Source: Patescibacteria group bacterium (GTDB lineage: Bacteria; Patescibacteriota; UBA1384; JBBRAU01). From it: a stretch of 63,491 nt of DNA. Below, piece by piece: positions 1 to 63,491 of the stretch. Position 1 is the stretch's first letter; the number at the start of each line of letters is the position of its first letter. The translations under genes and the position numbers were made by a program. Below the pieces are notes generated by a model. It ran no database searches. It was not told the origin of the DNA and worked only from the letters and a program-made list of their open reading frames with translations. The stretch is taken from NCBI GenBank assembly GCA_038206475.1, contig JBBRAU010000004.1, positions 1-63,491 on the forward strand, in the 5' to 3' direction.

Positions 1-522
1 GGTGACAACCCATCCTATGCCAGCACCAACGAGGGCGGCATTGTCAGCGGCAGCATCGCCACCGACAACGGCCGGCACATCTATCTGCAGGATCGCAGCG
101 CCGAATGGTCTGGCTTCATCGATTCATCCGACTGGACCGGCCAGACCAAAATCCACGTGCTGAGCGACGATCCAGCCAACAACTACCCGGAGGTGGGCGT
201 TACTAACCTTCAGTACCTGGAGAAGGTGCCTGAGTCAGGCTGTGACACCATCACCGAAATGTACCATGCTTTGGGGGGGTTGCTCTTCAAGCTCGGCACC
301 GGTGGCCTGGTATTCCTCAACACCCAAACCGGTCAAACCAGCTATCTGAGGCCGAACCTTCATTGGCAGGTGCGAAACATCGCCGTGTCGCCGGAGCAAA
401 CTGCGGTCGACCTGGTGATGTATCATCTTAATGGCAATGGCCTGACGGATGGTGTGTTCATAGTTCCGCTGCAAGCTAAAGTTGTACCGCTTGTGGCGGG
501 CGGATTGGCGGCGACTGGATGA
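1..522 (+). CDS. hypothetical protein, C-terminal fragment (5' end outside window)
   Basis: Frame 1 is open from nt 1 to the TGA at 520-522. The track ORF 157..522 is only its GTG-initiated tail. A strong hairpin terminator follows. No family recognised. Confidence 0.5.
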   Translation, partial: GDNPSYASTNEGGIVSGSIATDNGRHIYLQDRSAEWSGFIDSSDWTGQTKIHVLSDDPANNYPEVGVTNLQYLEKVPESGCDTITEMYHALGGLLFKLGTGGLVFLNTQTGQTSYLRPNLHWQVRNIAVSPEQTAVDLVMYHLNGNGLTDGVFIVPLQAKVVPLVAGGLAATG

Positions 523-547
523 CCGTTGCCTACCATGGCTCCACACA

Positions 548-578
548 CCCCCTCTTCGGTTTCCGAAGAGGGGGTTTT
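548..578. terminator. intrinsic terminator hairpin between convergent genes
   Basis: Perfect 12-bp stem ccccctcttcgg/ccgaagaggggg with a 3-nt loop, then TTTTATT. It lies between the stop at 522 (+) and the stop at 580 (-). Confidence 0.6.
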
Positions 579-579
579 A

Positions 580-2040
580 TTAACAATTGTTGGTGATGCA
601 AATCGGGGCGGCACCGCTGTAGATGGTAAAATCATAGCCTTCTTGGACCCGACGGTCAGCCCGATTAACCATGGTTGTGAGCGTGCGCTGCGTTTTGCCA
701 AATTGACCAATGGCCTCAATAACCGTTTTGCCAGCGTCCAGGCGCTGAAGCAGAATATTGGTCTGATTACCGTTTTTGTTGGATAGTGGGTCTCCCCAAC
801 CAATTAACCAAACATCGGCGCCTACCGCCCGGAAGCGTATAAGCTCCGACCCTCTATAGCCCGCTGGGTCATTGGCACTGTTTAACAATATAGAGTTAGG
901 CGCAAAACCTGATTTATCATTTGATAAACTGGTGTGTGGTAAAAGTAAGCTCGGCTGAGGGTCATTAACTAAGGTGGTTTGCCTAACTTGGCCCGCTCCA
1001 TCAGCATGAATTACCTCTAGTCCATACATTACGCTGCCGAAAACACCGTTTAAGTCTGCCTCCCAGGAAAACTTAAATGTGCCATAGCCAACCGGCTTTA
1101 ACTGCGTTGGATTGTTAACATCAGGAACATCGGGGAAGGCCACGGTAAAAGCCGTATCTTTGGGAATTTTTATGGCATTCATTTTTTTTTGCAAAATGCA
1201 CAAAATGTAGTTTTGTGCTGTAGGCGTGGTGTCACCTGCCAAACCACAGAAGGTCTTTGCCTCGCCTGCATTGGCATTAAACTGGGCCAATTGGTCAGAA
1301 ATATAGGTACTCATATTCGTATCCGACGGAATGGGCTGTCCGGGGATGCGACCAATCATTTGCTCGCGGAATGAGATTTTTAAATCGTAGTAGCGGTCAG
1401 TCGGCTTCACGTCAGCTCCAACGGCATGAAGATAATCTTGATTATTGATGACTTTGGTACTGGTGCACGACCGGTCGAACGGTTCAGACATTTTTGGCTG
1501 CATGGCGCCACTGTTTGGACCTAAGTAGCTTAAGTTAACCCGCACGTAATACGGCGTCTCTGAGGTTGGAATGCTGGCATTTTCTTTCGACGATTGAGTA
1601 ATTTGATCGCCATTGAACGTCATGGTATATGAAGCTGCCACACAGCCAAAATCAATGGCTTTCTGACCGGCACTACTGCCGGCTGGGCCGCCGGGTAGTT
1701 CGACTTCGGGGTTGTAGCGGTAGCGCAGCAGGCCGTCTTCGATGCCGGCCTGGGCGGCGGCCAAAGCGATGCTCCCCTCCTCTACCTTGGTGGTGTTCTG
1801 CAGCTCCAGATGAACAATTTGGGCACCGCTAACCGTGGCCATACCAATAATGCCGACGATGATAAGCGTGGAAATAAGGGCATTAGCCCTTTTTGCTTGC
1901 GCAATAGGGGCATTAGCCCTTTTTGCTTGCGCAATAAGGGCATTAGCCGGCAATAGTGCCCTAGACCGGCGAGATGTGACTGTTTTGCTTATCTTTGTCA
2001 CACTTTTCACTAGCGTGATGACGGTAGGGAAAAACTTCAC
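580..2040 (-). CDS. type IV pilus-associated protein with PilX-like N-terminal membrane anchor (function tentative)
   Basis: 486-aa ORF, last gene of the pilin operon, with a 4-nt overlap with the upstream minor pilin. It has a single N-terminal hydrophobic helix (ISTLIIVGIIGMATVSGAQIVHLELQ) like PilX_N-type proteins. The rest has no recognised domain. Confidence 0.55.
   Translation of the reverse strand: MKFFPTVITLVKSVTKISKTVTSRRSRALLPANALIAQAKRANAPIAQAKRANALISTLIIVGIIGMATVSGAQIVHLELQNTTKVEEGSIALAAAQAGIEDGLLRYRYNPEVELPGGPAGSSAGQKAIDFGCVAASYTMTFNGDQITQSSKENASIPTSETPYYVRVNLSYLGPNSGAMQPKMSEPFDRSCTSTKVINNQDYLHAVGADVKPTDRYYDLKISFREQMIGRIPGQPIPSDTNMSTYISDQLAQFNANAGEAKTFCGLAGDTTPTAQNYILCILQKKMNAIKIPKDTAFTVAFPDVPDVNNPTQLKPVGYGTFKFSWEADLNGVFGSVMYGLEVIHADGAGQVRQTTLVNDPQPSLLLPHTSLSNDKSGFAPNSILLNSANDPAGYRGSELIRFRAVGADVWLIGWGDPLSNKNGNQTNILLQRLDAGKTVIEAIGQFGKTQRTLTTMVNRADRRVQEGYDFTIYSGAAPICITNNC
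1877..1948 (-). repeat. 30-bp in-frame tandem repeat, about 2.4 copies
   Basis: 1877-1906 and 1907-1936 match at 29 of 30 positions: (a/g)gggcattagccctttttgcttgcgcaata. A third, truncated copy follows. The repeat encodes the reiterated ALIAQAKRAN/APIAQAKRAN in the cytoplasmic N-terminus of the 486-aa protein. Confidence 0.85.
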
Positions 2041-3182
2041 GGGGCCTCCCGGTTAATTTGCAGCGGTGCGGCGTCAGCTTCTAGGTGGGTCACTTGTCGC
2101 AGACGCTCTGGCACTTGCTCTATAGCGCCATCGGAGGCAATCCGTTTGGTAGGCTCGGTGGTTAGCGCAATGTGCACGGTTGGTTTAAGCGGCGTCATGG
2201 TGTGGGTAGCGTAGCAACGGCCAACCAGCCGTTTATCGTCATTATTGTCGAGCTTAATGCCATTGCCTGGCGCAAAGCTGGAGGTATTGCTGATGGTGTT
2301 ATTGCTAAAACTGCGCCAAATAAAGCCACCCTCTCTTAACTCAACCCAACGTGCCTGCGGCGTGACCGTCGCCGAAGTCGGATTATCCGGTGGCCAGAAG
2401 TAGTAAATAAAGCGATGGATATCGGTGCTGCCCGAACCCGCTTCTAATTTAGCAAGTTCCGTTGCCGTTAGGCCGCTTTCGTCACGGACGCAGCTGACCG
2501 GCGCACCAGTCAAGGCAAAACTACTGACCGTAATATTATCAGACGACAACTGCGTCTCAACCTGGGAGGCATTAGCTCTGACCACAACGTCAAAATATGG
2601 GCTGCCGGGGATGTCTATCAAAATGTCCTTGGCCACACTAGAGTTTGCGATTGTTTGCGTGGGAGTGTTGCTTTGTTTATACTGCCGAGTTTGCAAAAAT
2701 AAAGCATTGTGCTTATCAAAACCGTTGCCAGCTGCTACCATTTTGACGTAGTAGCGATGCTCGGTGAGCAGCTCCAAACCGTCAGAGCCTGCCGTTGAGT
2801 GGTAGATCATAAGCGGTGCGGTGGCCGGGGTCGTGCAACTGGGGTCAAGCTGGCTGCTGTTTGCGCCCAGCGGGCAAACCGGAGGGTTAGTGTCAAAGAC
2901 GAAACTAGTTGCTGTGTTGGGCAAGATTGCGGCAAAGGTGCCGCCCAGTCGCACCAAGGCCTGGCTACCATTGGCGCCGCTAATATCGTCTGTGAGCTGA
3001 CTCATCACATTGCGTGCGCCGGAGCGACCAGTACTTTTAGCAGACAAGGTTTGCTGGCCCGCGATGGCCTGGCCAAGGGCGCCGATAGCAATAACTAAAA
3101 CCGCCGAGAAAATGCCAGTCGCAATAACAACCTCAAGTAAGGTAAAGCCGCGTCTGGACGGGATGTGTGTTTTATCCATCAC
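2037..3182 (-). CDS. minor pilin / pseudopilin with prepilin-type N-terminal cleavage-methylation motif
   Basis: N-terminus SRRG|FTLLEVVIATGIFSAVLVIAIG matches the class III signal (G|FTLxE plus hydrophobic helix). Lies in the pilin operon. Confidence 0.75.
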   Translation of the reverse strand: MMDKTHIPSRRGFTLLEVVIATGIFSAVLVIAIGALGQAIAGQQTLSAKSTGRSGARNVMSQLTDDISGANGSQALVRLGGTFAAILPNTATSFVFDTNPPVCPLGANSSQLDPSCTTPATAPLMIYHSTAGSDGLELLTEHRYYVKMVAAGNGFDKHNALFLQTRQYKQSNTPTQTIANSSVAKDILIDIPGSPYFDVVVRANASQVETQLSSDNITVSSFALTGAPVSCVRDESGLTATELAKLEAGSGSTDIHRFIYYFWPPDNPTSATVTPQARWVELREGGFIWRSFSNNTISNTSSFAPGNGIKLDNNDDKRLVGRCYATHTMTPLKPTVHIALTTEPTKRIASDGAIEQVPERLRQVTHLEADAAPLQINREAP

Positions 3183-3969
3183 TTCTCCAGTTGGTCAAAA
3201 CCGTGTCGGCCGCTTCTTGTCGACCATCCGCCCCACCCTGCCAAGTGACCACCACGTGCACCAACATGGCCGGTGGGTTTATCGTGTCGCTAAATACCAC
3301 GGGCTGCTTGGTAGCTTGATCGGTAATCGCCTGGTGATTGTAGTCGCAATTGCTGCTGCACGGATTACCAAGATAATCTTTACCGCTTGTAGTTGGATTA
3401 AACGGGGCCAGCGTAATGTAGCGGTGAAACTCTTGGCCTGAGCCGGCCACGTCGGTGGCTTGCACTTTGATAATTTCCACCAGACCACGGACAACGCCTG
3501 ACACCTCTGAGACAATTTGGCTTTGCACGGCGATTAGCCCTGGACTGCAGGTGCCGAGCTGACTGCTTAGCGTACTAACCAGGCCAAACCAATCTACTGT
3601 CCCCGCCACCACACAAGAAGATACATCAGAGGCCGTGACCACCCGCCAGCGCGGATTAGTGAGATCAGTTTTATCGTACATAAATGCCTGCGAAGCAGCA
3701 CTGTCCGTGAGATTAAATTTATGAGTACCGTTTCCAAGCCAAAAACCATCCACTCGCCAGTTTTCGTCACGAATAGCCTTAACTTCGTCAACGCCGGCTA
3801 AAGTTAGCGCATGTGCCTGGTTGCGCTGATCGGTGAAATTTGATGTTTTCTGGGCTGAGCTGGACAGTGTGGCCATAGAGCCAATAACCATAGCTAAAAT
3901 ACCGGAGGCAATAATAACCTCAGCCAGCGTGAAGCCCCCGTGAAAAGCTGATCTAGACACAATTGCCAC
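3172..3969 (-). CDS. minor pilin (PilV-like) with prepilin-type N-terminus
   Basis: N-terminus FHGG|FTLAEVIIASGILAMVIG. Overlaps neighbouring pilin genes, consistent with an operon. Confidence 0.75.
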   Translation of the reverse strand: MAIVSRSAFHGGFTLAEVIIASGILAMVIGSMATLSSSAQKTSNFTDQRNQAHALTLAGVDEVKAIRDENWRVDGFWLGNGTHKFNLTDSAASQAFMYDKTDLTNPRWRVVTASDVSSCVVAGTVDWFGLVSTLSSQLGTCSPGLIAVQSQIVSEVSGVVRGLVEIIKVQATDVAGSGQEFHRYITLAPFNPTTSGKDYLGNPCSSNCDYNHQAITDQATKQPVVFSDTINPPAMLVHVVVTWQGGADGRQEAADTVLTNWRSDG

Positions 3970-4819
3970 CGCTAAGGTTTCTGGTGCTCACGCCTGGTCG
4001 CGACAACCAAATAGTTACCTCTCGACAGGAGCCTGAGTAATTACTGCGTTTGACGATAAGGCGAAGAAATGGGTTGTAGCCATCGTTTAGTATTGCCGTA
4101 CCAGTATCAGTACTGGCTTGGCGATATGTTGGTGGTTCAAACAACGCTAAGCTGGGCCGCCCGCTTTGGGCAGACGCAAAAGCCACAGTTGCTATTGGTG
4201 GCACTAATTGGTTACTGACCGCCGGATCAGTAATAGATTCATCTTTGGCCGGGAAAGCCGACGTGTTGCCGGCGACCGTGCGGAAGTATCCTGACGGTAA
4301 CAAGGCTTGGGTTCGGACATTACGCGGCGTCTGAATATAAATCGTACTCGGCAAGTGGAAGCTTTTGACCTCCGGGAAGTAACCTGAGTCGTCACTTAAA
4401 CTCTGGGGTTGTTGGCTACTTTTGCCGGGGTCGGCTGGCTCTTGCCACTCGCGAATGGAGATGGTGTCCCACTCAGTTGGTGTAGACGTGCTACTCGGAC
4501 CTAATAATAAGACGGTGCCAACATAATGGTGACCGGCATAGCTGAGGGTGGTGTCTTGAATGCCACCATTCACCTGCGATTTATCAGCATCAGTAAACTG
4601 GCTAGGTGCCGAGGCCAAGGCAGAGGCTGAATTGACCGCTTGCTCAATGGTCTGGGCAGCATTGTCTAGTTGTTGTTCGCGCTGCAGCACAGCCAAGCGA
4701 GGCACTGAAGCCGCCAAAAGCCCAGCCATGATGCCCAACACCACTAGCAGTTCAACTAATGTGTAGCCTGGACGCCCCACCTGCGCCTTTCTAATTGACA
4801 ATTTCGCCCAGCACATCAA
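3953..4819 (-). CDS. minor pilin (GspH/FimT-like) with prepilin-type N-terminus
   Basis: N-terminus GRPG|YTLVELLVVLGIMAGLLAA followed by the LDNAAQ helix typical of GspH/FimT-type pseudopilins. Confidence 0.7.
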   Translation of the reverse strand: MMCWAKLSIRKAQVGRPGYTLVELLVVLGIMAGLLAASVPRLAVLQREQQLDNAAQTIEQAVNSASALASAPSQFTDADKSQVNGGIQDTTLSYAGHHYVGTVLLLGPSSTSTPTEWDTISIREWQEPADPGKSSQQPQSLSDDSGYFPEVKSFHLPSTIYIQTPRNVRTQALLPSGYFRTVAGNTSAFPAKDESITDPAVSNQLVPPIATVAFASAQSGRPSLALFEPPTYRQASTDTGTAILNDGYNPFLRLIVKRSNYSGSCREVTIWLSRPGVSTRNLSGGNCV

Positions 4820-5417
4820 AGAAGTGGTCAGAGCACGGTGTAGCGTCTTGACTGGCCTGATTGTCCGCTAGCCGCAACGGCGTACCCAGCCGATAGCCGT
4901 AGGTGCGAGTGCCACTTCCACGCAGATAGGCGCAAGCAGTTTTTTTAGTCTCAAAACCAGTAAACACGCCGGTGGTGGGATAGGCATACGTTTCAAGCTG
5001 CGCAGTTGTCTGGTCCAGCTTGAAATACTGTTCAGCAACTTCTTCGCCTGATCTATCAACTGATTGAACCCACTGCGTAACAGCGTTGCTGAATAGGTAG
5101 TCTTTTTGGTACAAATACTGACCAGACGTGTAGTCCCCTCTGGTCCCCCGGAATGTAGCGTACGGCGGGGTCGGTAGTTGATCAATGTAGCCCCCCGTTT
5201 GCAAATCTGACAGCTGGTCGGGGTATGTCCTGTTTCGGGCAAAATAGTTGTCCAAGGCCCCTTGAATTTTGACAATGTCGGCGATCATTTTCGTTTGCTG
5301 GGCGCGTTTGCGGGCCGAAATGTAGCCGGCTGAAGCCCAAGCCGTGAGCACGGCGATAATGCCCATAACCACCATTAATTCAATGAGGGTGAAACCAAAC
5401 CGGCGACGTGAGAACAT
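4791..5417 (-). CDS. type IV pilin / pseudopilin (PilE/GspG-like)
   Basis: N-terminus RRFG|FTLIELMVVMGIIAVLTAWASAGYISARKRAQ, a canonical pilin N-terminal helix. Confidence 0.75.
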   Translation of the reverse strand: MFSRRRFGFTLIELMVVMGIIAVLTAWASAGYISARKRAQQTKMIADIVKIQGALDNYFARNRTYPDQLSDLQTGGYIDQLPTPPYATFRGTRGDYTSGQYLYQKDYLFSNAVTQWVQSVDRSGEEVAEQYFKLDQTTAQLETYAYPTTGVFTGFETKKTACAYLRGSGTRTYGYRLGTPLRLADNQASQDATPCSDHFFDVLGEIVN

Positions 5418-5454
5418 GCGCCTCCTTTATGAGCATTATTATATGCTAACTAGG

Positions 5455-6210
5455 CTAAAAAAGCAGCTGGATGGGCTGGCCGGGCCAATGCATCATCAGC
5501 CAAACGGCCAGCGTGGCCAAAATGAGAAACGGGCCAAACGGCACCGCGGTATTAGCTTTGGTCTTTTTGCCCACAATGAGCATGATGCCGACTATTCCGC
5601 CAGCTATGCAAGCCAGGAGAAGGACATCAACCATCGCTGGCCAGCCGACAACAAGACCAGCCATTCCGCCCAACCATATATCACCGTCACCCATTCCCCT
5701 GCCTCGCGTAACAAACACTAAGACCGCCGGCAAAGCAGCGCCCGCTAGCAGGCCAAGCAGCGATGCGGCGTATTGCTGGCTAGCGAGCACCATTAAAGCG
5801 GCGGCAACGGCGGATGTTTTGAGCAGGACGTCGGGCAGGAGCATCGCCTCAAGGTCAGTCAGCAACAACGCGCCGAGCAGCGAGAAAACGATTGTGGCCG
5901 CGGCGAGCGGTTGCCAGGTCGGCGTCACATACGCCAGCAGACCAAAAAGGGCGGCGTAGCCAAGCTCTGCCAGTGGATAGCGCCAGCTGATTGGCTTATG
6001 GCACTGCCGACAGCGGCCACGTTGGAGTGCAAAAGAAACGATGGGCAACAACTCAAACCAGCGAAGATTTTTTTTGCAGCGTGGACAATACGAGCGACCC
6101 TGCCAAAACGACTCGCCGTTTAAACTGCGGCCAGCAACAACATTAGCAAACGAGCCGATAAATAAACCAAAAAGCGACCAGACTATAACCATGCGCTCAC
6201 TATAGCCCAA
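5455..6210 (-). CDS. pilD: prepilin peptidase (A24 family)
   Basis: Polytopic membrane protein with CPRC...CRQC zinc motifs and the GMGDGDIWL aspartyl-protease motif. Located between pilin genes. Confidence 0.9.
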   Translation of the reverse strand: MGYSERMVIVWSLFGLFIGSFANVVAGRSLNGESFWQGRSYCPRCKKNLRWFELLPIVSFALQRGRCRQCHKPISWRYPLAELGYAALFGLLAYVTPTWQPLAAATIVFSLLGALLLTDLEAMLLPDVLLKTSAVAAALMVLASQQYAASLLGLLAGAALPAVLVFVTRGRGMGDGDIWLGGMAGLVVGWPAMVDVLLLACIAGGIVGIMLIVGKKTKANTAVPFGPFLILATLAVWLMMHWPGQPIQLLF

Positions 6211-6272
6211 AAATCAGGCCGAAGCCTGATTTTTGGAACTGCATGTGCGAAAGCAATTACTTGTCGATTACA

Positions 6273-6692
6273 TTAACTACTAGTGAACGTGAGCGGCTGT
6301 GACGGATCAGTATGGGCCTCACACTGCAATTTGCCAGTCGTACCAAGTTTTTGACTGCCGACGGTCACGTTAGCATAGCTAGGACCGCCCGAAATCGTCA
6401 AACCAGAACCGAGAACTGTGGAGCTTGGAGATACTGTCCACCCAGTGGGGATCTCGTTTGTTGCACTTCCCGTACTCGTAAAGTCAGAGAAACCGGCAGT
6501 CGTATTATTGGCGCTAGCAAAGTCTTGGTAGCGTTGGCAAAGGGAACTGAATGCTTGTATGGCAGCATTGGCCGCCGAGCGCTTGCGGGCGTTGGTAATG
6601 GTTGGTACCAACAGCGCCGTTAGAATGGCAATGATGCCGATGACAACCAAGAGCTCAATTAAGGTGAACCCTTTTCGTAGACCTATAGACAT
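6273..6692 (-). CDS. pilA: type IV pilin, probable major subunit
   Basis: 139 aa with N-terminus LRKG|FTLIELLVVIGIIAILTALLVP. Short, with its own promoter-like sequence and a strong SD (AAGGAGAG). Confidence 0.75.
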   Translation of the reverse strand: MSIGLRKGFTLIELLVVIGIIAILTALLVPTITNARKRSAANAAIQAFSSLCQRYQDFASANNTTAGFSDFTSTGSATNEIPTGWTVSPSSTVLGSGLTISGGPSYANVTVGSQKLGTTGKLQCEAHTDPSQPLTFTSS

Positions 6693-6734
6693 GTGTCTCT
6701 CCTTTTTTGCCCGCGGGGCATATTTTATATCTTT

Positions 6735-6762
6735 AGTGTACCGCGCATTGGCTCGCCGTCAA
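6735..6762 (-). promoter_or_regulatory. candidate sigma70-type promoter for the pilin gene
   Basis: The minus strand reads TTGACG (6762-6757), a 16-nt spacer, then TACACT (6740-6735), about 40 nt upstream of the ATG at 6692. Confidence 0.35.
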
Positions 6763-6771
6763 TAGGGTGCG

Positions 6772-7977
6772 TCATCCGCTAATGTTTTGAGTGGCAGCAA
6801 AGATTGGACCCAAAATAGCAAATACCAGGAAGGCGACACCGGCACCCATGAAAACAATAATGACTGGCTCAATCAATGAGGCAAAGGCCTTGATTTTGGT
6901 ATCCGTCTGCTCCTCATAGAAACGCCCAAGTGTCTCCAGCACATCATCCAGTTTACCGGTTTGCTCGCCGACCAGAATCATTTGGCTGATCAAAATGGGG
7001 AAATCGGGTGTTTCCGAGAGCGGTGTTGACAACGGTACGCCCTTTTCAACCTTGCTGACAGTGTAGAGCAAAATGCGCTGGTAGACGCGGTTGCCAATAG
7101 TATCGGCTGTGAGTTTAATTGCCTCGACAATCGGGATGCCGGAGCGAATTAACAGGGAAAAGGTTTTTAAGAAGTTGGTCATATAAGCGCCCTGCATCAG
7201 TCCACCAATAGGCGGTGTTTTTAAGATAGCGACTGCAAACCAGTTTTTGCCAGTTTCAGTGCGCAGGAATAGCCGAATGGCGGTAGCTAAGACGATGACC
7301 AGGGCCAGAGCCAAGTACCACTGGTCAGTCAAAAAGTGCGACAGCCAAATAAGGAAGTGTGTAGAGATGGGCAGCGCCGTTTTAGTATCGGCGAACAGCG
7401 GGATGAGCTGCGGAATAATTTTTGTCGTCACATAGACACCCATCACCACCATGACAACCAAAATGACGGCCGGATACGCTAAGGCGCCTTTGACCTTGGA
7501 TTGAAAGTTCGTGTCATGCTCCAGTCGGTCAGCCAACGACAGTAGCACTTTCTCTAGCTGGCCAGAGGCCTCGCCAGCCCTAACCAGCGAGATAAAGACT
7601 TTGTCAAAAATTTGATTTTGCCTAGCCAGCGCAGCCGAGAAACTTTGACCACCCTCAAGGTCTCGGATCATCTCTGCAATAGCGGCTTTGAATTTTTTGC
7701 TCTGGACCTGGCGGTCAACAATACGCAGGCCTTGAATAATCGGCACGCCGGCTGAAATCATCGTCGCCAGTTGGCGAGCAAACATGGCCCGATCTTTTAA
7801 GGAGACTTTGCCAAAGGGGTTGAAGTGTGCCAAAATCGAAGCCTTTTTCTCGATGGCCAGTGGCCGCAGTTTGTTGGCGGAGAGTAATTTTTGGGCATCA
7901 GCAATAGTCGACGCTTGTAAAACGCCGCTCAAGGTATTGCCGTATGGATCAAGGGCTTGATAAGAAAAAGTTGGCAC
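6772..7977 (-). CDS. pilC: type IV pilus platform protein PilC (GspF family)
   Basis: 401 aa with the duplicated T2SSF domain architecture and three TM segments. Adjacent to pilT and pilB. Confidence 0.92.
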   Translation of the reverse strand: MPTFSYQALDPYGNTLSGVLQASTIADAQKLLSANKLRPLAIEKKASILAHFNPFGKVSLKDRAMFARQLATMISAGVPIIQGLRIVDRQVQSKKFKAAIAEMIRDLEGGQSFSAALARQNQIFDKVFISLVRAGEASGQLEKVLLSLADRLEHDTNFQSKVKGALAYPAVILVVMVVMGVYVTTKIIPQLIPLFADTKTALPISTHFLIWLSHFLTDQWYLALALVIVLATAIRLFLRTETGKNWFAVAILKTPPIGGLMQGAYMTNFLKTFSLLIRSGIPIVEAIKLTADTIGNRVYQRILLYTVSKVEKGVPLSTPLSETPDFPILISQMILVGEQTGKLDDVLETLGRFYEEQTDTKIKAFASLIEPVIIVFMGAGVAFLVFAILGPIFAATQNISG

Positions 7978-8088
7978 AAAAACCTTTATATATAACTACT
8001 TATTAAGACGGGTGAGTAGTGGTCTCTGAAGGGGGAAGCATCTACCACCGGCAAAAACATCGGCAACAAAAAATTCATGGTTACCATA

Positions 8089-9153
8089 TTAATAAATCAA
8101 ACTCTTTAAAGTGGCTGAATCATTAGCGTGAGACATCGCCTCTTCAAATGTAATGTCGCCCTTGCTTACTAGGTTGGCTAGCACTTTGTCCATGGCAATC
8201 ATCCCTTCTCCATTTGAAGTCGAGATGACGTTGTCGAGTTGGTGTGTTTTGCCCTCACGGATACTCGTCCGTACGGCCGAGTTAGCCAACATCACCTCGG
8301 TAGCCAGTACCCGTCCGCCGTTAATACGCGGCAGTAGTCGCTGCGACATAACGCCCAGCAACACCGCGGCCAGCTGCGTGCGTACTTGCTGTTGCTGATG
8401 TTGAGGGAAGACCGAGATAATGCGATCTGCCGTCTGGGCGGCAGAATTTGTGTGCAAGGTCGACAGTACGAGGTGGCCAGTTTCAGCCACGGTCAGCGCA
8501 GCTTCGATCGTCTCTTGGTCGCGCATTTCACCGATCAACACCACATCTGGGTCTTCTCGCAGGGCGGCCCGCAGGCCGCGACTAAACGTCAGTACATCGG
8601 CGCCCAGTTCGCGTTGGGTGACCATGCCTTGCCTGTGCTCAAAGAGAAACTCGATCGGATCCTCAAGGGTGATGACATTGGCTGAGCGCTCCGACAGAAT
8701 TGCATCAACGATCGAGGCGAGGGTGGTTGATTTACCATGCCCCGTTGGGCCAGTCACGATCACCAACCCTTTGCTCTCGGTAGTGAATTTTTGCACAATT
8801 GGCGGTAAGCCAAGCTCCTGCATATTCCAAATTTTAAGCGGAATCAGGCGGAAAGCGCCAGACAAAGCATTTTTCTCGTGAAAGACGTTGACGCGGAACC
8901 GAATTTGGCCAAAGCCAAAGGAGAAGTCAACATCGCGCTTGGCCTGCAACTCAGCGCGCCGTGCGTCCGACAACAACGGCAGCAGCATTTGCTCAGTCAA
9001 TTGCGGCGTCAGCGTTGCTTCACCTGGAACGGTGTAGAGCTGACCGTCAATACGTAAAACCGGCGGTCGACCGACAGTTACGTGAATATCCGAAGCCCGG
9101 CGCTCCATTGCCATCGTAAATAAAGTGGTTAACGCTGAGTTCAACGTGGCCAT
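8089..9153 (-). CDS. pilT: twitching-motility retraction ATPase PilT
   Basis: 354 aa with Walker A GPTGHGKST, Asp box, Walker B LIGEMRD and His box (TGHLVLSTLHT). Length is typical of PilT. Confidence 0.92.
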   Translation of the reverse strand: MATLNSALTTLFTMAMERRASDIHVTVGRPPVLRIDGQLYTVPGEATLTPQLTEQMLLPLLSDARRAELQAKRDVDFSFGFGQIRFRVNVFHEKNALSGAFRLIPLKIWNMQELGLPPIVQKFTTESKGLVIVTGPTGHGKSTTLASIVDAILSERSANVITLEDPIEFLFEHRQGMVTQRELGADVLTFSRGLRAALREDPDVVLIGEMRDQETIEAALTVAETGHLVLSTLHTNSAAQTADRIISVFPQHQQQQVRTQLAAVLLGVMSQRLLPRINGGRVLATEVMLANSAVRTSIREGKTHQLDNVISTSNGEGMIAMDKVLANLVSKGDITFEEAMSHANDSATLKSLIY

Positions 9154-9223
9154 AATGCCCCATTTCTCATCTTTTTTCGTGCTGATCTTAGTATATCAGA
9201 GGCTAAGCGAAGTGGAACCAACC

Positions 9224-11869
9224 TCATGTTTGAGCCTCACGCAGGACCTCTTCAACCGTGGTGATGCCGGCCAGGGCCTTCAGGTAACCATCCTGTTTCA
9301 TAGTGATCATACCCTCGGCTTGGGCGGTAGCCAAAATTTGATCGGCTGGCTGGTTTTTGTTGGCCAAAGTCTCAATCCCGACAGACATCGGCATCACCTC
9401 GTAAATGCCGATTCGGCCGTGGTAGCCGCCGTTGCAGCTAGCACAACCCTTACCAGCGTAGACTATCAGCTCGGCCGGAATGCGAGCGCGGTCGGCCTCA
9501 TTGCTGGCTGGAATTTTGGCTAGTTCCCGTTGTATATCGGCCAAAATGCCAGGGTCAAGCGGTGCTTCAGTTTTGCAGTCTTGGCAGACTTTACGCACCA
9601 AGCGTTGGCCAATAACGGCGTTAATTGAGGAAGTGATGAGGAAGGCCTCCACGCCCATATCAATTAAGCGCGGCAGCGCACCGGCGGCGTCGTTGGTGTG
9701 CAGTGTGGACAACACTAAGTGGCCGGTTAGCGCGGCCTGGGTAGCATTCTCCGCCGTTTCACGGTCACGAATCTCTCCCACCATAATGATGTTCGGGTCT
9801 TGGCGCATTAAGCTCCTCAGCCCTTCGGCAAAGGTGTAGCCAATCTGCGGGTTCACCTGTGATTGGTTAATGCCAGGGATTTCAAACTCAATCGGATCTT
9901 CTAAGGTGGAAACGTTGACACCTGGCTTAGACAATCCGCCAAGCAGCGCGTAGAGCGTGGTCGATTTACCGGAGCCGGTCGGACCGGTGGCTAAGACAAT
10001 GCCGTACGGCTTAGCGACCGCATGTTGCAATTCAGTCAACGCTCGACCCATAAATCCAAGCTCCGTCACAGTTAAGACTCCCTTGTCTTTATCCAGCAGT
10101 CGCATGACGATTTTCTCCCCGTGGGCGGTCGGTAATATGGAAACACGAATGTCCACTTGACGCTTTTCAAAGTTAACGTCAAAGCGGCCATCTTGTGGCA
10201 GGCGCGTTTCGTCAATTTTTAGACTGGACAGAATTTTGATACGCGAGACAACGGCAGGGTGCATCTCGTGCGGTAGACGCATAATTTCCTGCAGAATGCC
10301 GTCAACACGAAACCGGATGCGCTCGTCGTCATCTTCTGCCTCCAGATGAATATCGGAGGCTTCGAGGTGCAGCGCATAAGAGATAAGGGCGGCAACAATT
10401 TTCGGTACCTGACCCTCAAGGGCAATCTCTTCGAGACTCTCTGGCGCATCAATATCGTGGTCGAGCAGCTGACCGAGGTCGGTGGCAATCTCTTCAACCG
10501 GCGCTTCATTAGTCTTTTGCTTGGCAACTGACTGTATTTTATTATGGTCAAGTTGAAAGTGGACGTTTAAAATTTTCTGACCGTCTTTGCCGGTGACGTA
10601 ACGCTCCATCGAAACCGGCGGCGCGACTGTTACTGGTTCGGCCGACGCCACTTCAGCCTGTGCCGGCGCAACCGTCGCCTGCGGCGTCTCTGCTTCTGGC
10701 CGCGGCGGCACTGTTGGCGGCGGAACGGAGTGCGCCTCAGAAGCTGTCTTTATAATAGTTGGTGGCGGCAGGACTCCGGGTTTTTCAGCATGGAAGAGGT
10801 GGCGTAGGAAATCAAAAATACCCGGACTCGGTTTCATAACATCACTGACCGGCGCTGGTGGTGGTGGGGCCGGACCAAGGGCTGGCGGAGCGGCAATCGC
10901 CAGCACATTCGGGCCTTGGGCTTTGATAATGTCAGCAACGGTTTTGTGACTATCAGCCGGCTGCTCCAGCAGCAGGTCGTATATATTTAAAGTCACGTCT
11001 AAGTCTTCGCGACTGGTTTGGTAGAGGGCGAGCGAGACACCGTTTTTCTCCTCAATTTGACGGATTAAACGGTCAAACGGCCGACTCTTGGCTTGGTCAG
11101 TCGCTACCCGAAAAATCGGCGTGGACCCAAAAATAGTCGGTACTTGTTCGTAGACTACTAGGCGCAATTTTTTGGCGCTCCCCTGGTCAAGACGGGCCAA
11201 CGCCGTCGGGTCAAGGTGGCGATCAAACAAGCGCACCCGACCAACCGGCCGCTGCCACTTATACCAGTTCATCGCCTCTTTCAGTTGCTCTGGTGAGGTA
11301 ATGGTTAACTGAACCGCTACCCCGTGGGCGGCGGCCAAGTCAGCAAAGATGCCCTGATGGTCACCGCGTAGCAGGGCTGGCCTGGCAATGGCTACGGAGA
11401 TGGTTTTACCCTCAGCAGCAAAGGCGATAACTCCATATTTCTCCGCCACGCGGCGGGGAATGATCTCGATCACTTCTTTCGGAATTTCCTGTTGGCCAAC
11501 AGCCACATATGGCAGCTGCCAATAGTAGGCGTAGGCCTGCGCTAGAGTGTCTGACCCGATATAGCGCTTTTTTAGTAAATACTTTTCAATAAGCAGATTC
11601 GGCTGCTGGCTGGCTGGCAGTTTGGCGTCGAGCGCGGCATGCGCCTCTAAAATGTAGCCGTCCGGCATTAGGTGATGTTGAGCAATGATGTCGAGCAGTG
11701 TTGGTGGTGGTGGTGGATCACCCAACAGGTGCTCCTCCGCGTTCGGTGACCCTGGGACAACCGAAACTTCAACTGGAGCGCTTTGCGGCTCTGCCGGAGA
11801 CATTAAATTTGGCTCAACTGAGGCGGGTTGAGCTTGAACAGCGGCAGCAGGCGGAACGGTCTCGGCCAA
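9224..11869 (-). CDS. pilB: type IV pilus assembly ATPase PilB (GspE family) with long N-terminal extension
   Basis: C-terminal about 440 aa is a canonical GspE core: GPTGSGKST, MVGEIRD, TGHLVLSTLHTN, tetracysteine CQDC...CASC. N-terminal about 440 aa holds two T2SSE_N-like segments and Pro/Ala-rich linkers. Confidence 0.9.
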   Translation of the reverse strand: MAETVPPAAAVQAQPASVEPNLMSPAEPQSAPVEVSVVPGSPNAEEHLLGDPPPPPTLLDIIAQHHLMPDGYILEAHAALDAKLPASQQPNLLIEKYLLKKRYIGSDTLAQAYAYYWQLPYVAVGQQEIPKEVIEIIPRRVAEKYGVIAFAAEGKTISVAIARPALLRGDHQGIFADLAAAHGVAVQLTITSPEQLKEAMNWYKWQRPVGRVRLFDRHLDPTALARLDQGSAKKLRLVVYEQVPTIFGSTPIFRVATDQAKSRPFDRLIRQIEEKNGVSLALYQTSREDLDVTLNIYDLLLEQPADSHKTVADIIKAQGPNVLAIAAPPALGPAPPPPAPVSDVMKPSPGIFDFLRHLFHAEKPGVLPPPTIIKTASEAHSVPPPTVPPRPEAETPQATVAPAQAEVASAEPVTVAPPVSMERYVTGKDGQKILNVHFQLDHNKIQSVAKQKTNEAPVEEIATDLGQLLDHDIDAPESLEEIALEGQVPKIVAALISYALHLEASDIHLEAEDDDERIRFRVDGILQEIMRLPHEMHPAVVSRIKILSSLKIDETRLPQDGRFDVNFEKRQVDIRVSILPTAHGEKIVMRLLDKDKGVLTVTELGFMGRALTELQHAVAKPYGIVLATGPTGSGKSTTLYALLGGLSKPGVNVSTLEDPIEFEIPGINQSQVNPQIGYTFAEGLRSLMRQDPNIIMVGEIRDRETAENATQAALTGHLVLSTLHTNDAAGALPRLIDMGVEAFLITSSINAVIGQRLVRKVCQDCKTEAPLDPGILADIQRELAKIPASNEADRARIPAELIVYAGKGCASCNGGYHGRIGIYEVMPMSVGIETLANKNQPADQILATAQAEGMITMKQDGYLKALAGITTVEEVLREAQT

Positions 11870-11877
11870 CTGCCTCC

Positions 11878-12144
11878 TTACTGGCTGCTAAACGGATTAT
11901 CTCGCGAGAGGGATCCGGCTGGCAGACTGATGGGCCAGTCTACATTGGCTTGGTACTGCGGCAGTTGCTTAAACACCGGGCTCGTGAGCGCGTTCAGCGC
12001 AGCAACGTCCACCGGCGGTTTGGCAGTAGCGACAACCTTAGTCAAACTGGTGGTGATGAACAGGTAGAGAAAGCCGCCAACGATGACGAAACTAGCAATG
12101 AATGCTAGGAGAGTAGAGCTGTGGAGTGAGCTTTTCATTTTCAT
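11878..12144 (-). CDS. small single-pass membrane protein in the pilus operon
   Basis: 88 aa with an N-terminal TM helix (LLAFIASFVIVGGFLYLFI). Lies between the pilO-like gene and pilB. No family recognised. Confidence 0.5.
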   Translation of the reverse strand: MKMKSSLHSSTLLAFIASFVIVGGFLYLFITTSLTKVVATAKPPVDVAALNALTSPVFKQLPQYQANVDWPISLPAGSLSRDNPFSSQ

Positions 12145-12153
12145 AGCGCTTCC

Positions 12154-12750
12154 TTACGGTACGATATTATTGGCTGCAGGGGCAGGCTGAGCCGTTAGGC
12201 TGGATGTTGCTGCTGGCGTGCCGGCATCGCTGGCCAAGATCGTTGTCCCCTGCAACTGAACAGTGATGGCCCCGTTGTTTTCTTGACTGCTCCAATTAAT
12301 AGAGGTGGTGGTGATCAGACGTAAGTTGAGGTACAGCGCATCAATGTAGTTACGAATCGAAGAAAGCGGGCCTGTCACACTAACCGAAACCGGCACAGAC
12401 TTACCGCTGGTCTGCAAACTTGGCGCAAAATTAGCCATTGTGACGCCGGCGCGGTCAGCCAAACCTTGCATCTGCAGCAACATAATCGGGATGCCGTCGC
12501 TCGCGGACGGTACGGCAATATCCAGTGTACTCAGGTCTTTCTTTTTGCCGTCCAGTTGGTTGGCGGCAGTGTCTAGCTGCGTCACAGCCGTTTGCTTAAC
12601 TGTCTTTTCGGCGATTTTTTGCACCTCGTCGGTTTTGACTTGCATATACGCCGGCAACTGCCAGTGCCAAAAGGCGTAAAGGCAACCGAAACTGGCCACA
12701 TACAGCAGCAGACCGATAATCATTGGCGTGGATGAATTTTTGGGCATCAT
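12154..12750 (-). CDS. pilO: PilO-like pilus alignment protein
   Basis: 198 aa with an N-terminal TM, a coiled segment, then a ferredoxin-like C-terminal region (IPIMLLQMQGLADRAGVTMANF). 4-nt overlap with the upstream pilN-like gene. Confidence 0.6.
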   Translation of the reverse strand: MMPKNSSTPMIIGLLLYVASFGCLYAFWHWQLPAYMQVKTDEVQKIAEKTVKQTAVTQLDTAANQLDGKKKDLSTLDIAVPSASDGIPIMLLQMQGLADRAGVTMANFAPSLQTSGKSVPVSVSVTGPLSSIRNYIDALYLNLRLITTTSINWSSQENNGAITVQLQGTTILASDAGTPAATSSLTAQPAPAANNIVP

Positions 12751-13814
12751 GGGGCAACCAATCCGCTACTCGTAGGTAACGAATTTGTCGCTGGCGAAGA
12801 ACTAGCAGATGGGACGGCTGATTGACCTGAACAATAATCGCTCTGGCTAAGCGGCGGTAACTCAAATAAACTTTTTGAGGGTGTAACGGTGAAGCTGACG
12901 GCGCTGGAGGTTGACGCACTAGTCGTTTGGCCGCTTGCGCCTGATTGTGTATCGGTACTGGGTGGTGAAACGTTGGCAAACGTCACACCAGAAAACACTG
13001 GTCGTGGCGTACCGAGTGTATAGCCGGCCTGATTTAAGTTGCTGGTCAGCACGATGTTGCTACCCGGCGCAAGCGTGCTGTCAGTTGGCTTACTATAGCG
13101 AATAATGGCTTTACAGCCGAGCATCAGGCTGGCAGTCGCATCTTGGATGTTTGTGGCTGTGAATGACTGTTTAATGAAGGCTAAATCAGAGCTGGAAAGC
13201 AGATGTGGCGTCTTGGTTTGAGTCAACTCAACTTCTTGGTAGTCCCTAAGCGCCAGGTAAAAGTAGGCAATATCTTTGAGAGTTTTGGTTTTGGCGTCCA
13301 CTTTAACGGTACTCGAGGTCTGATCAATGCTCAACGTGGTGAGCTGAACCGTTTTTGGTACGCGAGCCGAAACCGCCGTTAAAGCTCGGCCCAGGTAAGG
13401 ACGGTTCTGCGCTCCCTGAAAAATAGTCAACTTTTCAGCGATTTGGTTGAGCCGCGTAGCAGTTTGACTTAGACGTGGCGTAGCCAGCTTGATGTTCAGT
13501 CCCGCGATAGTTTCGTTGAGACCGATCAGGTTATTTTTTTTATTGACGGTAACGCCAAAGGTGAGCAAACAAACCACCGCTGAGATAACAAGAGTGACTG
13601 TAGCGATCAGTAGCACGTGGTCATTGTTTTTTGGCGTTGAGTAAAACACGGCCTGAGGCTGGCCTGAGGCTGGCGGCGCACCCGACGCGCTACTATTACC
13701 CAAAACGGGCGACGATATCGATGCGGGAGCTTGAAGCGATGGCGGAATCAAACCAGCTGGCGTAGCGCCAACAGATGGTGTCAAAACTGGCCTCGGTAGT
13801 CCCGTTTCAGCCAT
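12747..13814 (-). CDS. PilN-like membrane protein with Ser/Pro-rich extensions
   Basis: 355 aa with a low-complexity N-terminus, one TM (LLIATVTLVISAVVCLLTFGV), a coiled region and a Ser/Thr-rich tail. Position immediately upstream of pilO fits PilN. Confidence 0.5.
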   Translation of the reverse strand: MAETGLPRPVLTPSVGATPAGLIPPSLQAPASISSPVLGNSSASGAPPASGQPQAVFYSTPKNNDHVLLIATVTLVISAVVCLLTFGVTVNKKNNLIGLNETIAGLNIKLATPRLSQTATRLNQIAEKLTIFQGAQNRPYLGRALTAVSARVPKTVQLTTLSIDQTSSTVKVDAKTKTLKDIAYFYLALRDYQEVELTQTKTPHLLSSSDLAFIKQSFTATNIQDATASLMLGCKAIIRYSKPTDSTLAPGSNIVLTSNLNQAGYTLGTPRPVFSGVTFANVSPPSTDTQSGASGQTTSASTSSAVSFTVTPSKSLFELPPLSQSDYCSGQSAVPSASSSPATNSLPTSSGLVAP

Positions 13815-13873
13815 TTGCCTCCTCCTTTACATGTCTCAATTAGTATAACTGGCCTGATATGGGTTGTATATGG

Positions 13874-16800
13874 TTACCGGTTAGACAGTACTGGGCTGAC
13901 TAAACGGCAGAAGTGTGGCGGACAAATTTGCGCGGATATTTGGTCAAAGGTCAAGTACATGACGTCCGCATCATTGGCTGTGCGATTAAAGCGAAGTGCA
14001 GCGGCAATCAACGCGCCATTGAGGTGAAAGGTTCCGCCACTCGTGCCAATATTGGCACTGCCGAGCGGGGCGAAGAAGCTGCCGGCAACTTGGCTTGCAC
14101 CATCAAACGACAGTGCGCGGATAATGGGCTGGCTTTTAAAACTCTCCAAGTTCAGCAAAGTGGATAGGGTGTAGCTGCCCACAAAACTATTGGTTGAGGC
14201 TGGCGCTTGTTTCCAGCCGAGTGGTAAGCCATATTGGTCAGGCTTGCCATCTGCGGTCGGCTGGCGCTGAGCAGTCGTTGCTGTTGCCGAGCAGGTTTCC
14301 TGAGCTGGAGCCACGTATGGCCGGCCGCTTGGCTGGACTGACGGTGTCGGACTACTGCCGGAGAGAGCTCTTTTGCCCGGATCACAAACCAGGTCGCCGC
14401 GCAGGGCGGCAATACCAACGGCCGTCCGATTATCCGACCGGTCCTGCTGGCCGGCCGGATCTGTCCCATCCATAGCCATTGGAGTAGCAGCATTACCGAA
14501 AAGATAGGTTTGGGCATTGCTTGAGCTCAAATAACCGTTGGCCTTGCCGAGGACCTGGATGCTCTTGGCGCTAACCAAACTACCACGGCCGAAAAAGACC
14601 ACATTGTTTAATATAAGTTCATTTTGCGTAAACCAGATGCGACCTTCGGGGTTTGTTTTGTCGTTCATGAGCCCCGAAATAGAGCAGTTGCTTCCGGGAT
14701 TATTGAATTTATTAAGCTGATTCAGGGTCTCGGCGTATGGACCATACAGACCGGCCGTGCCGCCCAAAACGCTGCACGTGGCCCGTGCCGGATTGAGATA
14801 AAGCAGATAGGGATGAACCGCATCTTTACCGCGGATAACCAAAGCTTGCTCGCCCGTAAGGCTGTCCGTTTGGTAGCAAATACCGTAACTACTCTCTGAA
14901 CATGGCAGGGTTGTTGTGTTGGCAATATCCGTTGAGTTGCTGGCCTTAAAACGAAGCAGCTGGGTTGCTTGATAATCTAAGTTAAAGTGATCGTTTGCCG
15001 CATCGCCGTGGCTGGCGGCAAACTGACGGAAGCGATCAAGAATAACCGAGTGCTCAAGCGATAAATTAGCGTACTTCGCATTTGATAAATCTGGTGAGTC
15101 AAAGGTGTACGCCGCCAACTGCTTCAAGGTCTGTTCAGTTCCATGCAAATCGCTGGTTCCGCCACGCCCCACGACTACGATGCTATCATCACTGATTGGT
15201 TTAAATTGAATACCCGCTGATCTAATATTGGTGCCGGTATACACATCACCTTCAATAATGACCCGGAACGATTTAACGCAGCCAGCCAGGCCAAAATAAA
15301 CCGGCGGATACGCCGCAAGCTTGGTATTGGTCGGGTCAAAACTAGCGCGCACAAATGAGGTCATATAGGCATTGCGGCTAGATATGCTGGGTGTAAGAGT
15401 TTGGACAACCACGTGATTTGTAGCGTGCTGATTGGGCAGGAAAGCGGCCAGCCAGTCAATTTTCCAAGTGTGATCGGAGATAATGCCGCCACTAGACGGT
15501 GCTTTTGTTACGACAAACGTATGCGGCTCGCCATCGGTACCAGATAGGTTGGGCTGCACAGGCGAGAGTGCTTGGTCTTTAAAACTGGCAATGCGATCTA
15601 TGGGGTACATCGCAAAGGGAAAGTCGTTACCAGATAGTGTCGTTTGGTTGTCTAACTTGTCATAAAAGTCTTGATCAACTGATTTTTTCTGCTGGAATGC
15701 TTCGTCCACCGTACTGCGTGGCCAATCCTTGGCCGCCAGCTGCTGCTGAGTAATGCCAAGATAGCTGTCGAGTTTGGTCCGCTCCGGTGCGGTGATGACA
15801 GCTGATGCCTGGCTTTGGTAGGAATTTTGATTGTCGGACGCGGTGCCTGTCGCCGTGTTAACCAATTCACCTTCAGCCGGTCCATCGATACTCCAGTCAT
15901 ACGTTAACGTCTGGCCGCCATACAGTGAACTATTGGCGTCGCAAATGCCCGCCACGGCTTGATGATTAACCGTATACAGCGTGCCCGCCACATTCCAAAT
16001 GGCCAGATTGTGGCTGGCAGATGTTCCGACTATCCCCTGTGGCACACTCGGCATGTTGCCGCTGTATTTGGCTGAGACGGCAGCGATACCGGTCTGGTGA
16101 CTGGCGCCACCAAACTGCACAACATAGTGCATCTGGTCGGCCGTTGGCGTTCCCGCCGGAATAACATTCACATCAGAAGTTGACCAATCAAGTTTATCCA
16201 GCGGTTCGGGAATAGTTACCAGCGAGCCAGTTGCGTCCCTGATCGTCACCGACGTCACAAAAGTTATTTGGCTAGCCGCGACTGTACCGTCCGCATTCTT
16301 TTGTCCGAACGGTAACTCGTAGCCGTTACCGGCTAAATTGACCGAGCTGTTGCTGCCATTTGTAAACACAGCTTGGTATGTCCCATCCGGAATCACGCTG
16401 GCAAGTCCACCAAAATAGAGCGGCGTGACATGAACGTACAGCTTAGTGGTTACAACGCTTGGTGAGTCTACGGGGGCGCAAGTGCCGTTGCTGAGGTGCT
16501 GCGGCTGAGCCTGAATGGTGTAGGTCAGGGTTTTGGTGGGGGCGGCGTAGCTGAGCGTATTGGTAAAGGTAAGCGTACGACTAGTCACCACACCGCTCGC
16601 AGTGGTGTTGGTTACGATCATGTCGTTTGGGTCAGATGCGGTGTAGCCTTGGTCGGTAATGATGTCGGGGCAGCCATCAGAGGAGATGCCGGTGTAAATT
16701 TCAGGCTTCAATGGCAAGGGAATGGCTAGGCCGCGTCCGACTGAGGCTTGACCAAGGTAATCATTAACCCCCTGACTCTCGGTAAAGCTAACCAATGATT

Positions 16801-17230
16801 GGGTATAACTGCCACTTTTAGCCACTTTGATCATTTGGCTGGCCGTCAGCGGACCGCCGGTGCCGGAGTAGGTGGCTTTGACTATGTTAATTTTGCTGGT
16901 AGAGCTATCGCTCCAATTAAGGCTCAGTGCCGCAGAAGTGGAGCCATTCACCATCCATGACAGTGCTGGATTAGTAATTTTTTCAGCAATGCGCTCGTAC
17001 GACTGGCCGTCATAGATGCTCTGACAAACTTGATGGCGATACAGCGTAGCCGTCAAGGGCACGCTGTCAGTTGATTTGATGTAGAACGACCGGTTGGTAA
17101 TGTGCAACGAGTAGCTATCACTGCCGCAAGTAGCCGCCCGGGTTGTATTTACCGGTACCCCAAAGCTCAACAAGCCCCCCAAAAGTAGAACAGCCAGCAC
17201 TTTAATACCGACCGCTCTGATATATGTCAC
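13874..17230 (-). CDS. large secreted protein, unknown function, co-oriented with the pilus operon
   Basis: 1118-aa ORF with a Sec-type signal peptide (KVLAVLLLGGLLSFGVPVNTTRAA). 4-nt overlap with the upstream DUF11-like gene. No recognised domain. Confidence 0.7.
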   Translation of the reverse strand: MTYIRAVGIKVLAVLLLGGLLSFGVPVNTTRAATCGSDSYSLHITNRSFYIKSTDSVPLTATLYRHQVCQSIYDGQSYERIAEKITNPALSWMVNGSTSAALSLNWSDSSTSKINIVKATYSGTGGPLTASQMIKVAKSGSYTQSLVSFTESQGVNDYLGQASVGRGLAIPLPLKPEIYTGISSDGCPDIITDQGYTASDPNDMIVTNTTASGVVTSRTLTFTNTLSYAAPTKTLTYTIQAQPQHLSNGTCAPVDSPSVVTTKLYVHVTPLYFGGLASVIPDGTYQAVFTNGSNSSVNLAGNGYELPFGQKNADGTVAASQITFVTSVTIRDATGSLVTIPEPLDKLDWSTSDVNVIPAGTPTADQMHYVVQFGGASHQTGIAAVSAKYSGNMPSVPQGIVGTSASHNLAIWNVAGTLYTVNHQAVAGICDANSSLYGGQTLTYDWSIDGPAEGELVNTATGTASDNQNSYQSQASAVITAPERTKLDSYLGITQQQLAAKDWPRSTVDEAFQQKKSVDQDFYDKLDNQTTLSGNDFPFAMYPIDRIASFKDQALSPVQPNLSGTDGEPHTFVVTKAPSSGGIISDHTWKIDWLAAFLPNQHATNHVVVQTLTPSISSRNAYMTSFVRASFDPTNTKLAAYPPVYFGLAGCVKSFRVIIEGDVYTGTNIRSAGIQFKPISDDSIVVVGRGGTSDLHGTEQTLKQLAAYTFDSPDLSNAKYANLSLEHSVILDRFRQFAASHGDAANDHFNLDYQATQLLRFKASNSTDIANTTTLPCSESSYGICYQTDSLTGEQALVIRGKDAVHPYLLYLNPARATCSVLGGTAGLYGPYAETLNQLNKFNNPGSNCSISGLMNDKTNPEGRIWFTQNELILNNVVFFGRGSLVSAKSIQVLGKANGYLSSSNAQTYLFGNAATPMAMDGTDPAGQQDRSDNRTAVGIAALRGDLVCDPGKRALSGSSPTPSVQPSGRPYVAPAQETCSATATTAQRQPTADGKPDQYGLPLGWKQAPASTNSFVGSYTLSTLLNLESFKSQPIIRALSFDGASQVAGSFFAPLGSANIGTSGGTFHLNGALIAAALRFNRTANDADVMYLTFDQISAQICPPHFCRLVSPVLSNR

Positions 17231-17895
17231 GCTCCCCCCGAACCGACGCTCATGGTGATGCGCAAATACAAGCTTTGATTACTGCCGTTATTAAGCGCTG
17301 GAACGAGGTTTTGCAGAGTCAAGGTGTGACCGGCAATGTTCCACAAGTAGCAACCTGTTGAATTGGGATTCTTCTTGATTTGCTCGGCACAGTTGTTGTC
17401 GATGGGCTGCCAACCGGTCAAAGCCGCTAAACCGGCGGCCGTTAATCCACTAGATTGGTTACCAATAAAGGCTAACAGTTTATTAGTCGTCAAGCTGTAA
17501 GCAATCGGCGGAGTCGGTTGGTTAGACGGCACGGGAGAGGGGCTATAATTGACATTTGGCGTGTAGTTCAAGGCGTCTGGATAAGCATCAGTAATGGTGA
17601 TGTTTTGGGTTAGGGCATGGTTGGCTTGATTCGCTAGTTCAATATAGTAAACCACCTGGTCGCCACGCTCAAATTGCAAACTGCCGTCCTTCGGGTTGGG
17701 AGCGGCAATTTTACGCACAAACACCCCTGGGTTATCACAGGCACCAACAAAAATGATGCAGACGCGGCTACCGTACGGCGCCATCGCCTGTGTTGGGTTC
17801 TGCCAGGTGACTGAAAAGAGGAAGGCAACAAGCACCACAAAAGCCAACAGTAGCCGACTGCTTTGTCCACGTCCAAATCGTTTTAGGCCGTTCAT
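17227..17895 (-). CDS. secreted protein with DUF11-like (conserved repeat) domain
   Basis: 222 aa with a signal peptide. The segment GDQVVYYIELANQANHALTQNITITDAYPDALNY resembles the DUF11 repeat consensus. Confidence 0.5.
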   Translation of the reverse strand: MNGLKRFGRGQSSRLLLAFVVLVAFLFSVTWQNPTQAMAPYGSRVCIIFVGACDNPGVFVRKIAAPNPKDGSLQFERGDQVVYYIELANQANHALTQNITITDAYPDALNYTPNVNYSPSPVPSNQPTPPIAYSLTTNKLLAFIGNQSSGLTAAGLAALTGWQPIDNNCAEQIKKNPNSTGCYLWNIAGHTLTLQNLVPALNNGSNQSLYLRITMSVGSGGA

Positions 17896-18123
17896 ACCTT
17901 TGCCCTGCTCCTATACTCAGAAAATGCCGGACATTCTCCGAGGCCCCTGCTGCTTGTCATCTTCTCCAGTGTACTGGTGGCCCAGTCTAACTGCAACCGG
18001 CAAATGATCTCTGCGCCAAACACAAGAGCGTTTAGTTGCGCATCATAATATGCTGCTGTGTACCCCGAATTGCACTCGTGCAGTTCCGCTTTGCACCTCA
18101 ACATCGCCTAAAGGAAACTGCCC

Positions 18124-18681
18124 TTGGAAATCTATCCGAACCAACAGCGGTTCAGTAAAAAGTTCGTCTCCGACTACGGCAAACTCGGCAAACTGGTTGA
18201 AGGTCTCAAGTCCGTAGACCTGGTCGTCGTCATGACCATCGGCAGTTGGGACGGACTCCACGTCGGACACACTCGCTATCTCGAAGAGGCCAAAGCGAGG
18301 GGTGACTGTTTGATTGTTGGTGTCGACACCGACCGAGCAATCGAACTGTACAAAGAACCAGGCCGGCCACTTGTCGCTGAAGAATTCCGGATAGAAATGC
18401 TAGCCAATCTGGAGTGCGTTGACTACATCACGCTGGTGGGTGATGTCGATGACCAAGGCAACTGGCAATACGGTCTTGTCAAGGCGACGCGCCCGAACAT
18501 CTTCATCGTACAGGGCTATCCGCCAGAACAAGTCGCCCAGCTCCAAACGTACTGCGACCAGGTCATCGAACTGCCCCGCCAGGAATTGGCCTTTTCGACG
18601 ACAAGAATGTTCCGCAAGGCCGGCCAGGCGTATTTGGCAAAAATACTGCGCGCCGCTCAAGAGGAGGATAGCGGTGACTAA
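18124..18681 (+). CDS. cytidylyltransferase-fold nucleotidyltransferase (RfaE domain II / TagD-like)
   Basis: TTG start preceded by AAAGGAAA. The motif GSWDGLHVGHTRYLEEAKARGDCLIVGVDTD...GRPL fits the HxGH nucleotidyltransferase family. Confidence 0.7.
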   Translation: MEIYPNQQRFSKKFVSDYGKLGKLVEGLKSVDLVVVMTIGSWDGLHVGHTRYLEEAKARGDCLIVGVDTDRAIELYKEPGRPLVAEEFRIEMLANLECVDYITLVGDVDDQGNWQYGLVKATRPNIFIVQGYPPEQVAQLQTYCDQVIELPRQELAFSTTRMFRKAGQAYLAKILRAAQEEDSGD

Positions 18682-19510
18682 CCTGCTTGCCCACATCCCC
18701 GTGCTCAGCCAGGCTCAGCTGGGTTTGTTTGTCCGTCTCAACGGTCGGGTAGATCGGCTGCTACTCATCGGCAGCTCACTCCTCCAGCAGTTCCAGCCGA
18801 AGTGGCAGGAGATCCGGGCGATTGCTCCGTCTGAAATGGCCGACATCCTCCGTCGCCTCAACTACTTTCCGGTGGTTGAGGTGATAGAGACAACATACGC
18901 ACCAGACCTAGCCGGCCAAGAGCTGGTTGCCGCCCGCGATGCACTAACTGTGGCGGTACTCAACCACTTCTACCCACAGCACCTGGTAACCTGGGAGACT
19001 GCTTTCCTTCGTTGGCACACCGACAACGTCAAAAGCAGTCTGCCGGCCGTCTTCGATCGAGAGTCACACGACACCTTTGATCAAGACGTGGTGAGGCAGG
19101 CCATTCAGGTTGCAGCACTCAGTTCCGACTGGTGGCGTCATGTCGGCTGTGTGGTCGTGAAGGGGGGTGAGAACATCCTGAAAGGGTACAATCACCACCT
19201 ACCATCAGACTACACGCCATACATAGACGGCAGCCCTCGAGACTTCGTGCCTCCTGGCCAAGACCGCATGATCGATTCGTCAATCCACGCTGAGAAATCG
19301 GTCATCGCCGTTGCGGCACGGTACGGCATCGCCTTAGAAGGCAGCAGCTTCTACGTGTCAGTCTTCCCCTGCCCCGTCTGCGCGCGCGACATGATCACCG
19401 CCGGTGTTCACCGGTGCTTCTTTCCGTCAGGCAACGCCTGGCTGGGCACCGATGAAGCCTTCCGAACCGCAGGTGTGGAAATGATCTACGTACCACTCAA
19501 AAACCCCTAG
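18674..19510 (+). CDS. deoxycytidylate (dCMP)/cytidine deaminase-family protein with about 140-aa N-terminal extension
   Basis: C-terminal zinc motifs HAE...PCPVC. Proposed GTG start at 18674 is preceded by GAGGAGGA and overlaps the upstream stop (GTGACTAA). The track ORF start at 18419 lies inside the upstream gene in another frame. Confidence 0.7.
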   Translation: MTNLLAHIPVLSQAQLGLFVRLNGRVDRLLLIGSSLLQQFQPKWQEIRAIAPSEMADILRRLNYFPVVEVIETTYAPDLAGQELVAARDALTVAVLNHFYPQHLVTWETAFLRWHTDNVKSSLPAVFDRESHDTFDQDVVRQAIQVAALSSDWWRHVGCVVVKGGENILKGYNHHLPSDYTPYIDGSPRDFVPPGQDRMIDSSIHAEKSVIAVAARYGIALEGSSFYVSVFPCPVCARDMITAGVHRCFFPSGNAWLGTDEAFRTAGVEMIYVPLKNP

Positions 19511-19533
19511 CCGTATGGCTAGGGGTAGTTTTT

Positions 19534-20529
19534 TTAACCGATTGGAAAGGTGACCGGGATAGCGCGACCGGTGGTCGCGTCAAGCTCTGGCTCAATGAGA
19601 TGAAAGTGTAGATGCCTGATGGTCGCCCCAGTCCGTGTTGTGTCGCCGAAGCGCAACGCGAACCCGCCACCAGCCAGGCTGAACTCACGAATCGCCCACC
19701 CGACCAGCTCGCGAACAGAAGCCAGGTCTTCCACGGTCAACTCGCAGAAGGTCTCTTTATGCTCTTCGCCAATGATCAACAGCTGGACCCGAGCGTTTGG
19801 GTAGGGCTCGTTAATCCGGGTGATGAACCACTTGCCCTCGTGACGCAGGATCGGGTGCGGATGGTAGATAAAGCTGCCTGGGCAGAAGGGACAGTGGCCG
19901 GCGGCGAGGATCTTGGCCATAGTCTCTCGGTAGCTCACGCTTCGGACATACGTCGGATCAACGAAAGCGCCCGTCCCTCCCGGACGCTTTTGGTCAAGCG
20001 TGGTGAAGGTGTAGGCATAGCGGTGACGCTGGTCAGCCAGATGCTCCTCTCGGTGCACCACCTGCCAATCAGCCGCATCGAAGGCGGGGAAGTACGCATC
20101 TCCAGGCGGCTGAGCGTGCACCTCTGTCAGGTAGAGCCGTTCGGCCCGCGGTAGCGCTTGGGTGTATATTTCCGCGCCACCGGCAATCATCACCTCTATC
20201 TTCTCAGCTGAATTAGCCGGCAAGCCACGCAGAGCGTCGTCGAGTGAGCCGGCAAGCCGGCACGATGTAGTGCTACTCATCTGCCGCAAAGCTTGATTGG
20301 CTTGTTCCGAGAGCAGACCGGCTCGACTGAGGATAATCGTTTGACGATTTGGCAGCAGACCACCAAGCCGGTCAGTGATCGACTCGAATGTTCTGCGGCC
20401 CATAATAACCGTCTTGCCGATCGTTAACTCCTTGAAGTGGCGAAGATCGGCCGGGAGATGCCATGGAATCTTCCCCTGGTCCCCGATCACACGGTTATCC
20501 GCCACCGCTGCAATAATGGCAATGTTCAT
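19534..20529 (-). CDS. folA: dihydrofolate reductase fused to a C-terminal HIT-family domain
   Basis: N-terminal about 190 aa aligns with DHFR (MNIAIIAAVADNRVIGDQGKIPWHLPADLRHFKELTIGKTVIMGRRTFESI). C-terminal about 135 aa has the HCPFC and HLHFHLI histidine-triad motifs. Start moved to the ATG at 20529 (MNIAI). Confidence 0.8.
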   Translation of the reverse strand: MNIAIIAAVADNRVIGDQGKIPWHLPADLRHFKELTIGKTVIMGRRTFESITDRLGGLLPNRQTIILSRAGLLSEQANQALRQMSSTTSCRLAGSLDDALRGLPANSAEKIEVMIAGGAEIYTQALPRAERLYLTEVHAQPPGDAYFPAFDAADWQVVHREEHLADQRHRYAYTFTTLDQKRPGGTGAFVDPTYVRSVSYRETMAKILAAGHCPFCPGSFIYHPHPILRHEGKWFITRINEPYPNARVQLLIIGEEHKETFCELTVEDLASVRELVGWAIREFSLAGGGFALRFGDTTRTGATIRHLHFHLIEPELDATTGRAIPVTFPIG

Positions 20530-20585
20530 GGCGCCCTCTCTGTGCTTGAAAAAATAGGGAGCGACTTGCACTCCCCGTAGAGGTG

Positions 20586-21530
20586 TTAGTATCCCACCGG
20601 AATGCCTTTGATCAGCGGGTGCGGATCGTACCCCTCCAGGCTGAAATCTTCCAGCTTGAAGGCGAACAGATTCGTTATCTCGGGATTGAGCGTGACGGTC
20701 GGCAGTGGCCTCGGCTCACGGGACAGGATCTCCTTGGCGAAAGGGACATGCGGCAGGTAGATGTGCGTATCGGAAGTGTGGTACACCACCTCCCTCGCCC
20801 GCAGACCAGTGACTTGGGCCACCATCAGCAGAAGCAGTGCGTACTCGGCGATATCGAACGGGAGACCGACCACAGCGTCGGCACTCCGCTGGAAGACATC
20901 GACGCTGAGTTCGCCTTGGGCGTGGAAGAACTTGAAGAAGCAGTGGCAGGGTGCGATAAATACCCGGTCACTGTCCAGCGGGTTCCAGGCCGTCACGACC
21001 AAGCGCCGCGAGTCGGGGTTGCGCCTCAGCTCTTCGACCAAGACCTTGATCTGGTCCACTGGCCGTGCAACCTCGATTAAATGCTGCTCGATGAGGTGCG
21101 CGATGTCATCTTTAGTCCAGTCCGGGGTGATCGTGTCAGCAATCAGCCGGGCGATTTGCTCGGGTGTACTGCGCAGTCCAGCGTTGAAGCTGCGCCACTG
21201 GGCGCCGTAAATGCGTCCCAGCTCACCGACCGGAAGCGGCGGCGAGACGAGGTTGCTGGTTTTTTCGTCAGCCCACTGATCCCAAATCTTGGTCGGATAG
21301 ATTGCTTTGAGATCAGCCAGGTTGGTACTGCCAGACAGAAACCAGAGCAGCTCGGCGCACAAGGGCTTAAACGAGCTTTTGAAGCTGCGGGTGGTACTGA
21401 GCGGAAAGCCGTCCTGGAGGTTGAACCGCATGGTTTGGCCAAGGGTGGCGAGGTTGCCCATCTGTTGCGGATCAGACTTGGGCTTGCCCTCACTGAGCAC
21501 GCGCTCAATGAGATTAAGGTACTGCTGCAT
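20586..21530 (-). CDS. thyA: thymidylate synthase (ThyA) family enzyme with atypical active site (Asp at the invariant Asn position)
   Basis: End-to-end ThyA similarity: AELLWF, IWDQWAD, IYGAQWR, DSRRLVVTAWNP, IAPCH, FQRSADAVVGLPFDIAEYALL, and an about 50-aa insert as in L. casei-type TS. See findings for the deviations. Confidence 0.85.
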   Translation of the reverse strand: MQQYLNLIERVLSEGKPKSDPQQMGNLATLGQTMRFNLQDGFPLSTTRSFKSSFKPLCAELLWFLSGSTNLADLKAIYPTKIWDQWADEKTSNLVSPPLPVGELGRIYGAQWRSFNAGLRSTPEQIARLIADTITPDWTKDDIAHLIEQHLIEVARPVDQIKVLVEELRRNPDSRRLVVTAWNPLDSDRVFIAPCHCFFKFFHAQGELSVDVFQRSADAVVGLPFDIAEYALLLLMVAQVTGLRAREVVYHTSDTHIYLPHVPFAKEILSREPRPLPTVTLNPEITNLFAFKLEDFSLEGYDPHPLIKGIPVGY

Positions 21531-21658
21531 GGGCGGATCCTTTCAGAATTTTCAGGGACAGAACATACACTCCCCGGCATGGTAGCAAATCCCGTCTATT
21601 TTGCAATGAAATACACGGCTCTCTAGCCATTCAACCGAACTGCGGGTACAACAAAAGC

Positions 21659-22381
21659 ATGGACTCCATTTTAACCGTGGCACGTCTTAAAAAAGACTAC
21701 GGCCAACTGCACGCTGTGCGCGGCATTAGTTTTGCCGTCCAACCTGGCGAAATATTGGCCTTGATCGGCCCAAATGGCGCCGGCAAATCAACTACGCTTA
21801 AAATGGTCGCCACATTGCTGACGCCGACCGGCGGCGAAATTACCTTGGCCGGCACCGATGCTATTTGCCATCCCGACCTCGCGCGCCGCGCCCTGGCCTA
21901 CTTGCCTGAAGAGGCCGGCGCCTACAAGAACCTAACCGGCCTGCAGTACCTACAATTTATGGCCGGCCTCTATGCCGATTCGGTCAACCAGGCAGTGGAA
22001 TATGTTGAGCGAGCAACGAGCGTGGCCAGTTTGGGCGCCCGACTGAGGACAAAGGTTGGTACCTATTCTAAAGGCATGACCCGAAAGTTACTGTTGGCCC
22101 GAACAATGATGACTCGGCCGCAATTGGCTATTTTAGACGAACCGACCAGCGGCCTGGATGTTTTAAATGCGCTTGATATTCGCCAAACCATCCGCGCGTT
22201 GACCAAAGACGGCGCCGGTGTACTGCTGTCCAGCCACAACATGCTGGAGATTGAATTTTTGGCCGACCGTGTGGCGATAATTGATCAAGGTAAAATTCAC
22301 GAAACCGGGACAACCGCCGAGTTAAAAAAGAAGTACCACGCCAACAATTTAGAAGAAGTCTTCGCCAAGGTGGCCGCATGA
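21659..22381 (+). CDS. ABC transporter ATP-binding protein
   Basis: Walker A GPNGAGKST and Walker B ILDEPTSGLD. ATGA overlap with the downstream permease. Confidence 0.9.
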   Translation: MDSILTVARLKKDYGQLHAVRGISFAVQPGEILALIGPNGAGKSTTLKMVATLLTPTGGEITLAGTDAICHPDLARRALAYLPEEAGAYKNLTGLQYLQFMAGLYADSVNQAVEYVERATSVASLGARLRTKVGTYSKGMTRKLLLARTMMTRPQLAILDEPTSGLDVLNALDIRQTIRALTKDGAGVLLSSHNMLEIEFLADRVAIIDQGKIHETGTTAELKKKYHANNLEEVFAKVAA

Positions 22382-23670
22382 ATCATTTTGTCGTCCTGCT
22401 GAAAAAAGAGCTCCGCGAGCTCGTCACCTGGCAAACACTCCTGCCATTAATAATTACCGTGATTTTATTTGCCGGCCTCGGCAAGGTCATCGGCAGTGAA
22501 GTCAAACGCGAGCAAACGGCTCAGCCGATTATCGTCCTGGACCACGACCGCTCAGCCGCCTCCACTCAGCTCAAACAGGCCATCAATCAAAACCATTTTA
22601 CCGTCGTCGACCGTGACGAAGCGACAGTCGGTGCCATTCCTCTCCAGGATTTTCCCAAGGTCAAACTGGCATTGGTTATTCCGGCTGGCTTTGGCCAAGC
22701 CGTTATCAGCAACCACTCACCAACGCTTGAAACCTACACTATTCAGCGGAGCTTCTCAGCCACCGGCTTGGTTGGTCCTGCTATGTTAAAAGGCGTGCTG
22801 GAGGCCGTCAATGGCCAACTGTCGCAAACGCTCATTGCCGACAAACTGCCTGGCAGCGATCCCGCCAGTCTACGCATCCCAATCGCCAGCCAAAGCTATG
22901 TCATTGTTGGTGATAAAACCGCCCAGATTGACCCGAATGTTGTTGCCACCTTTATTAGTTCGCAAACCACCTTCATTCCGATCATCCTCTTCGTCGTCAT
23001 CCTGTTTGCCGCCCAGATGGTAGCCACCGCAATTGCGAACGAGAAAGAGAATAAGACGCTGGAAACGCTGCTATCAACGCCTGTTAGCCGACAGAGCATT
23101 GTCGCTGCCAAAATGTTGGCGGCCGGCATTGTGGCGGGCATCTCGTCGCTGATCTACATGCTCGGCCTGCGCAATTTCCAGAGTGGCTTAACCGGCGGTC
23201 AGGCTATCCCACAGACAGCACAGCCGGCGCTGCATCAACTTGGCTTAGTCATGACGCCGCTGATGTACGTCGTTATTGGCCTGGCCCTATTTTTGGGCAT
23301 TCTGGGCGCGTTGGCTATTGCGCTCATCTTGGGCGCCTTCGCCGAAAATGTGAAAAGTATTCAGGCCCTCCTGACACCACTGACGGTGCTGTTGTTAATC
23401 CCCTACGTTTTCACCCTGATATTAGATTGGAGCACGCTGCCCACAGCTTTGCATGTACTCATTTACGCCATTCCTTTCTCGTATCCATTCCTGGCCGCCC
23501 AAAACCTCTTTTTGCATCAGTATCACGTGATTGCCTACGGCATGATTTACCAACTGCTGTTCTTTTTGGCCTTCGTCTGGTTAGCTGCCCGGCTGTTCTC
23601 CTCTGAGCAGATTGTTGGCTTGAAGCTTAACTTCGATAAACTCAACAAATTGCGCAAACTGCGCCGATAG
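22378..23670 (+). CDS. ABC-2 type transporter permease
   Basis: 430 aa with an N-terminal TM, a large extracytoplasmic loop, then about 5 C-terminal TM helices. Translationally coupled to the ATPase. Confidence 0.8.
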   Translation: MNHFVVLLKKELRELVTWQTLLPLIITVILFAGLGKVIGSEVKREQTAQPIIVLDHDRSAASTQLKQAINQNHFTVVDRDEATVGAIPLQDFPKVKLALVIPAGFGQAVISNHSPTLETYTIQRSFSATGLVGPAMLKGVLEAVNGQLSQTLIADKLPGSDPASLRIPIASQSYVIVGDKTAQIDPNVVATFISSQTTFIPIILFVVILFAAQMVATAIANEKENKTLETLLSTPVSRQSIVAAKMLAAGIVAGISSLIYMLGLRNFQSGLTGGQAIPQTAQPALHQLGLVMTPLMYVVIGLALFLGILGALAIALILGAFAENVKSIQALLTPLTVLLLIPYVFTLILDWSTLPTALHVLIYAIPFSYPFLAAQNLFLHQYHVIAYGMIYQLLFFLAFVWLAARLFSSEQIVGLKLNFDKLNKLRKLRR

Positions 23671-23679
23671 CTACTGATC

Positions 23680-23709
23680 AAAAAAAAGAGCCTTTGGGCT
23701 CTTTTTTTG
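23680..23709. terminator. bidirectional intrinsic terminator
   Basis: aaaaaaagagcc tttg ggctcttttttt: a GC stem flanked by an A-run and a T-run, 10 nt after the permease stop. Confidence 0.7.
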
Positions 23710-23860
23710 AGAGTCAATACTTTGTGGCAGAGCAAATCGACCTGAACTGAATTGGCAGCTGCGGCCTTCGTAAGATATTGGCCACGTTTTGGTAGAAGTA
23801 TGCTAACAGGTGGAGTTGTCAAAGAAATGTGGTCATTGTAAAGCTATCGTCGGTTATTTT

Positions 23861-24319
23861 TTAAATCTGTTCTAGACGGGTGTATGTTAAATCCAGGTCT
23901 TTTTCCCAGCCAGAACCTTCTCTGCGCATTTCGCCTTTGCCAATCATCGTATTACCGTCGCTCTCGATGGTTACCACGAATCGCTGTGAAAACTTGGGGG
24001 CATCTCGTTGCCATTTCCAATGGCTGCCCTCAACTTGGACAGTTTGTTTCCGGGAGACGCCACGCTCATCAAAGTAAAGCATGCAGATCTCTCCGCCCTC
24101 GTTATCGCTGCCGAAAATAGCTAAACCGTCAGGAAATTCAGGGTGGTAAATTTCCGAAGACATCTTGAAGAACGCGCCTCCTTCAATCCATTCGAACACA
24201 GTGCGGCCTAGAAGCTCTGTGCCAGGGAGGAGAGGGTGGGTTCCGACCGTCTTCCATTTTCCCACGATCATGGCTAGTGATTGAAGATAGGTATTTGGAA
24301 TCAATGCCTTGTTTCTCAT
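23861..24319 (-). CDS. hypothetical protein (small beta-rich, lipocalin/DUF1579-like guess)
   Basis: 152-aa ORF with no signal peptide. GC is lower than surrounding genes: two 60-nt lines counted by hand give about 47 percent. The family assignment is a guess. Confidence 0.55.
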   Translation of the reverse strand: MRNKALIPNTYLQSLAMIVGKWKTVGTHPLLPGTELLGRTVFEWIEGGAFFKMSSEIYHPEFPDGLAIFGSDNEGGEICMLYFDERGVSRKQTVQVEGSHWKWQRDAPKFSQRFVVTIESDGNTMIGKGEMRREGSGWEKDLDLTYTRLEQI

Positions 24320-24517
24320 GATTTGACAATATCAGAAAGAAGTAGGTTGGTGCCGATTCTTCACACATAAGCAAAGAGAGTGTCATATCTATCTGTGATA
24401 ATTTCTACAAGCTTCTTTACGTCGTGCTCCAAAATTGGTGAGGTAACCTCTTTGATTGAATTTCGGTGCGAGAAAAGCCGACTCCTCATTGGCTGAGGAA
24501 ATTAACTGCAATATCAC

Positions 24518-24550
24518 AAAAAACTCCCTCGGGGTCCTGACCCGAGGGAG
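24518..24550 (-). terminator. intrinsic terminator of the dockerin-protein gene
   Basis: 10-bp stem ctccctcggg/cccgagggag with a 7-nt loop, followed on the minus strand by TTTTTT. Lies 22 nt after the stop at 24572. Confidence 0.7.
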
Positions 24551-24571
24551 AAAGTTGGTTGACGGTGGCCG

Positions 24572-25858
24572 CTAGCCGCGGCCGTCCTTTGTGTTGTCTG
24601 GGTTGATACCCACCACGGCCTTTAGAATCAAGACCGCGTCGACAACGGTCACCAGACCGTCGCCGTTGATATCAGCCAGCTTGTTGGCTTGCTGGCTTAA
24701 GACGTCACCTTGGTGCGTGACGCCCTTCAGCACCAGCACGGCGTCGACGATGGTCAGGTAGCCGTCCTGGTTGACGTCGCCTGGCCGGAAGGCCGGTGCC
24801 GTTACTGGCACCTCCTTCCGGCCGTAGCTGACCGGGAGCTCGTACAATTCGCCATCACGATTGACAAAATCAATCGTTTGGCCGAACCGCACCGGGCGGA
24901 CCGTCGTGTCGACGGCGACCGACAACCAGTCAATCCAGCCTGTTCCTGGCACGTGGATTTCGATCAGGTTGCCCGAGAAGGCAACCAGCCCGAACCCGGT
25001 CACCGCCAGCTGTGAGTTGGCGGCTATGACGTGCCCGCTCAGCTGGAATGACTGTTCCAGGTCGTGGGAGACTAGAATGTTGCCGCCCGCTTGCGGCTCG
25101 ACCGCGTACCAGGCCAAGCCGTCTTGGACCAAGCTGGCGTAGTAGCTAAGATTAGAGCTACCGCTCCAGCCAGATCCACGCATGACGCCGTCCGGATCGA
25201 GGGCAAAAATAATTTGCCAGTCCCCACCCGAGTCATCTTGGCCGACGACCCGAATGGCGCCGGTCACCGGGTTGGGCTGGACCAGTGCTACCTGGCCCCA
25301 CTCAACCGGCTGGATGTGCCAGTCACTGAGGTTGGCGGAGTCGGCGGTGATGTGGCCAAATGACCACAACCGACCGCGGAAAGCCAACACCCGCTGAACG
25401 TTGCCGAAGCTGGTTGGCTGGCCGCGCCAATCGGCGTACTTCAGCTCGGTCCAGTTGAAACCATCAATGGACTTGAACAGCCCATTGTTGGTTCCGATTA
25501 TGAATTGGTAACCCGTGTTCGTGCCATCCGGCCATATGGTGGCCGCAGTGTTGATACGGCTCACCTGGCTGAGTGATGGGACTTCCACCACGAAGTCGCT
25601 GCCGTCGAAAAACCGGTAGCGGCCCACGTGGTGCCACTTGTCGTGGCCATTGTTGATGGTCACGATCTGGCTTTGGTAGCCAGTCCCCCATGTTTCGACG
25701 GGGGTGACCGACATGATTTTGGCTGCCACGTATTGAGGCAGCGTGACCCGGTTTGGCGTGCCGAGCAGCGGACCTTCGGCAAGCCCGCCGGCCAGCGCTT
25801 GGCCGGTGATGCAGAGTGCGGCCACGAAGGCCGCGAAGAGCACGCGAAGAGCGCGCAT
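24572..25858 (-). CDS. secreted protein with C-terminal dockerin (type I-like) module
   Basis: Signal peptide MRALRVLFAAFVAALCITGQALA. The C-terminus carries paired Ca-binding repeats DVNQDGYLTIVDAVLVLK and DINGDGLVTVVDAVLILK. GC is high: about 63-67 percent in two lines counted by hand. Confidence 0.8.
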   Translation of the reverse strand: MRALRVLFAAFVAALCITGQALAGGLAEGPLLGTPNRVTLPQYVAAKIMSVTPVETWGTGYQSQIVTINNGHDKWHHVGRYRFFDGSDFVVEVPSLSQVSRINTAATIWPDGTNTGYQFIIGTNNGLFKSIDGFNWTELKYADWRGQPTSFGNVQRVLAFRGRLWSFGHITADSANLSDWHIQPVEWGQVALVQPNPVTGAIRVVGQDDSGGDWQIIFALDPDGVMRGSGWSGSSNLSYYASLVQDGLAWYAVEPQAGGNILVSHDLEQSFQLSGHVIAANSQLAVTGFGLVAFSGNLIEIHVPGTGWIDWLSVAVDTTVRPVRFGQTIDFVNRDGELYELPVSYGRKEVPVTAPAFRPGDVNQDGYLTIVDAVLVLKGVTHQGDVLSQQANKLADINGDGLVTVVDAVLILKAVVGINPDNTKDGRG

Positions 25859-25953
25859 TGTCGTCTCCTTTCAAGAGACGTCGTGGCGCTGGGAAAGCGC
25901 CGAAGGATGTTCAGGTAGATACTGCTTCCCAGGCAGCATCGTTTAGCATGTTT

Positions 25954-25983
25954 ATATTACGTCAAAAATAATGATAGTGTCAA
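25954..25983 (-). promoter_or_regulatory. candidate promoter of the dockerin-protein gene
   Basis: The minus strand reads TTGACA (25983-25978), an 18-nt spacer, then TAATAT (25959-25954), about 95 nt upstream of the ATG. Confidence 0.35.
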
Positions 25984-26007
25984 GTGTTTATACCCCTTGG
26001 CCGAAAA

Positions 26008-26551
26008 CCCCAGGCTTTAGCCTGGGGATGAAGGCCTGCCTGGAGCGAGTCACGTGAAAACACGTGGCGAGCGGAAGCTGCTTGTGGCAGACTGGCGATA
26101 TGAGCAGCAACCAGCCAGAGTTTTGGACCGGCGCGCATACGAAACATCGTTTGGTACACCACCTGTGCTGGATCCCAAAGTATCGCTGACGAATATTGCG
26201 CGGAGAACTGGCGCGCCGTCTGGTTGAACTTTTCCAACAGGCGGCAGAGGTGAACCAGTGGGGGTTGTACGAGTGTCAAGCCCTGCCGGACCACGTCCAC
26301 CTCTTCCTCCAGTTCAGCCCCAGTGAATCCGTCGCTGAGGTGGTTCAGAAATTCAAGGGTGGGTCCAGCTTCACACCACGGAAAGAGTTTGCTGAACTGG
26401 AGGAATTTCTCTGGGGAGATCAGTCTTGGTCGGACGGCTACTTTGCCGAAACAACCGGCAGGACGGATGAGCGCGTCATCCGTCGATATATTCAGAACCA
26501 GCGAGCCAGCGCTGCCACAGCCTAGACAAAGCCGCGGGCTTTAGCCCGCGG
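26008..26551 (+). mobile_element. IS200/IS605-family (IS200-type, tnpA only) element; ends approximate
   Basis: A Y1 (HUH) transposase gene is flanked by two subterminal hairpins of the same design. Left: ccccaggc-ttta-gcctgggg at 26008-26027. Right: ccgcgggc-ttta-gcccgcgg at 26532-26551. Confidence 0.7.
26100..26525 (+). pseudogene. tnpA: IS200-type transposase TnpA interrupted by an in-frame TGA
   Basis: ATG at 26100 gives MSSNQPEFWTGAHTKHRLVHHLCWIPKYR, then TGA at 26187-26189, then the same frame continues RILRGELARRL...DHVHLFL...WSDGYF...YIQNQ (track ORF 26196..26525). HUH and catalytic Tyr motifs are intact. Confidence 0.75.
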
Positions 26552-26722
26552 AAGTTTACAAGAAACTTCTTCCAGTCTAGGGCTAACTATATTCATATTA
26601 TGGATCTCCGCAGTTACGCTACACAGGGGTGAATTTGCTTTATTGATTTTACTGAGATCTTTTCCTCACGCAAGAAATTAATCGCTTCCTGAAAACTAAC
26701 AATTATCAGGTTTGGAGAGTAT

Positions 26723-26747
26723 GAAAAAACAGGCATTTGAACCTGTT
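26723..26747 (-). terminator. intrinsic terminator downstream of tRNA-Trp
   Basis: The minus strand reads AACAGG ttcaaatg CCTGTT followed by TTTTTTCAT, starting 10 nt after the tRNA 3' end. Confidence 0.6.
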
Positions 26748-26756
26748 CTTTCATCT

Positions 26757-26830
26757 TGGCAGGCCCTGAGCGAATCGAACGCCCGACCGTGGTTTTGGAG
26801 ACCACTGTTTTGCCACTAAACTAAGGGCCC
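26757..26830 (-). tRNA. trnW: tRNA-Trp (anticodon CCA), CCA end encoded
   Basis: Cloverleaf read by hand: GGGCCCT/AGGGCCT acceptor, D arm GTTT..AAAC, anticodon stem GTGGT/ACCAC with loop CTCCAAA, T arm GGGCG TTCGATT CGCTC, discriminator G plus CCA. 74 nt. Confidence 0.9.
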
Positions 26831-26894
26831 GCACTTCATTCGGCCCTTTTTAGTCGCTTACGCGCCTAATAGGGGCCCGCACTTCATTTGGCCC
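26825..26894 (-). repeat. 48-nt-period duplication of the tRNA-Trp 5' end plus leader hairpin
   Basis: gggcccgcacttcattcggccc (26825-26846) and gggcccgcacttcatttggccc (26873-26894) match at 21 of 22 positions. The first copy includes nt 1-6 of the tRNA. Confidence 0.8.
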
Positions 26895-27004
26895 TTGCCA
26901 CTCACTACATGCTTATGATAAGGACTACGCGTACACAGTAGCATATTTTAGCTATTTCTGACATCAAAATGCCGGTGGTAACCGGCATTTTCCCGCTTTA
27001 AACC

Positions 27005-27199
27005 TTAGCGCTTTTGCGCTTGTGGTTTAGTGTTCGGCATTTTTTTCTCGTCGTGCTTGGTTAGCGCGTGATCGTGTTTACAGTACTTATCGCGGGAGAG
27101 TTTACCTTCCACGTTCCTTGTCTTGGGGACAAAGTAGTTGGTGCTGTTACACGTTGCGCAAACAAGCATGACGAGCGTGGCGCCTTTACCTTTAGCCAT
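27005..27199 (-). CDS. rpmG: 50S ribosomal protein L33
   Basis: MAKGKGATLVMLVCATCNSTNYFVPKTRN...KYCKHDHALTKH matches the L33 pattern. SD AAGGAG. Embedded in the tRNA cluster, as in many bacteria. Confidence 0.85.
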   Translation of the reverse strand: MAKGKGATLVMLVCATCNSTNYFVPKTRNVEGKLSRDKYCKHDHALTKHDEKKMPNTKPQAQKR

Positions 27200-27233
27200 A
27201 TAGCTCCTTGCTGCTTCTAAACATAAATAACGA

Positions 27234-27309
27234 TGGAGCTGAAGACGGGGATCAAACCCGTGACCTCGCCCTTACCAAGGGCGTGCTCTATCAACTGAGC
27301 TACTTCAGC
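27234..27309 (-). tRNA. trnT: tRNA-Thr (anticodon GGT), CCA end encoded
   Basis: GCTGAAG TA GCTC AGTTGATA GAGC A CGCCC TTGGTAA GGGCG AGGTC ACGGG TTTGATC CCCGT CTTCAGC T CCA. 76 nt. Confidence 0.9.
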
Positions 27310-27469
27310 GAACGCAGTGAGCTGAGGCAAGGTTCTGACGCAACGCGGCAGGTTCTTACTTCAGCGAACGCAGTGAGCTGAGGCAAGGTTCTGCTCTGCA
27401 AGAGCAGGTTCTTACTTCAGCACGAATGAAATGAGTGCGAAAGAAACGTTCTCATGCAGCGCATGAGGT
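27301..27469 (-). repeat. tandem array (period 56 nt, 3 units) reiterating the tRNA-Thr(GGT) 5' end with structured spacers
   Basis: 27301-27337 and 27357-27393 are identical at 37 of 37 positions (tacttcagcgaacgcagtgagctgaggcaaggttctg). A third, diverged unit starts at 27413. Each unit carries a 7-bp stem / 3-nt loop hairpin at 27335-51, 27391-407 and 27451-67, each with a different stem sequence. Confidence 0.85.
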
Positions 27470-27525
27470 GGTTATTCAGTCTGTATAAGGTCACGAGCTC
27501 CGCTTATCAAATGAGCTACTCACCC
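27470..27525 (-). pseudogene. decayed tRNA 5' half (tRNA-like fragment)
   Basis: The minus strand reads GGGTGAGTAGCTCATTTGATAAGCGGAGC. It shares GTAGCTCA(G/T)TTGATA with tRNA-Thr(GGT), but no anticodon arm, T arm or 3' acceptor strand follows. Confidence 0.4.
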
Positions 27526-27573
27526 TCTCCTTTGTACGGCATTTTAACCTTTTTGTCGAGAATCGCTTATGTT

Positions 27574-27593
27574 TGGTGGGCCGGGGAAGAACC
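27574..27593 (-). repeat. partial second copy of the tRNA-Tyr 3' end
   Basis: tggtgggccggg at 27574-27585 is identical to 27666-27677 (the complement of tRNA-Tyr nt 75-86). It then reads gaagaacc versus taggattcgaacc in the real gene. Confidence 0.7.
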
Positions 27594-27631
27594 TCTTGCT
27601 TCACTCGAGAACCTTGCTAGTCTGCACAGAA

Positions 27632-27662
27632 GAAAATACCCGAGCTTGGCTCGGGTATTTTC
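27632..27662 (-). terminator. intrinsic terminator after tRNA-Tyr
   Basis: 14-bp perfect stem gaaaatacccgagc/gctcgggtattttc with a 3-nt loop, beginning 4 nt after the tRNA-Tyr 3' end. T-rich 3' side on the minus strand. Confidence 0.7.
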
Positions 27663-27665
27663 TTC

Positions 27666-27751
27666 TGGTGGGCCGGGTAGGATTCGAACCTACGAAGCCG
27701 AATGGCAACAGATTTACAGTCTGCTCTCGTTGACCACTTGAGTACCGACCC
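27666..27751 (-). tRNA. trnY: tRNA-Tyr (anticodon GTA), long variable arm, CCA encoded
   Basis: GGGTCGG...GACTGTAAATC...long variable arm TGCCATTCGGCT...GGTTCGAATCC...CCGGCCCACCA. 86 nt, a class II tRNA as expected for bacterial Tyr. Confidence 0.9.
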
Positions 27752-27762
27752 TTAACATGTTC

Positions 27763-27838
27763 TGGAGCCGCCTCGCGGATTTGAACCGCGGACCTTTTCT
27801 TTACGAAAGAACTGCTCTACCACTGAGCTAAGGCGGCC
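27763..27838 (-). tRNA. trnT: tRNA-Thr (anticodon CGT), CCA encoded
   Basis: GGCCGCC TTA GCTC AGTGGTA GAGC A GTTCT TTCGTAA AGAAA AGGTC CGCGG TTCAAAT CCGCG AGGCGGC T CCA. 76 nt, 11 nt upstream of tRNA-Tyr. Confidence 0.9.
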
Positions 27839-28030
27839 TCACTTCGTTCGGCCTCTTGCCACTCGCTACGCTCGTGGTAAGGCGGCTCATTATACTCGCC
27901 TACCTTTTCTCTCGCGTTGATCGAGATAAGGCGGCGCGTTGTTTCACTGGTGTGCCTTTTTGCTCCCTACGGTTGCAATAACGCGGCATGTTTCAATCGC
28001 GTTAAACCAGCTCGGCATGCCTTAAACTAG
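27829..28030 (-). repeat. tandem array (period 49-52 nt, 4 units) reiterating the tRNA-Thr(CGT) 5' end
   Basis: Units start with taaggcggc at 27829, 27878 and 27927, and with taacgcggc at 27979. The first overlaps tRNA nt 2-10. Each unit folds into a hairpin whose stem differs between units. Confidence 0.7.
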
Positions 28031-28053
28031 CATAAAAAGGTCATTTATTAAAG

Positions 28054-28764
28054 TTACTTCCCTATCCGCTTCGTCAGCGTTTTGTGCTGTTCGTCTTTTT
28101 GCTTAGCCTCATCTAACAGCTCTTTCATCTCGGCGTTGCCCGGCTCAAGCGCTACAGCCCGGCGCAGCGCAGAGACAGCCCGGCCGTACTGGCGCAGCGT
28201 TAAGTAGCAAACGCCCAAATTGGCGTAGCGCAGCGCATTCTTGCTACCACCCTCCAGCGACAATTCGAAGTAGCAGGCAGCCTCAGTGTAGTGGTTGGTT
28301 TTAAATAAGGCCAAGCCTAGATTATGGGCCAAGTAGCTGTTTTCCGGATCGAGCTTAAAGGCTGCCTGAAACGCCTCGAGCGCATCAGCATATTCGTGCG
28401 TTTCATCGAGGTAAATGATGCCGAGCCGATTGAGGGCATGGACACTGTGCGGGTCAGAGGAGGCGGCTTTTAAGTAGCGACGCTCGGCCAAAGCAATCTT
28501 GCCCTCGTCAAACAGACGGTCGGCGTCATCAAGCAGTGCCTGCACCTCCGATGCGACCGGCTTGCCCGGCGGTGACTGCAGCAGCTCAGCAGCGTCTTCA
28601 ATACTGGCCTCTTCATTTAGAATTGGCGGTTTCACTTCAGCTGGCGACGCCTGTTTTGGCGGACGCGGCATCGGCAAAGTAGGCGTTGACCGGCTTGAGC
28701 GGCGAGTACTCCACCAGAAGGCAGTGACTAAGAGCGCCAGAAAACCAACTTCAAGCATAGTCAT
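28054..28764 (-). CDS. membrane-anchored TPR repeat protein
   Basis: N-terminal TM (VGFLALLVTAFWW) and a C-terminal run of TPR-like repeats (AERRYLKAASSDP..., ALEAFQAAFKLDP..., AVSALRRAVALEP...). Confidence 0.75.
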   Translation of the reverse strand: MTMLEVGFLALLVTAFWWSTRRSSRSTPTLPMPRPPKQASPAEVKPPILNEEASIEDAAELLQSPPGKPVASEVQALLDDADRLFDEGKIALAERRYLKAASSDPHSVHALNRLGIIYLDETHEYADALEAFQAAFKLDPENSYLAHNLGLALFKTNHYTEAACYFELSLEGGSKNALRYANLGVCYLTLRQYGRAVSALRRAVALEPGNAEMKELLDEAKQKDEQHKTLTKRIGK

Positions 28765-29434
28765 GATGAGTCTGTAGAATGACGGCTAACTGCTCGGCTT
28801 GCAGTCGTTTTGAGGCGGTGCTGCCAGCGGCTCGCCAAGCGTGCAGCAGCGCTGTGAGCACCTGCGGACGCAGAACCGTCTCTTGCCGCGCAACTTCAAG
28901 CATCTGCTGGAGGAGTTGGCGGTAATCATCACGGCCGGCTAGCTCGGCAGCCGCTTGAAAGGCCGCTGACAGCGGGGGCTGCTGCAGCGCTTGCCAGTAG
29001 TGCTTTGTGTCAGTCGTCTCGGTCTCATTTGCCTGATTGTAGATAACCCGCAACCTCGACAAGGTTGTCGGCAGCAAATCCAGTCGCGGCGTGGTTAGTA
29101 AAAACCGGGTGTTCTTCGCCGGCTCTTCTAACGTCTTCAAAAAAGCCTGCTCAGCTTCTGGTAGCAAATCTGCGGCGTTATCAATTATGCCCAAACGAAA
29201 AGGGCTTGTAAGCGGCCTCAATGCCGCTTGGCTGATGAACTGGCGCATGGCGGCAATATTTACTTCGAGCAGCTGAAAGCGATCGACAAGAGCGACGCCG
29301 AGCGCATCGGCCACAGCGGCCGTGTCCAGTCCGGCGCCAACCACACAATAGGCATGGTGTAGCCGACCGGCCGCAAGGTCGGCCTGGAGCCGTTCAATGA
29401 CGCGAGAACTATCTGCCATCTCACTCCCGAACAT
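28751..29434 (-). CDS. holB: DNA polymerase III delta-prime-like (clamp-loader) protein, short and without P-loop
   Basis: RLHHAYCVVGAG and FLKTLEEPAKNTRFLLTT match HolB signature regions. There is no GxxGxGK(T/S), and the protein is only 227 aa. Confidence 0.55.
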   Translation of the reverse strand: MFGSEMADSSRVIERLQADLAAGRLHHAYCVVGAGLDTAAVADALGVALVDRFQLLEVNIAAMRQFISQAALRPLTSPFRLGIIDNAADLLPEAEQAFLKTLEEPAKNTRFLLTTPRLDLLPTTLSRLRVIYNQANETETTDTKHYWQALQQPPLSAAFQAAAELAGRDDYRQLLQQMLEVARQETVLRPQVLTALLHAWRAAGSTASKRLQAEQLAVILQTHHDYA

Positions 29435-29459
29435 ACGGCAGTTCTGTTATATTGACCAT

Positions 29460-29867
29460 ATGATAGACGACACAAACTCTAGCGCCGTCAACATGGAAAT
29501 AGCGGCCGAGGGTCCTTTGGTTGACCAAACGCTCGAGTGCCGCGACTGTGGCGACCTTTTTTTGTTTACCGCCGTCGAGCAGGCACACTACCGGGAGAAG
29601 GGATTAAAACATGCCCCCAGCCGCTGTCCGAGCTGCCGCAAAAAAAATCGCGAAGCGGTTCAGGCGACGATGGTCCAGGTTGACTGCCGCCGCTGCGGCC
29701 GACGCGGCTTCATCCCACACGTACCGGACGGCAGTATTGATGCGCTCTGCGAGTCATGTTTATTGGCGATCAAACAAAAAGTCGGCGTCTCTCCCGAGCC
29801 CGCCGACTGGTCACAGTTACAAGCACTAAATCCGCCTGCGGAGACAAACAGAGTCTCCTCGCAATAG
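29460..29867 (+). CDS. zinc-ribbon domain protein
   Basis: Start set to the ATG at 29460 (MIDDTN). CRDCGDLFLFTAVEQAHYREKGLKHAPSRCPSCRKK resembles the zinc-ribbon family that has the EQxFY motif. A second CxxC...CxxC follows. Confidence 0.6.
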   Translation: MIDDTNSSAVNMEIAAEGPLVDQTLECRDCGDLFLFTAVEQAHYREKGLKHAPSRCPSCRKKNREAVQATMVQVDCRRCGRRGFIPHVPDGSIDALCESCLLAIKQKVGVSPEPADWSQLQALNPPAETNRVSSQ

Positions 29868-30059
29868 CTAGGCTACGGTGGGATGTGCGGACAGCTCCGC
29901 CAGTTGCAGCCGGCTAACCGTACGACGACAACTTGAACAAAGCATCATGCCGCTGGCGCGCTGCAAGTTTGGCTTGACGCGCGTAATGGTGCGATGCTGC
30001 GAGTGCGGACGGTTAAATTTTTTTTGCGCTGATTTCAGGCAGAGTGTGCAGATAGCCAT
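29868..30059 (-). CDS. rpmB: 50S ribosomal protein L28
   Basis: MAICTLCLKSAQKKFNRPHSQHRTITRVKPNLQRASGMMLCSSCRRT fits L28. Start moved to the ATG at 30059 within track ORF 29868..30125. Confidence 0.85.
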   Translation of the reverse strand: MAICTLCLKSAQKKFNRPHSQHRTITRVKPNLQRASGMMLCSSCRRTVSRLQLAELSAHPTVA

Positions 30060-30210
30060 GGCGATTCCTTCTATTTTTTGATGTAGACTGAGAGCTAGGT
30101 GATTATCGCCGAAGGCAATGTTCACATAGGACTCCTTTTAATTACGTCAGTCTTCACATATTGTATGGAAAATTGGCCTTCCGGTCAAGCAATCAACTCA
30201 CAAGGAGCCC

Positions 30211-30837
30211 ATGGGTCTGCTCGCAACATTTTTGGCCAATCCCACCGCCGGCATTACGATTGCCCTGGGTTTAGTTATTTCGCTGTCCGTACACGAATTT
30301 GCTCATGCCTATGCGGCACACAAGCTGGGTGACAACACGGCCGAGCATCTTGGTCGCCTGACACTTAACCCATTGGCTCACCTTGACCCAGTGGGTACGA
30401 TCGCCTTGCTACTGCTGGGCTTTGGGTGGGGCAAGCCAGTACCGTATGATCCGCGCAACTTAAAACGCCAAAGTGATCCAATTGTGATCGCTTTGGCTGG
30501 GCCGTTGTCCAATATTCTGATCGCCGCCTTGATGGGGCTGGCTCTGCGCCTGGTCTTAATAAACCCGACGCTTCTAAACGGACCGGCGCCGACCATTTTG
30601 ATTACCGTCGCCTCAATTAACCTATTTTTGGCCGTTTTTAATCTGATCCCTATACCACCCTTGGACGGCAGCCGCATTTTGTCGGTCTTTTTGTCCGTTC
30701 GGCAACAGTTGCAGCTTGAACAGTACGGCTTTGTTTTACTACTCGCGCTGGTTTTTTTCGGCCAGAATCTACTGCAAGGTGTCCTCGGACCGATTGTGGC
30801 CGCGCTTGGCCGCTTGGTTGGTGTCCCGGGCCTCTAG
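30211..30837 (+). CDS. site-2 protease family (peptidase M50) membrane metalloprotease
   Basis: HEFAHAYAAH (HExxH) lies in the first TM region. Polytopic, with the downstream NLIPIPPLDG motif. Confidence 0.85.
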   Translation: MGLLATFLANPTAGITIALGLVISLSVHEFAHAYAAHKLGDNTAEHLGRLTLNPLAHLDPVGTIALLLLGFGWGKPVPYDPRNLKRQSDPIVIALAGPLSNILIAALMGLALRLVLINPTLLNGPAPTILITVASINLFLAVFNLIPIPPLDGSRILSVFLSVRQQLQLEQYGFVLLLALVFFGQNLLQGVLGPIVAALGRLVGVPGL

Positions 30838-31974
30838 GGACTTCCGCTCCAAGTACTGCCGATTTTGCAGCTTCTCTGGCAGATAGCTCTTTTGGTCATA
30901 TTTGTTGTAGCCCCGACCATAGCCCAACTCTTTCATTAGTTTGGTTGGCGCATTGCGAATGTGCAGCGGAATCGGCAAATTGCCGTGTTTTTTGACGTCG
31001 GCCTGGGCTGCCCGCAAAGCGTCATATGCCCGACGGTCTTTTTTGGCTTCCGCTAAATAGGCGACACCATGAGCCAGGTTTATCGCGCACTCCGGATAAC
31101 CTATTATTTCGACCGCCCGGAAAACGTCGTTGGCCACCACCAGCGCCGTCGGCTGGGCCAGACCAATATCTTCAGAAGCAAAAATAACCATCCGGCGGGC
31201 AATAAACTTTGGATCTTCCCCCGACTCGACCAAGCGTGCCAAGTAGTACAGCGCCGCATCCGGTTGGCTGGCCCGCATGCTCTTGATGAAGGCGGAGATG
31301 GTATTGTAGTGCTCCTCGCCTTTCTTATCAAACCGCAGGGTCGAAGATTGCAGCGTTTGGGTCAAAGTCGCCACAGTTACGTTGTCATACAATTTGACAG
31401 TATTTTCTATCATGGTTATTAATTGTCTGGCGTCACCATTGGCCATCTGCACCAGCCAGTCGGCGGCTGCCGGTTCAAGCGCAACACCGGTGCGGGCAAT
31501 AATTTGCATTATTTCCGGCTCATGCAGTTCAGAGAGCGTAAATATGCGACAGCGCGAAAGCAGCGCCGGGATAACCTCAAAGCTCGGATTCTCAGTAGTG
31601 GCGCCAATTAAGTTTAGGCGACCCTGCTCAACATAGGGCAACAAAAAATCCTGCTGGGCTTTGTTGAAGCGGTGAATCTCATCCAAGAACAAGATGAGCG
31701 GCCGTTGGTCTAGCCGCGGCGTTTCAACCAGCTTGCGGATATCCTCCTTGCCAGCCGAGACAGCCGACAGCTCCACTAAATCGCCATTCATGGCTGTGGC
31801 GTAGATGCGCGCCAGGGTAGTTTTGCCAACGCCCGACGGCCCCCACAAAATAAAGGAGAAGAGATGCTTTTGCTCAATCGCAACTCGGAGCGGGCCGCTT
31901 GGACCAACTAAATGCGTTTGGCCGGCAAACTCCTCAAGCGAGGTTGGCCGCATTCTGGCGGCTAGTGGCTCCAT
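30769..31974 (-). CDS. rarA: replication-associated recombination protein A (AAA+ ATPase)
   Basis: MRPTSLEEFAGQTHLVG, Walker A GPSGVGKTT, Walker B LFLDEIHRFNKAQQD and the MgsA C-terminal domain (ISAFIKSMRASQPDAALYYLARL). Confidence 0.9.
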   Translation of the reverse strand: MEPLAARMRPTSLEEFAGQTHLVGPSGPLRVAIEQKHLFSFILWGPSGVGKTTLARIYATAMNGDLVELSAVSAGKEDIRKLVETPRLDQRPLILFLDEIHRFNKAQQDFLLPYVEQGRLNLIGATTENPSFEVIPALLSRCRIFTLSELHEPEIMQIIARTGVALEPAAADWLVQMANGDARQLITMIENTVKLYDNVTVATLTQTLQSSTLRFDKKGEEHYNTISAFIKSMRASQPDAALYYLARLVESGEDPKFIARRMVIFASEDIGLAQPTALVVANDVFRAVEIIGYPECAINLAHGVAYLAEAKKDRRAYDALRAAQADVKKHGNLPIPLHIRNAPTKLMKELGYGRGYNKYDQKSYLPEKLQNRQYLERKSLEARDTNQAAKRGHNRSEDTLQ

Positions 31975-32011
31975 CCGTTTAGTCTAGCATAAACCGAACA
32001 GATGCCATAAG

Positions 32012-32032
32012 AAAACCCGGCGCTCGGCCGGG
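32012..32032 (-). terminator. intrinsic terminator downstream of tRNA-Pro
   Basis: The minus strand reads CCCGGC cgagc GCCGGG followed by TTTTCTTAT. Confidence 0.5.
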
Positions 32033-32100
32033 CTGCCTTATTTGACGGACATAGCCCTGAAGACCGGGAAGACATTCAGGGCACAGAAGTGGTTAATTTT

Positions 32101-32176
32101 TGGTCGGGGTGGTGAGACTTGAACTCACGACCACCGGACCCCCAGCCCGGTGCGCTACCAACTGCGCCACACCCCG
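32101..32176 (-). tRNA. trnP: tRNA-Pro (anticodon GGG), CCA encoded
   Basis: CGGGGTG TG GCGC AGTTGGTA GCGC A CCGGG CTGGGGG TCCGG TGGTC GTGAG TTCAAGT CTCAC CACCCCG A CCA. 76 nt. Confidence 0.9.
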
Positions 32177-32397
32177 TCCGATTCAGCAGCCATGCGAAGC
32201 ATGGTGGCTGGAGCGGAATGGATGGAGGAGCGTGATTGGCAACGTTCTGGCCGCAGGCCAGGTTGTTACCAACTGCGCCACACCCCGCACCACACAACTG
32301 GTCCACACAGTGGGCCGGTTGGGCGGTGTAGAACGTGCGCATGTTGGCAAGGTTACCGAACGAAGTGAGGTGTTCTTACCAACTGCGCCACACCCCG
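32156..32397 (-). repeat. three perfect copies of the first 21 nt of tRNA-Pro at about 110-nt period
   Basis: taccaactgcgccacaccccg occurs at 32156-32176 (inside the gene), 32267-32287 and 32377-32397. The intervening sequence is diverged but keeps a GGCAA(G/C)GTT-hairpin-GTTNT module. Confidence 0.85.
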
Positions 32398-32711
32398 ACA
32401 ACTTTCGTCTGCTTCCGAAGGGCCGGGCGGAAGGTGCTGATCGTGGCAAAGTTGGCAAGGTTTTCGAGCGGAGCGAGAAATCCTCGTATGGACATCGCTT
32501 CGCCTTATCCCCGCCCCGGAAAATTGGCGTTCAAACACCAAGTGGGTGCCCGCAGCCGACAGACCACGGTCCGCCGGCAATCTAGAGCGTTGTTTTAACG
32601 CACCGAAGTGGAAAAACAGCGCCGGTCAGAGACCTGCTCCCATAAATAAAAGTAGAACCCAATTTTCCGAGTGCGAGGTACGCTTACATTAGCACATTTT
32701 CATCGAAATTA

Positions 32712-32740
32712 CTGCGCTAGTAAGCGTCTGACTAGCGCAG
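32712..32740 (-). terminator. hairpin overlapping the stop codon of the NurA-like gene (weak terminator candidate)
   Basis: 10-bp perfect stem ctgcgctagt/actagcgcag with a 9-nt loop. The TAG stop (32732-32734) lies inside the stem. Only a short T-rich tail follows. Confidence 0.35.
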
Positions 32741-33724
32741 GCCGCGCCTAGTTTTACGCAAGCCTTTAGCTGAGCCGACTAGCACTTGGCTCAACAGTCG
32801 TTCCTCCATTTTTTTGAGCAGCAGACGATCGCTGCCGCGAATGATCGCCCTCTCATGGGCTTCAGACAGTGCGGCTGGATAACCCTGGCCGTCCGTCGCT
32901 TGGGCCAGAATGAGCGGCAATACGGTCGTCAACCAGCTTGATTGCTCAGCCAGCCATTCGAGCCGCACCCACTCGTTATCGACATGCAGATACAACATTT
33001 TGATTTGCGGTAGCGGCGATTTTTTGCCGAAGCTGAGTGTGAAGATTGGGCTCCAGATTCTACCTTCTGCGGGCGTCATCAGATGCCGATCTAGGAGATC
33101 GACACTGGCAGCTTTGCTCGCCAAGCCAAGTGCTTGCAGCGTTCGCACACACTCACTGGCCCCGGACTGGCTAATATATCCCACCACCGGCTGGCCAATA
33201 AATGAGCTCGTCATGGTATGCCATTCTGCCAGTGCCGCTGTCCGAACAGCCCCGTTCAGCCGAATAAGCGACCACGGGATAAGACTACCATCCAGCAGCA
33301 AGAGTGTTGGCAGCTGACTGCTTTTCATCACGTTTGATGCCAAGCGCCATTCAGCGGCAGCCCGGGCGCGACTGACCGCCTCTACAGTTACCTCAGACAG
33401 CTCCGGCACTTCCACTTGCTCCACCACCTGCGATGGCGCACCAAAACCAAGCTGCACCGCCGCGACGGTCAAAACCGGCAACGCCAACGCTTCGTGATGG
33501 CTGAGGAGGGCCTCTGAGCCGTCGAGACCTACTACCTGGAAGGGCGGCGGCCAGGCTGGCACCGGCGTAACCTCGGTCACCTCAATCACTAGTGGCTCTC
33601 GCAGCGTCGATTGGTAAATAAGCTGCTCGGCGTCAACTGTGGCAAAGTCTAATTCTCGCCAGACGGCTTGCAGTGCCAGACGGCGGGCTTGCCAATCGAG
33701 TAGCCGCGACTCTTGCGACTGCAA
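32732..33724 (-). CDS. NurA-domain-like 5'-3' nuclease (tentative)
   Basis: Two DGS motifs (VVGLDGSEAL, LLLLDGSLIPW) and a C-terminal GYPAALSEAHERAII segment resemble NurA catalytic motifs. No herA-like ATPase lies adjacent. Confidence 0.45.
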   Translation of the reverse strand: MQSQESRLLDWQARRLALQAVWRELDFATVDAEQLIYQSTLREPLVIEVTEVTPVPAWPPPFQVVGLDGSEALLSHHEALALPVLTVAAVQLGFGAPSQVVEQVEVPELSEVTVEAVSRARAAAEWRLASNVMKSSQLPTLLLLDGSLIPWSLIRLNGAVRTAALAEWHTMTSSFIGQPVVGYISQSGASECVRTLQALGLASKAASVDLLDRHLMTPAEGRIWSPIFTLSFGKKSPLPQIKMLYLHVDNEWVRLEWLAEQSSWLTTVLPLILAQATDGQGYPAALSEAHERAIIRGSDRLLLKKMEERLLSQVLVGSAKGLRKTRRGLR

Positions 33725-33857
33725 ATACTGCTCAACTGTTTTGGCCGCTTTCTCGATATTTATATCGCTCCTCGCTTTTTCCCCTTGATGTACTGAGGCA
33801 AATCAATGAAGGCCCTGCGCATGAGGCTAGTTTCTGGATATACTAGAGTGGATAATC

Positions 33858-35963
33858 ATGTCACAACCACTTTACCTGACCAGCGCTCGCCTGGCGACGA
33901 ACGACCGTCTGCCGGATCGTTTTCTGCGCAGTGGGTTAGTGGCCGCGGACGGCCCCAACACTGAAACACTCGGACATCTGCTATATGTCATTGAAGTGCA
34001 AAATCCTCTCTACGCTGATTCCAAGGTAACTGACCTGATCGTGTCAACGCTAACCGAGGCCTATTTCCAGGCCGAAGTCGCCAGCGGTTCGGCGCTCTAT
34101 CGATTTGAGCAGGCTGCTCGCAGCGTCAACCAGGCCTTAGCCGACCTGACTAAGACCGGAGAGACCGACTGGATCGGCAACCTACATGCCGTGCTAGGCG
34201 CGATTGTAGAGCGCGAGTTACTGCTAGCCCAAACCGGCACCGCGCGGGCCTATCTGTTTCGCCAGTATAAAATTAGCCACATTACCGAAGGTCTATCAAC
34301 TGAACGAGCACCGCATCCCTTAAAGACCTTTTCCAACTTAGTCAGCGGCAAACTAACCGAAGGCGACCGTCTCGTGGTGGCTAATCAGACTCTGTTTGAT
34401 TACTTGCCACTCGACCAGCTGCGCCAGCTCCTGCTCAGCGGCCCGCCGCGGCGGGCCGCTGAGCAGATTGCACGCACCTTGCGCCGCGAGCACGTTAAAG
34501 CGGTTGGCGCCATCACCTGCCAGTTAGACGAAGAGCCGCATCCGGAGGAGCCTCCCATCGTCATCTATCTTGATCAACCGGGGCGACAATGGTTACAACA
34601 AGGTTTGACGGCGACCATGCCACTAGCTAAGCGGACTGTGGCCGGCATGCGTGCCGCGACTATCTGGGCCGGGCCAAAAGTAGCTGTTAGCTGGCAGAAG
34701 CTGCGCAGTTTCAAGCCAGCTGTCGGCACAGCTTTAAGCTCTCGGCATTCGACCAAATCGTATGCTCCACGACCCAAGCATGGCAATAACACGAAATCCA
34801 CATCGGTTGACGCTCAATCTATCTGGCGAGAGACGGTAGCACTGTTGCGCCTGCCGAAGCTGACGGCATTTTGGCGCGCTCATGAGACGACCTGGCTAAA
34901 AAACCGGCGTCGGCCGATACTGCTCTTACTCGGCGCCATTTTATTGTTGCTCATTTTTGTGCTACTCATCCGTTTTAACCATAAGCAGGGCAAACCAGCC
35001 GCAGCCACAACATCAGCGAGTAGCAGCCAAGCAAGTGATCTGATTACCGCCGGCAGCCAAGCCCTGGCTAACAATGATGAAACAACTGCCCGGGCCAAAG
35101 CTATGGAGGCCAGTTTAGCCCTGTCCAAGTTGTTGCCAGGCGACCAAGCAACAATTAGAAGCGCGCTCGCTACCTTAACCGATCAGCTCGATCACATTAC
35201 ACGCCTGAGTGATGTCCCTGCCGCATTGAATCTAGGTGACAAAAACATCGCTACTCTCTACGCCGACGATAAAGTAACCCTACTCTATGAGCCGAAAAGC
35301 GGCACTGTTTGGCAGTGGACAGGCGGCAAATTGAGCCCGCAGACCACACTGGCTCCACCACCGACGGCCTTAACAATTGCTCGCAATAACCAAGAGTTGT
35401 ATGGCTTTGATCAAAGCGGGAAGCTGTGGAACCTGAGTAAATCTCCAGCGACGCCAGTGACCTTGGCTGGGCAGAGCCGCTGGAGTAGCCAAGTGCTCGA
35501 TTTTGGTTTCTTCCAATCAAATCTCTATCTGCTTGACCAAAGCGCCACGATTACCAAAATCAGCGTCGTAGACGGCGTCTTCTCGGCCAGTACTACATAC
35601 ATGAAGAATGGCCACCCAAGCCCTGATGCCCAAGCTATGACCATTCCAAGCAGTATTTGGCTGCTGGGCAAAAGTCAGCTTGAGCAGTGGACGCGCGGCA
35701 GCCAAACCAAAACGGTGGCTTTAGCCAGCCAGCCCGCGCTCGCTGACACCACATGGACCGGCCTCACCACCGACGGTAGTACACTATTTGCTACAACCAA
35801 GCAGGGTCATGTGATAGAATTTGGAGGAGACGGCGCAACTCTTAAGCACCTCGCTATCCCTGTTACTCTTGGCCAACCAACGGTCAGCACCGTTGACGCC
35901 ACGCATCGGGCACTGTGGGCGGTTGTAGGCGGATCACTCTACAAATTTAATCTGCCAAATTAA
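33858..35963 (+). CDS. large membrane protein: cytoplasmic N-domain, one TM, extracytoplasmic beta-rich C-domain
   Basis: 701-aa ORF with a central TM (ILLLLGAILLLLIFVLLI). The N-domain is vaguely PPM/SpoIIE-fold-like, but metal-binding Asp motifs were not identified. The C-domain looks propeller-like. Confidence 0.6.
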   Translation: MSQPLYLTSARLATNDRLPDRFLRSGLVAADGPNTETLGHLLYVIEVQNPLYADSKVTDLIVSTLTEAYFQAEVASGSALYRFEQAARSVNQALADLTKTGETDWIGNLHAVLGAIVERELLLAQTGTARAYLFRQYKISHITEGLSTERAPHPLKTFSNLVSGKLTEGDRLVVANQTLFDYLPLDQLRQLLLSGPPRRAAEQIARTLRREHVKAVGAITCQLDEEPHPEEPPIVIYLDQPGRQWLQQGLTATMPLAKRTVAGMRAATIWAGPKVAVSWQKLRSFKPAVGTALSSRHSTKSYAPRPKHGNNTKSTSVDAQSIWRETVALLRLPKLTAFWRAHETTWLKNRRRPILLLLGAILLLLIFVLLIRFNHKQGKPAAATTSASSSQASDLITAGSQALANNDETTARAKAMEASLALSKLLPGDQATIRSALATLTDQLDHITRLSDVPAALNLGDKNIATLYADDKVTLLYEPKSGTVWQWTGGKLSPQTTLAPPPTALTIARNNQELYGFDQSGKLWNLSKSPATPVTLAGQSRWSSQVLDFGFFQSNLYLLDQSATITKISVVDGVFSASTTYMKNGHPSPDAQAMTIPSSIWLLGKSQLEQWTRGSQTKTVALASQPALADTTWTGLTTDGSTLFATTKQGHVIEFGGDGATLKHLAIPVTLGQPTVSTVDATHRALWAVVGGSLYKFNLPN

Positions 35964-36019
35964 TTCGTCAAACAAATATAAGGGGCGCTGCAGCATAAGG
36001 CAGCATCAAAGGACGGGCC

Positions 36020-36337
36020 GTGCAACAAACACTGACGTTTTTACAGTTTTTGAAACTCAATGCACCAGCTAATCTGGCGTTGTTGTTTTTGGCAGGTGTC
36101 TTTGTTGGTATGGCCGTTTGGCAGTGGAGCAAAAAACTATTCATCATCGCGGTAGGTTTAGCCTTTCTGTTTGCCGGCGGCAAACTACCGAGGCTGCAAC
36201 ACGCCTGGCCCTTCTCTATCTGGAATCGCGATAAAATCACCAACACGATCAGCCAGCAGACCGACCAGGTCGTCGGCGGCATCATTAAACAACAGGCCGA
36301 TCAGGCACTGGAAGGCAGTCATGCGCCGACGCCTTGA
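36020..36337 (+). CDS. small two-TM membrane protein
   Basis: 105-aa ORF with a GTG start and two hydrophobic helices. Overlaps the sortase start by 17 nt. Confidence 0.45.
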   Translation: MQQTLTFLQFLKLNAPANLALLFLAGVFVGMAVWQWSKKLFIIAVGLAFLFAGGKLPRLQHAWPFSIWNRDKITNTISQQTDQVVGGIIKQQADQALEGSHAPTP

Positions 36338-37214
36338 CGGTTTAACTGACGCACCCGACTGGCCGCGACCACAGCCACAGACGGCGGCCACACCACCGCA
36401 ATCCGTAGAGAGTAGCGGCTACTTTTGGCCCAAAGAAACGGTGCAGGCGATGTCAACTGCCTTAGCCGAAGTTGAAACACTTGTTCAAGCCACATCCCCA
36501 AGACCACGGACACGTCAAACCGGCAAGCCAAAAATCATTCGCGTGTTTGAACGTGGTGGTACGCTGGCCGCGGAGTTGACAGTGGCTGCCGTCATTATGT
36601 TTGTCGTATTGAGTTTGCCATCATACTTAGATCAGATAAAAAACAAGTTCACCCTGGTGAGTCACGCAGACAGCCTGCCAGCTCCGACCGCCTTTCCACT
36701 CTCAGCCGAGGCGAGCAATCGATTTGATCCGTTCGGTCAAGCTGGCACGACTATCCCCGGCTCAGCGGATGCTCCCGCGCCCAATCCTGTCGCCGGTGAG
36801 CCTGACCAAGGCGACAACAGACTAATGATCTCCAGTCTCGATATTGACACGCCGCTGTTGACCAAAGTGCCGCTCGATCAAGCTGATGACGCCCTACATA
36901 AAGGAGTAGTTCAGTTAGATTCAACCAGCGATTTTAGCGGCTCTGGCGCGACGTTAGTTGCCGGGCATAGCTCAACCTATCCGTGGGACCAAAGCCAGTA
37001 TGGACGTGTCTTTGCAAGCCTGCCGAATATTGCAGTCGGCAGTGAAATCAGTGTCCGGTCTAACGGCCGCCGCTACACTTACAGGGTCAGCCGAACCGAA
37101 ACGGTCAAGCCAGATGCTATCATCTTGCCGGGATCGCGCAGTCTCGTTCTCATGACCTGCGTACCAGTTGGCACTACTAAAAATCGGCTACTCGTGATTG
37201 CCGACCCCGTTTAG
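36321..37214 (+). CDS. sortase family transpeptidase
   Basis: Start set to the ATG at 36321 (MRRRLDG). TM anchor (ELTVAAVIMFVVLSLP). Catalytic signatures VAGHSS (His), LVLMTCVP (TLxTC-type Cys) and NRLLV (Arg). Confidence 0.8.
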   Translation: MRRRLDGLTDAPDWPRPQPQTAATPPQSVESSGYFWPKETVQAMSTALAEVETLVQATSPRPRTRQTGKPKIIRVFERGGTLAAELTVAAVIMFVVLSLPSYLDQIKNKFTLVSHADSLPAPTAFPLSAEASNRFDPFGQAGTTIPGSADAPAPNPVAGEPDQGDNRLMISSLDIDTPLLTKVPLDQADDALHKGVVQLDSTSDFSGSGATLVAGHSSTYPWDQSQYGRVFASLPNIAVGSEISVRSNGRRYTYRVSRTETVKPDAIILPGSRSLVLMTCVPVGTTKNRLLVIADPV

Positions 37215-37366
37215 GAGGGCACCTAGACAGACAAGCAAAATAGTTTTAGGCTGGATACAAAGCATAAAAAAGAAGGGCCGAAGTTGCGGCAGTTGACGGA
37301 TTCAAAAGCCGTCGACCAAGAAGGTGAACGTTTTTGCTTACTACGTTCGCAAGAAGGAGGAGGAGC

Positions 37367-37678
37367 ATGCAAGAAACTGATGTAACCAGCGCCCGCGGCC
37401 TAGGCCGACACGGATTTTTGGTGCTGCTAGCAGCCGTAGTGCTGCTGGTGGGCGCCCCATTAGTGCGGGCGGATGATTCACCGCCAGCTATTCCAGGTGC
37501 CGAAACAACCACCGCAACCAGCCCAGCGGCGACCGATACCACTACGCAGGCCGCAACCACTACCACTACGACAACGTCGGCCCCAGTCACTGGGCCAGGC
37601 TCGGTTATCGCCGTCTCTCTGGCTGGCGGTCTGCTCATGATGATTTTCCGCCGCATTGCCACCACGAGCAAGGAGTAA
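37367..37678 (+). CDS. small secreted Thr-rich protein with C-terminal sorting-signal-like tail (APVTG + TM + RR)
   Basis: ATG at 37367 is preceded by AGGAGGAGGAG. It has a signal peptide (FLVLLAAVVLLVGAPLVRA), a T/A/P-rich stalk, then SAPVTGPGSVIAVSLAGGLLMMIFRRIATTSKE. Confidence 0.6.
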   Translation: MQETDVTSARGLGRHGFLVLLAAVVLLVGAPLVRADDSPPAIPGAETTTATSPAATDTTTQAATTTTTTTSAPVTGPGSVIAVSLAGGLLMMIFRRIATTSKE

Positions 37679-37679
37679 G

Positions 37680-40361
37680 ATGCCGGACAATACTAACAAA
37701 CAACGCACCCGCCTACGTTGGCTCGGTGCAAGCACGGCCGCGCCCGTAGCCATTTTAGCCTCCGCTGTGCTTGCGGACGACGAGCAGCCGCCAGTCTTGC
37801 CTGGCGATGTTTCCGCCGCACCAGTCTCAAATGACGCCGCGGTCGCCATCCAGCCGATCTCAGTCTCTGGCAGCTCCGTTCGCTCCACCGCCGCCCAAAC
37901 GGCCGTACCCTTTCAAACGCTAGTTTTCTCAATATTGGCGCTTCTATTCTTGTTCTCGCTGGTAATGTCACTGTCCAGCCGACGCAGCGAGTCGAAGCGG
38001 CTTGGTATTCAGTTAGCGCTGTTTTTTGGCCTCATCGGTATTTTGTTGTTTTTCGCTCGCGGTTCGCTATTTCCAAACGCTGATCAAGTTAAAGTGGTTG
38101 GCACCAGCCTACGGCCCGAGTTAACCTTTGAGACAATCGACACGCAAATTCAGCCGAGCAGTACCGTTCACGTTACGTTAAAGATCAAAAATAACTCGTT
38201 GGCCAAAAGTAGCGCCGGCAAATTAGAGGTTTCCGCGGTTGACGGCCGCGACGATCCATCTAACTATCAAGCTGCCGCTGTTGATGTTTCCGATTTGGCA
38301 GTTGGTCAAGAAGCCAGCATTCCAGTCGCCATTCCGGTGCCGGCAAGCGCCATAGGTAAGTTGTATATTCATGCCGTAGTTAACTGGCAAATTAGCGGCA
38401 AGCAGTACCCTGGCCGCTCTGAAGTTGACTACCACATTCCAATTACATCGCCGCGCTTAACCATCAATAAAGGCTACAACATGGTTAGCCTGCCGTATCT
38501 CCTGTCTGCTGACAGCACGGCGGATGTCTTCCTGTCTAAGCTTTCCTTTAATAAATATATGTACTGGTACGACCCGACATTGCCGGGTGGCGTCAATGAC
38601 AAGTGGGTGAACGGTTTTGATAAGCAGTCGGCAATGTCCAAGAGCCCGATTGGCCAACATGCATATATTCTTTACACCCGCGCCGACAGCGAGTCAGTCA
38701 GTGTACCAGTTTCGGCCACTAGCAATTCAGGTGCTTTTTACCCGACCATTTTGAAGCCAGGCTGGAACATGGTGTCTAACCCGTACCCTCGTCCGGTCAG
38801 TTTAGCTAATGCGACCATCCACCAGTTCCCCTTCCCGTCTCTCCCGAAAGAGTATGCTGACGAGTTTACCTTCGCAATTCCCTTCACGCCGCTTGGTAAT
38901 GCCCAAAATAGCGGGGAAATTTCAACTATTTGGTTCTTAACCAATAAAGACGGTAAGCAACAGTACGATGCCTACACCGCCCCCGTCTGTGACGTCAAGA
39001 GTACCGACGCCAACTTCGTCAAGTGCGTCGACCGAACAATTCCGGTTGGTCAAGCAATCTGGATTAAGAACAAAACAGATCACGATCTTAAGGTGCAGTT
39101 CCAATCTCCACGGGAACCGAAAAACAATACTTCAAGCGCCAGCCTGACGGCCGGCCTGCACAAATTCCAAGCTAAAGTACTGTACGGCGATGTTAACAAT
39201 GATGGCAAAGTTGATAGTACAGACGCCTTATTGCTTCTGGCTTACGTCAAAGGCAATGCCCCGGCCGGCCTCACACTAAATACCACTAACGCCGACTTAT
39301 CGCCGGTCTACTCAGATGGCAGTTTTGGCGATAGTCAGCTTACACTTGACGATGTAGATATACTGCTGTCGGCGCTTGATCAGACCAATCCCGGACAGAT
39401 CGTACCAGGCATGACCTTGGCCCAGCTGCTCGCTCAGTTCGCCGTCGACACCGCCCCAACATATAAATTCCCGGTCACCAAAGGTCATATCTACGGTGAT
39501 GCCAACCAAGACGGTAAGCTAGACATGGTTGATGTCAGTACACTTAACAAGATGATTCGGGGTGAGATTGCCGCTCCAAAGATTACTGACACGCTATTCG
39601 AACTCCTCGATATCGACAGTTACGGCTATGAAAACGGAGGCTTGCGCCACGGAGATGGCAAGCTAAACGATGAAGATGCCATTACTTTGATCAGTATGAT
39701 TCAGGGCGACCAGTTGCAACGAAAAGTCTATGGTTTGCCCGATAGCGTCTTTGTCGCAATCGCAACGCCTGTCCAAGCCCCTGCTGGCACCGGCAGCAGC
39801 CTGAAGTACGCGGTTGAAGCCAATGCACCATCCTCAACCGCAGGTCCTTATGGTGATGCCAACGGTGACCGCGTAGTCAACATTCTTGACGGTGTAATTG
39901 AGCGCCAATATGCCACCGCTTTGGCCGCAACCCCTTCGCATGAAGCGCCCGCCCCTGACTCAGCCTGGTTCGAACGTCTTGACCTTGCGCCCTACGACAC
40001 TGCGACAAAACGTCATGGTGATGGCAAAATTGATCTCGCCGACGTCAATATTCTATTGAAAATAGTCAGCGGCGGTAGCAGCGGCAAAGGCAGCTCTGAT
40101 ATAACCGCTATCAACACTCTTTTCGGTGGCAGCAATAAACCGACCGCCCAAGATATCAAGGGTGACCTCAATCACAACCAGATATATGACATATCAGATT
40201 CGGTAATTCTGCTTGCTTATCTTGCTAAAGTGACTGCCTGCAAAGCTGGTCAAGGCCCATGCCCAGCCTATAGTTCAGCGATGGACATTCACTTTGACGG
40301 CGTCATTAATCAGCAAGACAACGTTGATTTGCTTAGCCTGATTGCCAGTAAGCCGATATAA
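37680..40361 (+). CDS. large surface protein with seven dockerin-like Ca-binding modules
   Basis: ATG at 37680 follows AAGGAG. It has a signal peptide plus two hydrophobic segments and a CARDB-like region. From about 39180 come repeats such as YGDVNNDGKVDSTDALLLLAYVKG, YGDANQDGKLDMVDVSTLNKMIRG, HGDGKLNDEDAITLISMIQG, YGDANGDRVVNILDGVI, HGDGKIDLADVNILLKIVSG, KGDLNHNQIYDISDSVILLAYL and FDGVINQQDNVDLLSLI. Confidence 0.8.
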   Translation: MPDNTNKQRTRLRWLGASTAAPVAILASAVLADDEQPPVLPGDVSAAPVSNDAAVAIQPISVSGSSVRSTAAQTAVPFQTLVFSILALLFLFSLVMSLSSRRSESKRLGIQLALFFGLIGILLFFARGSLFPNADQVKVVGTSLRPELTFETIDTQIQPSSTVHVTLKIKNNSLAKSSAGKLEVSAVDGRDDPSNYQAAAVDVSDLAVGQEASIPVAIPVPASAIGKLYIHAVVNWQISGKQYPGRSEVDYHIPITSPRLTINKGYNMVSLPYLLSADSTADVFLSKLSFNKYMYWYDPTLPGGVNDKWVNGFDKQSAMSKSPIGQHAYILYTRADSESVSVPVSATSNSGAFYPTILKPGWNMVSNPYPRPVSLANATIHQFPFPSLPKEYADEFTFAIPFTPLGNAQNSGEISTIWFLTNKDGKQQYDAYTAPVCDVKSTDANFVKCVDRTIPVGQAIWIKNKTDHDLKVQFQSPREPKNNTSSASLTAGLHKFQAKVLYGDVNNDGKVDSTDALLLLAYVKGNAPAGLTLNTTNADLSPVYSDGSFGDSQLTLDDVDILLSALDQTNPGQIVPGMTLAQLLAQFAVDTAPTYKFPVTKGHIYGDANQDGKLDMVDVSTLNKMIRGEIAAPKITDTLFELLDIDSYGYENGGLRHGDGKLNDEDAITLISMIQGDQLQRKVYGLPDSVFVAIATPVQAPAGTGSSLKYAVEANAPSSTAGPYGDANGDRVVNILDGVIERQYATALAATPSHEAPAPDSAWFERLDLAPYDTATKRHGDGKIDLADVNILLKIVSGGSSGKGSSDITAINTLFGGSNKPTAQDIKGDLNHNQIYDISDSVILLAYLAKVTACKAGQGPCPAYSSAMDIHFDGVINQQDNVDLLSLIASKPI

Positions 40362-40380
40362 ACTGCAAACAGTCAAACCA

Positions 40381-40410
40381 AAAAAAGTGCCCCCTGGGGC
40401 ACTTTTTTTT
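40381..40410. terminator. bidirectional intrinsic terminator
   Basis: aaaaaagtgcccc ctg gggcactttttttt, 20 nt after the stop at 40361. Confidence 0.7.
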
Positions 40411-40462
40411 GGTGCTTATCAGCAGGCTAGCGAACTGAATTTGCTTGCCGTATACTTGAAAT

Positions 40463-43372
40463 ATGGCAAAACCTTCAAAAAAACCGGTCTGGGGAAAATT
40501 TAATAATCCACTGAAGCCACAGATAACGCCCAGCAAAACACTGTCACGGGCTGAACGACGACGGCGCTTGTGGCGAAAGATTGGCCGGGGCAGCTTGATT
40601 GCGCTCGGTGTTTTGCTGCTAGCTATCGCCATCGCCTTTGCCTGGTTCTCCAAAGACCTACCGGGTCCTAGCACTATCGCCAACCGCCAACTACCGGCTT
40701 CAACCCGCATATTCGACCGCAGCGGCACATTGCTCTACGAAGCGTTTGGTGACCAGAAGCGGACGATTTTGAAGCCGGCGGAGGTGCCTGAACTAGCCAA
40801 GCAAGCCGCCGTCGCCGCTGAAGACAAGAACTTCTACAAACATCACGGTATCTCTTTTACCGGCATTGCTCGGGCTATTTTGGTTCGCCTGCACTTGCTG
40901 CCCAACCGTGAAGCCGGGGGCGGCTCAACTATTACTCAGCAGTACGTTAAAAACGCCATCCCAGAAGTTGGCAATGCGCACAGTCTGACGCGTAAAATTA
41001 AAGAGGCAATCCTAACTATTGAGCTTGAACAGGTCTATTCCAAAGATGAGATTTTAGCCGACTACCTGAATGTCATCCCATACGGCAACACAGCCGCTGG
41101 CATCGAGTCAGCCACGGAGACCTATTTCAGTAAGTCCGCTACAAAAGAGGGCTTATCGGTCGATGAAGCGGCCTTCCTGGCGGCCATTCCGCAACGGCCA
41201 ACCTACTACAACCCATGGGGGGCGCACACTACCGAGTTAGTTGACCGACGCAACTACATCCTTGGCCAAATGAAGACGCTCGGTTACATCAACCAACAGC
41301 AATATGACAGCGCCAAAGCAACCGATACCCTAGCCAAACTCGGTAAGCGACGAGAGAACATTCAGGCTCCACACTTTGTCTTTTATATTAAAGAGTTGCT
41401 AGCCCAAAAGTACGGCGATACCGCCGTTGAAAGCGGCGGCTTGCAGGTGACGACCTCGCTTGATCTAAATATTCAAAAAATGGCTGAAGACACTATTGCT
41501 GAGCGCTTCCCAGCCGTAGCCAAGAATACGAAGGCCAGCAACGCTGCCATGGTGGTAATGGATCCGACGAACGGACAGGTGCTAGCAATGGTTGGCTCAG
41601 TTGATTTTTTTGACGTCAGCAAGCAAGGCAATGTGAACGTGGCGACCTCGCTCCGACAGCCCGGCTCGTCTTTCAAGCCAATTGTCTATTCTGCCGCCTT
41701 TAAAGATAAGTGGAATCCGGGTTCAACCGTCTTTGACCTGACAACTGACTTTGGCGGCGGCTACAAGCCGTCGAACTATGATGGTAAGACTCACGGCCCG
41801 GTCTCTATTCGCACGGCTCTGTCGAACTCCTTAAACATTCCGGCGGTCAAGATGATCTCACTGGTCGGCGTTGACAATGCCATCAAACAAGCTAAATCGA
41901 TGGGCATTACATCACTTAACCGTGGCGCTGACTTTTACGGCCCGCCATTGGTTTTGGGCTCCGGCGAGGTGCGATTGTTAGATCTGGTCTCCGCTTACAC
42001 CACTTTTGCCAACCAAGGCCGACACATGCCGGAATCGCCAATCCTGAAAGTGACAGACCAAACCGGCAAAGTGCTCGACGAGACCAAAGACGAGAAAGGC
42101 GATCAGGTGCTTGACCCGGCCATTGCCTTCCAGATCTCAGACATTTTAGCCGACAATGTCGCCCGCAGCACTGAATTCGGTATTCGCTCGCTGTTGAACA
42201 TCGGCGGCCACACAGTGGCGGCCAAAACTGGGACTACCTCTGACTATAAAGACGCTTGGACACTGGGCTTTACTCCGTCTGTTGCGGTCGGCGTCTGGGT
42301 GGGCAATAACAACGGTACACCAATGGTACGCGGCTCAGCCGGCGCCATGGCGGCAGCGCCGCTCTGGAACGGCATGCTGACCAGATACCTGTCCGACAAA
42401 CCGGACCAGGCGTTTACGCGGCCTGACTCTGTTCAAAAAGTAACCATAGAGAAATTCTCTGGCAAGTTGCCTACCGACCAAACTCCGAACGACGATAAAA
42501 TCACCGATTGGCTGGCCCCCTGGCAGTTGCCTAAAGATAAGGCCGATGCGGTTGTTCGGGTGAAAGTATGTCGAGACAGCGGCTTGCTGGCGACTGATAA
42601 CACGCCGCCTGACCAAGTCGAAGATCGCCTTTACGCCAACATCCATTCAGAAATGCCCAATAACCCCAATTGGGAGGACCCGGTTCAAGCATGGTTGCAA
42701 CAAAACGGCTTCGGCTCCAGCCGACCACCAACGGAGCAGTGCACAACCGTAGCGCCAGCGCCAACGGTAGCTATCACATCACCGTCCAATAACCAAACGA
42801 TTACCGGCGATAGCGTTCATTTGGCTGCCAGCGTTCAGAGCGCCTTCGGCGTCAGCCAAGTGGAATTCTTGATTGACAACATTTCGGTTGGTCGCAGTCA
42901 GTCTGAGCCGTACACTCTGACCTACCCAACGAACCAACTCTCCAACGGCGCCCATGAGATGGCTGCTGTAATGACCACCATAGACGACAAAACCGCCAGA
43001 GACAGCGTCTCCTTTATTGTGGACAAGACAGGCAGCGGCAGTACCTCAAATGGCGGCCCCAGCAATGGAGGCAGCACTACCGGCGGAGGCGGCAACCAAA
43101 GCACGGTCATTGTCATCTCTAACATCGGTGCCCAGAGCAGCAAAACCGGTGCTGTCATCAGCTGGCAAACCAACACTCCGGCCACCGGAAGCGTCGACTA
43201 TGGTACAACACCGGTCTTTGGCAACAGTACTCAGGCCGGCGGGATTGCAACCAGCCAGTCTGTGACTTTAAGCAACTTAAAACCGGGCAGCACCTACTTC
43301 TACCGCATTACCGCGCGCGCCGACGGCAGCAGTACCACATCTGGCATCCGCTCCTTTACGACCCAAAATTAG
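40463..43372 (+). CDS. class A penicillin-binding protein (PBP1A: transglycosylase + transpeptidase) with C-terminal Ig-like/FN3 domains
   Basis: GT51 motifs EDKNFYKHHGI and GGSTITQQ. Transpeptidase motifs SSFKP, SNS and KTGTT. C-terminal Big-like and FN3-like modules (GSTYFYRITA). Confidence 0.9.
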   Translation: MAKPSKKPVWGKFNNPLKPQITPSKTLSRAERRRRLWRKIGRGSLIALGVLLLAIAIAFAWFSKDLPGPSTIANRQLPASTRIFDRSGTLLYEAFGDQKRTILKPAEVPELAKQAAVAAEDKNFYKHHGISFTGIARAILVRLHLLPNREAGGGSTITQQYVKNAIPEVGNAHSLTRKIKEAILTIELEQVYSKDEILADYLNVIPYGNTAAGIESATETYFSKSATKEGLSVDEAAFLAAIPQRPTYYNPWGAHTTELVDRRNYILGQMKTLGYINQQQYDSAKATDTLAKLGKRRENIQAPHFVFYIKELLAQKYGDTAVESGGLQVTTSLDLNIQKMAEDTIAERFPAVAKNTKASNAAMVVMDPTNGQVLAMVGSVDFFDVSKQGNVNVATSLRQPGSSFKPIVYSAAFKDKWNPGSTVFDLTTDFGGGYKPSNYDGKTHGPVSIRTALSNSLNIPAVKMISLVGVDNAIKQAKSMGITSLNRGADFYGPPLVLGSGEVRLLDLVSAYTTFANQGRHMPESPILKVTDQTGKVLDETKDEKGDQVLDPAIAFQISDILADNVARSTEFGIRSLLNIGGHTVAAKTGTTSDYKDAWTLGFTPSVAVGVWVGNNNGTPMVRGSAGAMAAAPLWNGMLTRYLSDKPDQAFTRPDSVQKVTIEKFSGKLPTDQTPNDDKITDWLAPWQLPKDKADAVVRVKVCRDSGLLATDNTPPDQVEDRLYANIHSEMPNNPNWEDPVQAWLQQNGFGSSRPPTEQCTTVAPAPTVAITSPSNNQTITGDSVHLAASVQSAFGVSQVEFLIDNISVGRSQSEPYTLTYPTNQLSNGAHEMAAVMTTIDDKTARDSVSFIVDKTGSGSTSNGGPSNGGSTTGGGGNQSTVIVISNIGAQSSKTGAVISWQTNTPATGSVDYGTTPVFGNSTQAGGIATSQSVTLSNLKPGSTYFYRITARADGSSTTSGIRSFTTQN

Positions 43373-43405
43373 AACTCACTCTTCAAACCAACCGCGCAGC
43401 GCTTT

Positions 43406-44701
43406 TTACTGCGCAATGATTGCTGCGCGCAGCGTGGCCGTCTTTGGCATTGGCTTCAAGCCAGCCCGTTCAATTTCCAGCCGGCGACGATCTTCCAATG
43501 CCACACGGCGAATTTCTCCAGCTAAGCCAAGTTCGCCAAAGTAAACGACATCGCTGGGTAAGTTTTTGTTGGCCGCGGCACTGGCAATCGCCATTGCGAC
43601 CGCCACATCGGCACCGCGGTCTTTTACGGGGATGCCGCCGACGATATTGATATAAACGTCACGACTAGCCAGCTTGACACCGGCCCGCTCCTCAAGCACC
43701 GCAAGTAGTACGTGCAAGCGCGACAAATCAAAACCTGAGGCCGCCCGCCTGGGGCTGGCAAAACTAGACGGCGCCACCAGTGCCTGAACCTCCAACAAAA
43801 ACGGCCGTGTGCCCTCGAGTACGCAGGCCACTACCCGGCCCGGTGCCGGTGCGTGTTCGGCGTCGAGAAAAATGCGGGCCGGGTCGGCCACGTCTTTTAA
43901 GCCGTGCTCGGTCATCTCAAGCACGCCCACCTCACCGCTTGGGCCGAAGCGGTTTTTCACACACCGCAGTAGGCGCGCCTCGGCGTAACGATCCCCTTCA
44001 ACATACAAAACCACATCAACTAAGTGCTCAAGCAGGCGCGGCCCGGCGATAGTGCCCTCTTTTGTCACGTGACCAACTAAAATCAGCGGTAGCTCCAACT
44101 GTTTTGCAAACTGTACGAGTGCCATGGCCGATTCGCGAATTTGGACAATTGAACCAGGTGTAGACGGAAAATCCGGATGATAAACGGTCTGAATCGAGTC
44201 AACAACCAAAAGTGGCGGGTTGGCCTGCCGAGCACCAGCGATAATCTCTAAAACATTCGTACTGGTAGAAAAGACTATCGCCGCACTGCCCGCGCCCAGA
44301 CGGCGGGCGCGTAGGGCAATCTGTGATAGCGACTCCTCGCCGGCCACGTAGGCCGTGCCCGGCAATCCGGCCGCCAGTTGCAAAGCCAGGGTTGATTTAC
44401 CGATGCCCGGATCGCCACCGAGCACCACCGCCGCTCCTGATACCAAACCGCCACCTAAAATAGCCGTCAGCTCGGTTGAGAAGGTCGGCAGACGCGGCGC
44501 CTCGGCTGCAGAGCCAATGCGCAGCGGTTGAAACTCGGCCACTGGGGTGGCATTCGTTGCACCGCGGACGCTACCGCTGGCAGTCGGCTCCCGAAAAACA
44601 GTCAGCGAGTTCCAGGCACCGCAACTTTGACAGCGGCCACTATAGCTGGCGAAACTGTCGCCACACTCCGAGCAGAGGTACGTCGTATGCGCTTTGACCA
44701 T
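43406..44701 (-). CDS. radA: DNA repair protein RadA
   Basis: N-terminal zinc finger CSECG...CQSCGAWNS, Walker A GDPGIGKST, the KNRFG motif and a Lon-like C-terminal domain. Confidence 0.9.
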   Translation of the reverse strand: MVKAHTTYLCSECGDSFASYSGRCQSCGAWNSLTVFREPTASGSVRGATNATPVAEFQPLRIGSAAEAPRLPTFSTELTAILGGGLVSGAAVVLGGDPGIGKSTLALQLAAGLPGTAYVAGEESLSQIALRARRLGAGSAAIVFSTSTNVLEIIAGARQANPPLLVVDSIQTVYHPDFPSTPGSIVQIRESAMALVQFAKQLELPLILVGHVTKEGTIAGPRLLEHLVDVVLYVEGDRYAEARLLRCVKNRFGPSGEVGVLEMTEHGLKDVADPARIFLDAEHAPAPGRVVACVLEGTRPFLLEVQALVAPSSFASPRRAASGFDLSRLHVLLAVLEERAGVKLASRDVYINIVGGIPVKDRGADVAVAMAIASAAANKNLPSDVVYFGELGLAGEIRRVALEDRRRLEIERAGLKPMPKTATLRAAIIAQ

Positions 44702-46356
44702 TAGCTTGCCTCGGCCGGCCGGCCGTCTTGAATAACCAGCTGAACACGTCCCTCACCCATGTAGTCGTCCGGCTCTAGCTGAAACGCCACGTCCAGCGCC
44801 GTCCCCGGCCGCAACCAATCGGGCACGGCCGTATCCCAGCTGACTGCCCTCAAGCCCGATACCATCAATTGCAGATGGTTTTTCTGCTTACCGACCAAAC
44901 GAATTCTCTCTGCTTGCAGATTTTTTAGACAGAATAACGGCACGGCATTACCAACCCCAAACGGCTGCAATTGCCGCAGTAGCTGGAGCGTGCGGCCGGA
45001 CGCCTCAGACAGCTCCAGTAGGGCGTCAATCGCCAGCTCCGGCAGCGTAATTGTAGGCGCAACTGCCGCTTGCTCACACAGGGCAACAACCGCCTGCTCA
45101 AACTTCTCGGCCGCAATGGCCAAACCGGCCGCTTGCTGATGGCCGCCAAAAGAGTGCAGCTGCAAAGCCGCACCCGTAAGCACCGGCAAAACCGGGTGGC
45201 CGTCTACGCCGCGGGCGCTGCCGCGCCACAACTCGCCCTCTTTGGTTAGGGCCACGGCCATTTTTTGGTACTGACGTGACAGGCGACTGGCAATTAAGCC
45301 GACTACACCGGCCGGCCAGCTGCCGTCAGCCACCACCAGCACCGCGGCGTCCATTTGATTGGCCAGCTGGGCTTCTACCGCCGGCCACAGCCGATCGATC
45401 ACCGTCCGACGGGCACTGTTGGCCTGACCAAGCTGGCTAGCCAGCAACCGAGCTTCGTGAGGCTTTTGGCTAAGCAGCAACTCGACTGCGACGCTCGGCT
45501 GCAGCATGCGGCTGGCAGCGTTCAGCCAGGGTGCCAGCACCATACTAATCTGTACAAAGGTCAATCCTGCCGGCTTGAGTCCAGCTTGCTCACAAATAGC
45601 AGCCAGCCCAAGGCGGCGGCCGCGCTGCAAGACCTGTAAGCCAAAGCGGGCCAATACGCGCGATTCATCCGAGAGCGGCACCATATCGGCCACCGTGGCG
45701 ATCGCTACTAAATCGAGTAGCCACTTGAGCTCTTTCTCGGTTGGAGCGCCGGTGGCGATCGACAGGGCCTGCAGCAGCTTCCAGGCGACCGCGGTGCCGG
45801 ACAAGCCGCTGAACGGATAGCCCAGATCATGCTTAGGATTGATAAGAGCTACGGCTTGTTCAGGAAGCAGCTCGGCTTGTGGTTCATGGTGATCGGTCAC
45901 GATCACGTCAATGCCCTGGAAGGTAGCGGCCTCAACCATCGCCCGGCCGGTAATGCCGCAGTCGACGGTCACAATCAGGCTGGCTCCTTCAGACTTGAGC
46001 GCCTCAATACCGGCCGCTGACAGGCCGTAGCCGTCGGTACGGTTTGGAATATACCAGACGGTGTTGACGCCAAAATGGGCTAAACCAAGCTTCAAGAGCA
46101 CTGTGGCCGGAATGCCGTCAGCGTCGTAGTCGCCAAAGATGCCGACCGTTTCGCCGTGCTTACGCGCCTGTTCGAGCCGCGCCACCGCCGTCTTCATTTG
46201 GCTGAACAAGAACGGGTCATGAACATCACGGCTAAAGTTGGGCGACAAAAAAGCCGCCTCTGCTTCCTTGGCCACGCCTCGGCTCCGCAGCAAGTGTTTG
46301 AGCAAATCAGTCTCTTGCCGCGGGCGAATCTGCCAGCGACGCTCGCTCCAAGTCAT
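44701..46356 (-). CDS. recJ: single-stranded-DNA-specific exonuclease RecJ
   Basis: DHH family motifs (GDYDADGI, VTVDCG, VIVTDHH) plus a DHHA1 region. 1-nt overlap (TAATG) with radA. Confidence 0.9.
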   Translation of the reverse strand: MTWSERRWQIRPRQETDLLKHLLRSRGVAKEAEAAFLSPNFSRDVHDPFLFSQMKTAVARLEQARKHGETVGIFGDYDADGIPATVLLKLGLAHFGVNTVWYIPNRTDGYGLSAAGIEALKSEGASLIVTVDCGITGRAMVEAATFQGIDVIVTDHHEPQAELLPEQAVALINPKHDLGYPFSGLSGTAVAWKLLQALSIATGAPTEKELKWLLDLVAIATVADMVPLSDESRVLARFGLQVLQRGRRLGLAAICEQAGLKPAGLTFVQISMVLAPWLNAASRMLQPSVAVELLLSQKPHEARLLASQLGQANSARRTVIDRLWPAVEAQLANQMDAAVLVVADGSWPAGVVGLIASRLSRQYQKMAVALTKEGELWRGSARGVDGHPVLPVLTGAALQLHSFGGHQQAAGLAIAAEKFEQAVVALCEQAAVAPTITLPELAIDALLELSEASGRTLQLLRQLQPFGVGNAVPLFCLKNLQAERIRLVGKQKNHLQLMVSGLRAVSWDTAVPDWLRPGTALDVAFQLEPDDYMGEGRVQLVIQDGRPAEAS

Positions 46357-46404
46357 ATGTTCTTACAGTAGCAGAGACCACCGCTCTGACTAGCCTCTTA
46401 GCCG

Positions 46405-47247
46405 TTACTTCACAAACGCCAAGCCTTGCACACGTAAATCAATGTACTCGTGAATAAGGTCGTGCTTCTCCTTGAGAATGCTCTGCAGCGAGCTAATTTG
46501 CGGATGCAAGCCGCGGTCGGTTGCCAACATCACCTGCCAGCCTTCCTTGGCTTGAAAGGAAACATCAAAGGTAGTTTCGATGAAATGAGCACCGGTGATC
46601 GTCAAGCCGGCATCCTTCTCTAGACTGCTTTTGGCGTTCAAGACAAAACTAATCACTTGTGGCGTCGCCACTGGCTGGCCGAGTGTGACTGCCACATTGG
46701 CGGGGTCGGTGATCAGTAAGGTGTCTGACGGGGGACTACTGAGCTCACCGTAAGCCACGCCCTGACCATCCACTGCATACAACTTGCCGCCGCTCTGCCA
46801 ACCAACGGCCAGGCTGCGTTCTAAAATAGTGACCTTCAATTGGCTGGGTAAGCCTTTGTCGACGCTGACGTCTTGAATCGCCGGATAAGCGGCCCGCAGC
46901 TGGTCTTCAAACGCAGATACCGGTACCCGCCAAATATTCTGGCCGAGCGGCAGTTTCTGCTTGATATTGTCTGAGGGTAACGAAACCGTGCCGCTGACCG
47001 ATATAGCGCTCACAGCAAACAGCGGCGACAGCAAGACGGCGGCCAAGACGGCGACAAGCGCCAGCAGACCAAGAGTCTGCCAGAACCAGCGCGGCAATGG
47101 CCGTCGCGACGGGGCACTGCGTTTTGGCGTAAATAATCGTGAGCCGCGACTCAACTGACTTGGCCGACGCACCCGCGCATTAGTTTTGTCGCGCCAAATA
47201 CGCGGCAGCTGTTGGCTTTGCTGCTTATTGGGCGGTCGGCGCCACAT
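46405..47247 (-). CDS. ftsQ: cell division protein FtsQ/DivIB-like
   Basis: Basic N-terminus, one TM (TLGLLALVAVLAAVLLSPLF), then a POTRA-like domain (ISVSGTVSLPSDNIKQKL). Start set to the ATG at 47247. The longer track ORF runs through the murB 3' end. Confidence 0.65.
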   Translation of the reverse strand: MWRRPPNKQQSQQLPRIWRDKTNARVRRPSQLSRGSRLFTPKRSAPSRRPLPRWFWQTLGLLALVAVLAAVLLSPLFAVSAISVSGTVSLPSDNIKQKLPLGQNIWRVPVSAFEDQLRAAYPAIQDVSVDKGLPSQLKVTILERSLAVGWQSGGKLYAVDGQGVAYGELSSPPSDTLLITDPANVAVTLGQPVATPQVISFVLNAKSSLEKDAGLTITGAHFIETTFDVSFQAKEGWQVMLATDRGLHPQISSLQSILKEKHDLIHEYIDLRVQGLAFVK

Positions 47248-48220
47248 TCGGCCCCCACTCGCCGACGTACTCGACCTCTTCTTCAAGTTCCGTGTTGTAT
47301 GTTTCTCTGACTGTAGCCTTGACCAGCTCGGCCAGGCGGCGAATATCGCTGGCTGAGGCTTGGCCTTGATTGACGATGAAGTTGGCATGGTCACGCGAGA
47401 CGATAGCGTCGCCAACGCTCAACTTTTTGCCACCAGCCTGATCAATTAAATAGCCAGCCGTCTCCTCCGGCGCTAAGCCGCGTTCGCCGTGGGAAGAGCC
47501 GCCGGGGTTACGAAAGAAACTGCCGCTGCAGAAGCGGCCGATTGGTTGATGTGCCTCATGGCGCTTGTCCCGCCAAACTTTCATGTCTGCTAGCACTGCT
47601 TCGCGTGGTTTTTGGCGCAGTTTAAAGCGAGCGGACAAGACAATTGGTTTGCCGTGGCTATTGGACATCCGCTTCAACTTGCTTGAGCGGTAACGGTAGC
47701 TAAACCACTCTGGCTCGACCGATAAAATTTGCGCCTCGGCGCTGTTGCTAGGAACCAATACTGTCGCTCGGTCCAAAAAATCAGAGACAGCACTGCCCCA
47801 GCACTCAGCGTTGCCATAGAGCGCGCCGCCAACCGTGCCCGGCAGGCCGGCCAATTTCTCCATACCGCCGAGACCACGCACAGCCGCTTCGTTGAGCATC
47901 CGGGCCACAGTCACGCCGGCGTCGGCCAGGACGGCGTTTTCTTCTGGCAAAACAACCACCTTAGCCGCCATATTGCGAATAAACAGGCCGTGGTAACCCT
48001 CATCAGCGACGACAATATTGGAGCCGCTGCCAATCACCTGATACGGTAGGCGCAGACGAATAGCCGCCGACACCGCCGCCAACAGCTCTTCAATGGTTGT
48101 CACCTGAATGAAACCGGCGGCCAAGCCACCAACATGCATTGTTGTGTAGTCGCGCACCGGTTGATCAAATTTGACAGCTGGCAATAGCGCCTGAAGCGCC
48201 TGCTTATTGTCGTCAATCAC
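47225..48220 (-). CDS. murB: UDP-N-acetylenolpyruvoylglucosamine reductase
   Basis: FAD-binding domain (YTTMHVGGLAAGF), a GSGSN motif and the C-terminal MurB domain (GSFFRNP). Proposed GTG start at 48220 overlaps the murC stop (GTGATTGA). The track ORF extends to 48280. Confidence 0.85.
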   Translation of the reverse strand: MIDDNKQALQALLPAVKFDQPVRDYTTMHVGGLAAGFIQVTTIEELLAAVSAAIRLRLPYQVIGSGSNIVVADEGYHGLFIRNMAAKVVVLPEENAVLADAGVTVARMLNEAAVRGLGGMEKLAGLPGTVGGALYGNAECWGSAVSDFLDRATVLVPSNSAEAQILSVEPEWFSYRYRSSKLKRMSNSHGKPIVLSARFKLRQKPREAVLADMKVWRDKRHEAHQPIGRFCSGSFFRNPGGSSHGERGLAPEETAGYLIDQAGGKKLSVGDAIVSRDHANFIVNQGQASASDIRRLAELVKATVRETYNTELEEEVEYVGEWGPNVAPTAQ

Positions 48221-49556
48221 GCTGCGCCTCCTGTTTGCCGCCCACCAGTGTCTCGGCCACCTTGTGCACTGCCGTGGCACCCATCGTCAATACTACTATT
48301 TTACTACTTAGTCTATTTTGAATATTTTCTATGCAGTCATCATAGTTTTGGAGAGGCAAAGAACAATTCGTCATTTTGCGAATGAGCTGCTGTTGTAAAT
48401 CGGTCGACGTTGGAAAATCGGCATCGCGGCCGGGAACCTTGTAGACCGGCAGCAGCAATGTTTCATCCGGTAGCGACAAGGCGGCCGCAAATTGGTCTAA
48501 GAGATGTACCGTGCGGGATATTTGGTGCGGCTCGTAAACGAGCACCAGCTGGCGCTCAGGATAGCGAGCTTTCAGCGCTGCAACCGTCGCGGTAATTTCG
48601 GTTGGGTGGTGGCCGTAATCATCATAAACTTTGGCGCCGCTTCTCTCGCCGAGATACTCTAAACGGCGCTTGGCCAATTGCAAATTGCCCACCATGGACA
48701 GGGTTTGACTGAGCGGGAAGCCCAGGTGCTTCAAGAGCAGCAAACTGCCGGTAAGGTTAGCGGCTTGATGACTGCCGGTCAACGCTGTCTCGACACGGTG
48801 AGTTTGACCCTGCTCGTCCCGCAGTGAAAAGGTCATGCTCTCGGGATGAATATCAACCGCCGTCCACCGGAGTTCATCGCGTTCGCCGCGGCTGCCGTAC
48901 CAATGCACCTGACCGGGAAAACGGCCAAGTACATCGGCCAGGCGTGGCTCATCCGAGCAAACAACCAAGTGACTGTCTTTCTGAAAAGTCGCCAGCCATT
49001 GACGGAAAGTCTCCATCAGCTCAGCTTCCGTGGCGTAGGTGTCAAAGTGATCCGGCTCAAGAGAAGTAATCAAAGCATGCTTAGCCGGAAAATCGAGCAG
49101 CTGGCGCTCGTATTCGCAGGCCTCCAGCACAAAATAGCCGCTTTGGCCCAGGCGCAGTCCGCCGTCCCAGCCAGGCACACTGCCGCCGACCATGACTGTC
49201 GGATCAGCGCCCAGTTTTTCCAGTAAGCGGCCGAATATGGTTGTCGTTGAAGTTTTGCCGTGTGTACCGGCAATGGCAATACCAATTTTGTCCCGCATCA
49301 ACTCGCCGATCACCTCGGCGCGGCGCTTGACCGGAATGTGCAACTTTTTAGCCGCTTCTACCTCAACCCAGCCAGGCGAATCCGGGCTGACTGCTGAGGT
49401 GATAATCAGGCGAGTGATGTCAGGTGTGATATGCGCGGTGCTGTGGCCGGTGGATGACACGTCTGAGCCGCCAACTTTATGCCCAGCCTGACGCAACAGT
49501 TCGGCCAACCCGGACATCGAGACGCCGCCGATGCCCACCAAAAAATCGTATTCCAT
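48213..49556 (-). CDS. murC: UDP-N-acetylmuramate--L-alanine ligase
   Basis: Mur ligase with P-loop GTHGKTSTT. Position between murG and murB. Confidence 0.9.
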   Translation of the reverse strand: MEYDFLVGIGGVSMSGLAELLRQAGHKVGGSDVSSTGHSTAHITPDITRLIITSAVSPDSPGWVEVEAAKKLHIPVKRRAEVIGELMRDKIGIAIAGTHGKTSTTTIFGRLLEKLGADPTVMVGGSVPGWDGGLRLGQSGYFVLEACEYERQLLDFPAKHALITSLEPDHFDTYATEAELMETFRQWLATFQKDSHLVVCSDEPRLADVLGRFPGQVHWYGSRGERDELRWTAVDIHPESMTFSLRDEQGQTHRVETALTGSHQAANLTGSLLLLKHLGFPLSQTLSMVGNLQLAKRRLEYLGERSGAKVYDDYGHHPTEITATVAALKARYPERQLVLVYEPHQISRTVHLLDQFAAALSLPDETLLLPVYKVPGRDADFPTSTDLQQQLIRKMTNCSLPLQNYDDCIENIQNRLSSKIVVLTMGATAVHKVAETLVGGKQEAQRD

Positions 49557-49562
49557 ATACGC

Positions 49563-50693
49563 TCAGTCTAGCAGATTTGACTGGCCGGAGTCGGTTTTTT
49601 GCTGTCCCGGATGTGGGCCGACCAGGTCGTCGACAATGGCGACGACGGCATTCTTGGGCATCAATCGACACGCCTGATGAGACAACTTAGTTAATTCCGC
49701 CTTGTCCGCCAGTAATTTCAAAATAAAACGGCCCAAGAGGTCGGGCGTTGCGACTTGCTCGTTGACAGCCAGGGCAGCACCATGACGCGTCCAGTAGGCT
49801 GCGTTATGCGCTTGGTGGTCCGCGGCTGAAGTTGAGAGCGGGACAAAGATGGTCGGCACACCTGCCGACAGCAGCTCGATGCCACCGCTGCCCGACCGCG
49901 AGACAGCCAGCGTCACCTGAGGCAACAGATCGAGCAGCTGCTGGTGAGGCAATTGCGCCGCCGGTAGATAGCGATAGGGCGCCCGCTTGAGTTGACGCTT
50001 GAGCGGCTGAAAAGTCGGGTAATCTAATGGGCCAGTGCTATGAATAACGGTTGCTACTTCAAGCAGTTCAGGCAGAATGGGCCGAATTAACTCATTCAAA
50101 CGTCGAGCGCCCTGACTGGCACCGATTATCAGCACGAGCGGATCGGCTGGCACACCCTCCCAAGCAGATAGCTCGCCGGCAATCGGCAAGCCAAGCGGCC
50201 GGACTTTCGGCCGCAGCGTTTCGGGATAAAACTCGGCCGGAAAAGCGGTATAGACGCGAACGGCAATGCGGGCCGCGAGCCTGTTGGCCAAGCCCATAAC
50301 TGTGTCTGACTCATGGACGACAATTGGCAGGCTACGCAGCCAAGCGGCCACAGCCACCGGCAGCGAGACATAACCGCCCTTGCAAATAACCAAGGCCGGC
50401 CGCAACCGACCGAGCAAGCGGTAACTTTCGATAATGCCACCGAGTAGGCGAAAGGGCATGCTGAAATTACTCCAATTAAAGTGGCGGTGCAGCTTGGCTG
50501 CCGAGATGGGCCAAAATGGCAGGCCAGCGGGCGGAACAAGATCGGCCTCTGGGCCCCCGCGCAAGCCAATATAATGCACCTCGTACTGATCGCCGCGCCG
50601 GCGCAATTCTTCAGCCAGCGCCAACAGCGGGTAAATGTGGCCGCCGCTGCCACCACCAGCCAAAACGATGCGAACCTGCTCTGGCTTAGTCAC
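49563..50693 (-). CDS. murG: undecaprenyldiphospho-muramoylpentapeptide beta-N-acetylglucosaminyltransferase
   Basis: GT28 N-terminal motif AGGGSGGHIYPLLALAEEL. dcw position. Confidence 0.9.
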   Translation of the reverse strand: MTKPEQVRIVLAGGGSGGHIYPLLALAEELRRRGDQYEVHYIGLRGGPEADLVPPAGLPFWPISAAKLHRHFNWSNFSMPFRLLGGIIESYRLLGRLRPALVICKGGYVSLPVAVAAWLRSLPIVVHESDTVMGLANRLAARIAVRVYTAFPAEFYPETLRPKVRPLGLPIAGELSAWEGVPADPLVLIIGASQGARRLNELIRPILPELLEVATVIHSTGPLDYPTFQPLKRQLKRAPYRYLPAAQLPHQQLLDLLPQVTLAVSRSGSGGIELLSAGVPTIFVPLSTSAADHQAHNAAYWTRHGAALAVNEQVATPDLLGRFILKLLADKAELTKLSHQACRLMPKNAVVAIVDDLVGPHPGQQKTDSGQSNLLD

Positions 50694-51789
50694 GACCGGC
50701 CTGCTTACTGATGCTCAGCAGAATGCCCACTGCCAACAGATTCATAAGCAAACTGGAGCCACCGTAGCTCATAAACGGCAGCGGTACGCCCGTCAGCGGT
50801 ACCAGCTGCAGCATAGCCGCAATATTTAAGATAGCTTGACCAATCAACCAAACGGTGAGGCCGGCCGCCAACAACTGGCCAAAACGGTCCGGCGCCCGGG
50901 CGGCAATAGCGTAACCGCGCCAGGCGATAATTGCGTAAAGCATAAGCGGCAGCAGTGAGCGGATATAGCCGAGTTCCTCAACCGTGACAGCAAAAATCGA
51001 GTCCGTTTGCGGCTCCGGTAGGTAGCCGGTTTTTTGGATGCTGTGCCCAAAACCACGGCCGAACAGCCCGCCCGAGCCAATCGCAATCAAGGCTTGTTGG
51101 TTGTGGTAGCCAGTATTTTGGACATCCGCCATCGGATTTAAGAAGGCTTTGAGGCGGTTGACGCGATACGGCTCAACAATGATCAACAGTGACACCAAAG
51201 CCACCATGACCGATAGGCCAAGGCCAAGTTGCCAAACTTTGGCGCCGGCGGCATAAAAGATGGCAAAGCTAATCAATACCACAATCAGCAGCGTGCCGAG
51301 GTCGGGTTGGCGCATGATAAACAGGCCAATCAGCGCCAGCGTGCCGGCAAACGGCACCACCGTGCGCTGCCAGGCGGTCATTTCACCGCGGCGGTTGGTA
51401 AACAGAGCGGCCAAGTAGCAGGTGAAGCCTAATTTCAGCACCTCGGTTGGTTGTAAGTTAAAAATGCGTAGATCGTACCAACGGTAAGCGCCATTAATCG
51501 GCCGCACCAAGTGCAGCGCTAACGGCAACAGCAGCAGCATCGAGGCGGCGAACAGCCACACACCCCACCTACGCCAGTTGTGGTAATCAACCATGGCGGC
51601 GACGAGCCACAACAAACTGCCTGCTAGCAGAAACAGCAGTTGGCGGCTTAAGAAGTAAGTACTTTTGCCGGACAGATTGATCGCCGCTGAAATGCCGGCC
51701 GAGTAGACCATGGCCAGCCCAAACAACACTAGAATGAAGACCGCTAAACTCAACCAGAGGTCGGCCCTCGGCCGTAGGCGCTCCATCAT
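50686..51789 (-). CDS. ftsW: SEDS-family peptidoglycan polymerase FtsW
   Basis: Ten-TM SEDS protein (PTEVLKL, GSGGLFGRGFG, ...PFMSYGGSS). dcw position. Confidence 0.9.
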   Translation of the reverse strand: MMERLRPRADLWLSLAVFILVLFGLAMVYSAGISAAINLSGKSTYFLSRQLLFLLAGSLLWLVAAMVDYHNWRRWGVWLFAASMLLLLPLALHLVRPINGAYRWYDLRIFNLQPTEVLKLGFTCYLAALFTNRRGEMTAWQRTVVPFAGTLALIGLFIMRQPDLGTLLIVVLISFAIFYAAGAKVWQLGLGLSVMVALVSLLIIVEPYRVNRLKAFLNPMADVQNTGYHNQQALIAIGSGGLFGRGFGHSIQKTGYLPEPQTDSIFAVTVEELGYIRSLLPLMLYAIIAWRGYAIAARAPDRFGQLLAAGLTVWLIGQAILNIAAMLQLVPLTGVPLPFMSYGGSSLLMNLLAVGILLSISKQAGRD

Positions 51790-53177
51790 TGACTGCCGCC
51801 ATTTTTGGCTAGTGCGGCAAATCGCTCACCGCGGTCGGCTGCTGACCGAAATTGATCGAAGCTGGCGCAGGCGGGCGACATCAACACAACGTCTCCAGGC
51901 ACAGCCAGCCGCTCAGTGGCGGCCATCGCCCGCTCCAGCGTACCGCACAACTCAAAGCAATTGCCGAGCCCCTGCAGCGCCAAAGCGGCACCAATACGCT
52001 CGGCCTCTTGGCCAATGCCAAAAATGCGTTTGGGTCTGACTTGGCGCAGCGCCTCGGCCAGCGGGGAAAAATCGGCGCCTTTGGAGGAGCCACCGACAAT
52101 CATCAGTAGTGGCTGCCCGATAGCCTGAGCGGCAGCAATTGCTGTCGCCGGATTAGTGCCGTAGGAATCGTCAATATAGCGCACACCATGGTGCTCAGCG
52201 ACGGTCTCGAGGCGATGCGGCAGTGGCTGAAAACTCTTGAGGGATGCTGCCACTTGTCGGGCCGGTAAGCCACATTGTAAGGCAACGCCGACGGCGGCAG
52301 CAATATTGGTCCAGTTGTGCCGGCCAAGAAGAGGTGAATCGGCCTCATCAGCCAGGTGAACAATGCGTTTGCCGTGCATCAATCGTAGCTCATGGTAGTA
52401 GAAACAGACCGAACCGGGCCCAAGTTGATGTTGGCCAGAGGTCAGCATCAGACGGCCGCGTACGCGACGGGTGTAGCGGCGCCATGATGGTCCGTCGGCA
52501 GAGATGACAGCTATATCAGATAGGCGCTGGTGCCGCAAAATGTGTTCTTTGGCCAGACGGTAGGCGTCCAGATTAAGATGAAAGTTAGGGCTCTCTGGCG
52601 ACAACGGGGCTAGATGGTCCGCTGATACCGGCAGCACGACGGCGATTCTAGGCGATGTCTCCATATCCTCTAACTGAAAACTGGACAGCTCCAGCACCAC
52701 AAAGTCACCGGTAGTAGCCTCGGTTTGGTTAAAAATGGCGGTGCCGATATTACCGGCCAGCTGGACGCGGCGGCCGGCCTGTCGTAAAAAGTGCACGATT
52801 AAACTGCTGGTGGTGCCTTTGCCCTTGGTGCCGGTGACACCGATAGTCGTCGCTTGCGTGCGCAGCAAAAATAGCTCCAGCGGCGTCATAACCAGACTGC
52901 CGCGGCGACGAGCAAATATCAGCGCCCGCGTGCGTGTCGAGACGCCCGGTGTACGGAAAATGAGCTGGTACGGCTTGAGGTTATGCAGATACTCTGGACC
53001 ACCAAGGTAATTCACCCCTTCGGGCAATGCGCTGGGCAAAGTTATCTCGGTCCGCTGGTCGAGTACCGTGACCGCGGCGCCTTCAGCCAGCAGCACCGGG
53101 AGCAGATGACGGTTTTCTTGGCCAAAGCCAAGGAGCGCCACCGCCACGGCGCGGAGACTGCCGTGGCGGCGAAGCAT
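51786..53177 (-). CDS. murD: UDP-N-acetylmuramoylalanine--D-glutamate ligase
   Basis: Mur ligase with P-loop GVTGTKGKGTT and an N-terminal Rossmann-like LLGFGQENR...VTVLD. Start set to the ATG at 53177. The track ORF reaches 53231, inside mraY. Confidence 0.85.
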   Translation of the reverse strand: MLRRHGSLRAVAVALLGFGQENRHLLPVLLAEGAAVTVLDQRTEITLPSALPEGVNYLGGPEYLHNLKPYQLIFRTPGVSTRTRALIFARRRGSLVMTPLELFLLRTQATTIGVTGTKGKGTTSSLIVHFLRQAGRRVQLAGNIGTAIFNQTEATTGDFVVLELSSFQLEDMETSPRIAVVLPVSADHLAPLSPESPNFHLNLDAYRLAKEHILRHQRLSDIAVISADGPSWRRYTRRVRGRLMLTSGQHQLGPGSVCFYYHELRLMHGKRIVHLADEADSPLLGRHNWTNIAAAVGVALQCGLPARQVAASLKSFQPLPHRLETVAEHHGVRYIDDSYGTNPATAIAAAQAIGQPLLMIVGGSSKGADFSPLAEALRQVRPKRIFGIGQEAERIGAALALQGLGNCFELCGTLERAMAATERLAVPGDVVLMSPACASFDQFRSAADRGERFAALAKNGGSQ

Positions 53178-53202
53178 GTTCCGGGTCAGTCCTGCGGGCA
53201 CG

Positions 53203-54231
53203 CTAGCCTCGGTGCAGAATTGCCAGGCCAACTGCCATTAAAGTGGCCACGGCTCCAATAATCCAGGCGCGCATCGTCACTTTGGTCTCCGGCCAACCAA
53301 TCGCCTCAAAATGGTGATGAATGGGAGCGGACAGAAAAATTTTACGCTTCAAGAGCCGCTTTGAGCCAAGCTGCAGCACCACCGAGGCGGCCTCTATCCA
53401 GAAAACTAGGCCCAGGACAGGCAAAATAGCGACTGTGTTAGTTAGCAAACAGAGTACGCCAAGCGCCGTACCGAGCGCCATGGCGCCGGTGCCGCCCATA
53501 AAGAAGCGGGCCGGGTAAATATTAAACCAGAGAAAGGCCAGCAGTGAGCCAAGCACGGTGCCGGCAAAGGCAGCCAGGCCGTATTGGCCTTGCAGGTAAG
53601 CGATGACGACCAGTCCCAAAAAGGCTAAGCCCAGAAGACCAGCAGCCAGGCCGTCTAGCCCGTCGGTAATATCAACGGCAAAGGCGGTAGCCATGACGGC
53701 GACGAAGAAGACAACAGCGACGGCCGGACCAATAACAGCGCCGCCGGTGAAGGGGATGTTAACCGCGCGATGCAGCCAGTCCAACTTGACAGTGAAGTAG
53801 TAAGCCAGTCCGGCGGCGATGACGGTGTAGATGAGCAGCCGCTCACGGAAGCGCATGCCGCCGCGGTGCGGACCAATGCCAAAGATATTCATCAGGTCAT
53901 CGATTACCCCTAGTCCGCCGGCGAGCAGCATCGCAACGAGCGGCAAGAGCGTCGTCTGTTTGTGCAAATTAAACAAGATAGTCAAGATGGCCGTCGTACC
54001 CCAAACTAACACTCCACCCATCGTCGGCGTCGCCTCTTTACCCTTGTGCAGCTTGTTAAAGTAGGTGGCCTTCTCTCCGCTGTGAGCGGTGTCACGAATT
54101 TTCTTGCCCAGCTTAAAGCGGTAGAGCACGTCTGTCCAAACCGGCGTGATCAGCATCGCCACCGCAAAAGCCATCACCGCCAACCAAAAAATACGCGCCA
54201 GCGCAACCGGATCAAGGGTGATTGTTTCCAT
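53203..54231 (-). CDS. mraY: phospho-N-acetylmuramoyl-pentapeptide transferase
   Basis: Polytopic membrane protein with MraY motifs (PTMGG, DDxxN-like IDDLMNIFG, HHHFE). Confidence 0.92.
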   Translation of the reverse strand: METITLDPVALARIFWLAVMAFAVAMLITPVWTDVLYRFKLGKKIRDTAHSGEKATYFNKLHKGKEATPTMGGVLVWGTTAILTILFNLHKQTTLLPLVAMLLAGGLGVIDDLMNIFGIGPHRGGMRFRERLLIYTVIAAGLAYYFTVKLDWLHRAVNIPFTGGAVIGPAVAVVFFVAVMATAFAVDITDGLDGLAAGLLGLAFLGLVVIAYLQGQYGLAAFAGTVLGSLLAFLWFNIYPARFFMGGTGAMALGTALGVLCLLTNTVAILPVLGLVFWIEAASVVLQLGSKRLLKRKIFLSAPIHHHFEAIGWPETKVTMRAWIIGAVATLMAVGLAILHRG

Positions 54232-54273
54232 GACCTTACTGTACCCGAATAGCCTGCCCCGCGGCCAGCCGTA

Positions 54274-55572
54274 TCATGGCCTATCCCAAGCTCGTCCTTG
54301 ACGTGTGAGCAGCCGTGCCGCATCAGCCGGGTTTTTCATCAACACCTTAACCAAGCGCTCGAGACGCATACCGTTCTGTGAGGCTTTGACGAGCACGGTG
54401 TCTTTGGCCTTCAGCAGCCGCGGTAGCTCAAGAATGGCCTCTTCTGGCGTGGCGAAGTGGCGGTGTTTGCCGGCCGAAAAGCCGTGCTCAATGGCCGCTT
54501 CGGCAATCCACTGGCCGCGCTCACCAATCGTAATCAGCGAATCGGGCTTCATTTCGGCAACTGCCTGGCCAACTTCAGCGTGGCCAGCCTTGGCATAAGC
54601 GCCCAGTTCATTCATATTGCCCAGCACAGCAACGCGACGGCCGGTCGCTGGCAAGGTGACTAAGCTGTCCAACGCCGCCACCATGCTGCCCGGACTAGCG
54701 TTGTAGCTATCATCCAAAAGTGTCATCTGCCGCTTGCCGCTGATCCGCTGCAATCGTCCGGGCGTGCCGGGGAAGCGGGCCAGCCGCTCGGCAATCGCCT
54801 CGGCAGACACGCCTAACTCCCGGGCCACAACAATGCTGGCCAAAATAGCCGGCACAAACTGGCGGCCCAGCAGCGGCACCTGGATGGGCAGCAGGCTGCG
54901 GCGATCGGGCAGACGAATAGACAATGCGAGACCGGCAGCGGCTAAGTTAACTTTCTTAGCCTGGACCAGAGCCTCGCGGCCGCTACCAAATGTCACAGTC
55001 CGCGCTGGCGTTTTGGCACAGCTGCGGCGCACTAATGCGACATCCGCATTTATAACGGCCAGGCCATCCTTCGGCAGTGCCAGCAGTAGTTCAGCTTTTT
55101 CCTTGGCCACTTCCTCCGGCGTGGCAAACTGGCCATGCTCAGCGTCCATGTGCGCCGGTATCGGCAAAACGGTAACGAAAACAGCTACCCTTGGTCGAGC
55201 AATTTTGAGCAGCGCTGCCATATCGCCAGGCGCGTCAACACCGTATTCCAGTACCAAGCAGTCAACCGCCGGCTCGGTGTATGCCCGCAACCAGGCACTA
55301 AACGGCAGGTTCAGCCAGCCCAGCAAACTGTCAGGGTGCGGCAACCCAAGCACCGTCAAAGCCAGACCAAGCGGGGTATTCAGACTCTTTTTGGTCACCC
55401 GTAACCGCTTGTCTGGTGCAACTAGGCAAGCAATGAGCTCTTTCGTGGTTGTTTTACCGGCTGAACCGGTGATGCCTATAATTTCTGGCCGCGTTCGCCG
55501 CAAATAAATACGAGCCGCAGCCGCTAATTCTTGCTCGAGCCAGGTCAGTATTTTTTGGCGCATAGCACTCAT
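54274..55572 (-). CDS. murF: UDP-N-acetylmuramoyl-tripeptide--D-alanyl-D-alanine ligase
   Basis: Mur ligase with P-loop GITGSAGKTTT, length and position upstream of mraY. 4-nt overlap with ftsI. Confidence 0.85.
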   Translation of the reverse strand: MSAMRQKILTWLEQELAAAARIYLRRTRPEIIGITGSAGKTTTKELIACLVAPDKRLRVTKKSLNTPLGLALTVLGLPHPDSLLGWLNLPFSAWLRAYTEPAVDCLVLEYGVDAPGDMAALLKIARPRVAVFVTVLPIPAHMDAEHGQFATPEEVAKEKAELLLALPKDGLAVINADVALVRRSCAKTPARTVTFGSGREALVQAKKVNLAAAGLALSIRLPDRRSLLPIQVPLLGRQFVPAILASIVVARELGVSAEAIAERLARFPGTPGRLQRISGKRQMTLLDDSYNASPGSMVAALDSLVTLPATGRRVAVLGNMNELGAYAKAGHAEVGQAVAEMKPDSLITIGERGQWIAEAAIEHGFSAGKHRHFATPEEAILELPRLLKAKDTVLVKASQNGMRLERLVKVLMKNPADAARLLTRQGRAWDRP

Positions 55573-57374
55573 TTTATTTTATCAGGCGCGACCCGATAAT
55601 AGGACAACAGGAAGGCGGCAATTTCAGAGAAGGTGGGCGCGGCCGAGCTCTCGGCAAACTCAACCGTTTTTGGCCGGTCAAGCTTAACAATGATGGCGTA
55701 TTGCGGATCAGAGATCGGCACGAGGCCGGCGAAGGAGCCCACGTGGTCGTTCGGATCATATCCGCCGTCAGCTGACGGAATTTGGGCGGTACCGGTTTTC
55801 CCGCCAACGCGGTAACCGGCCACAGCGGCTTTTTTGCCGTGACCGAACAGCACAACGTTTTCCAAGTACTGCGTTACGGTGGCAGACGCATCATCGGAGA
55901 CTACTTGGCGCACGGTTTGCGGCACGGCCGCCGTCCGTTTACCGTCAGCGCCAATCGTCGCGCCAACTAAGTACGGCTTCATCAGTTTGCCGTGATTGCC
56001 AATGGCCGCATAAGCCATGACAATCTGCAGCGGTGTGACGGTTATGCCTTGGCCAAAGGAGACGGTCGCCCGCCGAATATCACTCCAGGGATTTTTCGGC
56101 AGATCACCGGCAATCTCGCCGGTGACGTCAATGCCGCTTTTTTGGCCAAGGCCAAATTTATCTAGCTCAGCGCGCATACGGTCGTTGCCGAGATGATTGG
56201 CAATGTCCACCATAGCCACGTTATCTGAATGCTCAAGAATTTGTGAGAGCGTCTCTTTGCCGAAGGCAATGTTGGTGGCGGTATGAATTTCTCGGCTCTG
56301 AATGGTGACCGATGAGCCATAGACACCGGTAAAATCTTTTGGTACTGCGCCGGTATCAAGTGCGCCAGCAATCACCAACGGCTTCATTATTGAGCCTGGC
56401 TCCCACGGCGCGCTAACCGACTGATTGCGGTAGGCCTGTGTCTGGCTGGCCGGCACTTTACTGAACTCGTTTAGGTCAAAGCTTGGCTCCTGAGCCATAG
56501 CAACAATGGCTCCCGTTTTTACCTCAACGACAACTGCCTCGCCAGCGACGGCCTGGAACTTATCAATGGCCTGGCGCAATTTATCTTCAACCACAAATTC
56601 AATATTGCGGTCGATAGTTAACTCGTAACTACGACCGTCCTGCGGCGGCTCAGCATGGGCGATCGAGACAAAACCGCCGCCTTTGGCCACCAATCCAACT
56701 TGCTTACCGGCCTGGCCGGTTAGCTCATTATCGTAGGTTGCCTCAATACCATAACCGCGTCTCTCGCTGTTTAAGAAACCGATCACTTGGGCGGCTAAAT
56801 TTTTCTCCGGGTAGACACGTTTTGGCTCCCGGACAAAGGTTAAACCGGCCAATTTTTTGGCTTCCAAACTATTTTTTTGCCCTTCCGCTACATCGTGCTG
56901 TAGTGGCGGCAGATACCACTTGCTCGTAGCACGTGCAAAAGCGGCTTCGGTAGTTGCAACCTCTAAACCGACTGTATCGTGCAAGGCGACCGCCACAGCG
57001 TGAATATCTTTGACCTGCACCGGAATAACACTGACTGCATAGGCATCGCGGTTTTCGGCCACAGTAAAGGTCGCTTTTTTGTCCGGGCTGTCAAGCAGCT
57101 GAATCTCGCCGCGGGTCGCCACCACCTCGCTCTGCCCGGTCTGTTGCCCGTCAGCTAAGGCTAAAAAGGCCTGGTGATCGGCAATGGCCGTCTTGGCTAA
57201 GCGCAGCCCCAAGAGCAGTATAATGAGCACCGACAGTCCGGTCATGAGCTGAAACCGGCTGGCGCTGCTGCCTTGGTCATGGCCATTGACCGGAGAGGTG
57301 CGGCCAGGCTGACGTCGAACATAGAGCCGTCTCCGCTCTCTTTGTCCGCCGCGCCTGAACCGGTAAGCTGGCAT
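55569..57374 (-). CDS. ftsI: class B penicillin-binding protein (FtsI/PBP2-type transpeptidase)
   Basis: N-terminal TM and PBP dimerisation domain. Transpeptidase motifs GSIMKP (SxxK), HSDN (SxN) and KTGTA (KTG). Confidence 0.88.
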   Translation of the reverse strand: MPAYRFRRGGQRERRRLYVRRQPGRTSPVNGHDQGSSASRFQLMTGLSVLIILLLGLRLAKTAIADHQAFLALADGQQTGQSEVVATRGEIQLLDSPDKKATFTVAENRDAYAVSVIPVQVKDIHAVAVALHDTVGLEVATTEAAFARATSKWYLPPLQHDVAEGQKNSLEAKKLAGLTFVREPKRVYPEKNLAAQVIGFLNSERRGYGIEATYDNELTGQAGKQVGLVAKGGGFVSIAHAEPPQDGRSYELTIDRNIEFVVEDKLRQAIDKFQAVAGEAVVVEVKTGAIVAMAQEPSFDLNEFSKVPASQTQAYRNQSVSAPWEPGSIMKPLVIAGALDTGAVPKDFTGVYGSSVTIQSREIHTATNIAFGKETLSQILEHSDNVAMVDIANHLGNDRMRAELDKFGLGQKSGIDVTGEIAGDLPKNPWSDIRRATVSFGQGITVTPLQIVMAYAAIGNHGKLMKPYLVGATIGADGKRTAAVPQTVRQVVSDDASATVTQYLENVVLFGHGKKAAVAGYRVGGKTGTAQIPSADGGYDPNDHVGSFAGLVPISDPQYAIIVKLDRPKTVEFAESSAAPTFSEIAAFLLSYYRVAPDKIK

Positions 57375-57379
57375 GTCGC

Positions 57380-57790
57380 TCAGCGGTTGGCCAGAAACCC
57401 TCCGCTTACGCCCACAACTAAATCTGGCCTGGTTACCGGCTGCAGATTAAATTTGTCGCGGCTGGCTTCAATGTTTTGCAACGATTGGGCCGATGCTTTC
57501 TCTGTTTCTAACTCACGCGTTTGGCGCTGCAGACTATCTAACTGCGCATTCAAGGCCGATAGCGCTTTGGTTTGTCCGGCACCGCTGGCGGCTTGATGCA
57601 GATAGAACAGGCTGGCCAGGCCAAGCAGGGCTACCAGCAGAAACCGGCCAGTCACGCGACCAATGCGTACGCCAAACTGGCGCTGTTCGGTGCGCGTACT
57701 AATGGCGCCAGTTTGGTTACTGATCGTGCCCATACCGGCATAAACGAAGCTTTTTACTCGCTGCGGCTCGTAATTCGTTAGACGTGCCAT
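57380..57790 (-). CDS. ftsL: FtsL-like cell division protein
   Basis: 136 aa with a single TM (FLLVALLGLASLFYL) followed by a coiled-coil (LNAQLDSLQRQTRELETEKA). Lies between rsmH and ftsI. Confidence 0.55.
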   Translation of the reverse strand: MARLTNYEPQRVKSFVYAGMGTISNQTGAISTRTEQRQFGVRIGRVTGRFLLVALLGLASLFYLHQAASGAGQTKALSALNAQLDSLQRQTRELETEKASAQSLQNIEASRDKFNLQPVTRPDLVVGVSGGFLANR

Positions 57791-57814
57791 GATGCTCCTT
57801 TTTTTCAGTTTTCG

Positions 57815-58732
57815 TTATAATGCGAGTTTCTCGACAACCCGCAGACGAGCGCTGCGCGAGCGGGGATTTGCCAACTGCTCCTGGCGGCTGGCTTGGACGG
57901 CGCTTTTGGTAATCAGGCGAAATTCGGCTTTGCCAGGGCAGGTGCAAACTGGTTGCTCAGGCGGGCAAATGCAGCGCCGGCTCCAGTCGCGGAACGTCTG
58001 TTTGACTAAGCGGTCTTCGCCGGAGTGAAAGCTGATCACGGCCAGACGACCGTGCGGCGTGAGGCACGTTTTGACCGCCGTCAGTGCCTCAGTCAGGGCG
58101 GCAATTTCGTCATTGACGGCCATCCGCAGCGCTTGAAAAGTCTGGGTAGCCGGGTGATGGTGGCGGAAACCGCGACCTTTGACCGAGCGCACCACTTCAA
58201 CCAACTGGTCAGTGGTTGTCGGCAATTCTGCCTTCATGGCTTTGGCCAACCGGCGGCTTTGCGGCTCTTCACCGTACCGCCAGAGGATATCGGCCAGCTC
58301 GGCCTCCGGTGTGGTTTGAATCAGGTGAGCCGCCGTTTGACCTCTCTCTGTACTGCCTTGCCGCATATCCAGCGGTTCAGCGTACTGAAAGGACAAACCC
58401 AGTCCACTTTTCTCTATCTGCCAACTGGCTAGACCCAGGTCTAAGAGCACGCGGTCAACGTGGCCGCCGAAATAGTCGTCAATCACCTGGCCAATCTGGC
58501 GAAAATTGCGCTGGAGTAGGGTAATGTCCGGCAGCGCCGCCAATGCCTCGGTGGCCGCCGCCAGCGAACGAGCATTGTGATCAAGAGCAATTAATTTGCC
58601 GCCGGGCTGAATGCCTTCGGCAATCCGCTTGGCATGGCCGGCTAGACCAACCGTCCCGTCAACTACCTGCAGTCCCGGCGAAAGCTGGAGCAGACGAATC
58701 GTCTCGTCCAGCAAAACCGGCGTGTGTTCCAC
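57815..58732 (-). CDS. rsmH: 16S rRNA (cytosine1402-N4)-methyltransferase
   Basis: MEHTPVLLDE..., SAM motif VDGTVGLAGH, DLGLAS, and ISFHSGEDR. Confidence 0.9.
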   Translation of the reverse strand: MEHTPVLLDETIRLLQLSPGLQVVDGTVGLAGHAKRIAEGIQPGGKLIALDHNARSLAAATEALAALPDITLLQRNFRQIGQVIDDYFGGHVDRVLLDLGLASWQIEKSGLGLSFQYAEPLDMRQGSTERGQTAAHLIQTTPEAELADILWRYGEEPQSRRLAKAMKAELPTTTDQLVEVVRSVKGRGFRHHHPATQTFQALRMAVNDEIAALTEALTAVKTCLTPHGRLAVISFHSGEDRLVKQTFRDWSRRCICPPEQPVCTCPGKAEFRLITKSAVQASRQEQLANPRSRSARLRVVEKLAL

Positions 58733-59179
58733 TTAAATACCAAGTTCGGAGAAGCGGTCGGCCAACTGCGCCGGATCTTCTGACCAGGGGAGTGTTTCAG
58801 CTTTCCAGCCCGCCTCCGACCACAGTTCCACTTTGTCACCAACGCCGGCCACAACAACCCCGGTTTTGATACCGGCGTAGTCACGCAAGTAGGCCGGCAG
58901 ATTAATACGGCCCTGGCGGTCCAGCTCAACTTCCATCGCACCCGACAGCATCAAACGCTGAAAGCCGCGCGAGGCGCGGTCAGTCATCGGCAAAGTTGAC
59001 AACTGGTCGGCGATGTTCTGCCAGGCCGTTTTGGTGTACAGCGCCAAACTTTGGTCTAAGCCGCGTGTGACAACGGCACCGTCCGAGAGTTGCAACCGAA
59101 ATTTGACCGGAATCATTAACCGGCCTTTATCATCCAATCGGTTTTGGTACTCGCCCAGAAACACCTTGCGTCCGTTCAA
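58733..59179 (-). CDS. mraZ: transcriptional regulator MraZ
   Basis: Duplicated SpoVT/AbrB-like domains with DDKGRLMIP and DRQGRINLP motifs. First gene of the dcw cluster. Confidence 0.9.
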   Translation of the reverse strand: MNGRKVFLGEYQNRLDDKGRLMIPVKFRLQLSDGAVVTRGLDQSLALYTKTAWQNIADQLSTLPMTDRASRGFQRLMLSGAMEVELDRQGRINLPAYLRDYAGIKTGVVVAGVGDKVELWSEAGWKAETLPWSEDPAQLADRFSELGI

Positions 59180-59418
59180 GCAAAGCTGATTTTTAGCCGC
59201 CGAGCCCGCGTTGGCTCCCCCACCACCTCAAGCAAACGACCAGTCAAATCAACCGGAGCTTGTGCCGCCGGCTGAACGTCAATAATCAGTGCCTGGCGCT
59301 TCGCAACTATCCCCCGCTTTGGTTTGCTCATACTTCCCTTTTCCGAGGTTGCGCCGATCGTTTATGCATCCTCCTCTGGCGCATAACCGACCGGCGCTCG
59401 CCTATTTCCCTGAGTTTT

Positions 59419-59455
59419 CCCCAACTTTTACCACTTGTCCCCATAGTAATCCCCA
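59419..59455 (-). promoter_or_regulatory. candidate MraZ operator: four direct (T/G)TGG(G/T) repeats at 9-12 nt spacing
   Basis: The minus strand reads TGGGGAttactaTGGGGAcaaGTGGTAaaagtTGGGGA, about 240-275 nt upstream of the mraZ ATG and downstream of an AT-rich stretch. Confidence 0.4.
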
Positions 59456-59531
59456 GGCCGAGAGTCGTCAAGAGAGCAGCTCCCACTTTGTGCTTCGTAT
59501 CGTAGCTTGAATAATGTAGTATTTATGGTAT

Positions 59532-59557
59532 CAAAAAGACCGCTCTGTAGCGGCCTT
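59532..59557 (-). terminator. intrinsic terminator of glyQS
   Basis: The minus strand reads AAGGCCGCT acag AGCGGTCTT followed by TTTTGAT, 16 nt after the stop at 59573. Confidence 0.6.
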
Positions 59558-59572
59558 ATATGACCAGAGGGG

Positions 59573-60961
59573 TTAGCCCAGACGAGAGTGAATGAGGCTG
59601 GCCAGCTCGGAAACCGGCACGCGGGTCTGCTCCATCGTGTCTCGGTCGCGCAGCGTGACGGTTTGATCCTCAAGCGTTTGGAAGTCAACTGTAGCGCACC
59701 ACGGCGTGCCAATTTCGTCCTGGCGGCGGTAGCGCTTACCTATATTGCCGCTGTCATCAAATTCGCAAAGAAAGTCCTGCTTCAGTTCGTCAAACAGCTT
59801 CGTCGCCTGCTCGACTAAGTCTGGTTTATTACGCAACAGTGGAAAGACCGCCACCTTGACTGGCGCCAACCGCGGCGGCAACTTCAATACCGTCCGGGTG
59901 TCCTCGCCGGTTTGCTCGACAACATACGCCTCGGTCAACATGGCGAGCAACATGCGACCAACGCCAACCGACGACTCAATAATGTGCGGCAGATATTTCT
60001 CCCCACTCTGCGGATCGGTATAGGAGAGGTCTTGGCCGGAAAATTTTTGGTGCTGGGTTAAGTCGTAATCGCCGCGGGCGTGCACACCCTCAAGCTCTTT
60101 AAAACCAAAGGGGAATTTGTACTCAATGTCGTAGGCCTCTTTGGCGTAAAAGACCAAATTCTCATGCTTCTGCCAGCGCAGATTGTCGGGATTCATTTGT
60201 AAGATGTCGAGATAAAATTGCCAGCGGTACTGGCGCAGCTTCTCGTACTCCGTCATCTCGGTCTCGACGTTGGTGAAGTACTGCATCTCCATCTGCTCAA
60301 ACTCGCGGGTGCGGAAGATAAACTGGCGGGCGGTGATTTCATTCCTGAAGGCTTTGCCGATTTGGGCAATACCAAACGGCACTTGCACTCGCACCGAGTC
60401 CAGCACATTTTTAAAATTGACATAAATGCCCTGGCAGGTTTCTCCGCGCAGGTAGACCGGTGTCTTTGTCCAATCGCCTTCAAAATTGCCTAGATTGGAT
60501 TTGACCAGCAGGTTAAAGCTCTTGGCCTCCGTAAAGTCAGTTTTGCCGCAGTGCGGGCATTTGACCTCGGCTTTGTGGGCGTCAAACAGCTGGTTAATTT
60601 CCGCTTCAGACATTTTTTCATCGGCCGTGGCGCCGACCGATTCCAAGGCATGATCAACTCTAATTCGGGCGTGGCAGTTTTTGCACTCGGCCAGCGGGTC
60701 AGCAAAGCCGGCCACGTGGCCTGAGGCTTCCCACACTCTGGGTGCCATAAAAATGGCGGCATCCAAGCCGACGATATCGCGCCGCAGCTGGACCATATAC
60801 TTCCACCAGACCGCCTTTAAGTTATTGGCCAACTCGACGCCGTAGGGACCAAGGTCATAAACGGCAGCAAACCCGCCATAAATTTCACTGGACGGGTACA
60901 CAAAACCACGCCGCTTCAGGAGCGCCTGCAGTTCGTCCAGTGATACCGTGTCTTCTGCCAT
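59573..60961 (-). CDS. glyQS: glycine--tRNA ligase (dimeric class II GlyQS type)
   Basis: 462 aa with RGFVYPSSEIYGG at the N-terminus, class II motifs (FRNEITARQFIFRTREFEQMEMQYF) and a C-terminal anticodon-binding domain. Confidence 0.92.
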   Translation of the reverse strand: MAEDTVSLDELQALLKRRGFVYPSSEIYGGFAAVYDLGPYGVELANNLKAVWWKYMVQLRRDIVGLDAAIFMAPRVWEASGHVAGFADPLAECKNCHARIRVDHALESVGATADEKMSEAEINQLFDAHKAEVKCPHCGKTDFTEAKSFNLLVKSNLGNFEGDWTKTPVYLRGETCQGIYVNFKNVLDSVRVQVPFGIAQIGKAFRNEITARQFIFRTREFEQMEMQYFTNVETEMTEYEKLRQYRWQFYLDILQMNPDNLRWQKHENLVFYAKEAYDIEYKFPFGFKELEGVHARGDYDLTQHQKFSGQDLSYTDPQSGEKYLPHIIESSVGVGRMLLAMLTEAYVVEQTGEDTRTVLKLPPRLAPVKVAVFPLLRNKPDLVEQATKLFDELKQDFLCEFDDSGNIGKRYRRQDEIGTPWCATVDFQTLEDQTVTLRDRDTMEQTRVPVSELASLIHSRLG

Positions 60962-61003
60962 ACTTGCGCTTAGCCTAGCCGATTTCCGTCCGCTTGGCGA
61001 GTG

Positions 61004-61030
61004 AAATAAAAACCAGGCCGCTGGGCCTAG
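61004..61030 (-). promoter_or_regulatory. terminator-like hairpin + U-run inside the glyQS 5' leader (possible attenuator)
   Basis: The minus strand reads CUAGGCC cagc GGCCUGG (7 bp including one G.U that would be A.C on the plus strand), followed by UUUUUAUUU, 43 nt upstream of the ATG. Confidence 0.5.
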
Positions 61031-61188
61031 TGAAACTGCAAGCGCTTACGGCGAGATTCTCGAGATACGTAGCGTTAGCCTGCGCTGTTTAAATCAACAC
61101 CTTCTTGTATCAAGGCTTCCAGCAGCTATTTTCCTGCTGGCGAACTGGACCACTCGCAAAACCGCAAGTTGTTGTCTTACTTAATTAC

Positions 61189-61217
61189 ATTATACAATTT
61201 AATCATATGTACGTCAA
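61189..61217 (-). promoter_or_regulatory. sigma70-type promoter of glyQS
   Basis: The minus strand reads TTGACG (61217-61212), a 17-nt spacer, then TATAAT (61194-61189). This implies a leader of about 220 nt. Confidence 0.55.
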
Positions 61218-61229
61218 TTACGATTTTAA

Positions 61230-62330
61230 TTACTCGCTGTATCGGCGAGGAATGGTTGGATCAAGGTGGCTGACAATTTCGTAGCTAATAGTATCCATCG
61301 CCTCGGCCATGTCTTTCGCTGTCAATTCAGCGTGGCCCTGGTTGCCAAAAATAACGACCTCCTCGCCGATTTGCGGCAACACTGGCAGGCCAGAAACATC
61401 GATCATGGTCATATTCATACAAACGCGGCCAACCACTGGACAACGCCGGCCGGAGACGAGAACCGAGCCCTTGTCAGATAAGTGCCGCCTAAAGCCGTCA
61501 GCATAGCCAATCGGCAGCACGGCTAGGTGTATCGGTTTTTCGGTTTTGTAGGTGCGGCCGTAGCCGATCGTTTCGCCGGCTGCTACCTTGCGCACCAGGG
61601 CAACCCGCGTCTTCAGGCTCAACACCGGCGCCATGCCCGGAAGTACCGGCGACAGGCCGTACAAGATGCGGCCGGGGCGAACAGCGTCAAAATACGCTTC
61701 GGATAGTTCGAGGGTGGCTTGCGAGTTTGCCAAGTGTACCAACGGCGGTGTCATACCGTGGCGCTGCAGCTCAAACAGCACGCTCTGAAAACGGCCGAGC
61801 TGCTCGTCAGAAAAATCACGGTCGGCGACGTCGGCAAAATGTGAGAAAATGCCGTTTATTTGCAGGCCAGGTAGGGTGCGCACCTCGGCATAGCTATCAG
61901 CCGCCTCCTCTGGCGCAAATCCCAGCCGATGCATACCGGTGTCAATCTTAATATGCACCAGCGCCGGCGTCTCGGTATGGCTGGCCAACTGACTCAGATA
62001 GCTGGCGGTTTGCAGTTCTGAGATGGTCAGGTCGATGCCTTGGCGCAGCGCCTCGGGCAGTTGTCCGGCCGGCACATAGCCAAGCACTAAAATTGGTGCC
62101 TTTAAGCCCGCCGTTCGCAGCTCCAACGCCTCCTCAATTTTGGCGACGGCAAAACGCTCAACACCCGAGGCCCACAAACTCATGGTGCACGGTATCAAAC
62201 CATGACCGTAGGCATTGGCCTTCACCACGGCAATCAGTGAGACATCTGGCCCAATGTGTTCGGCAATTAGGCGGGCGTTCTCGGTTAGTTGACGCAGCGA
62301 CACCTCTGCCCAGACGCTTTCATCTCTCAT
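61230..62330 (-). CDS. alr: alanine racemase
   Basis: PLP-lysine motif AVVKANAYGHG and a C-terminal beta domain with YGRTY. 366 aa. Confidence 0.9.
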   Translation of the reverse strand: MRDESVWAEVSLRQLTENARLIAEHIGPDVSLIAVVKANAYGHGLIPCTMSLWASGVERFAVAKIEEALELRTAGLKAPILVLGYVPAGQLPEALRQGIDLTISELQTASYLSQLASHTETPALVHIKIDTGMHRLGFAPEEAADSYAEVRTLPGLQINGIFSHFADVADRDFSDEQLGRFQSVLFELQRHGMTPPLVHLANSQATLELSEAYFDAVRPGRILYGLSPVLPGMAPVLSLKTRVALVRKVAAGETIGYGRTYKTEKPIHLAVLPIGYADGFRRHLSDKGSVLVSGRRCPVVGRVCMNMTMIDVSGLPVLPQIGEEVVIFGNQGHAELTAKDMAEAMDTISYEIVSHLDPTIPRRYSE

Positions 62331-63103
62331 AATGCTCGTTTCTCCCCCAGGTCAGGCGTACCGTAGCGATTGAAAAAGCCGGCCGCCCGGCGGCCCGGTC
62401 GCTCTGTATGGTAGTTGAGTAGCGTCTGAACAGCAAGATGGACCGATTCGCGGTCAGCGGACGCAAGCCTCAGCTTGCCGAAGTCGGTAACCGGCCGCTC
62501 GGACAGCAGCTTCAAAACAGCTGCTTGCTGCGGCGACAACGGCAGCGTGGCGTCGCTGCCTGAGGTGTGCGTATGGCAAACGAAACCGCCGCGCTGCGTG
62601 TCAAGCCCGACCACGGCTGCTTTCGTCAGTGGTTCACCGCCGAGGCTACAGGAATTGAGACTAGGCTTAAAACCAAGCTCAGAGAGTAGCTGCAGCCGAA
62701 ACCAGGCTACCACCAGGTAGCTGTCGACGCTCGGCAGCGCTTGGAGCGCCTGCAACAACCGAGCATACACCGCCGGTTGCGAGGCGTGCTCTGGTAGAAT
62801 GGTTTGAATGAGCTCTGACAGCACATACGCACCAGAAACCTGCTCCAGCGGTGCCCCGGCCGAGACAAAAACGGCTTTGACACTGGCCGCGACCAAGCGC
62901 GAAAAGCCGCGGCCGGTGGTCTCATAGTCAAGCTCTAGCCAAGAGAACGGCTCAACCGCGCCCACCCACTGGCTGTGCGGCCTTCTGACCCCCTGGACCA
63001 ACACATCAAACCAGCCGACCTCCGGTGTCATGACGGCGATCATCCGGCCATGCTCCTGAAAATCTCGCCGGCGCAAGACAACGGCGTCTGTTTTATGTTT
63101 CAT
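62327..63103 (-). CDS. recO: DNA repair protein RecO
   Basis: 258 aa. N-terminal OB-fold pattern (DAVVLRRRDFQEHGRMIAVMTPEVGWFDVLVQGVRR) and RecO-like length. 4-nt overlap with alr. Confidence 0.75.
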   Translation of the reverse strand: MKHKTDAVVLRRRDFQEHGRMIAVMTPEVGWFDVLVQGVRRPHSQWVGAVEPFSWLELDYETTGRGFSRLVAASVKAVFVSAGAPLEQVSGAYVLSELIQTILPEHASQPAVYARLLQALQALPSVDSYLVVAWFRLQLLSELGFKPSLNSCSLGGEPLTKAAVVGLDTQRGGFVCHTHTSGSDATLPLSPQQAAVLKLLSERPVTDFGKLRLASADRESVHLAVQTLLNYHTERPGRRAAGFFNRYGTPDLGEKRAL

Positions 63104-63115
63104 GGGTCATATATA

Positions 63116-63144
63116 TTGACATTTTAACTATAATCTTGTATATA
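63116..63144 (+). promoter_or_regulatory. candidate sigma70-type promoter
   Basis: TTGACA (63116-63121), a 17-nt spacer, then TATATA (63139-63144), in the AT-rich recO-divergent intergenic region. Confidence 0.5.
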
Positions 63145-63216
63145 TTAACCAGGATTTGTATGGGATACCTGTGCTGAGCGTACCACACTCAGCCCCTTGC
63201 GACACGGAGGTGAATA

Positions 63217-63491
63217 TTGACTGAACAAGCCCAACAGCTCGGGGCACTCGAAGAGCTGGTCCCGCTCTTGACGAAGGAAAAGTGTCGTCAACTGCGACGA
63301 GACCTGGCCCGTGTTCGCCAAAACCCAGAAGCATTGCCAGAGTCTCTTCTCGGCAAGCTTCACGCCAGCGCCGTCGAGTTTCAGGCCGCGCTGAGCAAAC
63401 TGTCGGAGTTGCTTGCTGCGGCGAATTCCGCTGCCGATCGGCCCGATCGAAATACGTCCTCGACAGCGACAGGAACCCCGACCTCGCCCCA
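63217..63491 (+). CDS. hypothetical protein, N-terminal fragment (runs off the window)
   Basis: Open frame from the TTG at 63217 to the window end, with GGAGGTG 7 nt upstream. It is not in the ORF track because it has no stop. Coiled-coil-like sequence (TEQAQQLGALEELVPLLTKEK...). The overlapping minus-strand track ORFs have no support. Confidence 0.4.
   Translation, partial: MTEQAQQLGALEELVPLLTKEKCRQLRRDLARVRQNPEALPESLLGKLHASAVEFQAALSKLSELLAAANSAADRPDRNTSSTATGTPTSP

Follow-up and report, generated by a model that had tools for sequence, protein, structure and literature searches.

A dihydrofolate reductase fused to a HIT domain in a conserved patescibacterial thymidylate gene module points to a possible additional step in dTMP synthesis

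The thymidylate cycle of ThyA, DHFR and SHMT ranks among the textbook pathways, serves as a major drug target and is taken to be completely understood. The stretch of patescibacterial DNA analyzed here (63,491 nucleotides, in the following called the window) contains a gene in which a dihydrofolate reductase appears to continue into a histidine triad (HIT) domain next to a thymidylate synthase gene. The question is thus whether this fusion is genuine and, if so, what a HIT domain might contribute to thymidylate synthesis. The features of the locus are compiled in Table 1.

Table 1. Features of the thymidylate locus in the window
Feature	Position	Strand	Description
CytTr, cytidylyltransferase-like nucleotidyltransferase	18124..18681	+	185 aa; HxGH and STT motifs; PF01467 E 8e-11
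Long dCMP-deaminase-like gene	18674..19510	+	about 278 aa; about 135-aa family-specific N-domain and zinc deaminase domain; PF00383 E 8e-16
Bidirectional terminator hairpin	19503..19526	.	between the ends of the HIT and deaminase genes, which converge; 10-bp stem, T-runs on both strands
DHFR-HIT fusion gene	19537..20529	-	continuous ORF, 331 codons; stop 19534-19536
HIT domain	19537..19941	-	aa 197-331; N-terminal helix, C213-x-x-C216, H257, R293, T303, H306/H308/H310, C-terminal FPIG
Linker	19942..19983	-	aa 183-196, KRPGGTGAFVDP...; about 14 aa
DHFR domain	19984..20529	-	aa 1-182; PF00186 match aa 3-179
ThyA, module subtype	20586..21530	-	lies upstream of the fusion gene at a distance of 56 nt; PF00303 E 1e-83; Arg21 to Pro, Asn177 to Asp

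The initial annotation had described a single in-frame ORF without a stop between the two domains, separated by 56 nt from the ThyA gene, and had advised that the junction be checked for a missed stop or frameshift. Reading of the frame from the ATG at 20529 gave no internal stop over all 331 codons, and the same intergenic distance was measured. In an alignment the homologues of the protein begin at this same methionine; the GTG further upstream, at 20571, is therefore probably not the start. A search for the same architecture in other genomes, which had also been suggested, yielded 26 full-length homologues with 32-47% identity and, overall, at least 40 protein clusters. That a sequencing or assembly frameshift has joined two separate genes could be suspected from several other genomes with separate genes, different frames and A-rich junctions. 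Yet the frame in the window is open over the whole gene, its interdomain junction contains no homopolymer, and the clusters from independent samples are fused likewise with a comparable linker. As the same fusion is found in at least 40 independent clusters defined at 50% identity, a local frameshift artefact is very unlikely, and this explanation was rejected.

The N-terminal part had been called a recognizable DHFR, which is borne out by a match of aa 3-179 to positions 2-158 of Pfam DHFR_1 (PF00186), with an E value of 9e-51 and a score of 172 bits, the cut-off being 25. The NCBIfam model for type 3 DHFR gave 130 bits. The landmark residues W23, D28 (in LPADL), G44-R45 and G117-G118 as well as the motif LYLTEV can be read in the sequence; they were mapped onto the E. 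coli FolA residues W22, D27, R44, G95-G96 and T113. A thymidylate synthase domain is not present on the DHFR polypeptide, ThyA being encoded by a separate ORF. In the whole-protein structural model the pLDDT of the DHFR domain is mostly above 85, aa 181-190 form the block with the lowest pLDDT (63), and the domain interface is not confident (pTM 0.62). The overall pTM together with the low-confidence linker block fits two tethered domains. Thus, the window encodes a genuine two-domain protein consisting of a FolA-type DHFR, a short flexible linker and a HIT domain.

Assignment of the C-terminal part to the HIT fold, proposed on the basis of an HCPFC motif and an HLHFHLI triad, also held. The two motifs are located at positions 212-216 and 306-312 of the fusion protein, and an AF2 model of the domain (pLDDT 89.6, pTM 0.84) matches solved HIT structures. 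Foldseek against the PDB gave 84 matches at E<=1e-3, and the top matches among those listed are all HIT proteins. With VIA the top 30 PDB matches all belong to the HIT superfamily, the best being 3r6f with Z 11.1 and an rmsd of 2.7 over 105 residues; an Ap4A phosphorylase (Z 9.2) and Fhit (Z 8.3) are also among the solved relatives. In the domain scan that had been recommended, DHFR_1 was clearly detected, and the C-terminal part reached 18.1 bits against a cut-off of 21.5 for Pfam HIT (PF01230) and, with 19.4 bits, likewise stayed below the cut-off for DcpS_C. Comparison with solved HIT proteins by phmmer gave an E value of 2e-4. Relatives score higher on PF01230, L017 for example with 25.8 bits, and of 41 longer relatives 25 reach E<=1e-3. 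The genome also encodes a canonical HIT protein of 116 aa (82 bits to PF01230).

C213, C216, H257, R293, H306 and H308 are invariant in the alignment of 26 fusion proteins, H306 and H308 also in 14 further homologues, and position 303 is T or S in all 26 fusions. The catalytic motif is thus intact, with the middle His308 as the predicted nucleophile, and the conserved CxxC and His residues presumably form a zinc site. At position 249, where 25 of the 26 homologues carry His, the protein of the window has Gln. The third His of HxHxHxx is replaced by Gln in four of the 26 and in the relative P0196; the window keeps His310 and hence does not show the GalT-branch motif His-x-His-x-Gln. When aligned by eye with HINT1, T303 corresponds to Ser107 and the invariant Arg293 takes the position of Asn99. 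The C-terminus ends in FPIG and lacks the Trp of HINT1. The fused domain belongs to an uncharacterized HIT subfamily.

How often is this subfamily fused? Among its best 150 representative clusters, 40 are DHFR-HIT proteins, one (P0196) is a HIT-ThyA protein and about 106 are standalone. In other genomes DHFR and HIT are adjacent, often overlapping genes, the HIT start lying at or overlapping the DHFR stop. At every locus examined HIT either forms a fusion with DHFR or with ThyA, or its gene follows that of one of the two immediately. On a FastTree phylogeny of the approximately 140-aa HIT domain the fused state is scattered, with 36 changes compared to about 50 for shuffled labels. A fused gene is only one of the states in which the conserved pair occurs. 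The initial annotation did not list the architecture among the known DHFR fusions, and a full-text literature search retrieved no paper on DHFR-HIT and no description of the fusion or of the five-part module presented below; among the homologues, one already bears the name 'dihydrofolate reductase/Ap4A HIT family hydrolase' in the automatic annotation of JGI.

Five parts, namely CytTr, the long deaminase, HIT, DHFR and ThyA, lie close together in the window (18124-21530, about 4 kb at most), where HIT immediately follows DHFR, and the same set occurs in 28 other loci. Loci were found by a search with an alignment of 12 proteins of the family. ThyA, HIT and the long dCMP deaminase are together in 29 of 29 loci examined, while DHFR is not near HIT in three. 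ThyA, HIT and the long deaminase occur in each of 13 loci taken from species genomes and in each of 15 obtained by sampling the phylum evenly, and CytTr is present in these wherever the contig is long enough. In the phylum the module is found in 3.5% of 400 sampled genomes.

CytTr scores above the cut-off on TIGR00125 and is the only PF01467 match above cut-off in the genome of the window, with RfaE domain II, TagD and ECT types as its best family matches. With regard to CytTr as a candidate NMN adenylyltransferase, NadE was not found in this genome by tblastn. Some metagenome proteins (P0269, P0271-P0275) fuse an uncharacterized N-domain to CytTr. The start of the long deaminase, set from an alignment of 12 homologues, overlaps the CytTr stop. 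Its N-domain was met only together with the deaminase domain; that it might be a second nucleotidyltransferase-like domain, with PVLHxGY resembling HxGH, was dismissed after an hhalign probability of 1.4% and no Pfam or PDB match. Fusions of CytTr to the deaminase exist (P0270, P0276), and neither CytTr-HIT nor deaminase-HIT fusions were seen.

The ThyA of the window contains the motifs KSDPQQ and GLPFDIAEY. Arg21, a ligand of the dUMP phosphate, is lost in 28 of 29 module ThyAs and kept in 61 of 62 other ThyAs; Arg127' is also lost in many of the former. The loss of Arg21 fits a substrate with a substituted phosphate. However, L. casei and E. coli ThyA are known to tolerate substitutions at this Arg, and its loss may go with the module only because both were inherited together within a single ThyA clade. 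A tie between the HIT module and an Asp-for-Asn177 ThyA was rejected, as Asp is found only in the window and one further locus (L013), i.e. in two of 28 module ThyA genes.

Furthermore, 14 HIT-positive genomes were compared with 18 HIT-negative genomes containing ThyA/DHFR, all of them related and partly incomplete MAGs. In this set CytTr at more than 200 bits was found in 14 of 14 HIT-positive versus none of 18 HIT-negative genomes. A deaminase match in a frame of 280-370 aa, or at a contig end, is present in each of the 14; in about 60 loci without the module, ThyA/DHFR never has a long deaminase as its neighbor. Full-length Dcd showed the opposite distribution (one of 14 versus nine of 18), and a short dCMP deaminase occurs in seven of the 18 HIT-negative genomes. 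Where the module is absent, DHFR is often followed by Tmk, which acts on dTMP. The idea that HIT is a phosphorylase giving dTDP in place of Tmk was not supported, as Tmk was also found in nine of the 14 module genomes. The genome of the window has an ordinary Dut and Tmk; a deoxynucleoside kinase was not detected there. For such a kinase as the displaced function no clear pattern emerged, and most of the weak matches were Tmk.

We tentatively propose that the HIT domain cleaves an NMP-X compound made by the nucleotidyltransferase and thereby sets free a pyrimidine dNMP, within a carrier-linked route from dCTP to dTMP. CytTr would join a pyrimidine dNTP, most simply dCTP, to a phosphorylated carrier X-P, giving dCMP-P-X and PPi. 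The long deaminase, which is translationally coupled and sometimes fused to CytTr, would then turn cytosine into uracil on the carrier-bound nucleotide. His308 of HIT would attack the alpha-phosphate to give the free dNMP, and X-P would be recycled; the product would be dUMP for ThyA, or dTMP if ThyA had methylated the carrier-bound nucleotide. Finally, the adjoining DHFR would regenerate tetrahydrofolate. Overall, dCTP would be converted to dTMP, PPi and NH3 at a cost equal to that of the Dcd/Dut route, which is largely missing from these genomes, and with no free dUTP, and fusion to DHFR or ThyA would hold the releasing step in one complex with the methylation step. The observed fusions, CytTr-deaminase, DHFR-HIT and HIT-ThyA, pair neighboring steps of this putative route. 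Its stronger form, in which thymidylate is made on the carrier (dCDP-X to dUDP-X by the long deaminase, then to dTDP-X by the ThyA lacking Arg21) before HIT frees dTMP, appears doubtful. Physical coupling of folate recycling to an NMP-X reaction had already been suggested in the initial annotation. This suggestion, which is drawn from sequence, is now backed by the position of HIT, fused to or directly after DHFR or ThyA in every locus, and by its co-inheritance with a nucleotidyltransferase able in principle to make NMP-X. Several points speak against the carrier route: the module contains no conserved gene for making the carrier X, a two-enzyme cycle of making and breaking a bond is more complicated than a simple pyrophosphatase, and, with Dut and Tmk kept in the genome of the window, free dUTP is still handled. 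The lack of HIT fusions with CytTr or the deaminase among the proteins seen, and the Gln at position 249 of the window's HIT, also count against it.

The chemistry would be simpler if HIT hydrolyzed free nucleotides (dCDP/dCTP, dUDP/dUTP or a dinucleoside polyphosphate) and so supplied dCMP or dUMP to the deaminase or ThyA, in a role like that of gp56 in the dNTP complex of phage T4 and with CytTr being separate or regulatory. The absence of Dcd from 13 of 14 module genomes and the missing deoxynucleoside kinase call for a source of dCMP, Arg293 at the position of Hint Asn99 (as aligned by eye) could bind a beta-phosphate, and the Ap4A phosphorylase and Fhit are among the structural relatives. 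Nevertheless, we regard this explanation as rather unlikely, because it accounts neither for the strict co-occurrence of CytTr, the catalytic motifs of which are intact, nor for the CytTr-deaminase fusions, nor for the loss of Arg21 in the module ThyAs, and Dut is present in the genome of the window.

That the domain is instead a housekeeping enzyme of general Hint type, such as a nucleoside phosphoramidase or an acyl-adenylate hydrolase, fused only for co-expression or as a dimerization scaffold without shared chemistry, would agree with the best structural matches being Hint-type and zinc-containing HIT proteins and with the lack of a confident domain interface. HIT proteins are obligate dimers, and the fusion would thus dimerize DHFR. 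This is unlikely in view of the canonical HIT protein already encoded in the genome, the adjacency of the subfamily to ThyA in 29 of 29 loci, its fusion to two different thymidylate enzymes and the scattered fused state on the tree. A nucleotide-binding regulatory module with little or no turnover, sensing dTTP, dCTP or Ap4A and tuning DHFR or ThyA, would suit the dTMP branch point, which is classically regulated by dCTP and dTTP, and the Gln at the otherwise conserved His249. It is quite improbable, as the nucleophile and the whole active-site set are invariant in at least 26 fusions and in another 14 homologues, and standalone forms are the majority of the best 150 clusters.

Taken together, several features argue for an extra step in, or a carrier-bound route to, dTMP synthesis: a HIT domain with intact catalytic residues is fused to DHFR in some genomes and to ThyA in another, and along with it are inherited a nucleotidyltransferase, a particular type of deaminase and a ThyA without Arg21. 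Either would concern a large group of ultra-small symbiotic bacteria (CPR/Patescibacteria), and carrier-bound synthesis, if true, would give a very well-studied pathway a dUTP-free variant that has not been known so far. As the module proteins are small and soluble-looking, the question is open to direct reconstitution.

Among known systems, the HIT domain resembles the Hint branch and the zinc-containing HIT proteins (3r6f, 4zgl, 3o0m, E. coli HinT 3n1s, human HINT1/2), with which it shares the alpha+beta fold (Z 9-11), HxHxHxx with the middle His as the nucleophile, CxxC together with His, and a Ser/Thr preceding the triad. Identity to these proteins is 15-27%, however, and the copy in the window falls below the Pfam HIT cut-off. 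Its subfamily adds the N-terminal helix, Arg293 for Asn (by eye) and the C-terminal FPIG, has Gln as the third His in four of 26 members and occurs in a dedicated thymidylate-gene context. NitFhit of flies and worms (PDB 1ems, Z 8.3) resembles the fusion as a Rosetta-stone case, HIT being fused in some lineages and its partner separate in others, but there the partner belongs to the nitrilase family, the HIT domain to a different branch, and no link to thymidylate exists.

In the bifunctional DHFR-TS of protozoa and plants, DHFR is likewise covalently joined to a thymidylate-cycle enzyme, a dimeric partner would hold two DHFR units in both cases, and the relative P0196 joins HIT directly to ThyA. 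In contrast, the partner in the window is HIT and not TS, ThyA is encoded separately, and no channelled metabolite is known. The phage T4 set of gp56 (dCTPase-dUTPase), cd (dCMP deaminase), td and frd turns dCTP into dTMP via a dCMP-level deaminase, and the module thus resembles it as a set leading from dCTP to dTMP with such a deaminase, TS and DHFR; however, the T4 dCTPase is Dut-like and not a HIT protein, a nucleotidyltransferase is not part of the set and the enzymes are unfused. The cellular job is probably the same as that of the Dcd/Dut and ComEB routes to dUMP, i.e. supplying the pyrimidine substrate for ThyA in genomes that are mostly without Dcd. The families and the number of steps differ; in the module a nucleotidyltransferase and a HIT enzyme come in addition.

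The initial annotation described a dihydrofolate reductase (DHFR) that continues in frame into a HIT domain, and the reading frame of the fusion gene is indeed uninterrupted. A GTG upstream offers an alternative start, which is unlikely since the homologues start at the Met of the downstream ATG. The DHFR assigned to the N-terminus was borne out by Pfam (DHFR_1 at aa 3-179, E 9e-51) and by the landmark residues W23, LPADL with D28, G44-R45 and G117-G118; the type 3 DHFR model of NCBIfam also matched the protein with 130 bits. The C-terminal approximately 147 residues match Pfam HIT (18.1 bits) and DcpS_C (19.4 bits) weakly, both under the curated cut-offs. With phmmer, solved HIT proteins were matched at E 2e-4 to 5e-3, and the motifs HCPFC (212-216) and HLHFHLI (306-312) are present.

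Positions of the fusion gene, of neighbouring features and of related loci elsewhere
Feature	Position	Strand	Remarks
DHFR-HIT ORF	ATG 20529, stop 19534-19536	minus	331 codons without internal stop
Alternative upstream start	GTG 20571		
Bidirectional terminator hairpin	19503-19526	both	Between two convergent operons
Terminator-like hairpin	20556-20576	minus	8-bp stem and T-run, inside the gap between ThyA and DHFR-HIT genes; may be an attenuator or partial terminator between them
Gln249 of HIT domain	19783-19785		His in 25 of 26 fusion homologues
N-domain of long deaminase	18674-19090		IPVLSQAQ where homologues have IPVLHxGY; HxGY motif lost
Tmk match	G000:C6:49044-49587 (genome of the window, outside the window)		Two pieces in different frames, one TGA inside; may be a frameshift, pseudogene or assembly error
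Second module-HIT copy	L028:7404-7859	minus	Divergent paralogue just upstream of DHFR
Ordinary short dCMP deaminase	L016:11871-12368		165 aa, in a module-positive genome at a distance of a few genes from the module, beside Tmk and P-loop kinase
Expanded module	L017:6100-15500		1.2-Mb MAG labelled 'Pseudomonadales' (label doubtful in view of the genome size); RibD_C-type reductase, no FolA; among HIT, ThyA, long deaminase and CytTr lie genes for aspartate/ornithine carbamoyltransferase-like, CofE-like gamma-glutamyl ligase, RimK-like ATP-grasp, Cof-type HAD phosphatase and NAD synthase proteins

The whole protein was modelled from the alignment of 26 fusion homologues (mean pLDDT 89.2, pTM 0.62). 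Its lowest-confidence block, aa 181-190, fits two well-folded domains joined by a flexible linker. When the C-domain was modelled separately (pLDDT 89.6, pTM 0.84), Foldseek returned 84 PDB matches at E<=1e-3, and the top matches listed were HIT proteins throughout, among them an E. histolytica HIT protein, a Legionella HIT hydrolase, E. coli HinT and human HINT1/2. The 30 best matches of a second aligner, independent of Foldseek, were likewise HIT-superfamily entries, with Z-scores of 11.1 for 3r6f (a zinc-containing HIT), 10.5 for 4zgl, 9.8 for hHINT2, 9.2 for the M. tuberculosis Ap4A phosphorylase and 8.3 for Fhit. Because both aligners return HIT structures for the predicted model, the objection that the C-terminal part might not have a HIT fold fails.

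A search of 5.8 billion proteins yielded about 26 full-length homologues of the fusion (308-349 aa, 32-47% identity, approximately 100% coverage), one of them from a Candidatus Sungbacteria MAG and one labelled by JGI as 'dihydrofolate reductase/Ap4A HIT family hydrolase'. C213, P214, F215, C216, H257, R293, G295, H306 and H308 are invariant in their alignment, position 303 is T or S, and 22 homologues have H as the last triad residue, the other 4 having Q. These residues show that the catalytic motif of the HIT domain is intact. A profile of the C-domain, run against 1.84 billion representatives, gave 163 clusters at E<=1e-30. The DHFR-HIT architecture is found in 40 of the best 150 (DHFR_1 was recognised by Pfam in 37, and the other three were known as fusions from the first protein search). 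The best 150 also include one HIT-ThyA fusion (P0196, 464 aa), three tandem HIT-HIT proteins (P0199, P0200, P0259) and about 106 standalone HIT proteins of 140-195 aa. Among species genomes, the fused form is present at L013 (Wolfebacteria), L015 and L016 (Campbellbacteria). That a local frameshift artefact joined two genes is therefore very unlikely, since the fusion recurs across homologues, clusters and species genomes, and the bifunctional, two-domain protein is shown to be real.

At six other loci (L014, L020, L022, L028, L038, L039) the genes are adjacent, and HIT begins at the DHFR stop or overlaps it; they are divergent in L036 and a few genes apart in L017 and L044. On a FastTree phylogeny of the HIT domain (about 140 aa) the fused state is scattered, because at least 36 changes are needed versus about 50 with shuffled labels; as the tree is poorly resolved, we take from it no more than that fusion or fission happened several times.

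The genome of the window (730 kb, 13 contigs, 97% complete) is of the usual size for CPR/Patescibacteria. Since a separate, ordinary HIT of 116 aa (82 bits) is encoded elsewhere in it, the one in the fusion counts as an extra, specialised copy. ThyA was found on the same strand 56 nt upstream of the fusion gene, the distance reported initially. Convergent with the fusion gene, on the opposite strand, lies CytTr, a cytidylyltransferase-like protein with HxGH and STT motifs (best family matches RfaE domain II, TagD and ECT types); the start of a long dCMP deaminase (about 278 aa) overlaps its stop. This arrangement is conserved. ThyA and HIT were present in 13/13 loci from species genomes and DHFR in 12/13, within a span of about 4 kb; L017, the locus lacking DHFR, has a RibD_C-type reductase in its place. 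Long deaminase and CytTr were found wherever the contig was long enough. In an even sample of the phylum, the HIT subfamily occurred in 14/400 genomes (3.5%), fused in 5 of the 14. All 15 loci of the HIT-positive genomes contained ThyA and the long deaminase, with HIT directly after DHFR or ThyA, and CytTr was present in the 12/12 that were sufficiently long. Thus, a strict association of HIT with ThyA/DHFR, CytTr and the long deaminase is shown. Dut, SHMT, Tmk and a P-loop kinase are recurrent further neighbours.

We compared 14 HIT-positive with 18 HIT-negative CPR genomes, the latter containing ThyA and DHFR; these MAGs are mutually related and partly incomplete. CytTr exceeded 200 bits in 14/14 versus 0/18 (two distant relatives at 120-145 bits), and full-length dCTP deaminase (Dcd) was present in 1/14 versus 9/18. 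In all 14 HIT-positive genomes a deaminase match lay at a contig end or within a frame of 280-370 aa; in about 60 loci lacking the module, ThyA/DHFR had no long deaminase as a neighbour. A short ComEB-type deaminase occurred in 7/18 HIT-negative genomes, mostly adjoining Dut or DHFR. From this distribution, the module looks like a third way to the ThyA substrate, used instead of Dcd or ComEB. As L016 retains a short deaminase, the long one may not be a simple duplicate of ComEB. The genome of the window encodes RNR, Dut, SHMT and Tmk, and no deoxynucleoside kinase was found in it. The idea that HIT acts as a phosphorylase bypassing Tmk is unsupported, as Tmk occurs in 9/14 module genomes.

The N-domain of the long deaminase (about 135 aa, motifs PVLHxGY and FLRWD) had no recognisable relatives in Pfam or the PDB and occurs only with this deaminase, judging by the 120 listed of 164 matched proteins, all of 265-303 aa. 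Two proteins, P0270 and P0276, are CytTr-long deaminase fusions. Close relatives of the module CytTr (P0269, P0271-P0275, P0278) carry a conserved N-terminal domain of 300-350 aa; a weak HD-domain match was seen in P0271 only, the HD motif being degenerate in the others.

In the ThyA of the window, Asn177 is replaced by Asp and Arg21 is missing (KSDPQQ, GLPFDIAEY). The Asp is confined to the window and L013, Asn being kept in 26 other module ThyA genes, and is therefore not a module feature. Arg21 sits in the DRTGTGT loop, where it binds the phosphate of dUMP. Pro, Gln or another residue stands in its place in 14/14 loci of the first set, in 13/14 of the independent phylum sample (L119 doubtful) and in the ThyA half of P0196. 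Overall, Arg21 is lost in 28/29 module ThyAs (window, L013-L017, L020, L022, L028, L036, L038, L039, L044, L071, L111-L124) versus kept in 61/62 ThyAs without the module, an association partly due to shared descent because the module ThyAs form one clade. Among the 12 CPR ThyAs without the module that were listed, all but L012 keep it. Arg21 loss, unlike the Asp, is a feature of module ThyA. Arg127' is missing too from a large subgroup (DSRR to LRT), and further module-specific changes are M141V, A142F, Q151K, Q162H, Y164F and G204S. Four arginines of ThyA bind the phosphate; despite the shared descent, that one or two of them are consistently missing suggests that the substrate of these ThyAs differs at its phosphate end.

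HIT enzymes transfer the NMP of NMP-X to water or phosphate via a His-NMP intermediate, and cytidylyltransferase-family members use NTP and X-P to form NMP-P-X. The simplest scheme using all module parts, which we propose tentatively, is that HIT releases dNMP from a putative carrier. CytTr would load dCMP from dCTP onto a hypothetical phosphorylated carrier, the coupled long deaminase would convert C to U on it, and HIT would free the dNMP and recycle the carrier, at an energy cost that would be no greater than that of the Dcd/Dut route. Release might precede ThyA, giving dUMP, or follow methylation of the carrier-bound nucleotide, giving dTMP; the version with ThyA acting on the carrier-bound nucleotide is unlikely. 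The order of this scheme fits the CytTr-deaminase, DHFR-HIT and HIT-ThyA fusions, which unite proposed neighbouring steps, as well as the Arg21 loss, the absence of Dcd from most module genomes and the position of HIT after DHFR, a place held by Tmk in other CPR genomes.

That HIT directly hydrolyses free dNDP/dNTP or NpnN appears somewhat unlikely to us. It is doubtful that HIT is a generic Hint-like enzyme whose fusion serves only co-expression or dimerisation, and a role as regulatory nucleotide sensor seems quite improbable.

No description of the fusion or the module was found in full-text searches of the literature. In public annotation pipelines the proteins are named simply DHFR or DHFR/HIT hydrolase. 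The closest structural relatives of the module HIT are small zinc-type, Hint-like HIT proteins. Unlike these, the family has an extra N-terminal helix, FPIG at the C-terminus and a third triad residue that varies between H and Q; aligned by eye, an invariant Arg occupies the Asn99 position of Hint. The closest architectural parallel is DHFR-TS of protozoa and plants, although here the fusion partner is a HIT enzyme, and functionally, the nearest analogue of the module is the group of phage T4 enzymes dCTPase, dCMP deaminase, TS and DHFR.

Follow-up and report, generated by a model that had tools for sequence, protein, structure and literature searches.

Thymidylate synthesis by methylation of dUMP is treated as universal for cells that bear ThyA, and to our knowledge the Asn-to-Asp switch has been described only in engineered mutants and in the enzymes with which phages build modified DNA. 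As cited in PMC8670742, this exchange is an established switch from dUMP to dCMP (Liu & Santi 1992; Hardy & Nalivaika 1992) and turns the thymidylate synthases (TS) of L. casei and E. coli into dCMP methylases, which supports the statement of an earlier note on this DNA that such mutants accept dCMP; the complex of L. casei N229D with dCMP is PDB 1NJC. At the specificity position, Asp is present in all of the natural TS homologs that are specific for cytosine (PMC5175136). Moreover, phage TS homologs with Asp177 (E. coli numbering) were shown to make 5-methyl-dCMP, and five of seven deaminase-flanked ones, together with the Xp12 enzyme, gave 5mdC (bioRxiv 10.1101/2024.12.05.627091). The authors of that study concluded that 5-methyl-dC nucleotides are turned into thymidine nucleotides by the phage deaminases; the deaminase mSCD-B5, the sole tested one of the phage systems that is selective for 5mC, acts on triphosphates and not on 5mdCMP. 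The product type is tracked by the residue at the E. coli L143 position together with D169 (bioRxiv 10.1101/2025.06.16.659550). In phage TS homologs that modify cytosine, moreover, position 147 is one of the two differential positions that MetaGPA ranked highest (PMC8670742). We read a residue other than His at this position as a mark of the Xp12/PaMx74-type dCMP C5-methyltransferase. In PaMx74, where the gene order is thyA(Asp)-cd-frd, the TS homolog (gp52) has Pro at position 147 and retains Arg21.

The thyA-like gene and its active-site residues

We analyzed a thyA-like gene in a stretch of 63,491 nt from a Patescibacteria group bacterium of Parcubacteria-like type, here referred to as the window (Table 1). 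The ORF begins with ATG, with a GAAAGGA Shine-Dalgarno sequence 5' of it. The homology to ThyA along the whole length, claimed earlier, was borne out: the protein matched Pfam PF00303 with E=1.2e-83 (280.8 bits, cutoff 24.3) and passed TIGR03284 (NCBIfam) with 279 bits against a cutoff of 108, while its AF2 model (pLDDT 82) gave a TM of 0.90 to E. coli TS in Foldseek. By profile and fold it is a bona fide ThyA. Its identity is 41–56% to bacterial ThyA, with 41–52% to canonical ThyA, and 28% to PaMx74 gp52, which places it outside the phage dCMP C5-methyltransferase clade.

Residues were mapped by phmmer alignment against the PDB, with E. coli TS as the reference. The window motif GLPFDIAEY pairs with E. 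coli GLPFNIASY, and KSDPQQMGN pairs with KNDRTGTGT; Asn177 thus corresponds to Asp226 and Arg21 to Pro21, as the earlier note had stated. In other words, the Asn that selects dUMP and excludes dCMP is replaced by Asp, and of the four phosphate-binding arginines R175, R176 and R215 are kept while the fourth is Pro. The remaining catalytic residues, from E60 to Y258, are all present as had been claimed, including the set for reductive methyl transfer (C195-H196, E60, Y108, W83, D218 and I192) as well as W86, R175/R176, Q214-R215-S216, H256 and Y258. The C-terminus is kept, too.

Table 1. Features of the thyA-like gene and its neighbours in the window
Feature	Position	Strand	Remark
thyA-like gene, 314 aa	20586..21530	(-)	Patescibacteria-type ThyA with Pro21, Asp226 and Glu229
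codon CCG, Pro21	21468..21470	(-)	position of phosphate-binding Arg21
35-aa insertion, residues 117–151	21078..21182	(-)	window protein only; two predicted helices
codon GCC, Ala181	20988..20990	(-)	Ala132 in E. coli; varies together with residue 226
codon GAT, Asp226	20853..20855	(-)	equivalent to Asn177 in E. coli and Asn229 in L. casei
codon GAG, Glu229	20844..20846	(-)	E. coli Ser180; Glu in 53/53 Asp-type sequences
codon GCA, Ala231	20838..20840	(-)	Ala182 in E. coli; varies together with residue 226
codon TAC, Tyr250	20781..20783	(-)	Trp201 in E. coli; varies together with residue 226
DHFR fused to HIT-like domain (CPFCP...HLHFHLI)	19534..20571	(-)	directly downstream of thyA
long-form dCMP deaminase, 278 aa	18674..19510	(+)	GTG start after GAGGAGGA
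HxGH nucleotidyltransferase (CTP_transf_like, HldC/TagD-like)	18124..18681	(+)	8-nt overlap with deaminase start

From Ile192 at the E. coli L143 position, D218, W83, Y108, E60, the C-terminus and the linkage to DHFR, which is conserved across the clade, we predict reductive methylation as the product type, rather than hydroxymethylation or hydroxylation. This agrees with the earlier preference for methylation, D169 being kept. Hydroxymethylases yield THF rather than DHF. The Asp at the specificity position is shared with T4 gp42, MilA and BcmA, and the window enzyme might, like these, hydroxymethylate dCMP (or CMP) to 5-hydroxymethyl-(d)CMP; yet the residue at the L143 position is hydrophobic and not acidic, a DHFR gene is tightly linked, the deoxy-type pair Arg176 and Ser216 stands in place of the ribose-type residues, and the identity to true ThyA is 41–52%, so that we consider such an enzyme very improbable.

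Asp226 across the Patescibacteria clade

The window ThyA groups within a Patescibacteria (CPR) clade of ThyAs, and the earlier claim that all thymidylate synthases have Asn did not hold there: Asp is found at position 226 in 53 of the 148 clade sequences, as well as at the Asn177 position in 5 of the 122 50%-identity representatives with a parsable motif. Sporadic Asp-type sequences also occur outside the clade. The Asp of the window protein is hence not a one-off, and both residues about which the earlier note had asked are shared by relatives. The supposed coupling of Arg21 loss to Asp was not found, as Pro21 (in a DPQxxGN loop) is near-universal in the clade, Asn-type members included.

Glu229 accompanies Asp226 in every Asp-type sequence; among the 116 clade members with this Glu, the other 63 have Asn. 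Asp arose at least five times in the clade (Fitch count of 14 on an NJ tree), always on the Glu229 background. Three further positions differ between the two types: position 181 is Ala with Asp in 50/53 and Ser with Asn in 50/63, position 231 is Ala with Asp in 51/53 and Ser with Asn in 43/63, and position 250 is Tyr with Asp in 38/53 and His with Asn in 61/63. The co-variation gave Fisher p=3e-19 for position 181 and p=5e-18 for position 250, values that overstate the significance because related sequences were counted as independent; the pattern at both positions is seen again where Asp arose independently, and also where it reverted once (P0051). Both GAT and GAC are used as the Asp226 codon among the Asp-type relatives. 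Judging from these recurrent origins, the constant Glu229, the co-variation and the use of both codons, Asp226 is a selectively maintained state and not drift or error. We infer from co-variation and helix geometry that positions 181, 229, 231 and 250 lie close to Asp226.

The exact window protein is a singleton on one contig, as might be expected if a single codon had been misread or misassembled or if the gene were decaying. Such an artefact is extremely improbable, for the reading frame is intact, the set of catalytic residues is full, and the Asp is conserved in a further 52 sequences, in which its codon varies synonymously. An assembly error in the GAT codon is itself unlikely, because the window protein also has the Asp-associated A181, A231 and Y250, versus S, S and H in P0002, its nearest Asn-type relative. 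A phage origin of the window thyA was rejected, since the best phage tblastn matches (at most 45% identical, and called thymidylate synthase wherever the record was annotated) did not come closer to it than canonical bacterial ThyAs did in the protein search.

The constancy of Glu229 also bears on what the enzyme may do. As Glu229 lies one helical turn from Asp226, it could keep Asp226 protonated through carboxyl-carboxylate pairing, so that Asp226 would accept N3-H and donate to O4 of dUMP like Asn, with positions 181, 231 and 250 merely tuning the pair. The protein would then be an ordinary or dual-specificity TS that methylates dUMP, which we regard as the main alternative to the dCMP-first route proposed below, and as less probable than it. 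Asp never occurs without Glu229, and the other first-shell residues are canonical, His196 (E. coli H147) among them. Against this, the Asn-to-Asp exchange on its own switches specificity in two unrelated TS scaffolds that keep His147, as cited in PMC8670742. The clade, moreover, stably keeps both Asp and Asn, each with residues that change in concert and with repeated origins, suggesting two functional states rather than neutral interchange, and one Asp-type sub-lineage (P0063, P0415 and P0416) went further towards the phage dCMP-methylase signature, His147 to Pro, where the window protein keeps His196.

The gene module and a proposed dCMP-first route to thymidylate

All 15 loci examined contain the same five-gene module of ThyA, DHFR, HIT-like protein, long dCMP deaminase and HxGH nucleotidyltransferase. 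These loci, taken from exact-protein look-ups and, for L001, L093 and L094, from contig scans with the clade alignments, comprise eight Asp-type and seven Asn-type ones, with the deaminase in every one. In the window, the real start of the DHFR-HIT gene is probably the ATG at 20529, and the HIT-like domain has a weak HIT/DcpS_C resemblance. The long deaminase consists of an N-terminal domain of ~135 aa, for which there was no Pfam match and no significant match in a PDB profile search, and a deaminase domain whose best match among solved structures is the T4 dCMP deaminase. Neither a second TS nor a ThyX motif was found across the 63 kb of the window or in the sequence that flanks the Asp-type loci.

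A dCMP-first synthesis of thymidylate is possible in these bacteria because Asp recurs, is selectively kept, and always stands beside DHFR and a dCMP deaminase. In this proposal, to which we give about even chances on the sequence evidence, dCMP would be methylated to 5-methyl-dCMP and then deaminated to dTMP in a cellular organism. ThyA would serve as the TS component of a conserved Patescibacteria thymidylate module; its Asp226 form would take dCMP instead of dUMP and make 5-methyl-dCMP by a reductive, DHF-producing methyl transfer from CH2-THF, the co-encoded long deaminase would turn 5-methyl-dCMP into dTMP, with DHFR recycling the DHF. The classical order, deamination before methylation, would thus be reversed; the pathway would still end in dTMP and would not pass through dUMP. 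The residues, the clade, the recurrent and selectively kept Asp and the constant gene module are observed; we infer that the substrate is switched, that the deaminase accepts 5-methyl-dCMP and that there is a benefit in avoiding dUMP. The earlier note had proposed that the enzyme may make 5-methyl-dCMP or 5-hydroxymethyl-dCMP; the context argues for dTMP as the end product rather than a modified cytosine nucleotide as a goal in itself, as the gene lies in a thymidylate module beside a dCMP deaminase and Asn-type relatives share that exact module. Since the module is identical in Asp- and Asn-type loci, it must have one and the same output in both, and going from Asn to Asp in a single step would be viable only if the shared deaminase handles the methylated product.

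Several points count against the dCMP-first route. First, the window enzyme keeps His147 and has only 28% identity to the validated phage dCMP methylases. Second, the deaminases have no residue that partitions cleanly with the ThyA Asn/Asp state in 13 paired loci; this, together with the Asn-type relatives that presumably use dUMP from the same deaminase in an identical module, favours a dUMP-methylating enzyme, as does the pairing with Glu229 that could make Asp226 mimic Asn. Third, by analogy, the 5mC-selective phage deaminase mentioned above uses triphosphates. The exchange of His147 for Pro in P0063, P0415 and P0416 counts in favour of the route, since it falls on a top differential position of phage cytosine-modifying TS homologs. 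A dUTPase gene adjoins the module in 2/7 Asn-type and 0/8 Asp-type loci, a difference that is suggestive and not significant.

The trio of Asp177 TS homolog, dCMP-family deaminase and DHFR is also that of 5mC phages, and the HIT-like and HxGH proteins could involve dCTP handling. 5-Methyl-dCMP might therefore be phosphorylated and incorporated, with genomic cytosine partly or wholly replaced by 5-methylcytosine before replication and dTTP drawn from the same pool. We know of no report of such pre-replicative replacement in a cellular organism. Here the module has no component specific to the Asp type, being gene-for-gene identical in Asn-type relatives; a MazG/PRA-PH-type dCTPase and an extra dNMP kinase are absent from the Asp-type loci; and GC content and CpG ratios, taken as a genome-wide 5mC footprint, are not depressed in them (0.42–0.55, versus 0.42–0.52 in Asn-type loci). 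A genome-wide 5mC role is accordingly unlikely, and we give this reading little credence; were it true, phage-style replacement of cytosine at the nucleotide level would for the first time be known from cellular organisms.

A large group of minimal-genome cells, the Patescibacteria, thus carries the dCMP-type residue in its chromosomal ThyA, the sole TS gene in the stretches covered around the individual Asp-type loci. If the switch is confirmed, cellular life would include a dUMP-free, step-swapped dTMP route, which would bear on uracil misincorporation and on whether Dut and Ung are needed, and a natural pathway would have been re-ordered by a single residue, with Glu229 permissive and the changes at 181 and 250 adaptive. 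Automated annotation would then call for caution, as it gives every one of these proteins the name thymidylate synthase. Should the switch not be confirmed, the clade would show a TS that uses Asp for dUMP, and the textbook role of Asn177 would be revised.

Comparison with known systems

The window enzyme shares with canonical ThyA (E. coli / L. casei, EC 2.1.1.45) the fold, the catalytic Cys-His, the hydrophobic residue at 143, the DHFR linkage and E58, W80/W83, Y94, R126/R127, R166, S167, D169, H207 and Y209. It differs by Asn177 to Asp, Arg21 to Pro, Ser180 to Glu and Trp201 to Tyr, and by the addition of the 35-aa insertion after residue 116 and the fixed five-gene module. The engineered N229D (L. 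casei) and N177D (E. coli) enzymes have the same substitution, the kept His147 and the reductive methylation chemistry; unlike them, the window enzyme occurs naturally and is kept by selection, shows second-shell co-variation (181, 229, 231 and 250) and has a partner deaminase.

T4 gp42 and MilA/BcmA likewise combine the TS fold with Asp at the specificity position, but they are far more distant in sequence and have neither hydride transfer nor DHFR coupling. In gp42 the L143 position is acidic, in contrast to Ile192, and in MilA/BcmA the ribose-type Lys/Ala replace Arg127' and Ser167, which are Arg176 and Ser216 in the window. The Xp12 / PaMx74 dCMP C5-methyltransferases resemble the window enzyme in Asp177 and the hydrophobic 143 (D226 and I192), and in a neighbourhood of TS homolog, dCMP-family deaminase and DHFR. 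Nevertheless, PaMx74 gp52 has Pro in place of His147 and Arg21 where the window has His196 and Pro21, and the deaminase of PaMx74, at 153 aa, is short beside the 278-aa one of the window. The phage system serves a 5mC genome, whereas the window module belongs to a cellular chromosome and is shared with Asn-type relatives.

Residues and fold of the window ThyA

The product of the thyA-like gene in the window (here referred to as window ThyA, whose numbering is used unless E. coli is named) matches the Pfam family Thymidylat_synt over its full length (E=1.2e-83) and exceeds the TIGR03284 equivalog cutoff. Its AlphaFold2 model has a mean pLDDT of 82 and a TM of 0.90 against E. coli thymidylate synthase (TS). 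In a phmmer search of all PDB chains, E. coli ThyA was aligned in two blocks, split by an insertion specific to window ThyA, which is placed in the loop around E. coli residues 101-107 and predicted as two helices (pLDDT about 61-81). In the same alignment GLPFDIAEY lies over E. coli GLPFNIASY and KSDPQQMGN over KNDRTGTGT. This confirmed the two substitutions claimed in an earlier note, namely Asp226 at the position of Asn177 and Pro21 at that of Arg21, and the other catalytic residues listed there were all found as well. Moreover, Ile192 (E. coli L143) and Asp218 (E. coli D169), at the positions that correlate with product type, predict methylation. A hydroxymethylase role, which we consider very improbable, conflicts with Ile192, with the linkage to DHFR and with the 41-52% identity of window ThyA to true ThyA.

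Coordinates of features in the window and in other contigs carrying related ThyAs (L numbers)
Contig	Feature	Position	Strand	Remark
window	type IV pilus/T2SS ATPase and platform genes	6772-11869	minus	
window	HxGH nucleotidyltransferase	18124-18681	plus	closest to HldC/TagD-type cytidylyl/adenylyltransferases
window	long-form dCMP deaminase	18674-19510	plus	GTG start behind GAGGAGGA
window	DHFR-HIT fusion	19534-20571	minus	after thyA
window	thyA	20586-21530	minus	314 aa; ATG start; upstream ribosome-binding site GAAAGGA
window	Asp226 codon (GAT)	complement of 20853-20855	minus	E. coli Asn177 position; PDB alignment
window	35-aa insertion, ThyA residues 117-151	21078-21182	minus	window protein only
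window	tRNA cluster, four genes (Trp, Thr, Tyr, Thr)	26757-27837	minus	
window	tRNA-Pro	32101-32176		fifth tRNA gene
window	dockerin-domain protein	37656-40361	plus	901 aa
L001	DHFR-HIT fusion	10829-11836		
L088	DHFR-HIT fusion	10822-11748		
L173	DHFR-HIT fusion	4180-5163		
L173	dUTPase/DCD-family gene	2080-2502	minus	
L094	dUTPase/DCD-family gene	13412-13837	plus	
L174	TS-like ORF region	9640-13328	minus	

Distribution and upkeep of Asp226

The exact sequence of window ThyA was a singleton in the protein search. Its closest relatives, 275 aa long and about 56% identical, come without exception from Patescibacteria, with the annotations Minisyncoccia, Paceibacterota, Jorgensen-, Sung-, Wolfe-, Colwell- and Azambacteria. 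Among 148 aligned sequences, including four canonical outgroups, position 226 is Asp in 53 (Asp-type) and Asn in 95 (Asn-type). The Asp is thus shared with relatives in this Patescibacteria clade and, contrary to the earlier claim, is not unique; Pro21 also deserves less weight than it was given, since the DPQxxGN loop at the Arg21 position occurs in nearly all members and is a clade trait. On a distance-based neighbour-joining tree, built with the key columns left out, Asp appears in one large group and several separate lineages (P0060/P0412/P0415, P0065, P0042/P0446, P0071/P0072/L001 and the window protein). Fitch parsimony on this tree gave 14 changes at position 226, and we take at least five origins of Asp as a conservative figure.

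Glu229 (E. coli Ser180) is present in all 53 Asp-type sequences, while Asn is found with either Glu or Ser. This strict coupling, with Glu229 one helical turn away, and the retained His196 fit the main rival reading, in which Asp226 is held protonated by Glu229 and binds dUMP like Asn, giving an ordinary or dual-specificity TS; we regard it as possible but rather unlikely. Within the Glu229 background (53 Asp-type and 63 Asn-type sequences), three more positions co-vary: Ala at 181 (E. coli A132) in 50/53 Asp-type versus Ser in 50/63 Asn-type, Ala at 231 (E. coli A182) in 51/53 versus Ser in 43/63, and Tyr at 250 (E. coli W201) in 38/53 versus His in 61/63. The Fisher p values of 3e-19 (position 181) and 5e-18 (position 250) ignore phylogeny and so overstate significance. 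The pattern is seen again, however, where Asp arose independently (P0001, P0065 and P0071/72), and in the reverse case P0051, where an Asn nested among Asp sequences carries His250. Window ThyA has A181, A231 and Y250, as against S, S and H in its nearest Asn relative (P0002), which argues against an erroneous GAT codon; with this co-varying signature, a sequencing artefact is scarcely credible. In addition, Asp-type relatives use GAT or GAC, even across two contigs with an identical protein (L081 and L082), so the Asp has been conserved through synonymous change. Judged from these alignments, the Asp state is kept by selection.

Host DNA and the gene module

Five tRNA genes mark the window as cellular DNA, together with genes for penicillin-binding proteins, RecJ, the type IV pilus ATPase and platform, and a glycyl-tRNA synthetase. 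This synthetase shares 75% identity with a protein from Candidatus Moraniibacteriota, and its named matches are all Patescibacteria/Parcubacteria. The GC content is 54.6%. The pilus genes, the dockerin-domain protein and the tRNAs are typical Patescibacteria chromosomal content.

Exact-protein look-ups and an HMM scan of fetched loci revealed an invariant module of ThyA, DHFR, a HIT-like protein (CPFCP...HxHxHLI, weakly HIT/DcpS_C), a long dCMP deaminase (about 275-283 aa) and an HxGH nucleotidyltransferase (about 180 aa), often adjoined by SHMT, FolD, thymidylate kinase or HD nucleotidases. It is present in eight distinct Asp-type loci spanning all five independent Asp lineages (the window, L001, L081, L082, L085, L176, L179 and L180) and in seven Asn-type loci (L088, whose contig stops short of the nucleotidyltransferase position, L090, L092, L093, L094, L173 and L174). 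In the window, thyA and the DHFR-HIT fusion are convergent with the deaminase gene. The same fusion recurs in three other loci, and DHFR and the HIT-like protein are adjacent separate genes in the rest; the recurrence implies a functional link of the HIT-like protein, a putative nucleotide hydrolase or transferase, to the thymidylate cycle.

With its GTG start at 18674, the deaminase shows the 363-aa mechanical ORF (18419-19510) to be over-extended. The best solved relative of its catalytic domain is T4 dCMP deaminase (1VQ2, E=1.6e-10), and the N-terminal domain of about 135 aa, conserved across the clade (PVLHxGY...FLRWDEKNV), has no Pfam match and no PDB sequence match. The nucleotidyltransferase is always paired with the deaminase; in the window it lies 5' of it with an 8-nt overlap. 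A supply of dCMP from dCTP by this enzyme and the HIT-like protein is speculative.

No ThyX motif or second TS gene was found in the window. A dUTPase/DCD-family gene adjoins the module in two Asn-type and none of the eight Asp-type loci, numbers too small to be significant. The Asn-type contig L174 has a second, very divergent TS-like ORF (311 aa) about 7 kb from the module; with its neighbours, two QueC-like genes and the genes for a Ham1-like NTP pyrophosphatase and an AAA_18 kinase, it may form a nucleotide-modification cluster.

Proposed route and known dCMP-type enzymes

Since the Asn- and Asp-type modules are identical and their genes belong to thymidylate synthesis and the folate cycle, both types almost certainly deliver dTMP as their physiological product, and the modified cytosine nucleotide implied as end product in the earlier note needs to be revised to dTMP. 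A phage-style 5mC genome is very improbable, the Asp-type loci having no accessory gene of their own (a dCTPase or an extra kinase, for example) and no compositional trace. Part of the probability falls to readings other than those named here, such as another substrate or role. The object of interest is larger than the earlier note described: a thymidylate module found throughout Patescibacteria, in which ThyA switches back and forth between an Asn and an Asp state.

For a ThyA with a selected dCMP-specifying residue that still feeds dTMP, the simplest way is a swap of steps, to which we give about an even chance. In the Asn type, the deaminase would convert dCMP to dUMP and ThyA would then form dTMP; in the Asp type, ThyA would first methylate dCMP to 5-methyl-dCMP, the deaminase would yield dTMP, and the linked DHFR would recycle DHF. 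Classical dCMP deaminases accept the 5-methyl substrate. If the module deaminase does so, one A-to-G transition would swap the routes with output kept, which would explain the recurrent origins of Asp. That positions 181, 231 and 250 change in concert and that each state is stable suggests that each route was then optimised. A possible gain of the Asp route is that it has no dUMP/dUTP pool.

The dCMP substrate and reductive methylation put forward from the sequence are reasonable, and natural precedents now exist. With Asp in place of Asn, the TS of L. casei and that of E. coli methylate dCMP instead of dUMP (Liu & Santi 1992, Hardy & Nalivaika 1992, as cited in PMC8670742), and an N229D-dCMP complex is in the PDB (1NJC). 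Asp occurs naturally at this position in T4 dCMP hydroxymethylase, MilA and BcmA (PMC5175136). In phage metagenomes, TS positions 177 and 147 discriminate best between cytosine-modified and unmodified contigs (PMC8670742). According to a 2024 preprint (10.1101/2024.12.05.627091), a TS homolog adjoins 70% of the dCMP-deaminase genes found on phage contigs with modified cytosine; seven pairs were taken forward, all with Asp177 in the TS, and 5-methyl-deoxycytidine was made in vivo by five of these seven enzymes and by that of Xp12. Its authors concluded that the role of the phage deaminases is to provide thymidine nucleotides, with 5-methyl-dC nucleotides as the source. Use of a 5-methyl substrate by the module deaminase would fit this role, although the sole purified phage enzyme was active in vitro on the triphosphate (5mdCTP) and not on the monophosphate (5mdCMP). 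As for the product, a hydrophobic residue at L143 is associated with methyl, an acidic one with hydroxymethyl, and D169N with 5-hydroxy (10.1101/2025.06.16.659550, 2025 preprint). In the literature searched, no paper links Patescibacteria, thymidylate synthase and dCMP.

Phage PaMx74 has the gene order hydrolase-thyA-cd...frd. Its ThyA homolog shares Asp177 with window ThyA at only 28% identity; it has Pro at His147 and keeps Arg21, whereas window ThyA has His196 and Pro21. The same His147-to-Pro change (PCP for PCH) occurs in an Asp-type sub-lineage of the clade with three sequences, P0063, P0415 and P0416.

Follow-up and report, generated by a model that had tools for sequence, protein, structure and literature searches.

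Short motifs beside the tRNA genes of a Patescibacteria genome belong to a family of very small DNA repeats that form hairpins

We analyzed a 63,491-nucleotide stretch of DNA from a Patescibacteria group bacterium, here called the window. All five tRNAs of the window lie on the minus strand (ARAGORN), and short repeated motifs accompany each of them. The features are:

26100–26525, plus strand: IS200-type Y1 transposase gene with an in-frame TGA (26187–26189), outside the repeat family.
26757–26830, minus strand: tRNA-Trp(CCA) (ARAGORN; Rfam tRNA, 60.9 bits).
26825–26846, minus strand: mini-hairpin B directly upstream of tRNA-Trp, with arms GGGCC plus tRNA nt 1–6 and the core GAATGAAGTGC at 26831–26841.
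26872–26899, minus strand: second B unit at tRNA-Trp, GGCAAG-GGCC-AAATGAAGTGC-GGGCCCC, its final part repeating tRNA-Trp nt 1–6.
27234–27309, minus strand: tRNA-Thr(GGT) (ARAGORN; Rfam).
27310–27365, plus strand: Thr(GGT) unit 1, 56 nt (sequence reading; predicted fold).
27366–27421, plus strand: Thr(GGT) unit 2, 56 nt, with hairpin A at 27382–27415.
27420–27479, plus strand: degenerate third Thr(GGT) unit, GCAC-GAATGAAATGA-GTGC with its 11-mer at 27424–27434, then a decayed hairpin A.
27574–27617, plus strand: complement of the tRNA-Tyr 3' end, 12 nt with the CCA (27574–27585), fused to a hairpin A.
27666–27837, minus strand: tRNA-Tyr (27666–27751) and tRNA-Thr(CGT) (27763–27837), 11 nt apart (ARAGORN; Rfam).
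27835–27853, minus strand: mini-hairpin B at tRNA-Thr(CGT), GGCC-GAACGAAGTGA-GGCC, its 3' arm being position −1 plus tRNA nt 1–3.
27854–27886, minus strand: Thr(CGT) leader, a copy of tRNA nt 1–9, GCCGCCTTA (27878–27886), running into a hairpin.
32101–32176, minus strand: tRNA-Pro(GGG) (ARAGORN; Rfam).
32238–32288, plus strand: hairpin A, GGCAAC-GTT-CTGGCC-GCA-GGCCAG-GTT-GTTACC, with the complement of tRNA-Pro nt 1–21 (32268–32288) fused to it.
32346–32398, plus strand: hairpin A tipped by the 11-mer (32358–32368), GGCAAG-GTT-ACC-GAACGAAGTGA-GGT-GTT-CTTACC.
32445–32480, plus strand: GGCAAAGTT-GGCAAGGTT, then the mini-hairpin TTTC-GAGCGGAGCGA-GAAA (core 32466–32476).

At tRNA-Trp, the two B units carry a 14-nt direct repeat, TGAAGTGCGGGCCC, and are separated by a small hairpin with a GTA tip. 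The first Thr(GGT) unit begins with the 11-mer GAACGCAGTGA (27310–27320), continues with an inverted near-copy of tRNA nt 1–7 (GCTGAGG) and the hairpin A GGCAAG-GTT-CTGACGC-AAC-GCGGCAG-GTT-CTTAC (27326–27359), and closes with the complement of tRNA nt 1–9 (27357–27365). Unit 2 has identical flanks and a wholly different 11-nt hairpin A tip (CTCTGCAAGAG). The tips differ at 10 of 11 positions, which looks like the replacement of a cassette, not drift. In the third unit, hairpin A has decayed to GAAACGTT-CTCATGC-AGC-GCATGAG-GTG-GTTATTCAG. The hairpin A of tRNA-Tyr lies downstream of its gene and is mirrored; read on the AAC strand it is GAAG-AAC-CTCTTGCTTCACTCGAG-AAC-CTTGC (27586–27617). The copy of the tRNA-Tyr 3' end followed by a reversed AGAACC...AGAACCTTGC module, as described in the original prediction, is present. 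The Thr(CGT) leader hairpin, CTTACC-AC-GAGCGTAGCGA-GT-GGCAAG, has its mini-hairpin core at 27863–27873, and just upstream of this unit we saw a TATAAT box by eye (27889–27894; a promoter scan made no call). At tRNA-Pro, a second complement of tRNA nt 1–21 (32378–32398) is fused to the 11-mer-tipped hairpin A.

The original prediction linked the tRNA loci by seven copies of an 11-mer, GAAYGMARTGM. We found six exact matches in the window (26831−, 27310+, 27366+, 27424+, 27839−, 32358+), versus 0.80 expected; none of 100 shuffles reached six. The seventh copy, at 26879, was correctly read as AAATGAAGTGC and has one mismatch. Two diverged copies had been missed: GAGCGTAGCGA at 27863(−) and GAGCGGAGCGA at 32466(+). 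All copies are upstream of a tRNA because all five tRNAs are on the minus strand. Their distance to the tRNA 5' end is 1–115 nt, within the predicted limit of about 130 nt, except for the 11-mer at 32358, which lies 182 nt from the complete tRNA-Pro and ∼10 nt from its 21-nt partial copy. The 11-mer is in the sense of the tRNA at tRNA-Trp and Thr(CGT) and antisense at Thr(GGT) and Pro, as proposed. Its flanking arms derive from acceptor sequence at 26831, 26879, 27310, 27366, and 27839. Two copies are exceptions: at 27424 the arms are GCAC/GTGC, and at 32358 the 11-mer tips a GGCAAGGTT...GTTCTTAC hairpin. All four exact GGCAAGGTT copies of the window (27326, 27382, 32346, 32454) are inside tRNA-linked arrays.

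The 11-mer is no bare loop, as had been thought, but itself a mini-hairpin with its own base pairs. Module B consists of a variable local stem followed by Y-GA-[2 bp]-GNA-[2 bp]-GA-R, that is, a GNA triloop on two covarying pairs above tandem G·A/A·G. Positions 3 and 9 covary, in support of this predicted fold: across 47 genomes we counted A-T 52, G-C 80, G·T 11, and A·C 7 (Fisher p = 1e-21). Among words matching only the six fixed purines, 22/70 in noncoding DNA were fully paired versus 7/241 in coding DNA; in the genome G116, the figures were 101/187 and 10/172. The C-GNA-G core, with its C:G closing pair and any N, resembles the d(GCGNAGC) mini-hairpins, whose stability has been reviewed (PMC13037366), and both GA steps sit in the published 5'-Y-GA-R-3' context of tandem sheared G·A pairs; core and context alike match the rules for unusually stable single-stranded DNA folds (PMC13037366; PMC3201870). 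Those papers cover physical chemistry and isolated natural examples, whereas here the motif forms a genomic repeat family. Module A, of which the GGCAAG(GTT) motif is one strand, has an outer stem (GGTAAS/SUUGCC), a 3×3 internal loop that reads AAC/AAC on one strand and GTT/GTT on its opposite, an inner stem of variable sequence, and a tip of 11 nt. The tip is swappable and is at times module B itself. An Rfam covariance-model scan recovered the tRNAs only, with every other match far below the gathering score.

The short motifs beside all five tRNA genes are thus modules of one repeat family, as the original prediction held, and it extends across the genome and the class. The motif is neither random genome-wide nor confined to the window: in the source genome, its density in noncoding DNA less than 300 nt from a tRNA is ∼16 times that of other noncoding DNA, and 130 of 162 genomes of the same class carry the 11-mer family, at 0–100 copies per genome. 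Counts vary 20-fold inside one family. The richest genomes, G116 (100 copies) and G018 (85 copies), have most copies far from tRNAs. At orthologous sites, arrays can be present in one of two congeneric species and absent from the other: four intergenic sites hold arrays of 450–900 nt in G116 and are 6–68 nt long in G018. The family therefore looks selfish in its behavior. We found no published description of it. No insertion event was caught inside a single population, where the one available run offers contigs that break at the repeats.

Our best reading, with about an even chance of being right, is that these palindromic DNA repeats are of the REP/MITE kind, selfish or neutral, and that tRNA leaders and trailers tolerate them. 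The earlier suggestion of REP-like modules that copy their target fits best, since the elements are intergenic palindromes whose copy number varies, which congeners may have or lack, and which sit between direct and inverted copies of tRNA ends. Like the REP/BIME/REPIN-RAYT elements of Enterobacteria and Pseudomonas, they are short imperfect intergenic palindromes in many copies, clustered and in both orientations, with strong copy-number variation between related genomes; both probably fold as single-stranded hairpins. Unlike REPs, they have the tandem-G·A/GNA tip, the AAC/AAC internal loop, module nesting, and bracketing by tRNA-end copies. They resemble bacterial MITEs that restore or provide signals (Correia/NEMIS, RPE of Rickettsia, RUP, BOX) in being non-autonomous, palindromic, modular, and placed in transcribed regions without killing the gene. 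Inverted arms are present, but there is no fixed-length target duplication: the direct repeats are 9, 16, 18–19, or 21 nt long, vary between tRNAs, and in every case have one end at the border of a tRNA gene. Nor was a parent autonomous insertion sequence with the same ends seen in the 0.73-Mb genome, in a search that covered Y1_Tnp, tyrosine recombinases, and reverse transcriptases. Mobile organelle elements, the yeast mitochondrial GC clusters (PMC4478555) and the repetitive hairpin-forming elements of sponges (PMC2800124), are likewise described as tiny hairpins spreading through very compact genomes, and for them too no dedicated transposase is known; their sequences and hosts are unrelated, and their abstracts do not report tRNA-end copies.

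The tRNA-end copies belong to the tRNA beside which they lie. Over the whole genome, a tRNA's own first 9–21 nt recur upstream of it in 12 of 44 cases and its own last 10–19 nt downstream in 11 of 44, versus 5 of 1874 mismatched tRNA/flank control pairs (∼0.3%). Direct copies start exactly at tRNA nt 1 in at least eight independent cases, and upstream copies are 100% identical to their own tRNAs. Neutral copies should drift, so this identity counts against a neutral reading. A simple transposition model whose target-site duplication has a fixed length predicts neither the nt-1 starts nor the exactness; they could reflect selection or else a specific system of recombination. tRNA-end copies are much rarer in the repeat-rich G116 and G018, and thus the hairpins and tRNA-end copying may be partly separate phenomena.

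Relics of integration, one of the origins first proposed, remain a live rival, though we judge it unlikely that site-specific recombination at tRNA genes left the units behind as scars or mini-cassettes. Module A and E3, a module of ∼100 nt found behind other tRNAs of the source genome, would be folded sites, like integron attC or CTX phage attP, used by the single Xer-like or a phage-supplied tyrosine recombinase whose integration would duplicate the tRNA from one of its loops up to the end of the gene. Williams in 2002 reportedly divided the att sites of tRNA-targeting integrative elements into sublocation classes. As at such att sites, where direct repeats run from the T-, anticodon, or other loop to the gene end with the intact tRNA on one side, direct repeats of a loop-to-end tRNA segment flank the inserts. 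The downstream copies are mostly 18 nt, from position 58/59 to the gene end, which is the classical T-loop att block, and upstream copies stop at position 9 or in the D-loop. The layout of module A is attC-like, with unpaired central triplets between an outer and an inner stem and with a variable tip, and its polarity is strict: it points toward the tRNA in 14 of 14 cases (upstream 11/11 sense, downstream 3/3 antisense), a sign that the mechanism may be directed. Elsewhere in the class, one genome has a tRNA-Pro(CGG) gene interrupted within the anticodon loop by a 152-nt insert with a 5-nt ATTCG repeat; the insert holds a second complete tRNA-Pro(CGG). On the other side, the inserts are hairpins only, 56–140 nt long, without integrase or cargo and too small for double-stranded circles. 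One small module follows many different tRNAs, each with its own end; each insert would need to bring the correct end of its own tRNA, and 5'-end copies are as common as 3'-end copies, unlike at att sites. Every repeat-rich genome has only a single Xer-like tyrosine recombinase gene, presumably the chromosome-dimer resolvase, and we found no extra integrase. In G116 and G018, arrays lie within ∼1.5 kb on both sides of this gene, but arrays occupy 12–14% of intergenic regions, so this neighborhood is weak evidence. Strict patterns of module A and E3 gave chance matches only in 2.9 million viral contigs.

Orientation bears on whether the units are functional structures of pre-tRNA leaders and trailers, in which acceptor-strand replicas and the two hairpins, A and B, would serve as decoys or control folding, RNase P cleavage, or 3' maturation. 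In the source genome, the 11-mer ends at exactly −1 or −2 in 8–9 tRNAs, with a 3' arm formed by tRNA nt 1–4 or 1–7. The exactness of the tRNA copies agrees with such a role, and −10 boxes seen by eye upstream of units imply that the units should be transcribed. The leaders of Thr(CGT) and Thr(TGT) are 93% identical apart from one 19-nt hairpin, whereas the tRNA bodies are 80% identical. However, that very hairpin is inverted between the two leaders. Unlike an RNA element, the 11-mer has no fixed orientation relative to transcription: genome-wide, 11 copies are sense and 9 antisense to the tRNA, and relative to flanking genes the split is 18/26 in G116 and 16/14 in G018. Module A is mirrored on the two sides of tRNAs, so that opposite strands would be transcribed. 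The 0–100 copies per genome, the arrays that come and go between congeners, the G116 and G018 copies far from tRNAs, and the lack of any Rfam family match weaken the earlier idea of a processing or regulatory leader further, and we regard it as improbable.

Which enzyme, if any, moves the repeats? REP-like palindromes are classical RAYT substrates and would suit such an enzyme. A Y1_Tnp gene lies ∼250 nt from tRNA-Trp, and homologues occur in 87 of 162 genomes of the class. Mobilization by a Y1 HUH transposase, either a RAYT or the neighboring IS200 TnpA named as a possible partner, is nevertheless very unlikely. The gene carries the in-frame TGA, and its own flanking hairpins, CCCCAGGC-TTTA-GCCTGGGG and CCGCGGGC-TTTA-GCCCGCGG, have TTTA loops and are unrelated to modules A and B. 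In REP-RAYT systems, a cognate Y1 gene is in the genome and usually repeat-flanked; here the stop-bearing IS200 gene is the only one, and the repeat-rich genomes G116, G018, G023, and G029 have no Y1_Tnp match. This lack of co-occurrence largely refutes a Y1-mobilized REP. REP palindromes carry a conserved GTAG or CGTC at one end (PMC3733652), but the units here end in GGTAAG/GGTAAC or local sequence without this tag; the GTA found at the junction is part of the tRNA copy. The 0.73-Mb genome has one Y1_Tnp gene, one tyrosine recombinase gene, and no reverse transcriptase. The SINE-like, retro-copied origin also suggested is not supported on this last point, and in relatives without encoded CCA the tRNA copies stop at the gene end, not with CCA. 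Among Y1_Tnp, reverse transcriptase, Nop/Tas, and extra integrase we found no mobilizing enzyme.

Guide-RNA arrays of the TIGR-Tas stem-loop or bridge-RNA-like type are barely credible. In this reading, the 7-nt arms on either side of the 11-mer would be paired spacers against the tRNA gene 5' end. The tandem units do have a conserved loop, two short variable tRNA-matching segments, and a palindromic separator, and TIGR systems are known in parasitic bacteria, with a stem-loop-array variant (PMC12045711), but TIGR units are 36 nt with two non-complementary spacers and box C/D flanks, whereas ours are 56 nt with arms that pair together and no in-register CCA/UG box motifs, the family is dispersed with no single array beside an effector gene, and the source genome and six repeat-rich relatives gave no match to a Nop-domain protein (PF01798), a profile that a very divergent Tas could escape.

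Taken together, these results favor selfish or neutral repeats, in which two nested kinds of small palindrome would form non-autonomous elements widespread in this class. We think that the modules act as DNA, not RNA, and fold out as hairpins or cruciforms. They may multiply by copying: local tandem duplication would occur at the GTA/GGTA microhomology that module A shares with tRNA positions 7–9 and 19–21, the palindromes would extend outward and capture inverted copies of adjoining sequence, and short-patch conversion may act between repeat copies. RNase P RNA is present in the genome, and repeats in tRNA leaders and trailers would be harmless because RNase P and 3' trimming remove the flanks. 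Hairpin repeats of this family are common among ultrasmall (CPR/Patescibacteria) bacteria; here, where the genome is very compact, they would survive mainly in tRNA leaders and trailers.

We counted the 11-mer GAAYGMARTGM in the window and across its genome (0.73 Mb in 13 contigs, of which the window is C4; ~97% complete, 44 tRNA genes). All five window tRNA genes, tRNA-Trp, Thr(GGT), Tyr with Thr(CGT), and Pro(GGG), lie on the minus strand, and upstream of them means towards higher plus-strand coordinates. Six exact matches were found where they had been predicted, compared with 0.8 expected, and none of 100 shuffles reached six. The original prediction had listed seven copies; the seventh, at 26879, is one base off the pattern, and two diverged copies, at 27863 and 32466, had been missed. 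The four exact window copies of GGCAAGGTT all fall in the same arrays as the 11-mer, and the stated orientations proved correct, as did the module reported after the duplicate of the tRNA-Tyr 3' end. The hairpin arms, thought to come from the neighboring tRNA at every copy, are not tRNA-derived at 27424 and 32358. In this repeat region, Rfam recognized only the tRNAs. In the noncoding DNA of the present genome, motif density is ~16 times higher within 300 nt of a tRNA than elsewhere. Nor is the motif confined to the window. The 11-mer family, scored with the strict 13-mer CGARCGNAGYGAG, occurs in 130 of the 162 genomes of the class at 0–100 copies; reversed-pattern controls scored close to zero. 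The analysis confirms the observation and extends it: the element consists of small palindromic repeats with unusual, well-defined features.

The 11-mer had been taken for a bare loop. Aligned copies (for example GAACGNAGTGA, GAGCGNAGCGA, GAATGAAATGA, and GAGTGTAGCGA) align as a stem extension instead: their consensus, G-A-x-y-G-N-A-y'-x'-G-A with x pairing to x' and y to y', yields two G·A/A·G pairs in tandem, then two Watson-Crick pairs, and on top a GNA triloop with C:G as its closing pair. We call this mini-hairpin module B:

CAGC-GAACGCAGTGA-GCTG, an example of module B with its outer stem

Both GA steps stand in a 5'-Y-GA-R-3' context. According to published work, DNA mini-hairpins become extraordinarily stable through c(GNA)g triloops and Y-GA-R tandem mismatches (PMC13037366, PMC3201870). 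A similar fold could also form in RNA. Positions 3 and 9 covary in another 47 genomes of the class (A-T 52, G-C 80, G·T 11, A·C 7; Fisher p ~1e-21, or 8e-7 with a single count per type and genome). To avoid selecting for pairing, we also scored words defined by the six fixed purines alone and called a word fully paired when it had the inner pairs and a 3-bp outer stem. Fully paired words made up 22 of 70 in noncoding DNA versus 7 of 241 inside ORFs, and in G116, a repeat-rich genome of the class, 101 of 187 versus 10 of 172. The outer stems are built from local sequence (CAGC/GCTG, GGCC/GGCC, TCAC/GTGA, TTAT/ATAA, GTTC/GAAC). Module B shows no preferred orientation: 11 copies are sense and 9 antisense to nearby tRNAs, and where the flanking genes are co-directional, the split relative to them is 18/26 for G116 and 16/14 for its congener G018.

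The GGCAAG(GTT) motif belongs to a second hairpin, module A, of which it forms one strand. Upstream of tRNAs, the tRNA-sense strand reads GGTAAG-AAC, then an inner stem with an 11-nt tip, then AAC-CTTGCC; a variant, GGTAAC...GTTGCC, carries a compensating C:G, and a conserved T·G is kept in the outer stem. The two AAC triplets oppose each other in a 3x3 internal loop, also in predicted folds. The tip varies between copies (CTCT-GCA-AGAG or GGCC-GNA-GGCC, for instance), and in tRNA-Pro unit 2, tRNA-Phe, and tRNA-Ala(CGC) it is module B itself; thus, the two modules are nested parts of one family. Upstream units 1 and 2 of tRNA-Thr(GGT) have identical flanks and differ at 10 of 11 tip positions, which looks like cassette replacement rather than gradual divergence. 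Polarity is strict. The AAC strand is tRNA-sense in 11/11 cleanly detected upstream copies and antisense in 3/3 downstream copies, and tRNA-Tyr and the imperfect copies, judged by eye, follow the same rule. Because its orientations mirror each other across the tRNA gene, transcription would read one strand of module A upstream and the other downstream. The exact pattern had no match in 30 same-class genomes, so this flavor of module A is lineage-specific, whereas the 11-mer is class-wide.

On its GGTAAG side, module A is invariably fused to a copy of the terminal sequence of the adjoining tRNA. Upstream copies comprise tRNA nt 1-7/9 (Thr, Met, Cys, Ile, Val, Ala) or extend to nt 1-16 (Glu) or 1-21 (Pro, Phe, Arg), and they start exactly at nt 1 in at least 8 independent cases. 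Downstream copies comprise the last 10–19 nt, most commonly the 18 nt from position 58/59 to CCA. An exact copy of a tRNA's own first 9 nt lies within 400 nt upstream for 12 of the 44 tRNAs, and the last 10 nt are repeated downstream for 11 of 44; mismatched tRNA/flank pairs scored 5/1874 in each test. At its other side, the palindrome is usually closed by the same segment in imperfect inverted form, which then base-pairs, over module B, with the 5' end of the actual tRNA. The resulting alternation, a-A-a'-B-a, is found at tRNA-Thr(GGT), Met, Trp, and Ala(UGC). Among 12 loci sampled from other genomes, 7 have the motif within 300 nt of a tRNA, often in an insert behind which the 3' end of that tRNA is repeated. 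The tRNA genes of these relatives do not encode CCA, and the copies stop at the gene end or, in one case, 3 nt into the trailer; their source is therefore DNA rather than mature tRNA. The 18-nt copies ending at CCA do resemble a primer-binding-site or m1A58 footprint. Retro-copying of mature tRNA was rejected on these CCA-less copies and because we found no reverse transcriptase in the present genome, G116, G018, or G028.

Several composite arrangements were seen. The leaders of tRNA-Glu(UUC) and tRNA-Glu(CUC) (C8:27589-27859 and C12:9580-9809) are assembled from two shared kinds of 51-nt unit that both begin with tRNA nt 1-15/16, in different order and number (U2-U1 versus U1-U1-U2). Downstream of tRNA-Ala(CGC), immediately after an 11-mer hairpin, stands a 25-nt "microhelix" tRNA-Ala (C2:14330-14355) in which nt 1-8 are joined directly to nt 59-75 (GGGCCTGT-CTCCTCAGGTCCACC). 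A conserved module of ~100 nt, E3 (GGTTCGGTC, 11-mer hairpin, GGGGGTACCC, variable hairpin, GGGGTCT), lies downstream of tRNA-Ser(GGA), Asn, Met, Leu(UAA), Ala(UGC), and two tRNA-Glu genes on C1, C3, C8, C11, and C12. It is preceded by a hairpin pairing the tRNA ACCA with TGGT, and its last part is an 18-nt copy of tRNA positions 59-76. E3-like modules also stand behind tRNA-Gln elsewhere in the class (loci L010 and L016), as does a related insert, with the 11-mer and a 3' copy, behind tRNA-Lys (L015). A near-identical copy of both tRNA-Pro upstream units (window 32236-32400) occupies a contig end, C6:55190-55471. The genome has tRNA-Pro(GGG) and tRNA-Pro(CGG) and lacks tRNA-Pro(UGG), which probably sits behind these same units in the assembly gap just beyond the end of C6.

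Copy number is uneven. Within one family, 100 and 85 copies were counted in the congeners G116 and G018, respectively, versus 2–5 in their relatives. We compared most of these two genomes (~79% identity over 311 kb): at four orthologous intergenic sites, G116 carries arrays of 450–900 nt where G018 has 6–68 nt of unrelated spacer. Their units are built differently (TACTGTTC-GAACGRAGTGA-GAACTA ... TAGTTCTCG-hairpin-CGAACAGTA) and are not concentrated at tRNAs. In the present genome, the leaders of tRNA-Thr(CGT) and tRNA-Thr(UGU) are 93% identical over 54 nt once one 19-nt hairpin (CCAC-11-mer-GTGG) is flipped, whereas the tRNA bodies, old paralogues, are only 80% identical. This implies recent module transfer or conversion, together with inversion in place. 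Public reads held the locus in a single DNA run (Logan contigs, broken at the repeats) and in no RNA run. A search for close relatives through neighboring proteins yielded nothing useful for HolB and, for MgsA, loci lacking the tRNA-Pro synteny.

These results make us lean, with about as much confidence as doubt, toward REP/MITE-like palindromic repeats that are selfish or neutral and act at the DNA level, as hairpins. We favor this reading because of the covarying fold, the uneven copy numbers across the class, presence and absence between congeners, modular nesting, indifference to orientation, and the in-place flip. In behavior, the family is closest to REPs and to the enzyme-less mobile hairpins of organelle genomes. 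It nevertheless lacks the tag and the enzyme of RAYT-linked REPs, the fixed-length target duplication of classical MITEs, and the integrase or cargo expected of att scars left by integrative elements, and it matches neither TIGR arrays nor any Rfam family. Searches of the present genome for Y1_Tnp, tyrosine recombinase, and reverse transcriptase genes revealed no parent IS. In the present genome, the data point to tRNA leaders and trailers as the main places where the repeats are tolerated. Leaders can be removed, since the genome has an RNase P RNA; its gene (C6:41880-42358, minus strand; bacterial type A, 114 bits) is 479 nt long versus a 367-position model, implying insertions of roughly 110 nt. 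The tRNA-end copies may have arisen by local tandem duplication at GTA/GGTA microhomology between module A and tRNA positions 7-9 or 19-21, by outward extension of palindromes, and by short-patch conversion.

A purely passive model is awkward in the face of the exact nt 1 starts, the perfectly conserved copies, and the strict polarity of module A. These features keep directed recombination in play as a less likely rival, in particular at a folded-hairpin site for the lone Xer-like recombinase, in the manner of attC or CTX phage. Each of seven repeat-rich genomes encodes exactly one tyrosine recombinase, and the present genome has the following candidate:

C1:9871-10404, the single Xer-like recombinase gene

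Cassette-like insertion into a tRNA gene is seen in another genome of the class, G034 (locus L008, minus strand, ~157 nt around tRNA-Pro(CGG) 1653-1726). There, a tRNA-Pro(CGG) is broken in the anticodon loop by a 152-nt insert that contains a second complete tRNA-Pro(CGG); a 5-nt ATTCG repeat accompanies the break, and ARAGORN calls an intact tRNA-Pro(CGG) when the halves are joined. Thus, tRNA genes in the class do undergo such insertions. In G116:C49 and G018:C1 (L180, L192), repeat arrays lie within ~1.5 kb on both sides of the single recombinase gene; this may be chance, as 12–14% of intergenic regions hold arrays. In its specific form, with module A as a folded single-strand recombination site at which a host enzyme, most simply the lone Xer-like recombinase, inserts, duplicates, or exchanges mini-cassettes at tRNA gene ends, we regard this explanation as improbable. 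If true, CPR bacteria would have an integron-like system aimed at tRNA ends, capable even of exchanging entire tRNA genes, for which the split tRNA-Pro in G034 would be an example.

The nearby IS200 transposase, proposed as a partner enzyme, fared worse. Its gene (window 26100-26525, plus strand), the only Y1_Tnp of the genome, lies between tRNA-Trp, 250 nt away, and a dockerin-domain gene. It contains an in-frame TGA at 26187-26189 (KYR*RIL), and its own end hairpins with TTTA loops, CCCCAGGC-TTTA-GCCTGGGG (~26009-26028) and CCGCGGGC-TTTA-GCCCGCGG (~26533-26552), are unrelated to the repeats. Across the class, Y1_Tnp does not track motif abundance and is missing from G116, G018, G023, and G029; we therefore rejected an IS200/RAYT partner. 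TIGR-Tas or bridge-RNA guides were rejected on unit size and self-complementary arms, and because no Nop-domain protein was found in the seven repeat-rich genomes. Archaeal-type BHB introns were discarded since the AAC triplets, by our reading, are opposed and not staggered by 4 bp; the splicing endonuclease is also not known from bacteria. Sigma-70 and sigma-54 promoter modules misfit in spacing, with an empty promoter scan on the tRNA strand, and a phage attP origin was dismissed because strict module A and E3 patterns gave only chance or coding matches in viral contigs.

We found no description of such repeats in CPR bacteria in the literature. In practice, the repeats break assemblies and contigs end in them, as with the tRNA-Pro(UGG) gene probably lost in a gap, and partial tRNA copies can mislead the annotation of tRNAs and att sites. 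The genomes of CPR/Patescibacteria are among the smallest and most streamlined of bacteria, so up to 100 copies in 0.5 Mb is unexpected, and the repeats must be either tolerated in special places or useful. The covarying fold, the two polarity rules, and the systematic copies of tRNA ends offer a concrete handle on a copying or recombination process that operates without a recognizable transposase.
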